A DNA stretch of 60,720 bases, the filler included, from Sphacelaria rigidula (taxonomy: Eukaryota): assembly GCA_964200075.2 (NCBI GenBank). It is 7 parts of 7 records of this genome, joined end to end, with 100 filler letters (N's around TTAATTAATTAA, not from the genome) between each part and the next. Parts side by side here need not be neighbours in the genome. Positions count along the whole stretch, not along the records: positions 43,445 to 52,032 come from CAXNAA020010684.1; 6 more parts are not named here. One strand, 5' to 3'. Under the pieces are notes generated by a model that saw only the letters and a list, made by a program, of their open reading frames with translations, was not told where the DNA came from and did no database searches. Made by a program: the position numbers and the translations under genes. Shown here one piece after another: positions 1 to 60,720 of this stretch (the stretch's first letter is position 1; every line of letters begins with the position of its first letter).

Positions 1-1085
1 CTGTCGCTGTCATCGGCCGTGCCCGTAGCCATCACCGCGTCTTCTTTCTTCTCTGTTGATCTCGGGCAGTCCCAGAACGTGTGCCCCTGCTGGCCGCACC
101 TCCCGCAGTATCTCTTCGGGCAGTTCCTGGCCCGATGCGTCGTGTTCTCGTCGCAAACGTGGCAGTGGAGCAGTTGCCCAGTCGCCGGTTTTCCGTCCGA
201 CGATGCCGACCCAGAGCTACTCGAACTCTGGCTCCCGCCCTTCTTCTGGCCAGAGCCCTGGGATTTTCCCGGTTTTCCCTTGCGGTGAGCACCGCTCGGT
301 TTTCCGGTTCCACCCCCGGCAAGAAGAGCCTTGTCGCCCGGGGATGACTTCTTTCCCCGGGCAAGTTCCTGTCTCAAAGATGTTGATTCGAAACGCTTTC
401 GAATCGAAGTCAACACGATCTCTCGTGTCACCGGTCCCTCTCGATCCTCGAGCAATTGCTTCTGGATGTGATACTCGAAAGGCAACGCGTTGAGGAATTT
501 CAGGAGAACATGGTTTTCGCTTAGTCATTCATGCTCCTCGTACGAGTTCAGGTTACGTGCAAGTTCCTCCATCTCGAGCAGCTTCTGCTCTGGATCACCA
601 CGAACACCGATCTTGATTCCATCAAACTTTTCCAACAAAGCGGTTCTCGCCCCATTTGTTTTGGGGCGAAAGACATCCTCGAGTTTCTCCAAACCGCAGC
701 AGGTGAGTGGGTTCTAAGCAAAATATTTATTCCTCCTTCCTTCTAAACTAGCTACAAACATTCATCTGGCCCTTACGATGGCTACCACTGTGTCTTTCCC
801 ATGTCTGTTCTCTAGATACCCCATCGCTATCTCAGGATTACCGACACCTACATCGTGAGAACTATTGCCGGCCATGGTGAACACCCAGTCAACTCCTTCG
901 CCCCTTGCGAAGTTGACCAGTTCGTGCCTGTACCAAGCATAATCAGCGCTCTTCCCTGAAAATTTTGGGACGTTCTGTCGAAAAACGGGAACCCCTGACA
1001 CATTTCCACTTGTATCGTCAAGTTGGAGTGACTGACGTGCGGGGACAAAGCCCCTGGCTTCGTCACTGGTGGCCTCGTTGTCCAT
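1..1085 (-). mobile_element. Degenerate Ty1/Copia-type LTR retrotransposon gag (truncated by contig edge)
   Basis: Minus-strand translation across stops and frameshifts gives PKFSGKSADYAWYRHELVNFA, then AVW..LEDVFRPKTNGARTALLEKF, then VLLKFLNALPFEY (Copia gag-type helices). Two zinc knuckles follow near 65-165: CHVCDENTTHRARNC and CGRCGQQGHTFWDC. Internal stops occur near 762 and 527. Confidence 0.8.
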
Positions 1086-1299
1086 GTCGTCAAAGGTGCG
1101 GTGGAGTCACCAAAACCGCCCCATACTCGAGGTTTGGTGGTGATTTCGCAAGCTGCTGAAGCAGCGCCAATCTGTTTCATATGTTCCCACATTGATTCAC
1201 GATCACATATTTGTGGGCTGCCGCTGTCTAACAAAGAGACGCATTTGGCCGTAACATGAACAGTTTCTTGAGATCTCTACACCACAGTATGTATACTGG

Positions 1300-1700
1300 T
1301 CTACGATCGGCAATTCCTCCTCTCCCCACTTTCATTTCACCTCTACCAGATTTGTCTCATCTTTGTTACAGACGATTACCGCGCATTTGTTGAGGTGCGC
1401 TGTCACTCTCCATTTCCTACTGTATTCTAGCGCGTTGCCTATCTGTGTCTGTAACCCTTCTGCTGTTCCTGAAATCCCCACAAAAGCATATGCGAACATC
1501 AATCCTGATATCGCATCTTCACCCACCTTGTGATTCCTTGATTTTGTGCTTCTTTCGCTAATATTATATCATTAATGAACATTTTGAATAGAGTGGGTGA
1601 TGTCGAAATATTTCGATATTTCCCCGTCTAGCATCATGGCACTTTTCGCACATTCTGTCATCTTCTTTACCATTCTCCACGTGTTTCCCCTGACTAGCTG
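1300..1700 (-). mobile_element. Degenerate LINE (non-LTR) reverse transcriptase fragment
   Basis: GNTWRMVKKMTECAKSAMMLDGEISKYFDI and SGLMFAYAFVGISGTAEGLQTQIGNALEYSRKWRVTAHLNKCAVIV match the non-LTR RT layout. The catalytic FADD has decayed to FAYA. Confidence 0.8.
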
Positions 1701-2249
1701 CTGGGGAGGGGATGCATCATCCCCTTGGATTACTAATGCCCCAAGTTCTGCGTAAAACTTGGCTTTCATGCCTTATGCTCAGATCTATAAAAATATATGT
1801 TTGAAAAAAAAGCGCAGAGTTATGCGCAGAAACCCCGTTTTATGCGAAGTTATATGCGCGCATAAGACACAAAAGCCTAAATGCAGTAGGCCTTGGCATC
1901 AGATTCAAGACTCAGGCTGACCCTGGCTCCTTATTTCCATGAGCGGACCGCTTCTGTACTCATGCTGCGCCCCTCGTTTAAAGTGATGTTGATCATGTTC
2001 GCGTCAGCCCTACTAAACCAACACCGTGACCATTACGTAATACCTCCGCTGTAGTAGTGGTGGCACTATACACGTGGTAGACCTGGAGCACCGTGTCGGA
2101 ACACCCGAGACCCAGACCGAGCAAACTAATTACCAGCGCATACAGGTGGTTCACAATGACGACCCCGTGAAGATTATACTGCACTTGTTTTAGAACAGCT
2201 CTCGCCGTAACTCTCATGCTGTCCCCACTTCCTCCTGGCGTACCCTAAA

Positions 2250-2620
2250 CCCTGCCCCCTACTAACAGGTCTTTGGTTACGTCGACTTCGTCACGGGGAG
2301 AGCCGCCGAGACGTGCGTCCGGACCCAAGCATATCTATTCGTTGGCGGTCGACCAGTGGTGGCAGATTTCGGGACAGGAGCGCCCAAGGGCTCGTTTCAA
2401 AGCCAGGACGGCGCGCAGACCACAATCCCATCCGCTGGTGCTGGGGTTGGCAAGGGGAGGCGCCCAAATTCAAGGTTCACGTCAAGTAAGACACGGTGGG
2501 TGGCGACGATCGGCGATGGTGAAGATTCCAGCGGGCATGTGCGGCGGAGAGTTGCATGTTTGTCGGAAGGCGTGTCGGACGTCGGTTTTGGCGTAACAAA
2601 GATCCCCCTCCCCCCCCCCG
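2250..2620 (-). mobile_element. Highly decayed DIRS/Ngaro-like RT fragment
   Basis: LCYAKTDVRHAFRQ and, in a shifted frame, VLLDVNLEFG resemble the xKxDVKDAFRQ...DLRLEFGW motifs seen more intact at 31900-32120. Confidence 0.45.
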
Positions 2621-5600
2621 CCTCCCTCCCCCCTTCCACGCGCGCGCTCAGCCGAAGATCCCCCTTCGTTGTTGGATAGTTGTTGTCGAGAGCTTTCCAA
2701 CGTGACCCCAACGCCTTGAGCGCGGACTGTACAACTCAAGTTGTAAAGAGTGTAACAGGAATGCTATATGTTGGCACTCGTACAACTATGACCTGAGTCA
2801 TTCGGCTGGCGACTTTGTGAGAGGCAATACGCAGGCCCATGCGTCCTTTTAACTCCATCGCATCTCGGTATTCATTTCGGCCTTGAAGTGGAGCGGAGGT
2901 GGGAAAGAGGAATAGGGTGGTCTCAACCCAAGTAGTGAAGCTAGCTATTCCCAACATGGAGGAGACATCTACACTGCAAGTTGACTCGAGCGGTAGAAGA
3001 GTGTAAAGTAGCTGGATTCGGAGTAGTAGGAATGCGGTCTGTTTTGAGGGATCAACGACGCTTGACCGCTGTCCAAGACTGGATTAATCTTGTAACTACA
3101 CAGCAAGGAATATATCGCTTGACTTGTACAGCCGCCAGGTAAATACCATACATACATCACCGAAAAGGGAAAATAGAAAATTCGGGCCACGGTACGAGTG
3201 CTTGCGTGCCCCCACGTCAGCCCGGCAGCTGCTGCAGTTTCACGCAGGGAGCCCTCACCAACATGGGGGATATTCGCTGTAGGCGCAAACAAATGGTGGA
3301 CCAAGCACGGCGGGTGAATGCTGGAACCAAGAACAGACAGGTCACTCTGGGGCAGGAAAGAATACCCATGGCATGTGTAACGCTTGTCGGATCCTGGCGA
3401 CTGTTGACCCTAGACCTTCATGAATGCTGGGCGGGGACGATACGACGCATTTCCGCTGATCCAGAGTTTGTTTATCAAGGGCGATACTCTTGTGAGGGCG
3501 AGGAGGCGGAGGAGGTTCTCGTCCCCTCCGAAACGATCAGACCGTTGGTGAATGTGAACGAAACGAAATCAACGGGGTGTTGTGTTGTGTGTGTTATGTT
3601 ATGTAATTTACCTGCTAAATGATAACACTCCCTTTCGACCTTACTCCACTGAAATCGCGCACTCGCTCCTGCAATTGAGTCTCTACATGGAGATATGGTA
3701 CTGGTGCCAGATACGATACCCTCATTTGTGTTGATACAAATCGAAGACATGAAAGATTACGAGGCAAGAGATAAATGAGGTCACAATGGAAATCCCAAAG
3801 GGCAGGGAAGGTGAATACATTCACTTTTGTGCTAGGTTTTCAACTTTATTCTTCTACACCATGTGGAGACACTTGTCTTTTGCCCAAACGTCCGGGCAAG
3901 GGGGACTGATCTGGTCAATTGCTTCTCTTAAACGATGTTTCAAGTATGGGAAAGGAGCCGTTGGGTCGATCGACCGATATATATATATATATACTGGTAT
4001 GTATATTTTGTCGCGTGTGAGCCGATCAGCTACGAATGTCAGCTACGAATGTAGCCTCGTTCAAAATGTTGACATACCCGAGGTAAAGTTAGGAAAAACC
4101 CGCGTCAAAGAACATTTGAGAAACTGGGCACATAAGAGTGATGCCACGGCACGGGTGCACGTTTCAGTCTGGGAGATTTCTGAGGTTGCACACTATTACA
4201 AGGCCCAGAGATTTGTCATCGAGAGGCTCCTACAAAACAGCCCCAGAGAAACGAAGTGCATCCCTACCGTGGCATTTTTCATGAAGGAACCGATGGAACC
4301 GACAGAGTAAACCGGCGCGCTGAAAACAAAAACATACGCCAGGTAAGAGCTAGCAGTACGGGCCTCGAACAATATCAGATTAAATGGTGCACTACCAGAT
4401 TTTTCGGACGAGGGGGCCGTATCGAAAACAGGGCCTAGAAAACAGCTTGAGAATCAGCTATCTGGACACCACCCTTTCAGGGCAGGGACTGTCAGCCGCC
4501 AACTATCAAGGGAGGCACAAATACCAACACAGCTCAAAATTAAAAGAACGCGGGGAGGAAATAAACACAGAGAGAGGAGGGGGGAGGATATAGATAGACC
4601 CAGGAAGCACAAATGAATGAAAAAGAAGACAGCGTAGTTGAAAGCTGTTGTCGAGAAAATGTCCCTGTGCGCGGGTGAGAGTGAAAAGGCAAGGTACAGC
4701 GTAGTGCGTGATTACCACGTGGATACCTGCGAAGGTTATGAAGCTTTTGCGGAGAAGGAAATTTTGTTTTATGGAAATGCCATTTTAAAACCATCCGATA
4801 ACGGCGTGAAGGCTGCAGAACCCGGAGAAAGCATGCTGAAGAAAGAACATAACACCACTACAGTAGCAATGACTGAAATATTTACGAGCAGTGCCGCAAA
4901 ACCACGCGAAAGGCTAGCAAACATCCTGACGTTCCCACCGCTTTTTTGTTGTTGTTGTTCCAACTATGCTCATGCGGGTACTAATGCAAAATGCAAGTGC
5001 ACGAAAAATAACTCGAAGGAAAATTACGTGGTAAGGAATAAGCAAAGAAGAGTTGGATCCGGACGTCCAACTCTGATCGAAGGGAACGCACAGATGAGAG
5101 TGCAAGGACCCCATATTCGACAAAAACTACCGATGTGAAACGAACACAACACGAGCTCAACAGATGAGAAATGGTAACTACTGAAACCCAAAGGGTTCAA
5201 CTCGACCCAAAAGGACGAAATATGCGAGACAACGCACAAGGTGTATAGTAAGATGAAAACGGACCCGACTCCAACGATGAACTCAAAGGATCACGCAGAT
5301 GTGAAGGCAAGGAACTCCGTTCACGAGACAACAGAAGAAAGGTAGGAATCGGATGAAAAAACACCTGTGGAGAGGGTCGCAGATGGGGCGAATCGAAGCA
5401 AACCCTACATCACCGAAACGGACGCAACTCTGAAAACTGCTGAGCGGAAGGACAAACGAAAACTACTGTGTTGTTGATTTTCGCCTTGTTGTTCACATAG
5501 TTCACGCGGTCCCTCTGTCGCTTGCGCCGTCGTTGTGCAGCCGTCATGACGCGTTGTAAACCGTTGTCGGTGTCCATGGAGGCACGTACTGCTGCTGATG

Positions 5601-8589
5601 AAGTGTTGTGGATGTTGTTTTTTTGGCTGCGGTGGTAAGTGTAGATTGTGGGTGTGCATTGACTGTGTGGTTTAAAGGTCGGCGGGCATGTAGGTGTTGT
5701 CCATCTAGGACGGCGGCGTGATCCGGAACGTCACACCTGGACTGTGGGCACAAAATAGATCGCGAAAAAATCCGCGGGTGACACACACACGATATACACC
5801 CGAGGTGGCAAAACAGGTGCACTGCTTCGTCGACGGGTGCTCGTGTAGTGGGCGTGTGTGTATGAGGGCTTGACATTTCCGACTACCGCTGGACGGGTCA
5901 ACTTGCAATTCCGCTGCACAGACACACAGTGTTCGCTGCTTACATCATGGTGTGCACACAAGTCAAGCTGTGATGCGACATAACACAACATCCTTGCTAC
6001 TGCTGTAGTCTGGCGTATGCGCCGGATTGACCCGCGCCTGACGGACCGAGAAAATCCCAGACTCGTGGGGAAAATGCTTCGGGTAATTCGTGTGTCGGGT
6101 GTGTGTGGTCGGGAGGTGTTGAGGTTCTTGGGGGAGACAAAAGGTATCCCATGCTCGGCACGTGTTCGTCGCTGGTGTGATGCCGTGCACACAGACGAGG
6201 CTGTGTGCGTGTGCATTTCACGGATCGCCACGAAGTACGCAGTACGATATGCATGGTGTGCCGCTATGCTCTTCGCCCGAGTAGAGATGGCAATAGATCT
6301 GTACATCGACCGGCGGGTTACAAGGAAGTCTGCAACAAAAGGTAGAGTATAGTCGATGTACACATCTGCTGCACCTCCTGCTGCTGTGTTCGTCTCCTGT
6401 ATCGCGCAGCTGCATGGCTACACGTTCGCTCTCCCCTTGCCACAGTCGTTTCTTGACCCCCGGGCCTCAGCGGTGGATCTATGTCGCTGTGGCGAGAGAG
6501 GTACGTCGACTTCAGACCCACACAGAGTCGTGCATAGTCAAAAATAAAATCCAAAATACAGTCTCAACCCATACTTTTTGCAAGTACTGCGACGGGCCAC
6601 ACTTCTGTGAGTATATAATTAGGGTGATTTACACGTACTGTCAAGTGTGCATGAGAGCATATGTCATGCAGCTTGCCCTCGCTGGCATACTTCCAAGTCG
6701 TTTTTCCTTCACGAGATGAAGGGTTTCTACAAATCAAAGTTGAGGGGGAAAATATGCAATCCTACCTTGACGTGACTTCTCAGACGACCTGACACACTCG
6801 CGGTGTGCTCGTTGTGGGTGAGAACATTGTCACGCAGTATGAATGGGTGCATCGTATTGGCACCAAGCTCGTCCGAACACAAGTTGCGTCGTTCTCCACG
6901 GTTTGAAGTGGTATTTTCGTGGAAGAAACGGCTCGAAATACCCCCCTCCCCCACTCTCCTCCTATCACAGGATGATTTCGAGGTTCTCTCCCACTTGCCG
7001 CGGTCGGGGGCGGGGCGGGGGGCGGGGGGGGGGTGTTATTTGCGCAAGATCTTTTCCAGTGATCACAGCTCAGTTCGATTCAAAGCCGAGCCCCGCTTGA
7101 AAGCGGGAAATGCTTGTTTGCACCCTATAGAGCTAGTTCTACGAGGGGATCGCTTACAGAGGGATCCCCGCTGGATACGAAAGGCGGTATGACAATCCTG
7201 AGCTATTTCCATGATGGCGGACCTTATGTTCATGTGATATCTTGCGTACCTATGCGCATGTATGTACAGTTCTTGCGTATGCGATTCGATACACAACAAA
7301 GTGGTACACTTACGACGCCAAACTACTGTACAGCGTCTACTGCAGTACAGAGTATACAGTGTACAGTGTCACCTGCTCGATGCATACCAAGGGGTATGAC
7401 ATACAGACCAGGTTTGTATGGTCCGTATGCCATACCCTGTGATGCTTACCCAACCCGGCAAGGAACCGGGGTGTCCTTGCAGCCGAGCGGTGCTGACCGT
7501 CGTTCTGCGGCTCAGCTTTACAATGCATGGCGTGTTATTCTGTATTGACTCATGGCCTACTTCTCAACCTCCACCACGATCGTGGCCTATATGAGTGCTG
7601 TTGTGGGAGGTCTACCTTCGATGGCCGTACGCGGCAAGACACCTGTCGACGCTACTACTGTCTGTAGAGTTGGCTGGGTAGGATATTGCCACCTTATCAT
7701 ACGCACCATTTTCTGCACTCCAAATCTAGAATACAACCATCATCTTTCATGACAAAACAGAACACAATCGTATTCCAATGTACGGGTGATAACACGTGTG
7801 GTCAAGCAGGTTGAGATCCAGTAGAGCAGTGACGGCTCATTCCTGAAAGTGATGGAGGAGCTTCTACGCTGGAAGATTGAGTGTGAGTATTTCCTCGAAC
7901 TAGACAAGTTGGCTTAGGTGAGACAGCAAGCAGTTTGGTATGCTCTACGAGTCTTCCTACGATGGGGGGGGAGTATTTTGGGCCACTTCTTGCACAAAAT
8001 TTCATATCAAATCGTCGTTGAAAGCAGCAATGGTTATTCAAACTAGCTTGTTATACTGTGCTGTAGATGGATCATACTGCTTGGCACGGTTGTCAACCAA
8101 CTACAAGCGCACCGCGAGTGTGATAGGTCGTCTGACACACCCATGATCCGCGTTTTTCGTGCAATCAAACACCCCCCCCCCTCCCTCACCCCATCGTGGG
8201 ATAACTCCTACATCGACGTGCATGGTACGGCCAGTACGTATAGTTGCGACATCACACCTAGCTGTAGACTTATGACCCACGCCGTGAGTTCTTGCTCTCC
8301 TAGAGGACTGAAGGAGGATGGTGGATATGCGCCTCACCAAACCGTTGGAAACGTAAATCACAATGCACCCTTCTGCTATCAGCTGCGCAATAAGTTCAAG
8401 CCGCGAGTGCAGGTTATGCAAGTTCATAGCCTCTCTCATGCGGTACTGATATATCTTGCGCGTTGGTCAGCTGGGGGTGTCGTCTTTCGTGAAGAAAGGT
8501 ACCAAGGGTCGGACAAACAATGAGTGTGTTGTGTTGTGTTGTCGTCCCATTTATTCTGGACGCTAGTCTACCCCTTTCGGGATATGTGG

Positions 8590-8689
8590 NNNNNNNNNNN
8601 NNNNNNNNNNNNNNNNNNNNNNNNNNNNNNNNNTTAATTAATTAANNNNNNNNNNNNNNNNNNNNNNNNNNNNNNNNNNNNNNNNNNNN
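8590..8689. other. Artificial contig-joining linker
   Basis: 44 N + TTAATTAATTAA (stops in all six frames) + 44 N. Confidence 0.98.
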
Positions 8690-8759
8690 AAAAGCTCCAA
8701 AAAGACATTTTTCCGGGTTTTTATTTTTGTCTATTATAGGAAGCGGCCTCATGAGTTAA

Positions 8760-8955
8760 GGGCAATGATCAGTTTTCAGGTACAGTATCAGTAAAATGCC
8801 TTCAACTCATGAAAAAAAAAAGTGGTACCGAGGTAATCTTGTCTTTTATGCCCTATTCATTGTCCATACCAAATTTCAGGGTCCAACTCTAAATGTATAA
8901 AAGAGCATGGCCCTGCAAACTTCATAAAATCCGCCTCTAGGCTGGCCCAGCTCAT
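8760..8955. repeat. Dispersed non-coding repeat (MITE-like family)
   Basis: The motif tatgccctattcat...ccataccaaatt...ccaactctaaat...cctgcaaa...ggctgg(c/a)cagctc recurs at about 14380-14570 and 53230-53365 on different contigs. Confidence 0.7.
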
Positions 8956-10046
8956 AAGACATGCCCTTATCAAATTATTTTCGACTCGAAAACGTATGTT
9001 GGAATTGAATTTGCTCTTACCTGATACGTCCATGGCATCCGTGTTCTCAACCATCTGAGATAAGAAAGAGCGTGGTCGAATCGGAAAGGAGCCGATTCGA
9101 CCGCACGTTTTCGACACAAAATCAATTTGATAAGACAGGGCCTCATTTCATTGGGAGTCAACTCGTATGAACTCTGATTCGTCGTAACCGTGGACACTTC
9201 TGAGATGGCTTATCGTTTATCTTTTTCTTCCGAGAAATCAAGGTGATCCCAGCCTGACATCACAGGTGTTATACAGTTGTAGTAAAAGTATGGAGCCGGT
9301 CGCTTATTGGTCATGAGTTGTACAACTCTACAGTAAAGTTACAACAATCTCCCCGAGGATTATGATGTCACTGTGCGGTTAGACCTACAGGTGTGAGCGT
9401 GCGTAGTGAACGTCGCGTGCACACGCATTTCAAGGGAGGCGGGGAAAACTTGCGATTGCGCTGTGCTGTGCTGCACTGGCGCTCTGTACTCTCTCGACCG
9501 TAAGCCGAACCAAACTGTCTCTCGCACTATTGTGCTTGAAAGCTCCACTGTTGTACTGACTGTACTGTTGTTGTCATACTCTTGTGTGCAAACAGCAAAT
9601 AATCACCCTTGGATTACCGCTTGTTCTTGTTTTGGTGTAGCTCTCATCCCAATTTCACCTGATACCGATACCACAAGCTTTCTAGAAACTGTAAAGTATC
9701 CACCAAAGGCCATTCGCCCACCTGACACACTTTCGTTCGCCACCGCGTTCGCTCCACCAGGCACACGAATAAAGTAGGGCACATGCAGGGAAGATGCAAG
9801 CAGTAGCACAATACCAGTGGGGTACAAGTAGCACGGAAAGATGGTGATGAAGCTTATGGGCGGACTGCTGGCGGTAAAATCAACGGGACGAAAAATAATG
9901 CTGGAAGCCGAAAGTGATGATTAATAACAAGGGATAACATTCATGGAGACCAAGAGCAAAGGCCTGATGCCGGGTCTCGGCGAAACCTGGCCCCTCACAC
10001 AGAAGAAAAGCGCGCCCACCACGCGCATCAGGGTTGCTGCGCATTA

Positions 10047-13000
10047 ATGCTTAGGCGCAATCGTCTGCTGAGCGACAGTCCAAGTGCACACTTCGCTCCC
10101 GTGGCTCCCTCAGCTGGTGATTCACCACCCAGGTACGTCTCACAATAGACAAAAGGACTAAGTTCACTTCACCAAGGCTGGCGGTGGGACAGCTTGTAGT
10201 CAGTTGCCAACGAGAAAAGTCGCACATCCTCCGGTTTCGACCCTACTGACTGTATAGTACAGGCAAGTCAGTATAGTATACTGCTGCACAATGTGGGGTG
10301 ATCAGCAGTATAATCTGTCGTCTTGATCTTCAAGGGCAATAGTCGCCTCCAGAACACACCGTGGGAGCCGCCGGCAGGGGACATTGTTGTCGTGTAACGG
10401 TGACATGAAGACAGAAATCTGTACCCCACAAGAGCAGCCTATCACGCAGAACGATAGCCTGAATGTGTCAAATTCAGTGTGCGTGAGGGGACATGTGTAG
10501 TTACGAAGCACAGCAATGCCGACGACCTTTGCTGTTGTTCACGGCAGTACACATCTCATGAGAACCTTTCGATCTTTTGGTCCAGGGCCGAGCCGGCGGG
10601 TGGGGTTACCCCCGGGGAACTGGAGGAGCTCCTGAACAAAAAGAAGTTGACGCAAGACGAAATCATGGTGATTAGGCAGAGCATGGTTCAGGTATGGATG
10701 TTTGCCGTGTTTATATGGAAAATGCCCGTTGTGCTGTGCGCCTCTTGCCTTTGTGTAGTAAGCCCCCCCCCCCTGCGTTTAACATACGATACTTGGCCCT
10801 TTTGTTCCGTCCGTTCTGACTCTCTTCACTGCTGTCGGTATAGTCGGTGTATAGTTGGTGTTGTTATCTTCACGTTGAAAAACCGTTCCGATATCTGCGC
10901 ATTACTACTCGTACTGGGCATCTGGATCTTCCCCACTTTCCCAGTTTCCTCCAGCCGGTTTTTCCCGTTCTGTTCACCGTGGGTATGTGTGTCTTGCGAC
11001 CAAGACTTGTTCCCTCGCACCAGATTTCGTGTGGCCTTCAACTAATCGATTGATCAATCATTGATGTATCCCTATTCAATCATTTTGGCCCAGGAGCCCC
11101 TCTCTGGTGCACGATGGTGCACCACTGTATGTCTGTCTGTACACAGAAGGTCGGAACACTTTTGACCATATGAGTACGACACCTGCCTTGCCGCATCGGG
11201 AAAGTTACATTTACGTAGAACAACTACTGTACAGTTTATATCAATAATATTGAAGCAGTAGCTCTGAAGGTCATGCAATCACACCGCACGTGGTGTTTGA
11301 TGATGCTGAAACTTGCAGTGTGCGTCGCTTGAGACCGCAGACGGGTGTTGAAGCCATCAGTTCGGTAGCGCAAGAGGCTCAAGGTGTCGTGGGGATGAAA
11401 TGATGATTACGAGCCCTTCGCATATATTTCAGGACATTTTTTTCGATTCGTACGAGGTAATGGCTGTTGTAGAGGTTACGGCATCAAACCGGCGCGGAGG
11501 CAGCCGCAAATCTCGGCAGCATAGTCGTCCCGTGCCCCTCGTCGTCGGTCAACATTCGCAGTAACACAAGTTACGGGCACAGTTGGGGCTTCTTCATCTC
11601 TGTGAGATTGCTGCCCTCAACATTCGCTTGCCGTCTTGTACCAGACGTCGCCGTGAAGCCGAGCCGGTGTAAAAGGTTTCCACGTGTTCTGCCAAGGACC
11701 ACTGTAAGCCTCTTGGGGATGGAGGGGTACGTTGTCTTTTTTGTCTTGAAGACACCGCTGTAGTAAGGATCGCAGGCATTGTAAGAGACTGATCATCAGT
11801 GGGGCGGTTGTTGCTGTGTCTTCTACTGGAATCAATTTGGAATCCGAGCTTTGGTGCCTCCTACGTGAAGATTTTTGGCGTTGATTTTACGGTATCACTC
11901 GATCTCATTATGCAATATAGTGCAATTTTCACGTGTGCAATGGTCGCAGATGGATCAAGGGTACTGCAGCGCTCCCCACGCGTGGTTCGTGTCGTGCAGT
12001 CAGTACAGTACGGTCTGGTATGTGCGCAAAGTGCCAATTTTGTCTCGTCAAATTGGGTAGCTGGATACATTGTGTATATCGAGCGCTTCNNNNNNNNNNT
12101 CTACCTAACAGCAAGTATAATGCCTACCTGTGACCTATCCTAGTTTCGTTACAGTACCCTGCTCACTTTATCCGAATGTCCGTTTATACCACCCCCCTTT
12201 CGAAGAAATCACTCGGCTGGACCGTCAGCCGGAAAGTAGTACTGAGATGAGGCTCGTCGTTCGAAAAGTTGGCAAGCGCGCACACTATCTACAGCTACAA
12301 CTAATGTGCAGTTGCCTGCACCGCAACTCTCAGGTGACGATCTAGTGCAATCAGTTGTCTGTTGACAAGTAGTGGCAGCAGAGTTCACGGGAGTTGGTCA
12401 CTAAAATCCAATGTTTAATGGCTTTAGTCTTAACTATCACATTCGGATTCTCTCGGGGGCAACAGTTGAAGGTGCCCGCCATCATGCGCACACACGCGTT
12501 TTTTGCTGAAATTTGCAGATTTGAGCTCTGGCAATTGCACGATGCCTGGGGCGCTGCATGTTTCCTCGATAATTATCGGTTTGCCATGGTATGCGTATCT
12601 CATTGCTGGATGAAAATACTGCACAACTAGTTGCTTTTGGACAACTATAATGTTGGATAAGGAACCCCCGCCAGTAGTCGCCTATAAACGAGCGCTGTAT
12701 GAAAATTTTACATGAACAAGTTTGCCTGTGGACAACAGCGTAATTTGAAACCTGTGCAGCTGTTCTCATGTGGACGACGTCTACGGAACCGTGCCGTCGA
12801 GAGTCGGGGAAAGCGCCGTTGTTTGGTGTTCTTGTTTCCAACATGTAGACCAAAAAAAAAATCCTCAAAGTCCCGCCCCCTCTATCATGTGAGGAGCTAG
12901 TATATGCAAACAATCTATTTTAGCGGCCTACTAGCGCCATCTACGCCAACATTGTGGTCATCCTCCAAAAGCTGGCGAGACTGTCATACCATATTCTCGG

Positions 13001-16000
13001 AACAGGAGGCCACGGGCTCGAAAAGAGTAACAGGCATGGTGAAGAGTCAAAAGCATCCGCCCTATTCATGGCCCCGCTCTGCTCGGAGATCCGCGACAGG
13101 CTTTGGCGCTGAACGCGAACTCGGATGATAGCCTCACCTGACAGACGATATTTGGGTGTGAACGAGAGCAGGCAGAGCCCACCTCATCCTGCGTAGCATG
13201 TAGCATGCCGTTGATTTCTTGCGGTCTACGGTTCCAGACTATTTTCGTACGCTGCTTTTTTTTTCGCTGGTGCGGGGGAAAAGCCGTTCCGTCACACCGC
13301 CCCTTGGAACTACCGGCCAGAATGTAGCGACTAGACTCTAGTATATTTCCCGGCAAAAAGTGGTGATTTTATTCACCAGCTGGGCCAGGCTAGAAACGCG
13401 TTGAAGATGTCAAAGCAATATCTGATCGACATGGACGAGTTCGGCCGTGATCCGCATATCGCATTAATCTTTTATACAAGAGGGAAGGTGCCCATCTACT
13501 ACTCCACAGTCCAGGCCAGTATTTTCTCGTTAATTAAAACCCATGTTTATGATCGTAATTCCTATATATCGTACGGAGATGGCGTCCATACTCAAATCTA
13601 CATGCAACCCCGAACGACACAATTCAGCGGGTGACGACGAGTTATGGTGTGGACATTCATGGAGCAGGGGGAGACAATATATTCCGTCACCTTGGCCTAC
13701 TTCGTGATTTATCTCGATATATGGTGCACATAATGATTCATACTAAAATCAATATACTACGAGCAGAGGCACTAAATGCCCCAAATCCGGATGCAAGTAT
13801 CGCGTCGCAGTGTTCGAAAGTTGTGCTATGAAATTTCGCACGAAGAACGGCTAGTGTATAATAAAATAATATATATATATATATATATATATACATATGT
13901 TTTCGTTTTTTCAGGAGAGTTTCGAGGAGGATTGGACATCGCTCTTGGGCCTTATCTCAATTTTTTAGCTCGATTTTCAGAATTATGATTTGAAAGTTAG
14001 CATGTAGAACCAGAGGGGTATCCTGTCATTTTTTTTTTGGAGAGCTTCGGGCGTTTTCGTATGAACGTTGTCGTCACCTTATCAAAACGCCCCAAACCAA
14101 ACAAAAAATATAGAAATACCAACCTAACCCACTATGCTCGTTCGTTTTGCCCTAGCGAGGTCCCACACGAAATTTCAATACACGAACAACAAACATGGGC
14201 CGGTAAGTAGCCTGCAAAATACTGTTCCGATTTTTTTTCACTATCCCGGTCACTAAACGGCCCACTCACCGGCCAATTTTTAGAGTTGGAGCCTAGAATT
14301 TGGTATGGGCATTGAATAGGGCATAATAAAATAAAATAAAATAAACGAGTGCACCGAAAGAGTTTTTTTCAATGATTTGAGAGCAATAATCAGTTTTCAG
14401 TCATCAACAAAATGCCATTAACACGTGAAACACGGAATGGTGCACTCGTAATTTTTTTTATATGCCCTGTTCATGGTACATACCAATTTTTAGGCTCCAA
14501 CTCTAAATATTGGCCGGCGAATAAGCCTGCAAAGTACAAATTCGCCGCCGGGCTGGCACAGCTCGTACGCCATGACCATGGCAATAGTCGTTTTCTCGGT
14601 GTCCTCGAATCTACTTGTACCAAAAGATTCAAATTTAGGAGAAAATACAGTGTAGGGAATCGCAGACTGAAGAGGACATACCAGCTCGCGCCGGCCCGCA
14701 ATTGAGCGAAAAATGTGTAAACAGGAAAGGTCTAAGAGAGCTACACGGATTGAACAATGTACGGAAACACCTGCAGCAACTGCCAATGCCATAGACATGA
14801 TGAAGAGTCCCCTCCCCCCTCCCCCCTCCCCACCCCCACTACAGGATGAGGGTCGAGTACCAAAATAGTGACAAAAAGCAGGGTCATATCCAAATTAAAG
14901 CTCTCGTGTGGGAGGGGTTGAGAAAGTCCCAGCAATGTTTGTGAGGGAAAATACGGAAATATGTGCAAAACCCTGCTGCTGCTGCTGCTGCTGCTCATGG
15001 ATGTGGCTATATATCTCGCCAGAAGTATTAATGGTGCCCGTTGGGGTCGTGGAGTCGAAATGTTTCCTTTATGCCGTTGCTGCCGTGGCCGCTGTGCGTT
15101 TGGACGGATGAGAGCTTGTTTGAACTACTTTAAGGCGGGGTGGACGGTGGCGGGAGTTGAGAAGATCGAGAGAGTGTCCATAGGCCGGTGGCCCGTTGAC
15201 TTCACTGGGCAAGGGAGAGGCACCTAATTCGACCGTCGTCGTCTTGCTGGTAGCGTTGGATAATGACAGAAGGGAGCGCGTTCTTGGCCCTGTTCGCCGT
15301 ACTAGTAGGAGTGCTGACTGGTGCCGCGATACCCCCCCCTTAAAAAAAGTGCACGGTAAGGACGAATCATCACGACTACGAATCACGAGATTCACGATTT
15401 CTTCGGCCTGATTGCCCAAAAGGGAGAACAAATTTGACCGCTGGTCCAAGGGGTATCCACGCGACTTTTGCGCCATTCCACGTGTCTGGGCTGCGTGTAC
15501 CTGGGTTGCAACGCTGCAAACAGAGCCTAGGGATTGATTCGTACGAGTCGAATCAGTTACACTGAAACCAAGTAATTTCCAGACGAATCATCATTCGTCC
15601 GACCCTTGAAAAAGTGGCTGGTTTGAAGAGGCATACTTTACATGTTTATCTGAATGGCGAAAGCCCAACACACCGTGCAGCTCGGAACGCTTGGGACCGC
15701 TTTCGCCAATGTCTCCCATGTAAGGCGCTTCGTGTAATCTGAAAGCAGGTATCATGCGATCTATGTCCCTTTTCTTCGCGACAGTTTTGAGGCTGGGCTA
15801 AATACGCAGCATTACTCTGCTGTTGTTTGGCTGGCCAAAGGAGTACGCCAGAGTCCTCACTACCTCTGTACATGCGCCGATCAAAGTCGACAAAAACAGC
15901 AAATGAACTACGAAGAGAAAAGTACAGGTTTATGCTAACGTTGTACAAGAAACACAAACATATCCCCGTAACTTTTTTTTTCTTCCTTTTTTTGTCTACA

Positions 16001-16745
16001 TTGTTCCGATTTTATTCTCGCGGGTTATTCGTTGGTCTACGACATTTTTCTAGTCATGAACCCTTCGGGCGCCAGGGCGGGTCATCCAGGCCTTGCACTT
16101 AATTTGCGGGTGAAAAAATGATGTTCGATTCGAAAAATGGCCCGCCCTGGCTGTCATATATTTTAGCACCGTCAATCGACACAACGTGGTGAAAACCTCA
16201 TCCTGGTATTTCTTCCACGGTAAGGACGATTGATCACGACTAACAATCACCAAGTCCACGATTTCTTCGGCCTGATTGCCCGAAAGGGAGAAAAACGTTG
16301 ACCACTGGGCCAAGGGGTATCTACGCAACTTTTGCGCCATTCCACGTGTCTGCGCTGCGTGTACCTGGGTCGCAACGCTGAAAGCAAAGCCTAGGGATTC
16401 ATTCGTACGATTCAAATCAACTGTACTATTATAGAACCAAGTGATTTCTAGACGAATCATTATTTATCCAACCCTTGATTTTCTTTCACAAAATTACACT
16501 GACTGACTGACTGTGTCAAAGCATAGCCATCTGATGTGTTTCTCTCGTACGTGCTTTGTCGCCGCTCTTGTGTACATGGCCTGTTTCAACAGACACAAGG
16601 CAGGCTTTGGACAGCGACGGAGGGCGCCGCGGGCGTGCCGGAAAAACGGAACTCGATATCATCGCCCAAGTCGGAAGTCGTGGGGGATGACAGTTTGGTC
16701 GTTGGCAAGGGCATAATGATGAAAGGAGACGTTGACGACTGCGCG
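10047..16745 (+). CDS. Bactofilin (polymer-forming, CcmA-like) domain protein, 5' part; 3' exons off contig
   Basis: Phase-consistent exons 10047-10132, 10586-10691 and 16593-16745 with GT-AG sites give MLRRNRLLSDSPSAHFAPVAPSAGDSPPRAEPAGGVTPGELEELLNKKKLTQDEIMVIRQSMVQTQGRLW...DDSLVVGKGIMMKGDVDDCA. The last motif resembles the first bactofilin beta-helix rung (LIVGxGIxLKGEIxxCDxLxVEG). Exon 1 is less certain. Confidence 0.6.
14262..14522. repeat. Inverted-repeat (foldback/MITE-like) element
   Basis: ggccaatttttagagttggagcctagaatttggtatgggcattgaatagggcata (14271-14325) is a near reverse complement of 14461-14515. An inner pair aacgagtgcacc / ggtgcactcgta is also present. Confidence 0.8.
15352..16478. 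repeat. Two diverged direct copies of a ~260-bp repeat (15352-15610 and 16216-16478)
   Basis: Both copies share cacggtaaggacga...atttcttcggcctgattgccc...ttttgcgccattccacgtgtctg...agacgaatcat...acccttga. Confidence 0.85.
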
Positions 16746-17154
16746 GTGAGCTTTTGCCATGATTATTTTTTTCCTCCCTGGTCATAACCTAAACCACTCC
16801 CTTTCCTCGGAACGAGTCCGTTGTTTCGACGGTTCAACCAATCTCTCTCTCCCCCGGTACACGCATTTGCATGTTGCTCGCGGATTGGATCATGACTATT
16901 AATATCAGTACCACTCCCTCAACGCATCAACACTCGTCAAACAAATCGTTATATCAAATTTTCGACGCTGGTCACGTACGTCCCCGGGCTTTCAACGACC
17001 GAAATCAGATGCTCCCCGAGAACAAATCAAAGCTATTTATAAACGCAAATGGGCAAGAGTTAAGCCCACGTTTTCCCCGACCCTGTGGAGTCGGTTGTAC
17101 CGTTGAACCACCGGGGGGTGGCGGATTATGAAGTACAAGTATTACGATGACAGC

Positions 17155-17278
17155 TGCCCCCCTCCCCCCTGTGGTTAGACACCCATGAGGCAGTGTAAAA
17201 GGCGTGGTTGTCTTTGGAAGTGGCGATACCACAGAACAAAGCAACTCATTCGAGGCTGTCATCCAAATGCAAGATAAT
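17155..17278. repeat. Dispersed repeat, inverted copy at ~34835-34950
   Basis: cccatgaggcagtgta...ggaagtggc.ataccacagaa.aaagca.ctcatt...ggctgtcatccaaatgcaaga is present as a reverse complement in contig 5. Confidence 0.8.
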
Positions 17279-17378
17279 NNNNNNNNNNNNNNNNNNNNNN
17301 NNNNNNNNNNNNNNNNNNNNNNTTAATTAATTAANNNNNNNNNNNNNNNNNNNNNNNNNNNNNNNNNNNNNNNNNNNN
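17279..17378. other. Artificial contig-joining linker
   Basis: N44-TTAATTAATTAA-N44. Confidence 0.98.
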
Positions 17379-20179
17379 GGAACGGTGCTCCTTCCCGAAA
17401 GGGAAGCGTGGCCAATGGGCAAGCGACTAAGGCAAGCAACAAATGACCCCCCCCCCCCCCCTCCCTCTCCGAGCCTGGCCCGGCGAAAGCCCGGCGTGCT
17501 CCGTCCCGGCTGTGTCGGGATGCGAGGTCAATGGTCTCATGACTGCGTGATGCAAGATGATGATTTCACCCCCCTCCCTTCTCCATCCCTGGCTGGGAGC
17601 GGCCTATCTACGTCATTTCCACATTGGGTTGCTCGCGGGCTGTTGCTGCTGCTTTTGTTCCACTAGTGGCGGGTCTCCTATCGGTTCTCCTATTGGCTCT
17701 CCATGTAACAGCTTGATTCCCGTGACATAGGTCAGGTTAGCGTAGGCGCTCTCAACGCCACGCCACCTCAAGTTTCTGGGCTCCTTTCTCGACGCCCAGT
17801 TTGCGTTCGTTTTTACCCGCAACAGCAGTCCCCGAATCTTCTGGGTCTTTGGCCTACAAACTGAAGACAACGCACGTCCTTCGTCTTCCCTAGCGTGCGA
17901 ATAGATAAGCTCGAAGGCGTGTGGTTTCTCTTGGGAGGTGCTTTTCTCCCGGTGGTTTGATAGCCATCGTGTTGTGCATGTAGATGTTCCGCTGTGATGA
18001 CTGCAGACTGCATGGGTGAGAACAGCAGGCAAAATACTAGAGTTTGCGATTGTGTATGTACTCACGCGCCTGTCACGAGTCTACCGGTCGTATTCTGAAT
18101 ACGACGCCCCCGTTCGACACCTGCACGGCGACGATGACGCGATCACACTTGGGTGGGTGCGATGCCAGCATAAATATCCTCAAGCCTACATCATCTCACC
18201 GTCGATCAGCTCCACCGTCAACACCTCCCGCCGAAAAAACAGAAGGAAGAATCTGTCGTGCGGCGAGATATGACGCGCCGCACGGGCTTTTGGTGTGTTT
18301 CAGCGGTTGGATATGTACCCCCCTTCAATATCTGCGTGGTGTCGTCGACACAGAAGAACCGGCCACATTGACCGATCGTCCTTGCCGTGGCTATTATCAC
18401 CCAGATACGCTTGGACCGCAACAAAAACCAATCCCCGTTGATCAACACTGTGGGTCTGAGGTTACGCACCCCGCCCACACTTTCATCTTTTTCCCGGAAT
18501 GCGTCAGCTCGTTGAAACCACTCCAAACCTTTTTCAATCATACACGTGCATTGCACTCTACTTCGTATGGACATCTAATCATTCGGGATTGTAAGACATA
18601 TACACCAATATATGTGTATATATATATCATACGTCGGACGGATCAGCTCGTGACAGATCCCGGTCAGCTCATTTGGTGCGTAGATCATGATATGTCCGAG
18701 GTGTGCTGTCACCTGTGCACGCTTGTCCGATGCTGATCCGTAGGACCCACTTGACCCGTACATATTTGCCGAGCGACGAGCTGTACGACCCGCTTCACAC
18801 GCACACTTTCGTGTGCACCTGATCTGTAGAACCGTGTCATCTGTACAATATCACATAATTGTGAGTTATATCACTCGGGTCAGGCAAGCACAGTAGCTTA
18901 TCGTCGACCCGCGCTATTTGAATCTCATGTACACCAAAAGCTACCCCTCACCTGTGGAATCCGAATCTAGTACAGTATACAAGAAACACTTTCCCGCACC
19001 AGTAAGGTCTGGATCAAGGATGCAAGAAAAAAGTACTCAGCTCCCTCACCTGTTGACCTGTATGGCCCGGGTACAGTGCATGTTCACAAGTCCGAACGTT
19101 GGCTGTAGCGACCCGGGCACATGGAACATGAAGTATATATATTTTATTCCGAGTGGTTCCACGGTAGGGCTGTATTTATTTTTCGAAGATGTGCACTGTC
19201 GGCGCATCCGAATGAAGTATACAATAAGCAGTGTTCAGTATTCCTCACCTGCCAACCCGTATGGCTCTGGTACACTGTGAATGTTCACAGGTCCGTATGT
19301 TGACTGTTGACTATAGCAGCTACACGAAGTACATGTAATTTATTGACGCGGCACACATGACGTCATGACTGATCTTTATGACCCGTGTGATTCGTACATA
19401 CCTGTCTGATGATGACCTGTATGACTCGAGTATCCGTACAAACCCACCACGAGTGATTTGTATCATCTGTTGATCCGTGCATCACCTCCTCGGGTACACC
19501 CATGTAATCCGAATCAGGTGTACACGAAACGCTAAGAAGAACCTGTGTATCCTTGTAACCCGTACAAGATACCACCCTCCTGATCGATGATATGCGGATC
19601 ACGAGTACCTTCCCATAACTAGTTGCACTGTATCATCCGAATCGGGTACACAGGTGTGTTTACACTCGAGCTGTATGACCTGCGCCGTATAAACAATGAT
19701 CCGTCCGACGCGTGATGCACAATAAATATATAGAATATGTCGAACTCACGAGCGTCAAGCATACTTTGTAACGAGGAGTCCACGAGATTTATTGTTGATT
19801 TCAGTGTGCAAGTTCCTCCGCACCCGCCCCGGGAGATGACTATTCGGGCAAATGCCAATGCTAGAGACCCGGTTCGCGGATTCGTGCTTTACTTTGTGCG
19901 GGGGTACACATGCGTTCGCGACGGTTCGAACGGACGCGCGATCACGGTGGTCCTGTATTGTTTCCGGCGGGCATGAACATTTCGAGAGAGGATCTATTCT
20001 CACGAGGGCTTGGCAAGGCAAGAATACCGAGACCCTTGAAAAAGACGGACGGGAGCGGGGTGCAGCCCCGGGTCCCGTGCGGCTTGCATATGTGTATACA
20101 TGTGCAGTTGTACGTGTACTTGTGCTTGAAACGCCCTCCCGCCCTCCCGCCCTCCCGCTACCCCATACCGCGAACTCAG

Positions 20180-23100
20180 AAATGCCCGACTCAACGAATA
20201 CTTTGCCGTGGTGGGCATACCGGACGGCCCTCTACAAGTGTCGGAATCGCAGCTGAGCGCAACCAACGCTAGTGTGGGCACGACCCCCACCGCGTTTTCG
20301 TCCTCATGGAAAGTAGCCACCAAGAGGGCTAGCGATGCAAACATCGCCGCCGCCTCTGCTGCTGCTGCTGCCGTGGGAGACGGTACGGCCAGCTTCAGCA
20401 GCAATGTGAGCAGCGGCAGCGGCGGGGGCGACGGTAGCGGCGGAGGCGGGGGATTCAGCGACGATGAAGTGGACGAAACAGACGATGAAGAAACGGACAT
20501 CGACTTCTCCTCCACCACCTTCAACGTCACGAGCAGCGCGGCCCCGCCGTCGGCGGCGGGGCTGGGGGGTACTGTGAGAGGCACGATCAATCAAACGGCG
20601 GTTGTGCAGAGGAACCACACTTACGGGAGCTTTGAGCTGGGCGTTGTACGTACCCGGAGGAGAGGCAGCGGCGGGGGGGGTGTAGGGAGTGGTTTGTGGG
20701 GCGAAGAGGACTCGCCCTTGTTTGGGAGGTACCGGACTAGGGTGCTTCATCGGTTTCCGGCGTATGACCATGAAGGGGGCCCGTTCCCTACGAATTTGTC
20801 GCTGTTTTGTCTGCCAGGTGAGAATGTTGCTGGTTTCAAGGGATCAAGACGTGTTGTTGGTTGTGTGCTTGGGGGGAAAAACATTGATGAACGGAATTTG
20901 GAGCTTCAGGTCGGTCTTCCTGCTCGAAACGTCGTCTTCCAACGGTCACATAGATTGAGAAACGGGTAGGGCGAAATGTATTTCCGAGCATTGTGCTGAA
21001 AGTCGGTACGATTCAGCTGAATTTACTTCGAGAGAAGTCGTCGCTGACCAATCATGTTGATGCTAGTTGTTCTCTTTTGGTCGATATCGGGAAGCGGGGG
21101 CGAGAGGTATGGTCATCATGCGTCTTCACTTGCAAACACTACGACATGCTTCCGAGGACCAGGAAAAACATCAGCGAAGGGAATGCTTCTCTTCACCTGC
21201 TTGGTGGGGTACGTTTTTGTCGTTGGTGTTGTTGTTGTTGTTCTTGTCTTCACATTAAAAACCGTTTCGATATCTGCGCGGTACATTCGTCCTAGGCATC
21301 TGATGCGGACGCCTTTCGTGGTCGCAGGCTAGCTGCCTATGATGAGGTATGAGGAAATCATACAACACCAATTGAAGAAAATAGACCCAGAAGAAAACTC
21401 ACTACGCGATGCAAGCATAACAGGAAAAAGTAATGAGGAAGAAAGAGAAAAAATATGACTAACCTCAGAAGATCCGGTGCGGCACGGTGCCTATTCGGGC
21501 TTCCGGGGGTGGCGCCCGACTTTCCCACTCGACGTGCGAGGCCAAGTAGAAATGAACATAGGGTCCGACTATGGGCGAAACTCAAGGCCCAAAGACCACC
21601 AACGAAATAACTAAAAATCGCAAGGTTCTATCCTTTTTCGGCCTCTCGAGGGACAGCCATGCGTACAAGCATTCCAGGCATATGGGGCCGACACCGTATG
21701 ACATAATGACACCCACATGGCGTGAGATGTGAAGGAGAACCATAGCCGGAGCATGAAATGTGAAACAAAAATTCCCATGAAACATGACGGGATTTTTACA
21801 CTCCGGGACCAATTATTCATGGTACCTGACTGGCTGTCGAGAACCCCTGCTTGAAAAAACGAGGGATCAGTGACCCGACGAAGTCGAACGTTGTCGCTGT
21901 ACGAAACAATGGAGAAGTTCGTCCAACCAAATTATTGTCTTCACAAGTTACCTGCATCGATTTGATGAGCAATGCTACGGTTGGGGTTGCACTTTTTGGT
22001 TTTAGGTCTCTTTTTCGTAGGAACCCAAATATATGGGGCTTGGGGCTTTACTGTGCAACCCAAATTTGTGGGGACCGGACTCCCAGAAATATGCTGTTGC
22101 ACGCAGGGGCAATTCGTGAATCGGCGTCATTTTTTATGTTTTAAAAGGAGAAATGATGCCGATTCTCAAAATGACCGGTGCGTCCAACACCCCGAGCAAC
22201 CCGAGAAACGTTTTCGCTAAACAAAGTGCAACCCCTATCGTAACATTACTCTGATCCAAGTGATGGAACACGAAAGTTGTCGCAGACATGTCCCAATGAA
22301 TGAAGACGCTTTTGTGAGATGTTGTTGCCCGCAAGCAAACCTCGAAAGAGCCGACGCCAAACTCGCGGAGAATGTCAACAACACGTGGCATGCTGGAGTG
22401 AACTGTGCTTGTGTTTCTTGCGGTGTAACGCCAGCAAAACAAGCGACTCATCTCTCCTCTATTTGATTTCCCAAGGCGTGTTTGCAGCATGCCGTGAAAC
22501 GCGATACAGACGACAAGGGGGAGTCACCGCTCTGTCCGCTGTATTTCATGTAACTGATCAAGATGAATAAGTTGTCGGGTATATTTTCTACGAAAACATT
22601 CGGCGACAACGCTGTGCTGTTGGTGAGCCCGCCTGCGATCGCGTACTTCTTGATAGGGTTAGACGCTTCCCATCCTTTGATGATCTTCACACTGTGCACG
22701 CGCGCAGCTTTTTTGTTGTCTGTCATTCGAAGTCATTTCCCCGCACACGATTGATGGCGGACGCCACCGCGATAGATGGCACTTGCCGCGTAGATGGCTT
22801 GCTGATTTCATGCCAGCCTTGAAGATAGGCCCTTGGCCGCGAACGCATGCGGGGATGTTGGGATCTTTACCGCAACAACAGCTTTCATTAGAAGAACGAG
22901 TAATCATGAACGTGACGCGCGCCGGCATGCATACCATGAATTGGGGGACTCACTTTCGATTGCAGGTCTGAACAAGGAGGCACGCGTGAACGCGCATGTA
23001 TTTTTTTCGTTCAATATAGTCGTTTCCGCCCACAGTAGGAGAATGCCCGACTCGTGGAGTATTACAAGCCGAAATTTTTCCTAGTGCTATGTTTCGACCG

Positions 23101-23427
23101 GAAACTTCAAAACCTTTTTTTCAGGTCCATTAGTAACCCGTGCGTTCGTCAGCGCCGGTGGCCTCTGGTGTGCAGTATTTTCGCGCGCGGTGGGTTCAAG
23201 ACATGGTCGTATTGATATAGGTGCTTTTTTGCGGCCAACAAGTTGAGTTGGCAGGGGTTCATGTGTGCGTAAAATAATACCGTCGCCCCCCTACGTCCCG
23301 CACTCTCGCCTCTCTCACAGGCGGGTTGAGGCTAAGCCTGGATATGAAGCTGCCCACATTCTTCACCTTTGTGCACACGCGCGCCAACGGCCAGCGCATG
23401 TTTGGGTATTGCCTGTGCCTGTACGAG
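20180..23427 (+). CDS. DENN-domain protein (Rab GEF family), uDENN-encoding exons; partial
   Basis: Exon 20180-20817 encodes NARLNEYFAVVG...RVLHRFPAYDHEGGPFPTNLSLFCLP. Exon 23321-23427 encodes GGLRLSLDMKLPTFFTFVHTRANGQRMFGYCLCLYE. They join in phase 1 and reproduce the uDENN signature (YFxVVG...L.RFP..D....P..L..FC.P.G...FxFVxT...G.R.xG.CL..YE). Confidence 0.9.
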
Positions 23428-23904
23428 GTACGTACGAGAAGTCTGATTTTTTTTTGCTTTTCAACTGGAGCAGCTCAAACATTCAAAAGTATACAGGGGC
23501 AGGCAGTACAACCCCTTGGAAATATAAAATTCGAAATCAAATTTTCACGTTAGATTCGCGGTATGCTCACAAGTCCGCAGCTATGGATTTCTGGCTCCCC
23601 ACTAAGACTGATGGAAACTTGACCGACTCGAAGGGTGGGCGGGTGGGGGGTGAGAAGTGCGAAGGTTGGGACCCTTGTCATTGCTCCTGTTCTCATTTAC
23701 CTACAGTAGCGGTGGTGCCATATAGAAAGAGTAGGGAGGAGGGAGGTTGGACCCAGGACCTTGAAGGGTAGATACTGCTTGGCATAATTGATGTGCTTGG
23801 TAGGACACGTGGTATGTCCAGACAGAGTAGCCCGAGTGTTGAATAACGAACTTTGCGCACGAACGTTCGGATATGCTTGCTCAGGGATGGAACACTTTCC
23901 GATA

Positions 23905-24718
23905 CAGTAGTGGTTCCGCTATAGTGCCGGTCGAATAGTGCCGTGGTCCCTGTATAATGCCGATTTAATCGGTGGGGTCGGACGCAGCCCGGTGTAGTAC
24001 CGCTACCGGCACTACGCCGGGATGTCCCTATATTGTGCCGGTTTAGGGTCCGTGGATGAGTGAATAGTGCCGGTTTCCACGGAATAACATTCTCCACCGC
24101 ACACAAAAAAACACAGCTGTGCACACACGCAGACTCCTCAACCCCTACCAGCGATACCCCTACCACGCCACCAGTAGGAGCAAACCATGCCATGTGCTGC
24201 GGGAAAATACTGCAAGTTGTTAGGCCTCACCCCAGGACCCTCGATGGGTCATGAATGCCGCGGAGGGTGCGTTGGTCGGCCGCATGGCATGTGTGGTTCA
24301 GTCGAGGAGGAGGGTGGCAATGAAATGCATCGTGTCTGTCCGACGTGCACCGCGCGCAAGAAACCCGCTGTCCCCTTCAAGTCTGCTGCAAGTAAGGGAC
24401 CAAGTTCAAGCAGCGACGCTCTCGGTGAGGGTCATCGAAGCGCGCAAAACCTTCAGGAGGAAAGCAACACCCTAGACCGAAACCCGCTGGCTCCTTCAAG
24501 TCTGCCGCAAGTAAGAGACCAGACTTGAAGGGACCAGCGGGTTTCTTGCGCGCGGTGCACGTGGGATAGATACGATACATTTCATTCCCACCAATTCCAG
24601 TGCCGATATAATGCCGGTAGTGGCACTCTAAAGGGCAAAATCTACATAGTGCCGGTGCCCGCTGTAGTGCCCGTGAGCTCGTCTGGGCCGTACCGGCACT
24701 AAAGCGGGACCACTACTG
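23905..24718. mobile_element. Non-autonomous TIR element (Tc1/mariner-type MITE) with TA target duplication
   Basis: TA|cagtagtggttccgctatagtgccggt ... accggcactaaagcgggaccactactg|TA. It has subterminal (t)agtgccg repeats and a nested inverted repeat at 24319-24586. Confidence 0.8.
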
Positions 24719-25199
24719 TATCTGTTCCGATATCTGACATGGTGACTGATACGGACAATATCTACTTAGAACGGGATGTGGGTGGTCGGGGAACGCAAGG
24801 CTAAGACATGTGTTTTCGAAATAAAGCGTGGGGTCGGGGTTGCGCACCCGCTTTGGTTGACGGGAGCAGCATTTCTCTTTCGTTTGCTGTATTCCATGTT
24901 GCCACACGGGGTAGCAGTAACCGTAGGAGGAGGGGTGTGAGTAGATACCTGCAGACCAGCGTTAGGCGTTCGTGACTGTGAATAGCAAGAGGGTGGAGGT
25001 ACGATAAACATCTTATTCACAAACGAGCGGGTTGTAGGGTCAATCAGAGATCAATTTTGGAATTGAAGCGGGAAGGCACTGAGAGCCAAGGCTAACGGCT
25101 ATGCGATGGGACCGGATGGGCTACCTGCCAGACTTCCCAAGCTTAGATTAGTGCGAGAACCCTCGCCAATATTATGTAACGTTCACAGGATCATCGCTG

Positions 25200-25720
25200 C
25201 GGACTGGGCGTCTCACTAGGTTCCGCAGGAATGGAAGGACGCCACAAAAAAGCTGCTGCCAATGAGGGACAAGACCGAGTGCGGTTGATGAATGCTAGTT
25301 AAATGTTTCTCTGAGGGCCGCAGTTTCTGTGGAGGGGTGACGATTCTCCGGGAAGAAATGCGGATACCTGCGCCAACGAATCGACCATCATCATATCTTT
25401 GTCGAACGCCGACCACACGAGTTCGGACTGGCGAGCGCTACCACACCAAACGCGTGTTCCATCGATCAGCGGCAGGCGCAACTCCGTCGAACGCTCGCTC
25501 CTGTTCGAGATGCTTGCCCGTTTCAGAGTCCCGGCGCGAACGGCCAAGGCCATTTACATGTTCCGCGATGGAATGCGCACTTGGGGTACAGTTGGATGAT
25601 GACGGACTGTCAGAGTGATTCCACGCCTTCCAGGGACTAAGGCAGGAGGCCGTTTGGTCCCCGTTGTTCTCGAACACCTCCTTCGCAGCTGTGATCGACG
25701 TGCAATTGCAGCGGTTCACG
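25200..25720 (-). mobile_element. Decayed DIRS/Ngaro-like RT C-terminal fragment
   Basis: Frameshifted peptides DRWNTRLVW, FDKDMMMV and VLSLIGSSFFV parallel the WDTRLEVLGWxIDT...LxSLIGxLL region of tyrosine-recombinase retroelements. Confidence 0.45.
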
Positions 25721-25967
25721 GCAGACCCGACCGTATTCTAAGGCTTGGAATATCTATAATAGGCGATGTGCCGAAGAAAGAGGATGGCAGCCCCAAAGAA
25801 AATATGGGGCTGGCGAGGGTGCGGCGTGCGATATGCGCAGATGCCGCAGGCGGCGTAGTCACGAGGCCCTCAGGCCAGCTCGCTGAGATGGTACCTGAGT
25901 GATGCTACGGTAGGGGTACAGAAATAATTTCTGAGATTGGAATTGTTAGGAGCCCCTCATCTCATCC

Positions 25968-26067
25968 NNNNNNNNNNNNNNNNNNNNNNNNNNNNNNNNN
26001 NNNNNNNNNNNTTAATTAATTAANNNNNNNNNNNNNNNNNNNNNNNNNNNNNNNNNNNNNNNNNNNN
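25968..26067. other. Artificial contig-joining linker
   Basis: N44-TTAATTAATTAA-N44. Confidence 0.98.
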
Positions 26068-29000
26068 AAACACCAGGCATCTGTTCCTTCGTACATCCTC
26101 AATCAACTTCTCCCAGACTTGAGGCATGTGTTCTTCGATACTGCGGTGATTACCGTATTTCAGTGCTCCTCGAAGATCGGGAACGCTAGACGATGTGTTC
26201 ATTGGGACTCCGTACTCAATCATATGCAGGGGTTCTCGTATCCGAGGGAAGTGTTTTTGGTTTCCGAAATACTCGTGGACGTCTCTCAAGTTCATCGGCG
26301 GTCACACCAGAGTGCCGCCGAGCTTCTTTGCTACATCTCCGATTCTTCCGTGGTTGAGTCGGACGAGGCTCGTGCAGGTGGCGGCTAGGTCTGTGATGAT
26401 GCGTTTCATTTCTGTTAGGTCTATGTGTGTATTCGAGAGTTCTTGCTGTTGCTGTTTCCACCGGGTATTGAGGTTTTTGCTTGGGTGGTCTGTGTGTCCG
26501 GTTGGGCTTCGGTGGCGTGTGGTCCCAACTGGAGGTGAATTTTCACCGATCCGAAATTTCGCCTCCCGATGATCTCCTTATTATCGGTGTTATTATTCTT
26601 TTTCTCTGCGGGCTTCTCACTCGTGAACGTGTGCGAGCCGTTGTCTGGGGCTACTTGTGTGTAACTGTTGGTCAACGGTTTTGTTTTAGTGCACCGGGTG
26701 CTGTTTTGAACTCGTGCACGCTTTCCGCTCGTCAACATGGACGTGCCGTTATCCAGGGTTCCCTCGGAAGTGCCAGACAACGGGTCTTCTTCTGCACCTC
26801 TATGTTCTTTTGCTCCCCTTAAGTCACTGGTTATCGAGTTTGCACGCTTTGTGCTTGTCAACATGGACGTGCCGTTGTTCAGGGTTTCCTTGGAACTGCC
26901 GAACGCCGGGTCTTCTTCTGCACTGGGTGCGATACGAATTTAACGGGGAGCATGAGTTATGTTATTGTCTGATCTACCGACGTTCAGGGTTACCTGTGCG
27001 TAACTGCCTACAGCCGGATCTGTTTCTACACGTCTCCTGTCTGTGGGGATGTGCGAAGTGGCTTTGGCGTGGTGTCTGCGTGTACTACTGTTGTTTTCGC
27101 TAGTCATGGACGGGCGAATTTCCTGATCTTGTTGCTGACTTACCTGTGCACGCTCGTGCGTTCCGTTGTATCTCAATGTCGATTGGTTACTGTGGTCGTG
27201 CGGGCCGTTGTTCGCGTGTTTGTTGTTTTTCGTGTCATTGCGTGGGGCGGTGGTCTCATCGAATATCTCATGCGTGTGAGCTCTACCGTCCAATCTAGTG
27301 TACCCTGCCGGCATTTGCTTGTTACAGTACGTCTTGGTGGGGTTGGTCATCGACTTTTTTGTCGGGCGTGGGTAATGCGGAATGGGACTACGCGATCTAC
27401 CCCTGTGACGTGCTTTAGGGCTGCTATATGTGTTGGTACTTCTGCTCTCACCATGAAAGAAGCTTGCCGCCACCGACCCCGGTTGGGGGGCCTGGGCGAT
27501 ACCCACCGATCTCGCTGAGTTCGTGACCGGTGCTCCTCCTCCCCCCAGACTGGTAGGCCCCCCCGACTGGCGGAGCCCACACCCTCAGGTGCCCCGCCCA
27601 GCTCCGCCATTTCCGCCGAAGTTGTGGGGAAAGCGCGCCACTGTACTCGCTGCGGCCGCCGGTGCCGCTGGTGCCGATGGTTTTGCCGTCGCCACCGTCG
27701 GGGCTGTTGGAATTATCTGGAACGCCGCTGGCGGCTGGAGGGGAGGGCCTTTGACGGCTTCATGCTTGCTGGTGTGGTCCGGGAGGCGGCAACCGCACCC
27801 CCGTGGGCATATGAGGCTCTGCCAAGCTCGCAAGCAAACGCCTGCCGGCGGGGCCCATGACGCCAGTTCCGTGTTGAAATCGGTGTTCGGTGGCGTGAGG
27901 TGTTGCCACTGGGGCGGGTACGACGGAGGGTGAGGAGCGAAGCGTTTGACCGCGCTGCTCGTGTCCCCGTCAGGGAGCGCCTCCCGCTTGACGGCTGTTT
28001 TGGAGGCGGGCTGCGCGGGTGAGCCTGCTACCGTGAGCCCGGGGTGTTGGCGACGAATGAGGCTGCTGGGATGGCCGTCAGTGGTGAGCGTCTTCACGCG
28101 GGTGAATGCTGGTACCGGCGCCGCGGGGCCCTGCCCGTTGGTGCGTAGGGTGGCGGGAGACTCCATCCGCAAATTCACCCCATCGTCTCTGTGTAGAACG
28201 GCGTAGTTTCTCCCGGTGTACGCGTCCAGCGCCGGCGCCATCCTCGTCAGCTCTCCTGGGATGAAAGCTCTCCTATCCCGCCCGCCGTCGTTTGTCGGTG
28301 GTGCCGAACTTGATGATGATGGCCAGCGCCTTGGTGAATGTGTCGACATGAACCTCGGCGCGAAAGTAGGGCTTTTTTATGCCAGGCGGCACCGGGGAGT
28401 GGAAGTTGGTGACGTCTACGTCGGTCACCGTCTGGAGGTTGGTCAGCATGCCCCGGTTGGTGTCGGACACGTCGCGGAGATTGAGTTTCAAGTTTGTATC
28501 AGACATGGGAATGGAAATGGAGACCCCGCCCCTGAGAATGTGGAAGAGTGCCTTGTTTTCGTCCGAGAGCCAGCTGTTGATCTCCCGCTTCTCCTGCATT
28601 TCTTCGGCCTTCTTGTACTGGCAGGGGCGGTGTTGGCCGCTCCCATTGCGTGCATGAGTTGTTGGATCTGTCCCCCTCCCCCACCACTGAGAAGCTGGAG
28701 GAGTTGGTGGACCGGGGATTGCGGCTGTGCTTGGTAGTATTGCTGTGGTTGATGTTGATGGAGTTGTTGTACGTGGTGCTGGTCCGGCTGCGGTTGCTGA
28801 TGGTGCTGCTGCGGCTGCTGCTGCGGCTGCTGCTGCGGCTGTGGCTGCTGCGGCTGTTGGTGTTGGTGCTGCGGCTGTTGGTGCTGCTCGTGCTGCTGAG
28901 GTTGATGATGTTGCTGTTGCTGTTGCGGTTGTTGGTGATGGTGGTATGGCTGCAGCTGTTGGTGTTGGCGATGCGGTAGCGGTCCTCCGATGGGTGGCGG

Positions 29001-29566
29001 CAGTGGGACGTTGGGTGTGAGCAGGGGAAGCCCGTTTACTCTTCCCCCCGATATGTGCTGTTGCTGTGCGGCGCTCGCCGGCTGCCGGCCGGCCCCGCCT
29101 TGGGCGGCCCCGCCTTGCGATTGTGGTTTTCCGTACTGGAGAAGATGTACCTGCTGTTGAAGGGTCGAAATTTCTTGGCTCTGCTGCTGCTGTCTGTGAA
29201 GGTTTTGCTGGTGTGCTGCTCTATGTTGATGTTCGTTTTCACCTGTGCCTGCAGGATTTGAGCTAGAATGTCTGATGGCTGACTTGGACCAGGTGGGGGT
29301 CCGAGTGGTGGTGGGGGGGGTGCTGGTGCGTCAGTGTTCGACTGGCCTGCACTACCCTGCGGGCAGGCGTGCTGGTTGACGGAGATCGGGTTGCTGTGCG
29401 TGCCTCCGGCTTGTAGTGCCGGGACTCGGCCTGGTTTCCGTCCTGCGGCCCTTCCCTCTTTTGCTCCTGCCGTTGCTCGAGCTCCTGGTGTGCCCCTGTG
29501 CTGGTGTTGGCCTTGGCTTTACGAAGCTGCTCCTGCTGCTGCTCCCGATGCTGATATGTCGTCCAT
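26068..29566 (-). mobile_element. DIRS/Ngaro-like retrotransposon, 5' half: disrupted gag-like ORF and start of RT
   Basis: At 26068-26295, HFPRIREPLHMIEYGVP...ALKYGNHRSIEEHMPQVWEKLIEDVRRNRCLVF matches the pre-RT region also seen on + near 31550. Upstream is a broken Pro/Gln-rich ORF from ATG 29566 with a CCCH-like motif CLRAWQSLICPRGCGCRLPDH. A ~120-bp tandem duplication lies at 26715-26925. Confidence 0.7.
28735..28975. repeat. (GCT/GTT/GGT)n low-complexity triplet tract (Gln/His/Pro-rich on minus strand)
   Basis: Visible triplet repeats inside the gag-like region. Confidence 0.85.
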
Positions 29567-30259
29567 TGTAACAATCGATCAAGTGCCAGGGACTACTGTA
29601 CTACTGACACTGCTGGCGTGTCGCTGTCTGGTTGACTCGTCTCGAGTGGCACTGTCTGCTTCTTTGGTGCTCTTGCACCAGACCAGTCTCGCTCGCTTGA
29701 ACCAACTCTGCGGCGTTTGCGCCTTGCACACGCGATCCTTATATCTTGTTTCAACTTTGGCATACGCCAGAGTACATCCCTTATAATTCGTTATCCGCCA
29801 ACACAAACCTCGTATTTGTGCTGAATACACCCAATCATCGCGTCCCGCAACTGGCGCACCGAACCAAATTACGCACTTTTTTAGGTAGAATCTATACATT
29901 TTGGGCTACACAATGCGCCAGCTGCAGACCAGGTTAACCCAGCGTGGCCGACACACATCGCCGTAAAAGCAGGGCACGAACGACAGCAACGCTATTCGTG
30001 CCACCCAATGCAGTAGTTTGTCACCTAAACGTCACCTTTCCAGCCAGAAATCTGCGCCGACGCTCCCGCCTTGAACACAGCATTTCAGTGGTGTCGCCTG
30101 TCGGACCGGAACTCCTTCGTGGGGGGCTCTCCGCTCGTCCTAACCACGCCTACTTTTGCGGCTTGCTCCATCCAAAACCTTGTACAATGATCTTTGTATG
30201 CGGGAATCTTGGTTTTTGGCTTGCATTTGTTTTTTCGGCCTAAGGCTACTCTTACGTAT

Positions 30260-30450
30260 CAAAAAATGGAACTTGTTGAAAAGTGCATTTTTGGCCCGTT
30301 TCCGTCGTTTTTCCCCCGAAAGGAGGACGAGGCGGCTGTTGACACCTTCGAATGACTTGCTCTACTCGCCGAGACGGTTCCTGAGCACCTTTGCGTTTCC
30401 CGTAGGTCACGGTTTCGGTTTCGGCCAAACTTGCATTTTTAATAAATAAC
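30260..30450. repeat. Single arm of the foldback family at 52727-53173
   Basis: ttttggccc.t.tccgtcgtttt...ggcggctgttgac.c.tc.aatgacttgctc.actc is shared with ~52760-52900. Confidence 0.75.
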
Positions 30451-32299
30451 GGTCAAGTCTTGGTCAAGTTACCAAAAACAGGCTCGATTCTGTGTTAGGG
30501 AAGAATCGATGTTTTGTGCAGAAGCGGGAAGAATTTTCCCAGAATTTTATAGTGGTTGCGGTATCTAGAAGCCATTTCAGTACACATTGACGTGCAAGAT
30601 TGCCTGTGTGATAAACCCAGTGAGTCAGTTCAGTGAGGGAGAAGCAGTAAGGTACAAGGGCAAGTGCATCCACGATGTAGTGACAATGATGGTGTCTGGG
30701 TCGAAGTCGAGGTTTATGAGATCCGGGAGACGGATGTGGTGCGACCATCGTTTGGTGACAGCATCGCGAATCGATATTGTCTGAGATTTTTACAAGCGGC
30801 GTCACCAAATCATCAAATCAGGACCAAATCAGCAAATCAGGACGGCATCACCGAATCACCAAATCAGGCCGCCGGGGCGGGCGGACATGGCAAACACAAG
30901 GTTAGGAGAGAGTCGACACATCCCCAAGTCTACCCTCCTATAAGGATCCCATATCTACGTTCATGGAGTTGATACACGGGAATAGTTCTGCGTCAGTTCC
31001 AGGCTTTTGCAGTTCTTTGCCTTGTGTTGAACCGAGGAGTGTTGAACCGGCTGGCCTCCCGGCGCTGGCTCTATTACATCAGCGGCTACAGCAGGTCGTA
31101 TGTATCTCATGATGTGGCACCGGCGTAGCTCCGCCGTCCGGCCGTGGTGCCGTCAGACAGGCCGGCTGCACGATAAGAGTAGCCTGGCGCGCTAGCCGGG
31201 CGCTAACGCGGCACGACGAATTTGCAGGTCCAGGACGACAGGGCGAATTTGCAGGTGCTGATTGGGATGATAATGGACACTGCAAGTCCGGTTCGCCAGT
31301 CGTACCGCTCTCGTTCCCGCTGGAGGTGGCGCGTGGCGCTCAGGGGGGGCAGCAAAGGCAATCGCCACAACAGTGAGCTGCTGATGCCTGGTTCCATGAC
31401 TCAAAAGGTATGAAAAGACAATTGCGTATCCTCACTGTGGAATACGGGCTGTCCCGCACCTCACCAGGCTACCTTGTTACGTATGTATGACGGTGGTGTT
31501 GGGATGGTTGTCACCCGTCCGTATAGGCAAGGACTTATTTGGGTCTCAGGTGGATTTGCAAAGCACCCGTCCATAGTTCCGCGACTGGAAGAGGTTTCCT
31601 CGAATGTGTGTTGGTGTGTGTGTCACAACGGGGGGTACCCAATGATGTCATGGCACGTGAGAATTTGGCTCATGCATTAGGGTGTGTGGATCATATGATG
31701 GCGTGTGCGCCTGAATGAGGCATTCGCGCTGGCGTTCGACGTGAGGCGGGTCTTGGATATTACAAATTTCTGTGTCTCCATATTGGGGGTTGTAGTGCAC
31801 CATATATTTCGCATCATTTATGATCTCACCTTTTCCCTGGTTCATCGCCGCACACGAGCATTGACGTGGACCCCGAATTTCTACAGGCACTATCTTGTGA
31901 GATACACGGGAATCGTACGAAGTTCTGCTACTTATTGTGTCCTTGCGGTAAATTTGGCCCCGCAGCGCGCACTGTGATTAGTATGCTGTACTTGATGTCA
32001 AAGGGGCGTTTTCGCCAGGTGCTGTGGACTCGGCACGCGCCGCGTATTTCGGCTGTGCATTCGGGGATATGGCTGTAGCTACCTGTGTTTGGAATTCGGG
32101 TGGCGCAGCTGTTCAGGTCTCCTCTGTTGTTCTGTCCTCCCTTTTCTGTTCCCCCTATTTTCCTCAGCAATGGTTTCAGTCGTTTTGTCTTGGGTACATT
32201 CATCATGTAACCGTCGATGGATCCTTGGGGGGTCGGTTAATTTGCGGCTATCGAATCAACACCGATGATATCTTGGGGGGTCGGTTAATTTGCGGAGAT

Positions 32300-32385
32300 C
32301 GAATCAAATCAAATCAAATCAAATCAAATCTAATCAATTCTTGAGGGATCGTTTCATTTGCGGCAATCGAATCAAATCAAATCAA
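32300..32385. repeat. (AAATC)n microsatellite with short duplicated flanks
   Basis: gaatcaaatcaaatcaaatcaaatcaaatc; ggggggtcggttaatttgcgg occurs twice just upstream. Confidence 0.85.
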
Positions 32386-32976
32386 CTGGCAGCAGTCCCG
32401 GACTTCACGGCTTGATGACGGCTGCCTTTGAGCATTCGTACATCAGCATCCCCTTCTTTCTTCCGCGCATGCGGTGACAGACACCGGCCGCCGTGCACCT
32501 CAGTCTGTCAAGATGGCACAGTGGCGTATTGCCACTCTGTCCATGAACGGTGAGGCAGTTCCGAGAGGGTGGCGGCAGGATTGGTCATCCCTCTTGCATG
32601 TGTATCTATGTTGATGACGGTATACTGGTGGAAGTTTTTTGTTTTTCCCAGGCGGCGAATGATGTTTGGAGCGAGACCCTTATTTTATGATCATGTTCGT
32701 TCTCTGAGCGAGCCTTGTTTGATGCAAAGAGCGAAATGTCGGCCTCGGATACAATACACGATTGGAAGTACTGGGTTTGGTGGTTGATGCTGACTCCCTT
32801 GCTATTTGGCATTCAGAGGCAAATAGCAACAAATTACGAAGGCGTGGTTGCAGTGGCCTCGAGAACGTAGGGGTATATCAGAGAGAGACATTTCGTCGTT
32901 GACTGGTTTTCTGCTGCACGTCTCGTTTATTTCACGCCCGGGAAAGCCCTTTGTTTACCGCATGCTCGCATTGGCT

Positions 32977-33460
32977 GGGGTGCGCCGCCCCTCCCCGTCC
33001 GGTGTTGTGACAGGGGATGGTTTTCAAAGAGGGCGGCGACGATGTCGCGGGTGGTGGTGTTGGGCCCGTATCGACTGGGGTGCGCCGCCCCTCCCCGTCC
33101 CCTGTTGTGACGGGGGATGTTTTCAAAGAGGGCGGCGACGATGTCGCGGGTGGTGGTGTTGAGCTCGAATCGGCTGTGGTGCGCCGCCCCTCCCCGTCCC
33201 CTGTTGTGACAGGGGATGTTTTCGAAGAGAGCGGCGACGATGTCGCGAGCGATGATATTGGGCCCGAAATTTCATGATGATACAGACGTGCGGTGTTGGT
33301 TGGTTGACGATGGATTGTCGCTGTATAGAGCAGCATCATCGTAATCCCCCGTGAATATATCCTCGTCCCGAGTTGTGACGGGGGATGCCTGACAAAAAAA
33401 AACGGAGAAGAAGAAAAGGGCGCCGACGATGGCGCGGGTGGTGGTATTGAGCCCCGAGGT
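32977..33460. repeat. ~100-bp tandem repeat, 3 copies plus a diverged fourth
   Basis: tgcgccgcccctccccgtcc.. starts at 32981, 33081 and 33180. A decayed copy lies near 33360. Confidence 0.9.
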
Positions 33461-34656
33461 TCACGACGACCCAGCGTGTGGCGTTGCGTCGTTGACTATG
33501 GATTGTCACGGCGTGGAACAGCATAACATCCCTGGTATAACGGTTGGTGTTGCACCTGCCCATGTTGTCCTTGCCGTCGGATGCGTCGGACGCGGCTGTC
33601 AGGGGCTATTGTTTGCCGTCGGGCATGTGGCGGCGGTGTGACTTTACCGCCGAGGAAAAAAGCGCATGTTGAATGTCCTCCTGTGCACTCGGATGATGAT
33701 ATTCGACCAATGTAATGGAACGATTGGGTACGGTAATGTCGGCGTCGGTAATATTTCTTCTGTGCAGGAGACGTCCACGGTTACGTGCTGGTTGTGTGCG
33801 GTTGTAAGGAGACAACTCGTACGCCGTAATGTGGGTATGAATAAGCGTAGAGCGGTGAGGAGCCGCGTTCGGGTGCTGAGATACGCATGCTTGGCGTGCT
33901 GGAAATCGACTTGGGCTTGGTGTTGAGACGACGCATGTTCCAAAAATTCCAATGATGTGGCTGAAGCAATTTGTGGTGGCTCATGGATGGTGTTTCCGCT
34001 AACCTTTTGTCCCTCTGTCCCGGTATTCAATGGCATATGCAGGACACCAGGACAGAGTGGAGGCATCCGTGTTCGGGCTTTTGGACTCGGGCTCGTCCAA
34101 AATGCCTTTGCGCGGTCGTCTGCGACAACGTACTAGGGATATTCGTTCATTGAGAATACGTTGATGGAATTGAAACGTAAGCGCGTTGTGATGAAAACAT
34201 AGCAAAGAGTTTGGCGGCCGCTTCATTGTCGGTGCTGTTGGACGGGGAACAATTGTCCCTTGCGTGGGGCCCGGGTGGTCACGTGTTTTAGTTGGGTATC
34301 TGTGCCTCCTTTTCCCTTGACGAGATCACACCGGATGTGTACCTATCCTGTTTCATTCTCATCACCCAGTAAACCTGTGCGCAGAAGTGATTTGGCATTT
34401 TATGGGGAAAACGCAGTTGCGTCCACGTGCTTGGAACAACGGTAGAATTCTGATATGGACTCGGCATGATGCGGTGACTACGTCGCGGCAAGTGGCGGTG
34501 TTGGCTGGGCTAACGCCTGCAGAGTTGTACATTGGTGGCACCAGACACTTGTCCGCAGCAGGAGTGACCTTAAGGATGTTGCAAAATAAGGTACGAGTAA
34601 ATGCTATTTGCGGTTTGGGGTCAGAAGCTTTCGCCGATCGGCGTAGAAGTGGGATC

Positions 34657-34756
34657 NNNNNNNNNNNNNNNNNNNNNNNNNNNNNNNNNNNNNNNNNNNN
34701 TTAATTAATTAANNNNNNNNNNNNNNNNNNNNNNNNNNNNNNNNNNNNNNNNNNNN
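34657..34756. other. Artificial contig-joining linker
   Basis: N44-TTAATTAATTAA-N44. Confidence 0.98.
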
Positions 34757-35078
34757 GCGACGCGCCGTGGTATGTTCGGCGAGTCGCACGAGGGGTGAGC
34801 TGTATCCTGCTAAGATTGTTCGACCCGAAGCCTACTGATTTTCTTGCATTTGGATGACAGCCTGCAATGAGCTGCTTTATTCTGTGGTATTGCCACTTCC
34901 AGAGACAGCCACGGCTTATACACTGCCTCATGGGTGGGTATGGGGGAGATGGGGGTATGCTTTTACGACGAGACGTCCGACCCCCTTGGGTGGTACAGCA
35001 CACTTTTGTTGTGGTCAGTTGTTCACCGGTTCGTTCACGTACTGATTTATTCTCTTTCCTGTTTCGCCTGTTCTGCAG

Positions 35079-36829
35079 GTAACGAAGGAGCGCGACACGG
35101 TCAAGGCCATCCAGGCGGCCAGTTCGTACCCGTTGAGCATCATCATGATCGGAGTGGGAGAGGGACCGTGGGACACATGTCGGGAGTTCGACAACCGCTT
35201 GCCTGGCAGGTGGGTTCGATCTCGTCAAGCAGACAGGGTGATCGACACAACTCGTCCTGTCCGTGAAGGGCTTTCGCTTGTACGTCGATGGCGTGGCATC
35301 GCGCATTTTCTTCATCTGACGGTTCAACTTCGAAGGAGTTGAGGCTGCCTTTTCCTTGTCTATGTCCTTGTTCACGGCATTTGCTGCGGCTGTCCACCGT
35401 GGAGCTTCTTGATCGCGCCGTAGATCGCGGGTCTCTAGAGACTCTTGGCCGAATCATATCCATGACTCGCGATCGTAAACGTCATCGTCGGGTCATGTGT
35501 GTCTGTTCTCGTTCTGGTTATTTTTTGTCAGGCGGTTCGATAACTTCCGATTCGTGGAGCATCGACGCCTCAGGCGCGGGGACGCCGAGGCTCTTGCTCT
35601 ATCGGCGCTGGCAGAAGTGCCGGATCAGTATCGTGCGATTTGCAAATTGGGGCTCCTGGCAGGTTTGACATCACGCACAGGGCACGAGGGGGGAGATAGG
35701 AAGCTGGCGGAGATAAATCAGTCGTGAATCGATCGAGTGTGATGCATTTTTTGCCTTGGCCTTATCTTCAACAGAGAGCGTGAATAGTTGACTGACGAAA
35801 ATATATCATGACGCTAGAATCGACTCACCAAGAAGAAAATATGGACAATGCAACGCAGGGAAGGCAGGTGGCGGTATCACTCCTGCGGCGGCGGCGACGG
35901 CGACGGCTGGAGGCGGTGCTGTCGCGTCTATTCCCGCTGCGCGATACACAGCCGGTGGAGGGGGGAGGGCTACGTCATCGTCTTCATTCGCTGCCAGTGC
36001 TCCTTCCAGCGATTTTGACGAGGACGATGATGTACCGGAGGAATATATATGCCCGCTCACGCTGGAGGTGCGTATAGCACCGTGGTTGGCTTTTTTTGAG
36101 GTAGTCCGGCGTAACGTGAGCACGTAGCACGGCGAAAAATATGTGACATCGGTTTTTATGTCAAGCTAGACTGTCTGTGTTCGAGAAAAAATGTTTTGGC
36201 GAGATTCACATTACTCGTGCTGTAAGTGTAGGTGGGAAGAACGAGGAGAAATCATATGTTTGCTTTACGGGGGACAGATGATTCGGGCGTTTCACTGGTT
36301 CTCAATGTTTTCGCGGAATAAGTAAGGATACGTAGTTTCTGCGCCACGTGCAGAAAATGTTGAAGCATACCGTAAGTACGTAGCCCCTGGCTCGTGCAGT
36401 GTTGCAAGCTCAGCTCTGATCATCGTTGTGCTATCCAACGGCAACATGGACGAACACTATAGCAACCCTTAAAAAAAAACTAGGCTTGAGGACGAACCTC
36501 TCCCTCCCAATGAAATCGTGCATGTGCAGAAGTATTGTAACTCCCTGTGCGTACAAAGGGCCTGCCTGTTCGCTTCCTCCTCACTGCCTGCTGAGCCTTC
36601 CCCCCCTCCCCCCCCCCCCTCCTCCACCTGTCCCTGCGGTAAACAGATCATGATGGACCCGGTTGTGTGCGAGGACGGACATTCATATGAACGCCGGGCG
36701 CTGGAGGCGTGGCTAAGAAGCAACAACACGAGCCCCATGTCCAACGCGCATCTGAGCACGACCATGGTGGTGCCTAACCATGCTCTGCGGAACAGTATCG
36801 AAGCTTTCCGGAAGACGAGGGGATACTAG
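35079..36829 (+). CDS. Copine/vWA-domain + C-terminal U-box protein (RGLG-like E3 ubiquitin ligase), 3' part
   Basis: Exon 35079-35209: [43 protein letters not shown]. Exon from 35532 to 35662 or 35723: RRFDNFRFV...[18 protein letters not shown]. Exon from ~35818 or 35859 to 36067: Gly/Ala linker, then [13 protein letters not shown]. Exon 36647-36829: [36 protein letters not shown]...[12 protein letters not shown], stop. The junction between the second and third exons is ambiguous. Confidence 0.85.
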
Positions 36830-38534
36830 CAGTTTTGTGTACAGGAGTCCACTTTTGTAGATGATAAATGATGAAAAAAAAATGTACGACGGTCTGAGCT
36901 CAGCACGCCCTGTTATAGTCGGCTTCCCATTTGATGGCACTGACTAAGTTGTGTGAAGAGAGGGTGGGTGCTGTTCTTTCTCCGCTGACGTTTACCCGTC
37001 CACTCCATCCAGTGTGGAGGTCTGCTAAGGATGCAGCCATGCTGTTCGTGGGAGTCAGCCAGCGCAAGCTCTGCGCCGTGTACTAGGGCTTTCGCTGCAG
37101 GGAATGAATGTGCAGTAGATATTCCCAGCTCCGCGGTGTTCTCCGGGGACAACGCCTACAACACCACGAAATTTCTGAAACTCAGCCATCGTGGTAACAG
37201 CAGGCGTGTTCGTTGCTGATGACACGACTATTCGTATGTATCCACGCGTCGTATTCGTGCTGGTGTTGCGTACTTGCCATTTTGGTCTAATGCTGTGATG
37301 CACGTAGGTCGTTGTGTGGAGGGGGACGTGGCACATGAGACGTCTCGCTAAGCGCTGGCGTCCTTGGCGCCCGGGCACTCGGGTTATTGTATGCACCGTA
37401 GCTAGTGTATCGAGAGACCCTGTTGGTATGTGTGTTTGCACGATGCTCTACGGTCCTCTAGAGGTGGAGCCATGTGCGGGTGCATTCTGTCAGTAGGTGT
37501 ATGTGCACCCTAACCTTGGATTTCTACCTTGGCCCACCGGTGAAAAACGAACAGAGGGAAGAACTTTCACGCAGCGATGTAATCCAGAGCCACGTCGCTC
37601 TTCTTCTGTGAGAACATCTTGCGCCGTTTTCCTAACGGATTGATTGATTTCTGCTTCCTGTTCGCGCTGAGGAGGGCATTATGCGACAAGTGCAGAACAG
37701 TGCTGAAAGTAGGAATTCGAGTATACAGTATAGGACTGCCTCACGATACTGATGTGGCTGGCGTCTTATCCGAGGCAGTCAGTACAGACAGCGCAGCCAG
37801 CAAAACGACCGCAACAGTGCGGTACCAGCAGTGACAACAAGGATGACGACGGTCACCAACCAAGGATAAAGATCTAAAACAATTTGATTTTCGCAGTACT
37901 GTTCTTGTTGCATGGTCTGTACAAAACAAGGCAGCACATACTTCACCGCAAAAAACGAGAGGGGTGCTTCCCGTACAACAATATCGACACAATTCAGTAC
38001 ATTCGCTTGTCGAATGATAGAGCTGGGCTTTCGTCATCGGGTGATGCTGGGCGTTCGGATGCAGTAGTGTCGGCTGTCGGCTGTCGGCTACCAACCCTGA
38101 ATCCTGCGTCTTGCATCACTATTACGTCGAACCGTAACATGTGTTTTTGACGGTTACGGCTAAATTTTCGTAATGTCATGATGTCATCGATCTGTGTGTT
38201 TGTTGCTNNNNNNNNNNTGCCTGTTCGCAATGAGCAGCCGCACACACGCCAAAAGCTCCCCACACGCACTTTTTCTATTCGCGTTGTGCACAAGACACGT
38301 GTGCTAGATATCACCCTAAATCTTCGTATCACAAGCCTGTGCGTTTTCAATCTCCAGTGCACGCGAAGGCAGAGAAGGTAGCTCACAAAGGCGGGATTGA
38401 CAGCATACCTATCTTGCTCAGGGTTGGTCGGCAGTGTACTGATTTTACACGATACCGAGGTTCTTGGATACCCAGCCAGACAGTTTTTGCAACAACAAAA
38501 AGCACAGTCAGCGGATTGACAACAGTACGGCACA

Positions 38535-39834
38535 ATGCCACCCAGGAGCGACACGGCGATTGGGGCAAGGGATGAGGTGCAGCAGTCCCCGAGCTCTGTG
38601 TCTTTGAAGAAACAAGGTCTCACGGAGGGCAAGAAGCCCAACCTCAGCGAGATCCGCGCGCAGATCCCCAAAGAGTGAGTGTCAAGCGAGTGTTTTTCTA
38701 GCTAGGAAAACGTGCGTGTGCGTGACTATCTCATCCTTCATCAAAGGGAAAAATGAACGTACGGTGTCCTTTCATCTGTCTAGCAACGCGTAACCACGCA
38801 GCCAACAGGATTCATGAACTGCACGTGTCGCGCATACCAAGCTAAACTGCGGCAGCTTGAAGCAAACAAAAGCTTTTGCATGGAGCTAGAACGTCCAATT
38901 TTTTCGCTGCCCCTATTACCCGGACCATCGATGTGGTGGCGGTTGGCTTGTGTTTTCGCGTCTTCGTCTGGCCGAATGTGTTTCGTTTGCTTCAAAATAG
39001 TCGCGGGACACAATGGTGTCCCAAAAAGGTTGCCACGCGACAAGCAGTGCGGTGCAGTAGTCAGCATAGTAGGGTACATCACAGGGGTCAAGAGTGTAGT
39101 AGACGTTTAAACTATCGTCAGCTGTGCTAGTTATAGGCAGATGAATGGCCCAAGTTATGTTGCCGAGCCCTTCTTTTCTCTCACCCTCCGGTGATGCTGC
39201 CATGATTGATTGACCTGCTGACCGCATTTCTCCTTCCATCTCTTGAGAAATAAAAAATCTGTACAATCTGTACAGTTTGTACAGTCTGTACTGTTACTGT
39301 ATACAATCTGTACTCTTATGTACAGTCAAGACGGTTTTTGTTGTGCCGACAGCGGCGTATCAACAGAATCTTTTTCATCAAACAACTGAAGAAGAGAGAA
39401 GGCGTTTTTCTCGGTCTCCTGAATCGTGAGAGGACGCGCTCACCGAAATGTGATGCCAGACACCCACTTCCACCCCGTATGCAATACTCGTAGCACTTTA
39501 TTGCCACTTCGTTGTTGGGATGGCAGGGATAGGTACGAGATTGGTGAATCCAACCACGCTCCCTAGCTGATACTCTGTTGTCCGTTCCTACTGATACTCT
39601 GTTGCTCGTTTCTACGCTGAACACGACACTGACGTCTGCCTTCACGACGTACTCGTTCTGAACGCAGATGCTTCCGAAAGAGCCTTACCCGCTCTGTGTT
39701 CTACATGCTGCGCGACATGGGCTGCGTGCTAGCGCTCCAGTACGTGTATCCTCAGTACGTGGCCGGAAATTGGCCCCTGACCGTCGCATGGTGGAATGCG
39801 AATGGGTTCATGCTCTGGTGCCTTTTCGTCGTCG
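38535..39834 (+). CDS. Membrane fatty acid desaturase, omega-3 (FAD3/DesB-like) type, first two exons
   Basis: Exons 38535-38674 and 39668-39834 join in phase 2: MPPRSD...KPNLSEIRAQIPKECFRKSLTRSVFYMLRD...NGFMLWCLFVVG. The sequence stops just before the expected first His box (HDCGH). WxLFVVG is the omega-3 rather than the delta-12 (GxWVxAHE) pattern. Confidence 0.88.
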
Positions 39835-42699
39835 GTGAGACACGTCGTTTTTTGCTTGTGAGGGCTAATTTTGTGTATCGTATCCATTTACAGCCGGGAG
39901 CTTAGGTTCGTCCGATATTCCGCCCCCTATCGAGAGGAGAGCAAAGGCAGATGGGTAGAGTCGGTTGCGCTGTTCGGACGGCTGGATCATCAAACATTGT
40001 GCAGTACCCGGCAAGCCTCTCCATTTTCTTGGGCTATACATGTGTGTGTCAGCATCCGTCACTCGTCAGCTCAGCTGTGTCCATCTCCCTTACGTTTTCG
40101 ACTTCTTGTCCGTACGAGTACATGCCTCAAACGTTGTCACATGTCGTTGACGGCAAATACTTTTTTTCATGGATTCCCAACTCGGACCTAAAACCAGAAT
40201 CGAGGCATGATGGCCAAGTCTCGAATAAAGGGGTGTCAAAGGGCCGAGAATGGTGTCGGCAAAGTCTGTGCATGTATTCAAATCGGCGCCTATGGCGTCG
40301 AGTCTTGGCAGAAACGCGTGTGCTATGTATATACCATGGCGGACACCCGGGACTGTCAACCCCGAAAAGATCCGAGTATACTGTAACCGCCATTTCTGAA
40401 ATCAAGTAGTTTTCAATCATGCAACGAGACGGAACAAACTCCGGACGACACTGGGGTCGCACAGTATACCCGGCGAGCCAGGTTTGCGAAGCCAACGATG
40501 CACCAAGCATAGCCGTTCTCTTTATCCAGTGTCCCCGTAGCGGTCTACTCAATTCGTGCGGCCTAGAGAGGGTAGTACCATGTACACACAATCGATCTTG
40601 GAATTTTTTATGCCAATCCACTCCTATCATCAAAACTACGACAGTGCGTCGTCGCTTGCTTGGTCCGTACGCGTGTACAAATGAGTACTAATATGCAAGT
40701 ACTACACCCTACACTCCCGTAAACAAAATTGTCTGCGTTGAATTGATGCTACAGTCGGTCGACATACCGACCAAGCAACGCTTGCTCTGACAACAGAGTT
40801 TACCAATTCGTCGGGCACAATGGTTGTCACTTGGTTTCAGGATGAACACCAACATTTGCATCATTGGGAGGGCCTTTGACAGTTTCAAGTGCTCCTATTA
40901 TTACTTGCCCTCAACCTGTTTTTGTACAAATCGGCGCCGCAGTACGGCGCTGATTTGACGTCTGCCAACGCATAATTTGCCGACGTCACCCTCTGCACCC
41001 CCCCTTTGCCCGAGAGTTCTCTCACGTATGCCTTGGTCGGGGTGAGGATTAGGGTTGGCGCCACCTCCTTTATGATACCAACCATAGTTTCCGACCGTTT
41101 GGCAAACAGCCCTCTGCTGTGACGTGACATGAGCTCATACTTCGGCCTCCCAGTGTAGTAATTTGCCCAGAATACACGGAGAAAGTTGAGTTAATTTTCC
41201 CAACACTTTTTCCAAGGATACCAAGTCTCGGTAACGGTCCACCTGTAACGGGTTGACCCTCAGGGTGGTTCACCCGTTGAACCGGCACAGTATTCACATT
41301 AAAAGTGACAGTAAAATCTAGATGACAGACGCGGGCGGTTGAACGGATAGCTACGTAGCACTACGAAGCGCTTTGATTTTTTTCCTCAAAAACATTCGTT
41401 CATGAGACTCGATACATTACACGAAGTGATGCCTTGGTGTAGGTGAAGTCGAACGAGTGGATTGCTTCATGGTCGGAATGTAGAGCCTTCGACTGCCATG
41501 CTGGGTCACATCTGCGTCTTGGTAATTGTTTTTGAAGTGAAGATGATGAGACTAAACGGAACACAGACTACCCACCCTGGCGGTCAGAGCGGGGGGGAGA
41601 GGGGGGGGGGTGAGGATACGTGTGCCAACAAACTCGTGCCGAAGGTACTGCAGTCTGAAGGATCAAACCGTTGATGACACCTACCCGGAACGCTTGTTGC
41701 CGATTTGACGTGGTATCTTTTGTTCTCCAACCGATACAACGTAATTATCAACAACACGAACATGAACATGTGCATGTTGCACATGTCGGACAAGTCATCG
41801 CTCGTCGACACGAGTGCACTCGAGGATGTTTTTTAAAAAGCAATGACGTAAAAAAGGGATACCTTCCCGGTTTTTTTTGTCTAAGAAAGGTACGAAAATG
41901 ACCAGACATGCGAATACAGCAAAACACGCCACCAAAAGCGTTTTCGCTCCGAATTTTTCACACACATCCCTCGGGGGCGGCTCTTGGCACCTGGGCCTCG
42001 AAAAAAACGAAAAAAAACATAATACTCGCGAAATGTGGCCACACGCGAGAACGGACGTCTCGCCTCCAGAAATCACTCTCGCTTTCAATGCGAAAACTTC
42101 ACCAGGCATACCTGATTCAGGATTTTTTTCAATCGTACCTTATTTGGGCCCATCGATCGGCCGATAACGTACCTGTGCTAAGCCATCCCTTTCTACACTT
42201 CAGTACCTGATGCGGCACATCGCGCGCAAGGTAGTCTAGACGCCAACACCAACCAGGGTACCCACACATTCGGCTCTTTTCCAGGTCACTTACCGTTCAC
42301 GGATATCACAACGACCACGCCCCTTCCTCCCCCGAAATGGTTCCTTGCTCCATGCGCATCGACACAATAACTGAACTCACAACTCACAACGCATCGATCT
42401 TTTGAGATGCGGGGGGTTGTGGAACACCGTACTGTTGCGATCTCGGGGATGGTGTCAGGGTCAAGCGAAGCTCTTCCGTCACCAACGTGCGGTTGTCGCA
42501 TCACACGTCGATGGTTGGTCTAAGCAACGGATACAGTACTGGCCGTCGCGCATATTAAAATAGGGACTGGACGGTGACAGCGTTCAGCACTACCACGTAC
42601 AGTATAGAGTAACATGTGCCATTTGCCCAACAAAAACATTCGCGGAACACACCCATCAGGTCTACCGGAGTAATCACTAACGGCCAGCGAGAAGCTTTT

Positions 42700-42960
42700 T
42701 CACAACGAACAGCGACTCGTGTGCTCAAGTCATTATTTTTTTTCACAACGAGCAATGACTCGTGCGCTCAGGTCACTATTTTTTTTTCACAACGGTCAAT
42801 GACTCTTTCTCTTACAACGAGCAATGACTCGTGTGCTCGAGTCATTTGCTTCTCCACCACGAGCAATGACTCGAGTACTCGCCCTGTGAATTTTTACGGC
42901 CAACGAGCAGCCCAACGAGTGCGAGTGCCACGAGTCATACTCGTGCTCGTCCGACGTGTG
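42700..42960. repeat. Tandem ~43-bp units with internal palindrome
   Basis: acaacgagcaatgactcgtg(t/c)gctc(g)agtcatt is repeated about 5 times with decay. Confidence 0.8.
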
Positions 42961-43344
42961 GAATGTTGAGTATATCTGTATGGGGATCGGTCCAAGAGAA
43001 CCCCCGATTCCTTCGAGTCAAGTGAAATAATAATACGCACATCTTTCCTGAACTGTCTTGATGAAGTACTGAATATGCTTTCAGGTTTTCTTGGTACTGC
43101 AGGTGGTGCAGTCTGGCTGCCACCGCATGTGACCTGTGCGCAAATAACATACTCTTGTGCCCATGCTCGCACAGTTTTGGTACTTGGTACTTTATGAGGG
43201 AAATGCTGACCCACCTCGAGCATGACTCAATGCTGCACTGCATGTCACATTGTCTCAACTTTGCGTGCTGTCGGCCAAATACAAGATTACAGTGCAGTGC
43301 GCTGCCGCTATTACATCTTGACAGCGCAGTGGAGGCAGCGAGAT

Positions 43345-43444
43345 NNNNNNNNNNNNNNNNNNNNNNNNNNNNNNNNNNNNNNNNNNNNTTAATTAATTAA
43401 NNNNNNNNNNNNNNNNNNNNNNNNNNNNNNNNNNNNNNNNNNNN
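43345..43444. other. Artificial contig-joining linker
   Basis: N44-TTAATTAATTAA-N44. Confidence 0.98.
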
Positions 43445-43936
43445 GTTTTCTAGTGGCGGTCCCCGGTATATGTACAGTGGCAGTCTGTACATTTGTCTAG
43501 GTTTTGGGGCGCGGGGGGGGGGGAGAGGGATGCGTACAATATCTTGGATATCAATCCCAGCGGGAAAATAGCACCTACTCGTTACAATTACAATGCAGAG
43601 ACAGGCGACGACCATCAAATGACACGACAAGAATCGATACTTACAAACGTCTACATCAAGTGGTTTCAAGCGCCACAGCACCACAGCGCAACACATTTCA
43701 TACTAAGACCTGGGCACTTGTGAACCACCCTGGAAGTCCCATTCATATCCGTGGCAGTCCGTTCCCCTTACCCTTTAGTTCAGTACAAGGAAAGCGAGCG
43801 CACGGCCACTCAGAGTCCTACTTCTGCAAACACAGCCCTACTGCTGCAAACAGCACGCGTCCGCAACTAGATCTGCTGAGCACAATCTCGTTCGACATAA
43901 CGAAAATATAATTTGAAACGTCAATTGAGCCCTCAC

Positions 43937-46900
43937 CATGCCGTTGTAGCCTCGCGTGGTCGTCTCTCCCCAAAAGTTGTTCATAGTCACCACACCGAAC
44001 TCCAGGTCTCCGCTAAGCACGCCAGTTTCCGTGTCCAACTCCCACACGAACTCCGGAAGCGATGCCACAGTCTCGCCGACGGGAGCTGCCACTGGCGCCA
44101 TGGTGGGTTCGGGGGCAGCGGTAGGAGCCGCAGTTCCCGCGAAGACCTCTCCCGCGACGATGGTGACTGAGTCAATCGAGGACGAGTTCTGGGAAAGGGG
44201 AGAACATGCAACATGAAATGGGGGTTGATGGAGCATCTTGCGTAAAGTGCGGAAGTTCGCTGAAATGATGCATTTTACCAAGGACGTGCTCGCGTAGGAC
44301 CCAAGACAAACGACCTAGAGAGCAGAACGGAGCACAGCAGTACCTTGCAAAAGACCGAATGAAACAAAGCCCGATCTTGTATCGTATCAACCCACCCCAC
44401 CTCAAAAGTCGACTTTTGTAGGTCACACGAAATTCGGCCGAGCGAACAGCACAGCTCTAAATCATCCTATACTCTCTGCCTTTCATATCTCTAACTCCTC
44501 GCTGTATGCCAACTTCAATATATCTAATGCACCGCACATTTATTCAGTCCGTAGGCAACGGCATTACAGCGATTGATTGGACCTGGGTAACGAATACAAT
44601 CACAGAATTGGGAGCACAGCCTGTCACTAGGGATATGTGGACTCACAGTAGGACGGTTTACGTTTCGGTCGGTAGTTTGACACCCTCACCTCAGAGTTGG
44701 TGACCTGCACTGTGGCTTCGTACAAGCCGGCCTCGGTGTAGGTACAGGCGTGCTCTCTCGCCGTAGCAACCGACCAGTCACCAGAAGCTTCGAACACCCC
44801 ATCGCCCTCGCAGTCCCAGTGGAGCTCCACGATGCCGGAAGAGTCCGAGGAGCCAGACGCGTCGAGCGTTACCTCGAGTGGTAACTGTTACAACACCACG
44901 AAAGAGCGACAAACAAGCACGAAGACACGAGCAAAACATGTCAACAAGTTTGCTCTCGCACTGCGTGTACCGCACACGGCTGAGAAGATCCATGATCCAA
45001 AGCAGGTACTGTACGTCAGACTAACAACTCTTTTCAATAGTGTCGCTGTCACTTGTCGCCCACCTCTCCCTCGACGACGTCAGCCTCGAGTACGACGTAC
45101 GGACCCGGGGACGATCCATTGACAGAGATCCTCATCAAGATGCTGAACTTGGCATCGATCGCGTAAAGGATACCTGTTTGATGAAACCGTTTCGTGCATC
45201 ACAAGGGCAGACAAAACACAATGAAACATCACAAAATATTGAACTACAGCACGGAAAACTGCTATATCGATCCCGGGCAAGTCGATCTTTACAAAGACTT
45301 TGTCAAGACAGGATATGGTGACATCACGCAAACCTGATATATTCATGAGTACACCCCCCGTCACTCTACGTGGGATCAGCGTTAAGCCTCGAGGAATGAA
45401 CCCATCTCTCCCGTGGTACCCGCCGCGCAGATTATTGTGCAACACTCCATGATGACCACTCGTGCACCCCATCGACTTTTCATCCAAGTTTTTTTCGTCA
45501 AGTCACCTTCTCGCGCCTGTCACATCGCACACCAGTTGAACCCATCATTGCCCTCGTGATTTGAACCCCAATACTTGTACTCCGCCCAAAGTAGCTCATT
45601 CCGTCCTGTTTTGTGCGAGAGTCCGTGTCACCGGCTAGGCGCGGCGGCCCACGTGAAGTACACGATTGTACACATACTGCTCGCCGTACGGTGAACTACC
45701 TCACTCACCAGTTTTGGGATCGGTGTTGAAATCCACAATCGCTCGCCCCTCGAACAAGACGTGAGGAGTTGTCCAATCCACATCCCCTGTTACTTCGTTT
45801 GTGTCGAAGTAGAACACGCAGTCCTGTGCGGCGCAATGTCGTCGCAATGTCGAGGCAAACGAAAAAACGGACAATACGGCGGGTTCCGCTTCACCTCAAT
45901 TTCAGAAGCAAGCCGCTCGATCCGGGCACGAGTGCAACATCACGTTACAGCAAGCACTCCACAGGTACTGAAAAACGACGATGGGATAACATTCGTATTT
46001 CCAACGTCGAAGTTCGACTACTGTACGTACATGTCAGTGCTCACCTTGGAATAGTCTCCCACGAAGAGTGCGTCCTCGTACCGGTCCGGGAGATAGTTGG
46101 CCTCGTAGAAGTGCACCGCGGACACGGAAGCCATAGTGTTGGTGCACATCCGTGGGTATTCCTCGTCCACCGTTTCTGCAAAAACAGAACATGAACAAGA
46201 GCACGACGCCCCCGACAGTACACATAAAACGTAAGTCAGGGTACACATGGACAGCAGGCCATGGAGAAAACATGTTTCGAATTATTACCGCAGAGAGACG
46301 TCCACCAGTGAGGTTGGTGTTTGATCGTTTTTGTCCCAAGCAGGAGAGACACAGTTGTAGCGGCCATATGCTAGCTTGATTTTTTGACACCACACATACA
46401 ACAGGCCGCCCTTCGTCACGGTACACCAAACTAACACAATGATTCGAGCTTTGTGTGTCATGACCACAGGCCGCACTCATGGCATAATCAGCTAGGATAT
46501 ATGTACGCTGCATCAAGCACCTACGGCAACGCTGCGACTAGCTTGCTGCCCTCATCTTACCGTCGCGGTAGCTGAACGCCGGGGGAACCCACTCCACGGT
46601 TCCGGCCTCGGCCTGTGTCTTGAGTTCGTCGTAGTCCACGTCGAGGGGAAGACCTAGCGTTGTCCCTCGTACACTGTCGCAAATATCGTTTTCGTTTTCC
46701 ACCAGCCATCTAGAAGACATTGAGGCAGATGGTGATACGGTGTTACGGTGATGACGTCGGGAAGGGGGACTCATGTTTCAGTAACACCGCGTAGAATCGC
46801 ATGCGCAGAGAGACCGACCTGGTACTTACTCTGTGCAATTCGTCTTCCGCCGAGACTCCCAACTTGATATTTGCAGATTTGTCTGGGATATGAAGAAGAG

Positions 46901-48933
46901 GCGCCTTACATTCGTTGGGGACGTTCTCCTCAACCTCGAGTGCGAACAGGCTTGGTGTGGCCAATGGACGACCAGGTGGAACACCAAAAACCATGATATG
47001 GCCCCAACTGATCTCCTATACACTCAACAGAACCGACCGAGCCAAGCCGGACTACACCGTCTTTGGTCCCATGCCAACCTCAAAAACCCAACAAGAATTC
47101 AACTCTCGCGTTTGTGACTTGACGCATCAACGCGCACATGGTACAGAACATGGATGAGTGAAACGGTCACAGCCGTAACTCACTCATTAGTGAAGGGGGG
47201 TATCCACGCGTCACCCTCCATGCAAGGCCAGCCATGGTTTGGAATGTTGGTGGGGGTGCCGTTGGAAGAGACGAAGTCGGGCACGACCTTGAGACTCTCC
47301 GCGGTGTCCAGTCCTACGTCGGCGATGACAATGTCACCAGTGCGAGGCGTGACCGTTAATCGGAAGGGATTCCGGAAGCCCTTGGCTTGGATCTGCGTGA
47401 ACGACGAGGAATGAACGTGTGTTGCTCCTGTCATACAACTATTGGCACACGAGCGGCCGCTTTGAACAAACGCAACTCACACATGCAGTTTCAAGTTTTA
47501 ACTCCATCTACAACGTGTGACAGATTTTGATGATAGGACATGACAAAACAAAATACACCGGCACCGCACATCCAAAGGGATATAAGTTTCACGAGACCAC
47601 ATCTGAAGACTCACGAAGAAGTCTTCGTCCCGCACGAGGAAGCCATAGTCTACGTCCTGTCCAGTTGGCATCGACTTCACCAAAGCGGCGGCCGTTACTT
47701 GGAGCAACTTTCCCTCGTTGAAGTCATCCCGTTGAGCGCGGAAATTTCCCTGAGGCAGATCGATGGTGGGCACCAAACAGGAATTTTCTTCCTCGTCTCC
47801 CGGATCTCGCTGGTCTGCCTGTGGTGCCCCGCCGAGCAGCCACAAAACGGCGGTTGGAGTACAAAAGACGGGTATCGTATCGACTGGTCGCGCTTCGTGT
47901 CACAATGAGGGATCTGATCATTTGGGGCTTCAGCAGCAACAGCAAAGACACTTGGCCGTCGATCGGTGGACGTCCGAAATCGGTGCAACATGCTCCCCGA
48001 GAGACGTCACGATGCGTCAGGGCCGTGCAGCGGTCACGAGTTTACAGGTTCCGAATTTCGATTCCATCCAAGGTTCACTCGCTGACGCACTCGGAACGAG
48101 GGCAAATGACCCACGAGTACTGTTCTTCGCGTATGTAGTACATGCGACACCACCATCCGAACTGGCTATAACCCACTAGTCTTCCTACTCCAAAGCACCG
48201 CAGGTACTTGCTTCGGCAAACATCGCATTGCGCGCGCTCTTCTCGCACGATTGTATACCCCCTAGTGTTGTTGGTGCGCGGCATCCCGAAAATACGTTTG
48301 ACTGGTTAATCGCTTCCAATAACTTCAACAAAAGGTTACTCCTCTTTGCGTGATATTTCCCACATATTCGTACTACGCACAAAACGCTGCATGTCATTGA
48401 TTGATTGAGTGATGCCTCACCCTCACCCGGTACGAACGGAGCCGTGGTGTCTGGATGATTGGCGTATCCAGGGTAGACAAACAGAAATACTCTTTGAACG
48501 AAACTCGACAGGAATATGGAAGAAAAAAGGCGAGCAGAAACACAGTATACAGTATACCGTGCAGTAGGCTGCTGCACACAGGGGGGAAAGGAGAAGAAAA
48601 AAGAGGAAACCAAAGATGATGGGAAGGAAAAGAAAGGGGAGAACAGTAGACAAGAAAAAGAACAAAAAAGAGGTGACCATGGCATGCGACGAGTGTTTGA
48701 CAGGTTTACACACCTTCGACATATCGCCCACGGCGAGCGCCATGTCTCCATTGGATAAAAACGCCATTCCCCCGCCCCCGTGGTGGTTGGATCCCGTGCA
48801 CCAATCGCTTATCAGGATCTCCTGTGCCCCGCACGTCACCGTCTCGGAGGCCTCGTCGTACTCAACCTCCACACGCACGAAACGGTGATCTTTTTCACAC
48901 CAATTCGGAGCGACCAAGCAGTCATCGTTATAC
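43937..48933 (-). CDS. Multidomain protein: glucose/sorbosone (PQQ-type) dehydrogenase beta-propeller + PKD domain + Pro/Ala linker + probable multicopper oxidase N-terminus; partial at both ends
   Basis: Eight phase-consistent GT-AG exons: 48933-48714, 47818-47615, 47392-47184, 46709-46561, 46175-46045, 45823-45709, 45173-45064, 44884-44690, plus a ninth at 44188-43937. GSDH motifs: ILISDWCTGSNHHGGGGMAF, AKGFRNPFR, IADVG, NHGWPCMEG, FYEANYLPDRYEDALFVGDYSKDCVF. PKD: LPLEVTLDASGSSD..LHWDCEGDG...CTYTEAGLYEATVQVT. Last exon ends GVLSGDLEFGVVTMNNFWGETTTRGYNGM. Confidence 0.88.
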
Positions 48934-51900
48934 CTGCGGCGACAGCGGACGGCATCACAATGACACGAAACGGCAAAGAGTGTGATCCGTGGTCATCTCG
49001 TTTCGTCGAGGTTAATACACCCTGCAGAAGAAGGCGGGAGGAAGAGGGGCTCCAGATTGAGAACTACTCCCAGCAGCCCGATCTGAACGTACGAACCGGG
49101 GGGTGCTTCAAGCACTCTGCTTCAAGCACTCTCGGATATGGAATCGGGGATTTATGTTCTACCCATCATAATTCCACTGAAAATCTTCCTCAGTTGATCG
49201 AGAGCAACCAAAACTTCGGGTTTATTTTTTGCTCTCGAGTATCTCGACCCCAGAATTTCATGTCGCGATTCCTCCGTTCCTAGCATGAAAACAGGCATCA
49301 GACAGCGACCACGGAAAAGATACGCGCAAAAACAAATGTTGCGATATGCACACCGTGCATGATACATGACCTTACATCGAACCACAAGAACCAGGCTAAC
49401 CCGAACTTCGACAGTCACCATAGTAGACTTTTGCTCCCATCTCCCCTGCGGGGTCATCCAACCTTACTCCTTGCAAAAATACTCGTCAACTCTTGGCATG
49501 CTGGTTCCCCTCTTCCTTGAGCGACACTGGGGAGAAGCAGCGTCGATCAATCCGACGCTTACACACTGATACTACATGCACATGTTGGTCACCGAAACCT
49601 CTCGCTAAAGTCGCTCGTTGCCGGCAACACAGAGCGTGTCGTTCTTCTCCACGGGACGCTACCCACTGTACACTCCTTCGTGAAAACTATTGTATCAAAC
49701 TGTAGTGTGGTGACGATTCCTCTGTCGGGCACGCTAACGCTATGCTCCACACTGCTTCGTGCGTCCTCCATTGTCCGAATTCATGGCCTTCACAAATAAC
49801 GCTATCAACACCTGAGGCCATTATACACTATTTCCGAACGCCCTACTCTGACACAGGCCCCAGCCTCCCATTTAGTGTCAAGCGCACCAAGCGCTCGTTT
49901 TTACACGAAATTATTCATGGAAAACAATTGAAATTGTTGAAAAAAATCACGAAATGGAGAGGTGTAGAAACGTGCGATTACGCTGGGCTTTTCTCAGCAA
50001 ACCCACAATTTTTTGTGGGAGTGTGGTACTGCAAATCCGATCGGCGTATCAGAGGATCGACTCGAAACTCTCCAAGACGCAATTCAATATTCATTGATTC
50101 CGAGCAGCATGACTCCAGGCCTTACCCGAGGTCGTGTGCGTACAGCATGTAGCCATAGGGAATCTCTGGCCAGTCGGGATGCAATCGAAAGTTAAGCAGC
50201 CCAAGATCGTTGTTTGCGTAAACCTTTGAGGGGACACGAAGGGACAATAGCACAAGAGGCATTTGCAATCAGGGAACGAGGGAATAGCGACGGTTAATCA
50301 ACACACAGCAGATACAGGATGAAGCCGGTAGTCTTTCTTACGGTCCTTGTTCCCATATTCTGTCCGCTCACAGCTCCGCGGGATCTTGGAGCACTACTTT
50401 CGTGGGCGTAATGGACGCTGGATGGACATTGGTGGTGTGGGAGCATGTCTTAACGAGGCCCGAATCAAAACCTGCAAAAATCGTTTGGCGATTCATGCCC
50501 CGTGACTTTATGCTGCGATATCACCGCCTCCAAAAACGTCATTCGCGAAGATGATTTTTGACAAGTCTTTTCAAACTTCCTCACAATTGTTTGGGCTACA
50601 GGCTGGGCCGCCAAAGAAACGGACTGTCATTCAGCCTGTTCCAACTGACCATATATCGCAAAGTATGCCGACTTTGACACATCGTGGTGATCTGCAAATT
50701 AGGGCACGTCTTTCAATCCACGTAGCACGGCGATCCGACAAGTTTCCATCAAACGAAATATCAAACCGTAGTCAGCTGCAAAGCATGATAAGTTGAGGGT
50801 AACATGTGCGGCGGAATTAGGGGGGGAAAGCGGCTGAAGTCGTATTTTCGGTTACAGTCGGTTGTGCCGCGGCCGCAAAGTGGTGGTGTTTGCTACACAA
50901 GTTGTGCTTGTACAACAATGCATGTCGTATTGCAGGCACGCAGTGTCTAACCAGTGAGCAGTGGGTGAAAAAAGCTTGAAGAGAACACCAAAGTTCCTGC
51001 TGAGGTTGTTGTAGTCTAAAAGCAAGTCGATCGGTTCTCAACAGAAAAAACGCGATGTCAGTGCTCGATTTCAAGTCGCTTTCCATGAATTTTGACACGA
51101 TGCACATGAGGTGTGTGCGAAGTCCCCATCGGTGCCCCCTTATACTTTATTTCTTTCCCTCGTGAGTTATTGGTGATTGAAATTTTGGAACGATTGTTCC
51201 CGGTACAGAAGCGTCGCCAACTCGTTGAAATATATAAATAAAGTCAAGGCGGGATAATATGGAGCGGTGGATTCGTAAGTACGGGTTTATTCTCATAGTA
51301 CACTAATTTCAAGTCATTTAATTTAAATTATTTCCAGTCCCTTTTCGTTTCAAAGTAAAAACTTGATTCTAGTGTAGGTTCCGTCATACGTGGTTTTGCC
51401 GATCTTCTGGTGCCCGCAGCGGCAGTGCAGCACCGCGTGGAGGCAGAGTGATACCCCACGCGACGGCAGTCTCACACGCGGTGCTCTGTCTATTGGTATA
51501 CTGGGTAGTGTACCCAACGTTCGCTATGAGTGTCGCCGTGCCCGTGGTATGGTTGTGGTGGCTGGGGTTGGTGTTGCAGTCGCCATTTGTGCTTGGGTTG
51601 CTGCTGCATCTGCACGGCCTTGGATACGGGGCACGATTCAAGATGGCCCCATCGTGGTCGTTGTGTGGTGTTTGATGTTGCTTGGACGGGACATGAACCG
51701 AGAACAAGACTCCACACGCCTCAATGCATCAATGCTGCTGGCCCCCTTTTGTAGGCTGTCGTGCTGTTGTTCTGGATGACTCGCGTTGATCGATGCCGTA
51801 TAGACATGTGTGACAATTAAGCACGGTACCGACTGGTTGGCCTGCGCTGGCGGATCTTTTTGCGATACAGATACAGTCGGTATCGCGACAGAAAGTTGTT

Positions 51901-52032
51901 GCGGTACAAGGCTGGAGACAAGCAAGCACTCTACACACGGGACATCAGACAGCCAACGCAATAATGTACTTCCTCTGGGGCGAAATATAAGCTCGTTTGG
52001 AAAAGCGCAAAATATAAGCTCGATTTACTAAC

Positions 52033-52132
52033 NNNNNNNNNNNNNNNNNNNNNNNNNNNNNNNNNNNNNNNNNNNNTTAATTAATTAANNNNNNNNNNNN
52101 NNNNNNNNNNNNNNNNNNNNNNNNNNNNNNNN
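52033..52132. other. Artificial contig-joining linker
   Basis: N44-TTAATTAATTAA-N44. Confidence 0.98.
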
Positions 52133-52726
52133 ACATGAGTCGCTGTATGGCCATTTTTTTCGTGACACTTTGAGCTGGTTTTGGGGGGGGGCTATCGTAG
52201 AAAGTGTCGTCTAGTCATTACCATACCTTACGGAGATAGTATCTGCACTAAAATCCATATATATATATGAAACCCCGAACGATACATTCAGCGGATGATG
52301 ATTTTTAGCCGCGAGCACAGATCTTTGTGCAGGAATTTTTGTTCAGCGGTCAATCTCGAAACCTCGGAGCCAAGCGAATCTGAGAAGGAGCAATGGTACG
52401 GTAGGGAGGCACTTTTTTCGCGAAGTCATGTCTAGTTCAGGGGCTCCTAACGATTCTGTATGCACAAAAATATGGGTCAGGGCATCCCCGTTTGCAAATT
52501 CATTCGGTATATCCCCAGCACGTTGGAGTAGTAATCCTGGCGCGTACTTTCACATTTTTTTTCATATATATGTCGTGTTTTGCATGAGATAAAGGGCTCC
52601 TGACAATTCTAACCTCGGAAAATATTTGTGCACCCCTACCGTAGCATCACTCAAAGCAGACTAGGTTCCTCTCTGTGGAGTGATGCAAAGTGTCCGAGAC
52701 GTGTGTTGGCGGTTTTCTTGGTTTGA

Positions 52727-53173
52727 GAGCCGTTCACAATTCCTGTTCATAACTGGCTTTTTGGCCCTTCTCCGTCGTTTTACGCCTGAAATAAGGGCTA
52801 GGCGGCTGTTGACGCTTCGGAATGACTTGCTCCACTCATCGAGGCCGTTCCAGGGCAACTTTGCATTTCTCGCTGGCCGCACTTTCATTTTTGGCCGAAT
52901 ACGGATTTTCAACACAAAACAGTCATCAAGCGTTCAAAAAACAGGGGGGAGATTTAATCGCCTGATGGTTTTTTACTCGAAATTCGTGTTTGACCTGATT
53001 TGGTCAAAAATGAAAGTGCGACCAGCGGGAAATGCAGAGTTGCCCTAGAACGGCCTCAACGCGAGTAGAGCAAGTCGTTCCAAGGCGTCAACATCCGCTG
53101 AGCCCTCTTTTCGAGCGAAAATCGACGGAGAGGGGCCCAAAAGCCAGTTTTCGGCTGGAATTTTGAACGGCTC
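52727..53173. repeat. Long inverted repeat (foldback/MITE-like), arms ~175 bp
   Basis: gagccgttcacaattcc...cgcactttcatttttggcc pairs with ggtcaaaaatgaaagtgcg...ggaattttgaacggctc. Confidence 0.88.
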
Positions 53174-55711
53174 CCATCATTGGAGTTGGCCCAACTTATC
53201 ATGAAAAAAAACATAAAACCTTTTGACACCGACGTAACTTTTTTTATACCTCATGTATTATTGTCCATAACACCAAAGTGTACGCCCCAACTCTAAATAT
53301 TAAATATTGACCGGCGCATGGGCCTGCAAACTTCAAATCCGCCACTAGGCTGGCTCAGCTCGTAAGAAGGTTGAGGTGAAATATTTGGATAGTCGAAACT
53401 GGCGTCGCTGTCTCCTCCCGAGAGGAGAAACGGCATATGTGCATCCTCGTCCATCATCGATGGTCTTATGTTGAGCAGTGGTATGGAGGAACGGATATGA
53501 TTGTTGGGACTTGAGTCGGCGATCAATATTATCCCTCCGCCCACGAAAGATGGGGAAGAAAACAATCAAATGAACCAGCGTGCCCGTTCGACTAAATCCG
53601 TACCCGAGCCCCGAGCTTGTTGAACACGACAAGGAACGTTCCTCCAGGACCACAGGTACGGGGAATAATCGATACGCTCTTATCATATTACGGAGGATCG
53701 TTGTCAGTACTAAACATAGGATTCTATAAAATTAGGTTCATCAATGAAATATCTGCCGGATTCGACGCAAAATGACGAAAGCCAAGCACACGGGCAGATG
53801 GAAACTTCCATGCGTGTGATCTTTTCCGCCAATGCCGCCCATATGAGCGGCTTCATGAAGTCTGAGACCAGCTATCATGAGCTGTGTAGCCCTTTTCTTT
53901 GTGATACTTTTGGGGCTGGTTTGTGGGGGGGGGGGGGAGGGAATCATCGCCGCATCATTCTCAGGACGCAAAGAGTCAAGTCAGGATTACATGGAACAAT
54001 TGTCTTGGCACTGTGAATTTCCCAAGCGTGGACCCCCTGTACCGTAGCGGCCATCGTCCGCATTTCGTTAGGGTCAAGGTTAGGTCAGGTTGGTGGTCAC
54101 GTCACGTTCACGTCATGATACAATTGGCTCCTGGCAGTTTGGTGAAGAGTCCTCCCGTATGTCCTTACTGCTTGACTGGATTTTCGTAGGGAGATCCAGC
54201 ATCATTGATACGTGGAACACGCACCCGCAAAGTCCGGAAAGGAACGGGAATTCCTGCTACGTTGACGGTATGTCTCGACCTCTCCTCACGGCACATACCG
54301 TCAACTTTTGTGATTAACAACCACGTGCATACATCATGAGAATGGGGCGGGAACGGAAGAAAGTGGGGGACTCGGGACGGCACGGGAACCCCGTCCCTCA
54401 GAGTGATGCCGCGATAGCCCCTTCAGGAAAGTGGCTGGTTCGAGGAGGCAAAGTCTACATGCAGGAAATAGTCAGAAGCCGAGCACACCGAGCAGCTGGC
54501 AACCCCAACGCCCAGGATCGCTTTCGTCCGTGTCGCCCTCACGAGGCGCTGCATACAGTCTGGAATCAACTATTATATGCGCTGTATGGCCAATTTCGTG
54601 ACAGGTTTGGGGCTGGTTTGGGGGGGGGGGGGGGGAGGGGTGGGCTATCGGGGCATCAGTCCCTTGACAAACGGCGAGATGAAAAAAAAATCTTTCTGCA
54701 GGCTTTTCCCGCTAGTGTTCCCACCCTGTGAGAACCTCTCGCATCAAGAGCTTCGTATCAACGAGCCAAGGCCACGGGAGCAATCTACCGACCACCCGGG
54801 TCACGGTCAATCTCTTGCCCTATACGACCTGACCACGGGCTGGATTGTCGCAATCAGCTAATGTGAGATAATCAATCAATCGATCACGATAAGAGAGGGA
54901 ACACGCCTCGCTTTGGAAAACCTTTGGCAACAGGGCTGCGCCAGCAGTCCTTAGACCACTTTTTATGGGGACCATCCCGAATCTGGCGGGACCCCAATCT
55001 GTGCCAAATCGGGGGGACTCAGATTTGCGAAACTCAGATCCGTATGTACCCTATATTATTATGGCTTCAGACATACTCGTTGAAATAGTTATGTACACGA
55101 AGGGTCACTCTCTGCAGGGGTGTGGTATCACAACAGTAAAGCCGAAGGACAGGCAGGCAGTGACTCATTGTTCAAGAGCAGCGTCGTACCGTGGTACCCT
55201 ATTATAGGATATAATGCAGTGCAGTACACTCCACCATCACAGTGCACGATGATATTGCATGGCAATACATGATGGTACAGCCGGTATTGCGAGAACAGTG
55301 CACTGTTCAACAAGAATTTACGAGTGCAGTGCCGCTCATCACCCTACAAGTACAGCGACAGCAGAGAGTAGGATAGTACACTACTACTGTTCGTTATGAT
55401 GATACATATAGCAGCGCAGTACAGCATAAAATATTACCACCGCCGCAGGGCTCGTACGGCATCACCACTTTTAATCCGCTTGCCAAACTCCATGCGAAGG
55501 GGTTCCAGCAGCTGGAGCTTTCAGACACGGCTTGTGCTGTCACGAGACTGCCTGCTGCTGGGTTTGTGAAAATATCAAACACCTGTTGTTGCCGTATCAT
55601 CATACGTCAATGTACGTACATCGCTTCCTACAAATTCGGGGGACCTCGATTTTCCGCCGATCTGGGCTCAGATTCGGGGAAAACTATTCTGAAATCAAGA
55701 CATGCGAATCA

Positions 55712-56130
55712 ACAGTGGATTCTCAAAAATGGGGTTGAACGAAAAAATGAGGTTCAGTTCAAACGTCGTGTCTTCCCTGATCTGAACCCATGACGAATGA
55801 CTTTCATATGGACGACCCCATCCCTCCCGACCTCCCAAAAACTATTTCGGGCGATTTCTAGCCTCTCGTTCCCGCGAAGGGTATGTGCGAAAACACATTC
55901 TGCCTCGATTCCGGGGTGAAGAAAGGGATACTTTTTGCCCAAGAATCGTGCGTCTGCACATACTCTTCGGGGGAACGGAAGGTCAGAATTTCCCTGCAAT
56001 AGTTTGAGGGGGGTTTGGATGGATGGGACCGTCCATATGAAAGTTATTTGTCATGACTTTAGGTCAGGGAAAGCACGACTCTCGAGTTGAGCCTCGTTTT
56101 TTGTTCAACCCCATTTTGAGAATCCGTTGT
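55712..56130. repeat. Long inverted repeat (MITE-like), arms ~150 bp
   Basis: ggattctcaaaaatggggttgaac...actttcatatggacg pairs with cgtccatatgaaagt...gttcaaccccattttgagaatcc. Confidence 0.85.
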
Positions 56131-58199
56131 TAATCTGAACTTCCCCGCATTGGGCCAAATTGGGATCCATAATAGGCGTTTCCCGGTTTGAGTTCCTCTG
56201 ATTTCCGTACAGATCGAGATTTATGCCTGGCATAAAAAATGGTCGTATTATAGCACGAGGAACCCGCGGTTCCTCTCTTTAGGCAGAATACGTCGTCATA
56301 CTGGAGGCATCTCCAACCGACGTACGACACCGTCCAGTTGTTGTTCGTGAATCGTCATTACTGGAGAAGGCGCAACAAAAAACGTATGCTCCTCCATCGA
56401 TCAGTAGCAGCGAAATAGAGATGAAAGTGGATCGCCATGTCCTGATCTCCGTGTGTCGATTTTGAAACGACGCTCACTATTGGAATTGAGTGCTCCGTCT
56501 GCAAGTAGTAATGCTCGCGACATGGTGTACCGCCACTCAATGATATACTTCGTGCTTTTTTTTTTCTTCGCAAAAACAAAAAAAATAATCAACAAACTAC
56601 ACACATGTTCAAGTTTCCCAACAAACGTCCCTCCTTCAACAAATAAAAAAATATCATTATTAGAAAGAAAGACAACTAATACCGCGGCGGTGACTGGCAA
56701 AAAGGTTTGCGACAGTTAACCACACTACAACAGACGAACAAATTTACAAAGAAAATTTGCCGCCGCCCTTCCCGCGCCACGCGGGGTTGATTCTCACTAC
56801 TGGTACAGCGTGGTTCTCTTCGCGTCTCCATTGATGGAAACCAAAAGATGGCACCTATTCTCTTTGCACCAACGTACCTTTTCAGGCATCCGCTTATCTC
56901 CGGACACTGACTGGATACTAGAACGCTGTTGGCCGCACTGGAGAGCTGGGAACTCCCACCACTATCACGTGCTCTAAATAGCAGCAGCTTTAGGAAAATA
57001 ATAAAAACGAAAAAAAAAAACTAAGAACGGGTGTGGTGTTCATTTGATCACAACACCAATGGAAGGGGAAGGAAGACACACGCAACACACAACGAAAAAA
57101 AGAGGACAGACCCGGAACCTGCTCCAAATATATATCATGCTACTACTGGATGTATCTGGGAAAAGGCGCGCAAACGCGTAGCAAAAAACTCAAAAGATAG
57201 TTCACTGCTTCATCTGTGTGCGTCGTACCTTCACTATTATCCCCCACGCATGACCAACGCAACAAACTATGTAACGACAAAACCTCTGCCGACGGTGACA
57301 AACAAAAAAAGGGGGGGGCGGGGGGAGGGGTTGGTCTTCTCATGTGTACAATCATCTTCCAATCCAAACCTCTCTATATAGGTAAGTACGAAAATGTTTT
57401 TCCGAAAGGTAACCAATTCAGCAGCAACAAGCCAAAACCTGGTAAAAATACTGTGTAGCCAGATAATCAAAGCATGTGCCCAAATATCACACGCCCCGGC
57501 CACACGGGCGAAGCACTCGACACACACCTCACTCCACACGTTTTACTCAAAACACTACAATCACCACATCCTACCGAAACAATCACATCTACTACCCACC
57601 CACAAACTCGCCCCGCTCCCCAGCTCAACATAGCACGTCCAACCTGCTGAAAAGAATCTCAACTCATGTGTCGGGGTACGGAGAGACATAATTTTTTTGC
57701 CAACGGCGAATGTCTTCACAGTTTACTTTACCCCCTCTACGCCCCCAACGGAGTGCAGTTAGTCACTCTGTGACAGGAACCTCCTACAACCATCACTACA
57801 CGCTCATCACATTCGTGGCAAAAATCTTGACGTTATTCCTCTCAACAACTACGCTGCCTGCCTTCCACATGCCGCAGGCATTTTTATGCCCACATCATCC
57901 CACTCTCTGTGTCTTGCAACCGTATCATCTCAACTCTACCCGGGCGTTCCTACGCTAGACATCAAATCTGGTACTGACCCCAAGACATTGACGGATTCAC
58001 AGAGCGAGTACGCGGGGAGACACGAAGCGCAACATGTCCACCCTCCACCCCCATTTCCACGCACCCAAAGCAAAGAAAAATCTCGGCAGACTCGGCGGAG
58101 AGGAGATTAATATACGGAAACTCGCACAAGTATCGGATAATCGAACTTGTATCACGGCCGCGACAGCTAAGACCGCAGCAGTGCAGGATGGAGAAAAGG

Positions 58200-58247
<48 letters not shown>
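58200..58247. repeat. (GCAA)n microsatellite downstream of the SDR-like stop
   Basis: Directly visible run of about 12 GCAA units. Confidence 0.95.
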
Positions 58248-58248
<1 letters not shown>

Positions 58249-58330
58249 AAGAGCAGAAAATAAACGAAGCAATACAGAAGAGACAGGAGTGGCTCCTCCC
58301 CTCCCCCACACCCAACGCTCCAATCATTGA

Positions 58331-59287
58331 TTAGTTCGTTGCTCGTGACGAGAGACCACCATCAACAACGAGATTTTGACCCGTTACAAACCCGGCGCGG
58401 CTCGACAGCAAAAACGCCACCGCCGATGCCGCATCCTTACCCGACCCCGCCCGCCGAACCAGTCCCGATGAGGCCTGAGTACCCCCACCCCCATTCATCT
58501 CGCCCGTGCCCACCGGCACGCTCACAGCATTCACGCGGACATGCGGTCCCGAGCTAACCGCCAGAGCGTTCGTGAGCGCCACGAGCCCTCCCCCAGCGGC
58601 GGCTAGCGTCTCCCCGCCCTGCTGCTTTGCCTGCCCGTGGGACACGTTCCACGCCACATTCACGATGGCGCCGCCTCCGCCGCCGGCACCCACAGTCCCT
58701 GACGAACACGCCGCCTTCAGCAGCGGAAGCGCGTGCTTGACGGCAAGCATGGGCTCCGTTAACGTGCCGGCGAGCGTCGCGGCCCACGCAACGGGGTCCC
58801 AGCCCTCCATCGCCGCGGCAGTTCCCGGCGCGCCCTGCACCACCGCCTGCGTCGGCACGCCGGCGGCAGTGTTGCACACGAGACCGTCCATCCCGCCGAA
58901 GGACTCCTTGCAAGTCTCCGCGAGCCTGGCAGCTCCATCTTCCTCCGTTTCCTCGGCGCCCATGTCGAAAAACACGAGGCGGCCGGCGGCAATGGCTTCC
59001 GCCTCGGGGGTGGTTTTACTCTCTCCTCCCTCTCCTCCCTCCCCCTCCCCTTCTATTTCCCCCTCCACCTCCGGGCTTCTCAAACCCGCGGCCACAGCTA
59101 ACTCGTCTGACATGCCACGGTCAGCGGCCACCACCGAGGCACCATCCTGCAGCAGGCGCTTGACAATAGCGGGGCCGCATCCGCGCAGGGAACCGGTAAC
59201 GGCCACCTTCCTGCCGCGGAGACTCTGCAGAGCCTTGACGGTGGATTTTGCCTTGGTCAAGTCGGCCTTGAGGGCGTCTATCTCTGC
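58331..59287 (-). CDS. Terminal exon encoding a short-chain dehydrogenase/reductase (SDR) fold lacking catalytic residues
   Basis: Intact ORF with LRGRKVAVTGSLRGCG (TGxxxGxG), FGGMDGLVCN, GAIVNVA, GGLVALTNALAVSSGPHVRVNAVS and FLLSSRAGFVTGQNLVVDGG. It is preceded by a pyrimidine tract and a CAG acceptor at 59290-59288; a true ATG start at 59293 is also possible. Confidence 0.88.
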   Translation of the reverse strand, partial: AEIDALKADLTKAKSTVKALQSLRGRKVAVTGSLRGCGPAIVKRLLQDGASVVAADRGMSDELAVAAGLRSPEVEGEIEGEGEGGEGGESKTTPEAEAIAAGRLVFFDMGAEETEEDGAARLAETCKESFGGMDGLVCNTAAGVPTQAVVQGAPGTAAAMEGWDPVAWAATLAGTLTEPMLAVKHALPLLKAACSSGTVGAGGGGGAIVNVAWNVSHGQAKQQGGETLAAAGGGLVALTNALAVSSGPHVRVNAVSVPVGTGEMNGGGGTQASSGLVRRAGSGKDAASAVAFLLSSRAGFVTGQNLVVDGGLSSRATN

Positions 59288-60720
59288 CTGCATCGTTGTT
59301 CGTAGCTGGGGGAGTGGGAGTGGTGGGCACGTGGGGAAAGGGGGGAGGGTGGGTGAGGATCACGGTGGAAATACGCTTCAATTCCGTACGGTGGGCATGT
59401 TGGCCAGGTGCTCGGATTAGCCAACGTCACCTCCGAAAGCCGTCGCTGCATAACAGGAAAACACACATACAGCATGGAATTATTCGCTCGTGTAACTCCC
59501 ACAGCAGTAACCTTCACGCAAATGGCACAGAAATACCCCCATGATTGCCGCAATTACACCGCCGCGCCCCGGTTATGTACGGAATGGTACAACTGACACC
59601 ATTGGTTCGGGAAATGTGAATCATGTTCTCGCCAGATGTCTTTGGTTTGGATTCTTCCAGCGAAGAATATGCTTTCCGTTGTTTACAGTGTGAGGACGTA
59701 CGCGAGTACAGTGGGGGTAACGGTTCAAGGGAGACATGTTCGAGGGAATTGCCAGAAGAGAGGTCAAAATGCCCGAGCATACCCCTCTCTAAAACCCAAC
59801 CCACCCGTCATGCCCCCGTTATTTTAGCCCGTCCTTCTTCACAGGCAGTGCAGCAGTCCGTCGTCTTGCTGTCAACAGCACAGTACGAATATATTGATAA
59901 ACAGCTCACAACTTCACTGGCGACAGCACGATGCCTTGCGCAGCGGGTTCGTTATGCCAGCTCTTGCCAGACCACACGCCGAGCCCTCCCGGCTTCCGTC
60001 GGTTTCTGTACTGCTGTAGCACCTAGTATGCGGTTTCATGTTTTTCCGCACTTCCGGGATTTTTTATTCGCTTTTGTGCTTCCGAGATGTGGCGTGTGAT
60101 GCCGGCACACTCTAGTACTGTTGTACAGCAGTAGTGCGGCAGTCAGCTGTACAGCAGTACTTTTGTACTCTCGTGTTCTATTGGCCGGCATATTCAATGT
60201 TGAGGTAGTAGCTTTTAGACCACGGAGTACGGCAGTGGTGTTTTCCCACATCACAACAACGGGGTACCGTGCTAGCTGTGGGTCCTTTATCGCACCATGA
60301 ATAATTGGACAAGTTCAATGAGGCGCTACGACAGAAGCGTACTTCCAACATCTCTTGATTTCACCCATTCTAAAAACTATATTTATATGTATCGTTTCAA
60401 GAAAGGTCTACTGGTGAACCGAGCACAAACCGAGCCCTCGGTTTCCCCGAAAACCCTCCTTGAAGCGATCCAACAGAAGGTGATGTTTGAGATGGATCGA
60501 ATTAGCTCGTCACATCCGTCTCTTGAACGGCAGCCCTCACAGTGGCAAAAAATGTTTGACGAAGATCATTTGATGAAAGTCGACGAGGTGAACGGGTGGT
60601 GATTCACTTCGCGATACATACCAAACTGTACAACGGTATCGGGGGAGGATGGACGGATCCTTCAGTGGGACCACGGAATCGTCCCGAGGCAGGGGGGGGT
60701 GTACTCATGATCATGCATGC

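Follow-up and report, generated by a model that had tools for sequence, protein, structure and literature searches.

A spliced gene of the brown alga Sphacelaria rigidula joins a GSDH-type propeller to the start of a multicopper oxidase and might encode a sugar oxidase

Can a single algal polypeptide oxidise a sugar and also deliver the electrons to oxygen? The question is raised by a gene of Sphacelaria rigidula lying in a window of 60,720 nucleotides, the whole stretch of DNA that was analysed, which consists of seven contigs of 8588-8589 bp each with spacers N44-TTAATTAATTAA-N44 in between. The gene occupies the minus strand of contig 43445-52032 and is truncated by the contig at both of its ends. 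Ten exons, running from 50223 to 43937 and separated by nine GT..AG introns, encode the partial product P0001, a public partial protein of S. rigidula. P0002 is a full-length relative of 1209 aa (63% identity, 100% coverage of P0001, E 1.5e-242). The exons and the start of the following intron are, with the evidence for each in brackets:

50126..50223, minus strand: first exon on the contig, propeller blade, VYANNDLGLL... (tblastn of P0002 residues 107-139)
48714..48933, minus strand: NHHGGG exon (transcript joints, P0001 identity)
47615..47818, minus strand: propeller exon, ADQRDPGD...PQGNFRAQ... (tblastn, transcript joints, P0001 identity)
47184..47392, minus strand: propeller exon with GFRNPF and GWPCMEG (joints, profile alignment)
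46561..46709, minus strand: propeller exon, helical insert, WLVENENDICD... (tblastn, joints, P0001 identity)
46045..46175, minus strand: propeller exon with terminal DYSK at 46056-46045 (joints, profile alignment)
45709..45823, minus strand: propeller exon, last blade, RAIVD (joints, profile alignment)
45064..45173, minus strand: exon ending the propeller and entering PKD (tblastn, joints, P0001 identity)
44690..44884, minus strand: PKD domain exon (Pfam PF00801, joints)
43937..44188, minus strand: bridging exon with the PKD end, an Ala/Pro/Thr linker and the start of cupredoxin domain 1 (tblastn, joints)
43445..43936, minus strand: next intron, start only, running to the contig end

The initial annotation had described a phase-consistent spliced ORF, and the ten joined exons indeed give 561 stop-free codons identical to residues 2-562 of P0001. 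All nine GT..AG joints were found in contigs of the three RNA-like runs (X1-X3) and none in the one DNA run, and five bins lying only in introns had a depth of 0 in the RNA-like runs versus 68 in the DNA run. As the match to P0001 and the joints show, this is no accidental string of ORFs. The locus is one real, spliced, expressed brown-alga gene that holds a GSDH propeller, a PKD domain, a linker and the start of a multicopper oxidase (MCO) in a single frame. The splice from the PKD exon to exon 44188-43937, on which the annotation had made its reading depend, was present in all three RNA-like runs. Three transcript contigs extend 3.9-4.2 kb beyond this exon; Logan contigs may fuse adjacent transcripts, and contigs of this kind cannot prove one transcript. 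An ORF at 46746-47015 was considered as an exon and rejected, the bin 46889-47175 having depth 0 in X1-X3.

The GSDH motifs, PKD domain, linker and RGYNGM end with its GT donor that had been annotated were all found at their minus-strand sites. NHHG lies at 48788-48777, with codon 48782-48780 encoding His85 of P0001; FRNP lies at 47377-47366 and GWPC at 47233-47222. In the bridging exon the linker occupies 44140-44069 and is followed by the first strands of cupredoxin domain 1 at 44068-43937, which end in ...TTTRGYNGM directly before the GT donor at 43936-43935. Of the range first given to the gene, 43937-48933, the lower end held and the upper end did not: exon 50126-50223 is joined on in X1-X3 (joint 48930>50123, cut +3), is preceded by an AG acceptor at 50225-50224, and the transcript extends upstream of it, off the contig. 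The loose end behind 50225, translated by hand, reads FDSCVAIEDE and resembles YDSCVDMEPD of P0002. At the other side the contig terminates at 43445, as had been recognised, and its last ~290 bp are a high-copy repeat (X5 depth 184,422 in bin 43445-43731 versus 68 elsewhere). A tblastn search of the whole window with P0002 residues 698-1209 gave no match below E=7; the oxidase exons of the Sphacelaria gene are outside the window, off the contig.

The Pfam GSDH model (PF07995, cut-off 25 bits) scored 28.6 bits in P0001, 37.6 in P0002 and 47.8 in a further relative, P0205, and matched none of the exons individually. The P0001 score barely exceeds the cut-off. When P0001 was the sole query no solved GSDH structure was found; the family profile matched 2ISM (1.3e-26), 2G8S (1.7e-21) and the bacterial sGDH (8.7e-18). 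In an AF2 model of P0001, ten-residue blocks across residues 51-390 had mean pLDDT values of 76-96, and Foldseek with this model returned sGDH, Asd and TTHA0570 as top matches (E 1e-15 to 2e-10), the sGDH chains being best (1e-15). The modelled fold is a six-bladed GSDH-type beta-propeller. The PKD domain, residues 413-482 of P0001 (window 45066-44177), scored 25.8 bits in P0001 and 25.4 bits on the exon alone against a PF00801 cut-off of 23.5 bits. P0002 gave no PKD family at E <= 0.01, yet the corresponding stretch is 64% identical. Of the families that the annotation had proposed, GSDH and PKD pass their Pfam cut-offs in P0001, and Cu-oxidase_3 is present in P0002.

Exon 43937..44188 can be aligned with P0002 as far as residue 684, and in X1 and X3 a loose end continues in frame before 43937 as IPGPTIRMEA, which is P0002 residues 685-694. 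This bears out the prediction that PGPT(I/L)R would follow RGYNGM, and the oxidase call, made from about 30 residues, is now backed by these residues and by the complete MCO of the full-length relatives. P0002 carries, in order, a signal-like N-terminus, the propeller, a PKD-like stretch, the linker, the MCO, one C-terminal hydrophobic span and a short tail; its Pfam domains are GSDH, Cu-oxidase_3 and Cu-oxidase_2, with no match to the middle-domain oxidase model. Residues 676-1095 align to 35-438 of the 439-residue Thermus MCO (E 3.1e-32), and the alignments to PDB entries start at residue 671 for CueO and 676 for Tth-MCO. Judged from its sequence, the P0002 oxidase is complete, with three cupredoxin domains and every copper ligand. 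The MCO copper motifs (HxHG, WxHxH, HxxHxH and HCHxxxH) supply ten His and one Cys, all of which are kept in 17/17 fusion members covering them. The copper motifs and signal peptide that the annotation called for were accordingly seen in relatives, the motifs in P0002 and P0205 and the signal-like N-terminus in P0002, while the Sphacelaria oxidase is known as N-terminal strands plus IPGPTIRMEA, the contig ending before its motif exons. The type-1 axial position varies across paralogues, with Met in 8/17 and Ile/Val/Leu in 9/17; in the brown-algal clade the residue at the usual axial position is Ile, not Met, in the motif register that we assume. If the hydrophobic span is taken as a membrane span, both redox modules would be extracellular, at the cell wall.

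The same propeller occurs in 18 of 120 long MCO relatives, the named ones being from Ectocarpus, Tribonema and Chrysoparadoxa, and some paralogues add CBM6 and also EGF-like modules. On a tree of the oxidase parts 3 changes account for the fusion label, compared with 17.0 on average after shuffling (0/500 shuffles as low), and the common ancestor of the fusions spans 23 of the 118 tips. This clustering suggests that the fusion is real, which we regard as almost certain, and old: a single ancient fusion event appears to underlie the architecture that Ectocarpus, Tribonema, Chrysoparadoxa and other records have in common. A literature search including full text turned up no title or abstract on a GSDH-MCO or any other dehydrogenase-MCO fusion; both halves are well-known enzyme types, and we found no description of their natural joining in the literature searched. 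The Phaeoexplorer preprint mentions a brown-algal 'PQQ-dependent sugar dehydrogenase', and the words multicopper, laccase and copper are absent from its available part.

Does the propeller keep the active site of a PQQ enzyme? In the profile alignment to 5MIN/1C9U, His85 of P0001 aligns with His144, the catalytic general base of sGDH, and the equivalent is present in all 16 fusion members covering the site. The Arg-Asn of GFRNP aligns with Arg228-Asn229, which contact the PQQ quinone oxygens; the former position is Arg in 17 of 18 members and His in one, the latter Asn in 11, Gln in 6 and Val in 1. The Lys of DYSK falls within one position of Lys377, with K or R in 16/18. Pairwise identity across this 18-member set is ~33%. 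For Arg406 and Arg408 of the last blade, which bind the PQQ carboxylates in sGDH, the sequence profile revealed no equivalent in 18/18 members: in their place all members have Ala/Gly and Val/Ile/Ser, and the last-blade exon reads RAIVD in place of the RxR(D/E)V of classical PQQ enzymes. One of the two arginines is conserved between the fungal enzyme CcPDH and bacterial enzymes, according to the accessible part of PMC6881789.

CcPDH (AA12; AA8 cytochrome b - AA12 - CBM1) resembles the algal protein in being a secreted eukaryotic six-bladed GSDH-fold propeller, linker-fused to its own electron acceptor and to a carbohydrate-related module, with the catalytic His conserved (accessible parts of PMC4332668 and PMC6881789). 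AA12 chains are among the Foldseek matches (6I1T, E 1.2e-7; 6JT5, E 2.4e-6), but the algal propeller is nearer to bacterial enzymes, and its acceptor is a four-copper oxidase that could reach O2, whereas the haem b domain of CcPDH passes electrons to another enzyme. The bacterial soluble PQQ glucose/aldose dehydrogenases sGDH (1C9U/5MIN), E. coli Asd (2G8S) and Thermus TTHA0570 (2ISM), which match best in both profile and fold, have His144, Arg228-Asn229 and the basic residue near Lys377 in common with the algal protein, which differs in lacking Arg406/Arg408 equivalents, in an extra Cys-rich GWPCxEG motif and helical insert, and in being eukaryotic, spliced and fused to PKD and MCO. Outside the algal family, the nearest sequence relatives of the propeller are bacterial GSDH-PKD proteins (with ThuA, CBM6 or cytochrome c), annotated as 'PQQ-dependent sugar dehydrogenase' or 'ThuA domain-containing' and 24-34% identical over ~87% of P0001. 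They share the order of propeller then PKD, the GWPCxEG motif and the same missing arginines, but where they have a fused acceptor it is a cytochrome c, or in one case (P0023) a small cupredoxin of family PF00127, and no MCO domain was found in any of the 53 other long P0001 matches. On the oxidase side, Tth-MCO (Thermus thermophilus, 2XU9) aligns end to end with P0002 676-1095, all four copper motifs being present, and CueO (E. coli, 1KV7) shares the N-terminal ...YNG-x-xPGP strand; unlike either, the algal MCO sits behind a dehydrogenase-like propeller.

We propose that the propeller would carry a quinone cofactor, probably PQQ acquired from bacteria, on which it would oxidise a sugar of the aldose type; this could be a cell-wall sugar or a reducing end. 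The type-1 copper of the tethered MCO would re-oxidise the reduced cofactor. For this the modules might dock briefly, like the mobile cytochrome of CcPDH, or exchange electrons through a small quinone/phenol mediator; the trinuclear copper site would then turn O2 into water. The net activity would be that of a sugar:oxygen oxidoreductase with no outside acceptor and no H2O2 release, and the fusion protein might oxidise sugars with oxygen unaided. We know of no eukaryote that makes PQQ, and the activity would therefore rely on bacteria. [quoted passage not shown] A whole-protein model of the Tribonema member (pTM 0.54, linker pLDDT <50) gave no confident inter-module contact. We put the probability that the two modules are redox-coupled at roughly 0.45. 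PQQ use combined with direct coupling is appreciably less likely than that, and equally tentative is the full picture of a cell-surface 'sugar-in, water-out' oxidase with bacterial PQQ, a sugar such as L-fucose and intramolecular transfer to the type-1 copper. Of the self-contained redox chain put forward in the initial annotation, the architecture stands; the coupling is still a proposal, with Arg406/Arg408 absent in 18/18 members and no docking shown. The roles suggested there, in cell-wall phenolic cross-linking or iron/halide chemistry, are speculative.

If gene prediction or a chimeric transcript assembly had merged adjacent dehydrogenase and oxidase genes, the picture would be similar; the gene models of P0002 and several relatives were made automatically, and Logan contigs can merge the transcripts of neighbours. 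Such an artefact is highly improbable and already contradicted: the junction lies within a single exon with no stop or start between linker and oxidase strands, it recurs in Trinity transcripts flagged as complete and in genome-derived models from four named genera, and the segment PELEW...YNGxIPGP is conserved in 18 proteins. A more serious alternative, which we hold possible though doubtful, is that the propeller is non-redox, a binding or scaffold module like the hedgehog-interacting protein (HHIP) that with PKD (CBM6/EGF in paralogues) anchors a stand-alone MCO; this laccase- or ferroxidase-type oxidase would then sit on a cell-wall polymer or partner and take electrons from phenols or metal ions. 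HHIP has the same six-bladed fold in an extracellular, disulfide-rich setting and is among the profile (E 2.8e-9) and fold (E 3.4e-8) relatives; to our knowledge it is not an enzyme. The missing arginines, the Gln or Val at the Asn229 equivalent in 7/18, the single His at Arg228 and the additional binding modules of paralogues all agree with a scaffold. The accessible part of the Phaeoexplorer preprint names HHIP as the closest non-stramenopile eukaryotic match and does not exclude that the GSDH-like protein of brown algae acts in signalling. However, HHIP matches more weakly than the PQQ enzymes, the top profile and fold matches being true PQQ dehydrogenases, and it carries no fused oxidase; retention of the His144, Arg228 and Lys377 equivalents among fusion members of such low identity would be unexpected in a pure scaffold.

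Both modules may instead be active and electronically uncoupled, working on different substrates in the same place, the oxidase for example producing wall quinones or radicals and the dehydrogenase sugar lactones or acids, with the fusion serving co-localisation. The long linker, predicted to be disordered, the PKD spacer of the brown-algal form, the lack of a confident predicted interface and the variable axial residue, which suggests differing oxidase substrates, are in keeping with this. We nevertheless consider it unlikely, since a PQQ-type dehydrogenase requires an acceptor and the protein holds no other, other six-bladed PQQ enzymes repeatedly carry or dock their own, and the fusion has been retained through deep divergence and many paralogues.

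The usual electron acceptor of GSDH-fold dehydrogenases is a cytochrome, either separate or fused. In the redox-coupled reading its place would be taken by an attached four-electron oxygen reductase, giving an extracellular oxidase that is self-sufficient and bypasses peroxide. In biofuel cells, engineers combine PQQ glucose dehydrogenase with laccase or bilirubin oxidase, and evolution appears to have tethered a similar pair. For the redox chemistry of the brown-algal cell wall the protein is a new candidate component, and it offers a concrete case in which PQQ use by photosynthetic eukaryotes, and hence an alga-bacterium cofactor dependence, can be tested. If the proposal is true, it would be the first eukaryotic PQQ enzyme outside fungi and the first natural dehydrogenase-MCO fusion, and brown algae and their relatives would be biochemically dependent on a bacterial vitamin.

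The gene encoding the fusion protein is located on the minus strand of contig 43445-52032. The runs of N in the window recur at a spacing of 8688-8689 bases and the spacer reads N44-TTAATTAATTAA-N44 in each gap. This regularity indicates that seven contigs, each 8588-8589 bp long, are joined in series to make up the window (spacers at 8590-8689, 17279-17378, 25968-26067, 34657-34756, 43345-43444 and 52033-52132), which does not represent one continuous stretch of genome; sequences on either side of a spacer are hence not adjacent in the genome. The initial annotation was right that the contig ends. High-copy sequence lies at both ends of the gene's contig (43445-43731 and 50620-52032), with summed depths in the DNA-like run X5 of 184,422 and 1,097-19,643, respectively, versus 68 in the unique part; these ends are probably the reason that the assembly broke inside introns of the fusion gene. 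The end repeats showed no match on the other six contigs. Matches between the seven contigs are short (69-464 bp), and none involves contig 43445-52032.

Joining the ten exons of this contig yields 561 stop-free codons, identical to residues 2-562 of P0001, a 563-aa NCBI record described as 'unnamed protein product, partial [Sphacelaria rigidula]', to which exon 43937-44188 is 100% identical. All nine introns are GT..AG.

Exons of the Sphacelaria gene on contig 43445-52032, in order along the gene
50126-50223, minus strand, exon 1 of ten
48714-48933, minus strand, exon 2 of ten
47615-47818, minus strand, exon 3 of ten
47184-47392, minus strand, exon 4 of ten
46561-46709, minus strand, exon 5 of ten
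46045-46175, minus strand, exon 6 of ten
45709-45823, minus strand, exon 7 of ten
45064-45173, minus strand, exon 8 of ten
44690-44884, minus strand, exon 9 of ten
43937-44188, minus strand, exon 10 of ten

The propeller motifs, the PKD domain, the linker and the ...TTTRGYNGM ending at a GT donor all lie where the initial annotation had placed them. P0001 passed the Pfam cut-offs for both GSDH (28.6 versus 25 bits) and PKD (25.8 versus 23.5 bits). When exons were searched singly against Pfam, one of the ten pieces matched (PKD) and none matched GSDH at E <= 1; because the pieces are too short, this was not counted as evidence against GSDH. An ORF at 46746-47015 was rejected as an exon, being absent from the transcripts and from P0001. 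We also rejected as a short isoform P0082, a public 147-aa ORF (43841-44314, minus strand, 99% identical) that continues from the last exon into intron sequence as far as a stop. Its single residue difference from the window falls in the intronic portion, and P0082 represents a read-through, a prokaryote-style ORF call on S. rigidula DNA.

Eight sequence runs contain the stretch, and X1-X4, sharing ~0.22-0.28 of its words, were marked 'RNA?' as a guess. We treated X1-X3 as RNA on the sole basis of splicing, since their contigs lack all nine introns. One contig per run spans all nine joints (6476, 6383 and 6184 nt in X1-X3, respectively), each joint reading CT..AC on the plus strand, i.e. GT..AG on the gene strand, and depth was 0 in five intron-only bins. 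In run X5, depth was 68 across all of the unique part, and none of the nine joints occurred. The joints demonstrate that the PKD exon is spliced to exon 44188-43937, a junction whose absence the initial annotation had named as refuting its proposal. The X1 and X3 contigs depart from the genome sequence at 43937, and the 30 loose letters past this point, reverse-complemented and translated by hand in exon phase 0, read IPGPTIRMEA. The contigs extend 4195, 4093 and 3924 nt past the last exon, lengths at which such contigs may join more than one transcript, and ~575-605 nt upstream of exon 50126-50223, where the loose end translates to FDSCVAIEDE. In X3 we also noticed a 151-nt contig at 43755-43905, inside the intron after the last exon, with a depth of 2 versus 62 for the spliced contig; it may stem from traces of DNA or unspliced RNA in this run.

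A search for longer proteins returned 54 matches, among which P0002 (a eukprot id, 1209 aa) is the sole one with MCO domains. P0002 is 63% identical across all of P0001 (E 1.5e-242). In tblastn against the whole window its residues 107-697 match contig 43445-52032 only, in ten collinear pieces, the match beyond residue 684 running into intron sequence, and residues 1-106 and 698-1209 gave chance-level matches only (E 3.9-8.3). The Sphacelaria loose end IPGPTIRMEA is identical to residues 685-694 of P0002, and the first strands of the oxidase are encoded by the same exon as the linker.

Features of the full-length relative P0002
N-terminus, signal-like
Residues 61-337, GSDH
After GSDH, PKD-like stretch, then linker
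Residue 645, PELEWTL
Residue 685, IPGPTIRM
Residues 727, 769, 1024 and 1078, copper motifs HTHG, WYHPH, HPFHMH and HCH, respectively
Residues ~1152-1175, one hydrophobic span, then a basic tail

The 439-residue Thermus thermophilus MCO is matched over its residues 35-438 by residues 676-1095 of P0002 (E 3.1e-32), and CueO gives a weaker match. In this part P0002 has a complete and compact MCO with three domains. The copper ligands (ten His and Cys) are complete in all 17 fusion members covering them, which are relatives and not Sphacelaria's own sequence.

To describe the family, we used the oxidase part of P0002 as query against proteins of 664-2116 aa, obtaining 277 matches at E <= 1e-5. Among the 120 matches listed, 18 carry the propeller N-terminal to the oxidase, as detected with a propeller HMM from alignment A1 (8 were in the training alignment and 10 outside it). 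The named members come from Ectocarpus sp. (1), Chrysoparadoxa australica (3) and Tribonema minus (4); another is an MMETSP record with an organism field starting 'Vauche', and two are Trinity ORFs marked complete. Paralogues carry, at their C-terminal ends, a CBM6, a hydrophobic span or repeats of EGF-like type. For the phylogeny, 118 oxidase domains (short coverage excluded the other 2 of the 120) were placed on a quick LG+G4 tree, which was midpoint-rooted and has several long branches. On this tree the fusion label requires 3 changes versus a shuffled mean of 17.0, with 0 of 500 shuffles as low, and with this rooting 23 of the 118 tips descend from the common ancestor of the 18 fusions. 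The five extra tips (P0213-P0215, P0217 and P0221), nested in the fusion clade, are MCO-only proteins of 734-819 aa, suggesting that the propeller was lost secondarily or that their gene models are truncated. With P0210 as query, a scan of prokaryotes (one genome per species, few search patterns) gave at least 80 loci; the 80 listed match only query residues 554-1108 (oxidase), at 25-29% identity, which is weak evidence that the fusion is eukaryotic and occurs in no prokaryote. We noticed that in P0164, P0209, P0168 and other non-brown-algal members the distance from the propeller end to the start of Cu-oxidase_3 is too short for a PKD, and that in bacterial relatives the propeller is followed by PKD. 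This PKD spacer may have been present ancestrally and then lost, or brown algae may have regained it.

P0001 alone found no dehydrogenase among solved structures, only a PKD-like chain (E 0.094); solved dehydrogenases were reached only with a 33-sequence family profile, which matched TTHA0570 (2ISM, E 1.3e-26), E. coli Asd (2G8S, E 1.7e-21), Acinetobacter sGDH (1C9U/5MIN, E about 8e-18) and HHIP (E 2.8e-9). In an AF2 model of P0001 the mean pLDDT is 78.9, the propeller blocks (residues 51-390) lying at 76-96, and Foldseek with this model ranked sGDH chains first (E 1e-15), followed by other PQQ sugar dehydrogenases, HHIP and AA12. The ESM Atlas gave no usable match. In the profile alignments, sGDH His144 aligns with His85 of P0001, Arg228-Asn229 with RN of GFRNP, Lys377 to within one position of K in DYSK, and Arg406 and Arg408 with Ala and Val of RAIVD.

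Residues of fusion proteins at aligned sGDH positions
His144 equivalent, His in 16 of 16 proteins covering the site
Arg228 equivalent, Arg in 17 of 18
Asn229 equivalent, N 11, Q 6, V 1 (18 proteins)
Lys377 equivalent, K 13, R 3, Q 1, I 1 (18 proteins)
Arg406/Arg408 equivalents, Arg absent in 18 of 18

The retained His, Arg-Asn and Lys, with both later arginines absent, indicate that the active-site core is kept and that only part of the classical PQQ signature is present. The same pattern is seen in the bacterial GSDH-PKD relatives. According to PMC6881789, two of the three PQQ-binding arginines of CcPDH, the fungal AA12 pyranose dehydrogenase, are conserved in sGDH and Asd, and PQQ contacts vary by subfamily. 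We also observed that GWPCxEG (P0001 residues 229-235) hardly varies among the algal fusions and the bacterial GSDH-PKD relatives (alignments A1/A2), that several further Cys hardly vary either, and that sGDH reads GWPNVAG at the place aligned to the motif; on these alignments GWPCxEG is a subfamily signature. By sequence and fold, the protein is assigned to Pfam GSDH, PKD and, via its relatives, the three-domain MCOs, and is a putative PQQ enzyme.

Together these data, with relatives supplying the oxidase half, show one chain that carries two modules on a flexible tether, a dehydrogenase-type propeller and a copper oxidase that reduces O2, and exposes both outside the cell. MCOs oxidise quinol-type substrates. 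In the coupled mechanism that we propose, sugar would reduce a quinone cofactor bound by the propeller, this cofactor would be re-oxidised by the type-1 copper, either directly or via a small mediator, and O2 would then be reduced to water. We counted three observations as support for coupling. In bacterial relatives of the propeller the fusion partner is cytochrome c or, in one case, a cupredoxin. [quoted passage not shown] CcPDH and cellobiose dehydrogenase would be the most similar in working, the oxidase here taking the cytochrome's place.

The arginines missing in the alignments count against the coupled mechanism, as does its dependence on bacterial PQQ; a propeller that serves for binding only is conceivable, at odds that we consider clearly unfavourable. 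The lack of a predicted interface between the modules likewise counts against coupling, and two enzymes working uncoupled in one chain are a still less probable reading. A whole-protein model of the Tribonema member P0209, in which both modules fold (pTM 0.54, linker poorly defined), is neutral on the interface. That the fusion is an artefact is very improbable; the junction lies inside one exon, whose open frame leads from the linker into the oxidase strands.

Full-text searches of the literature listed no title or abstract describing a GSDH-MCO architecture, and the fusion proteins in public databases are unnamed or hypothetical. The Phaeoexplorer preprint mentions a 'PQQ-dependent sugar dehydrogenase'; its main text has 0 occurrences of multicopper, laccase and copper, and its supplementary Table S4 may name the gene family. 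None of the present results speaks to a role in iron uptake or halide chemistry, and the Ectocarpus iron paper, in the part consulted, only postulates an MCO step (PMC3904714).

The oxidases of the family differ at the position usually taken by the axial ligand of the type-1 copper. In a register of the axial-ligand motif that we take to be the standard one, P0002 has Ile, then Met, at the usual axial position, and the fusion proteins covering it have Met in 8 of 17 and Ile, Val or Leu in 9 of 17 (P0205 stops short). Relatives in which we noted the variation include P0002, P0073, P0164, P0211, P0219, P0220, P0224 and P0225. A non-coordinating axial residue is linked to higher potential. The variation hints that redox potential or substrate has been adjusted from paralogue to paralogue.
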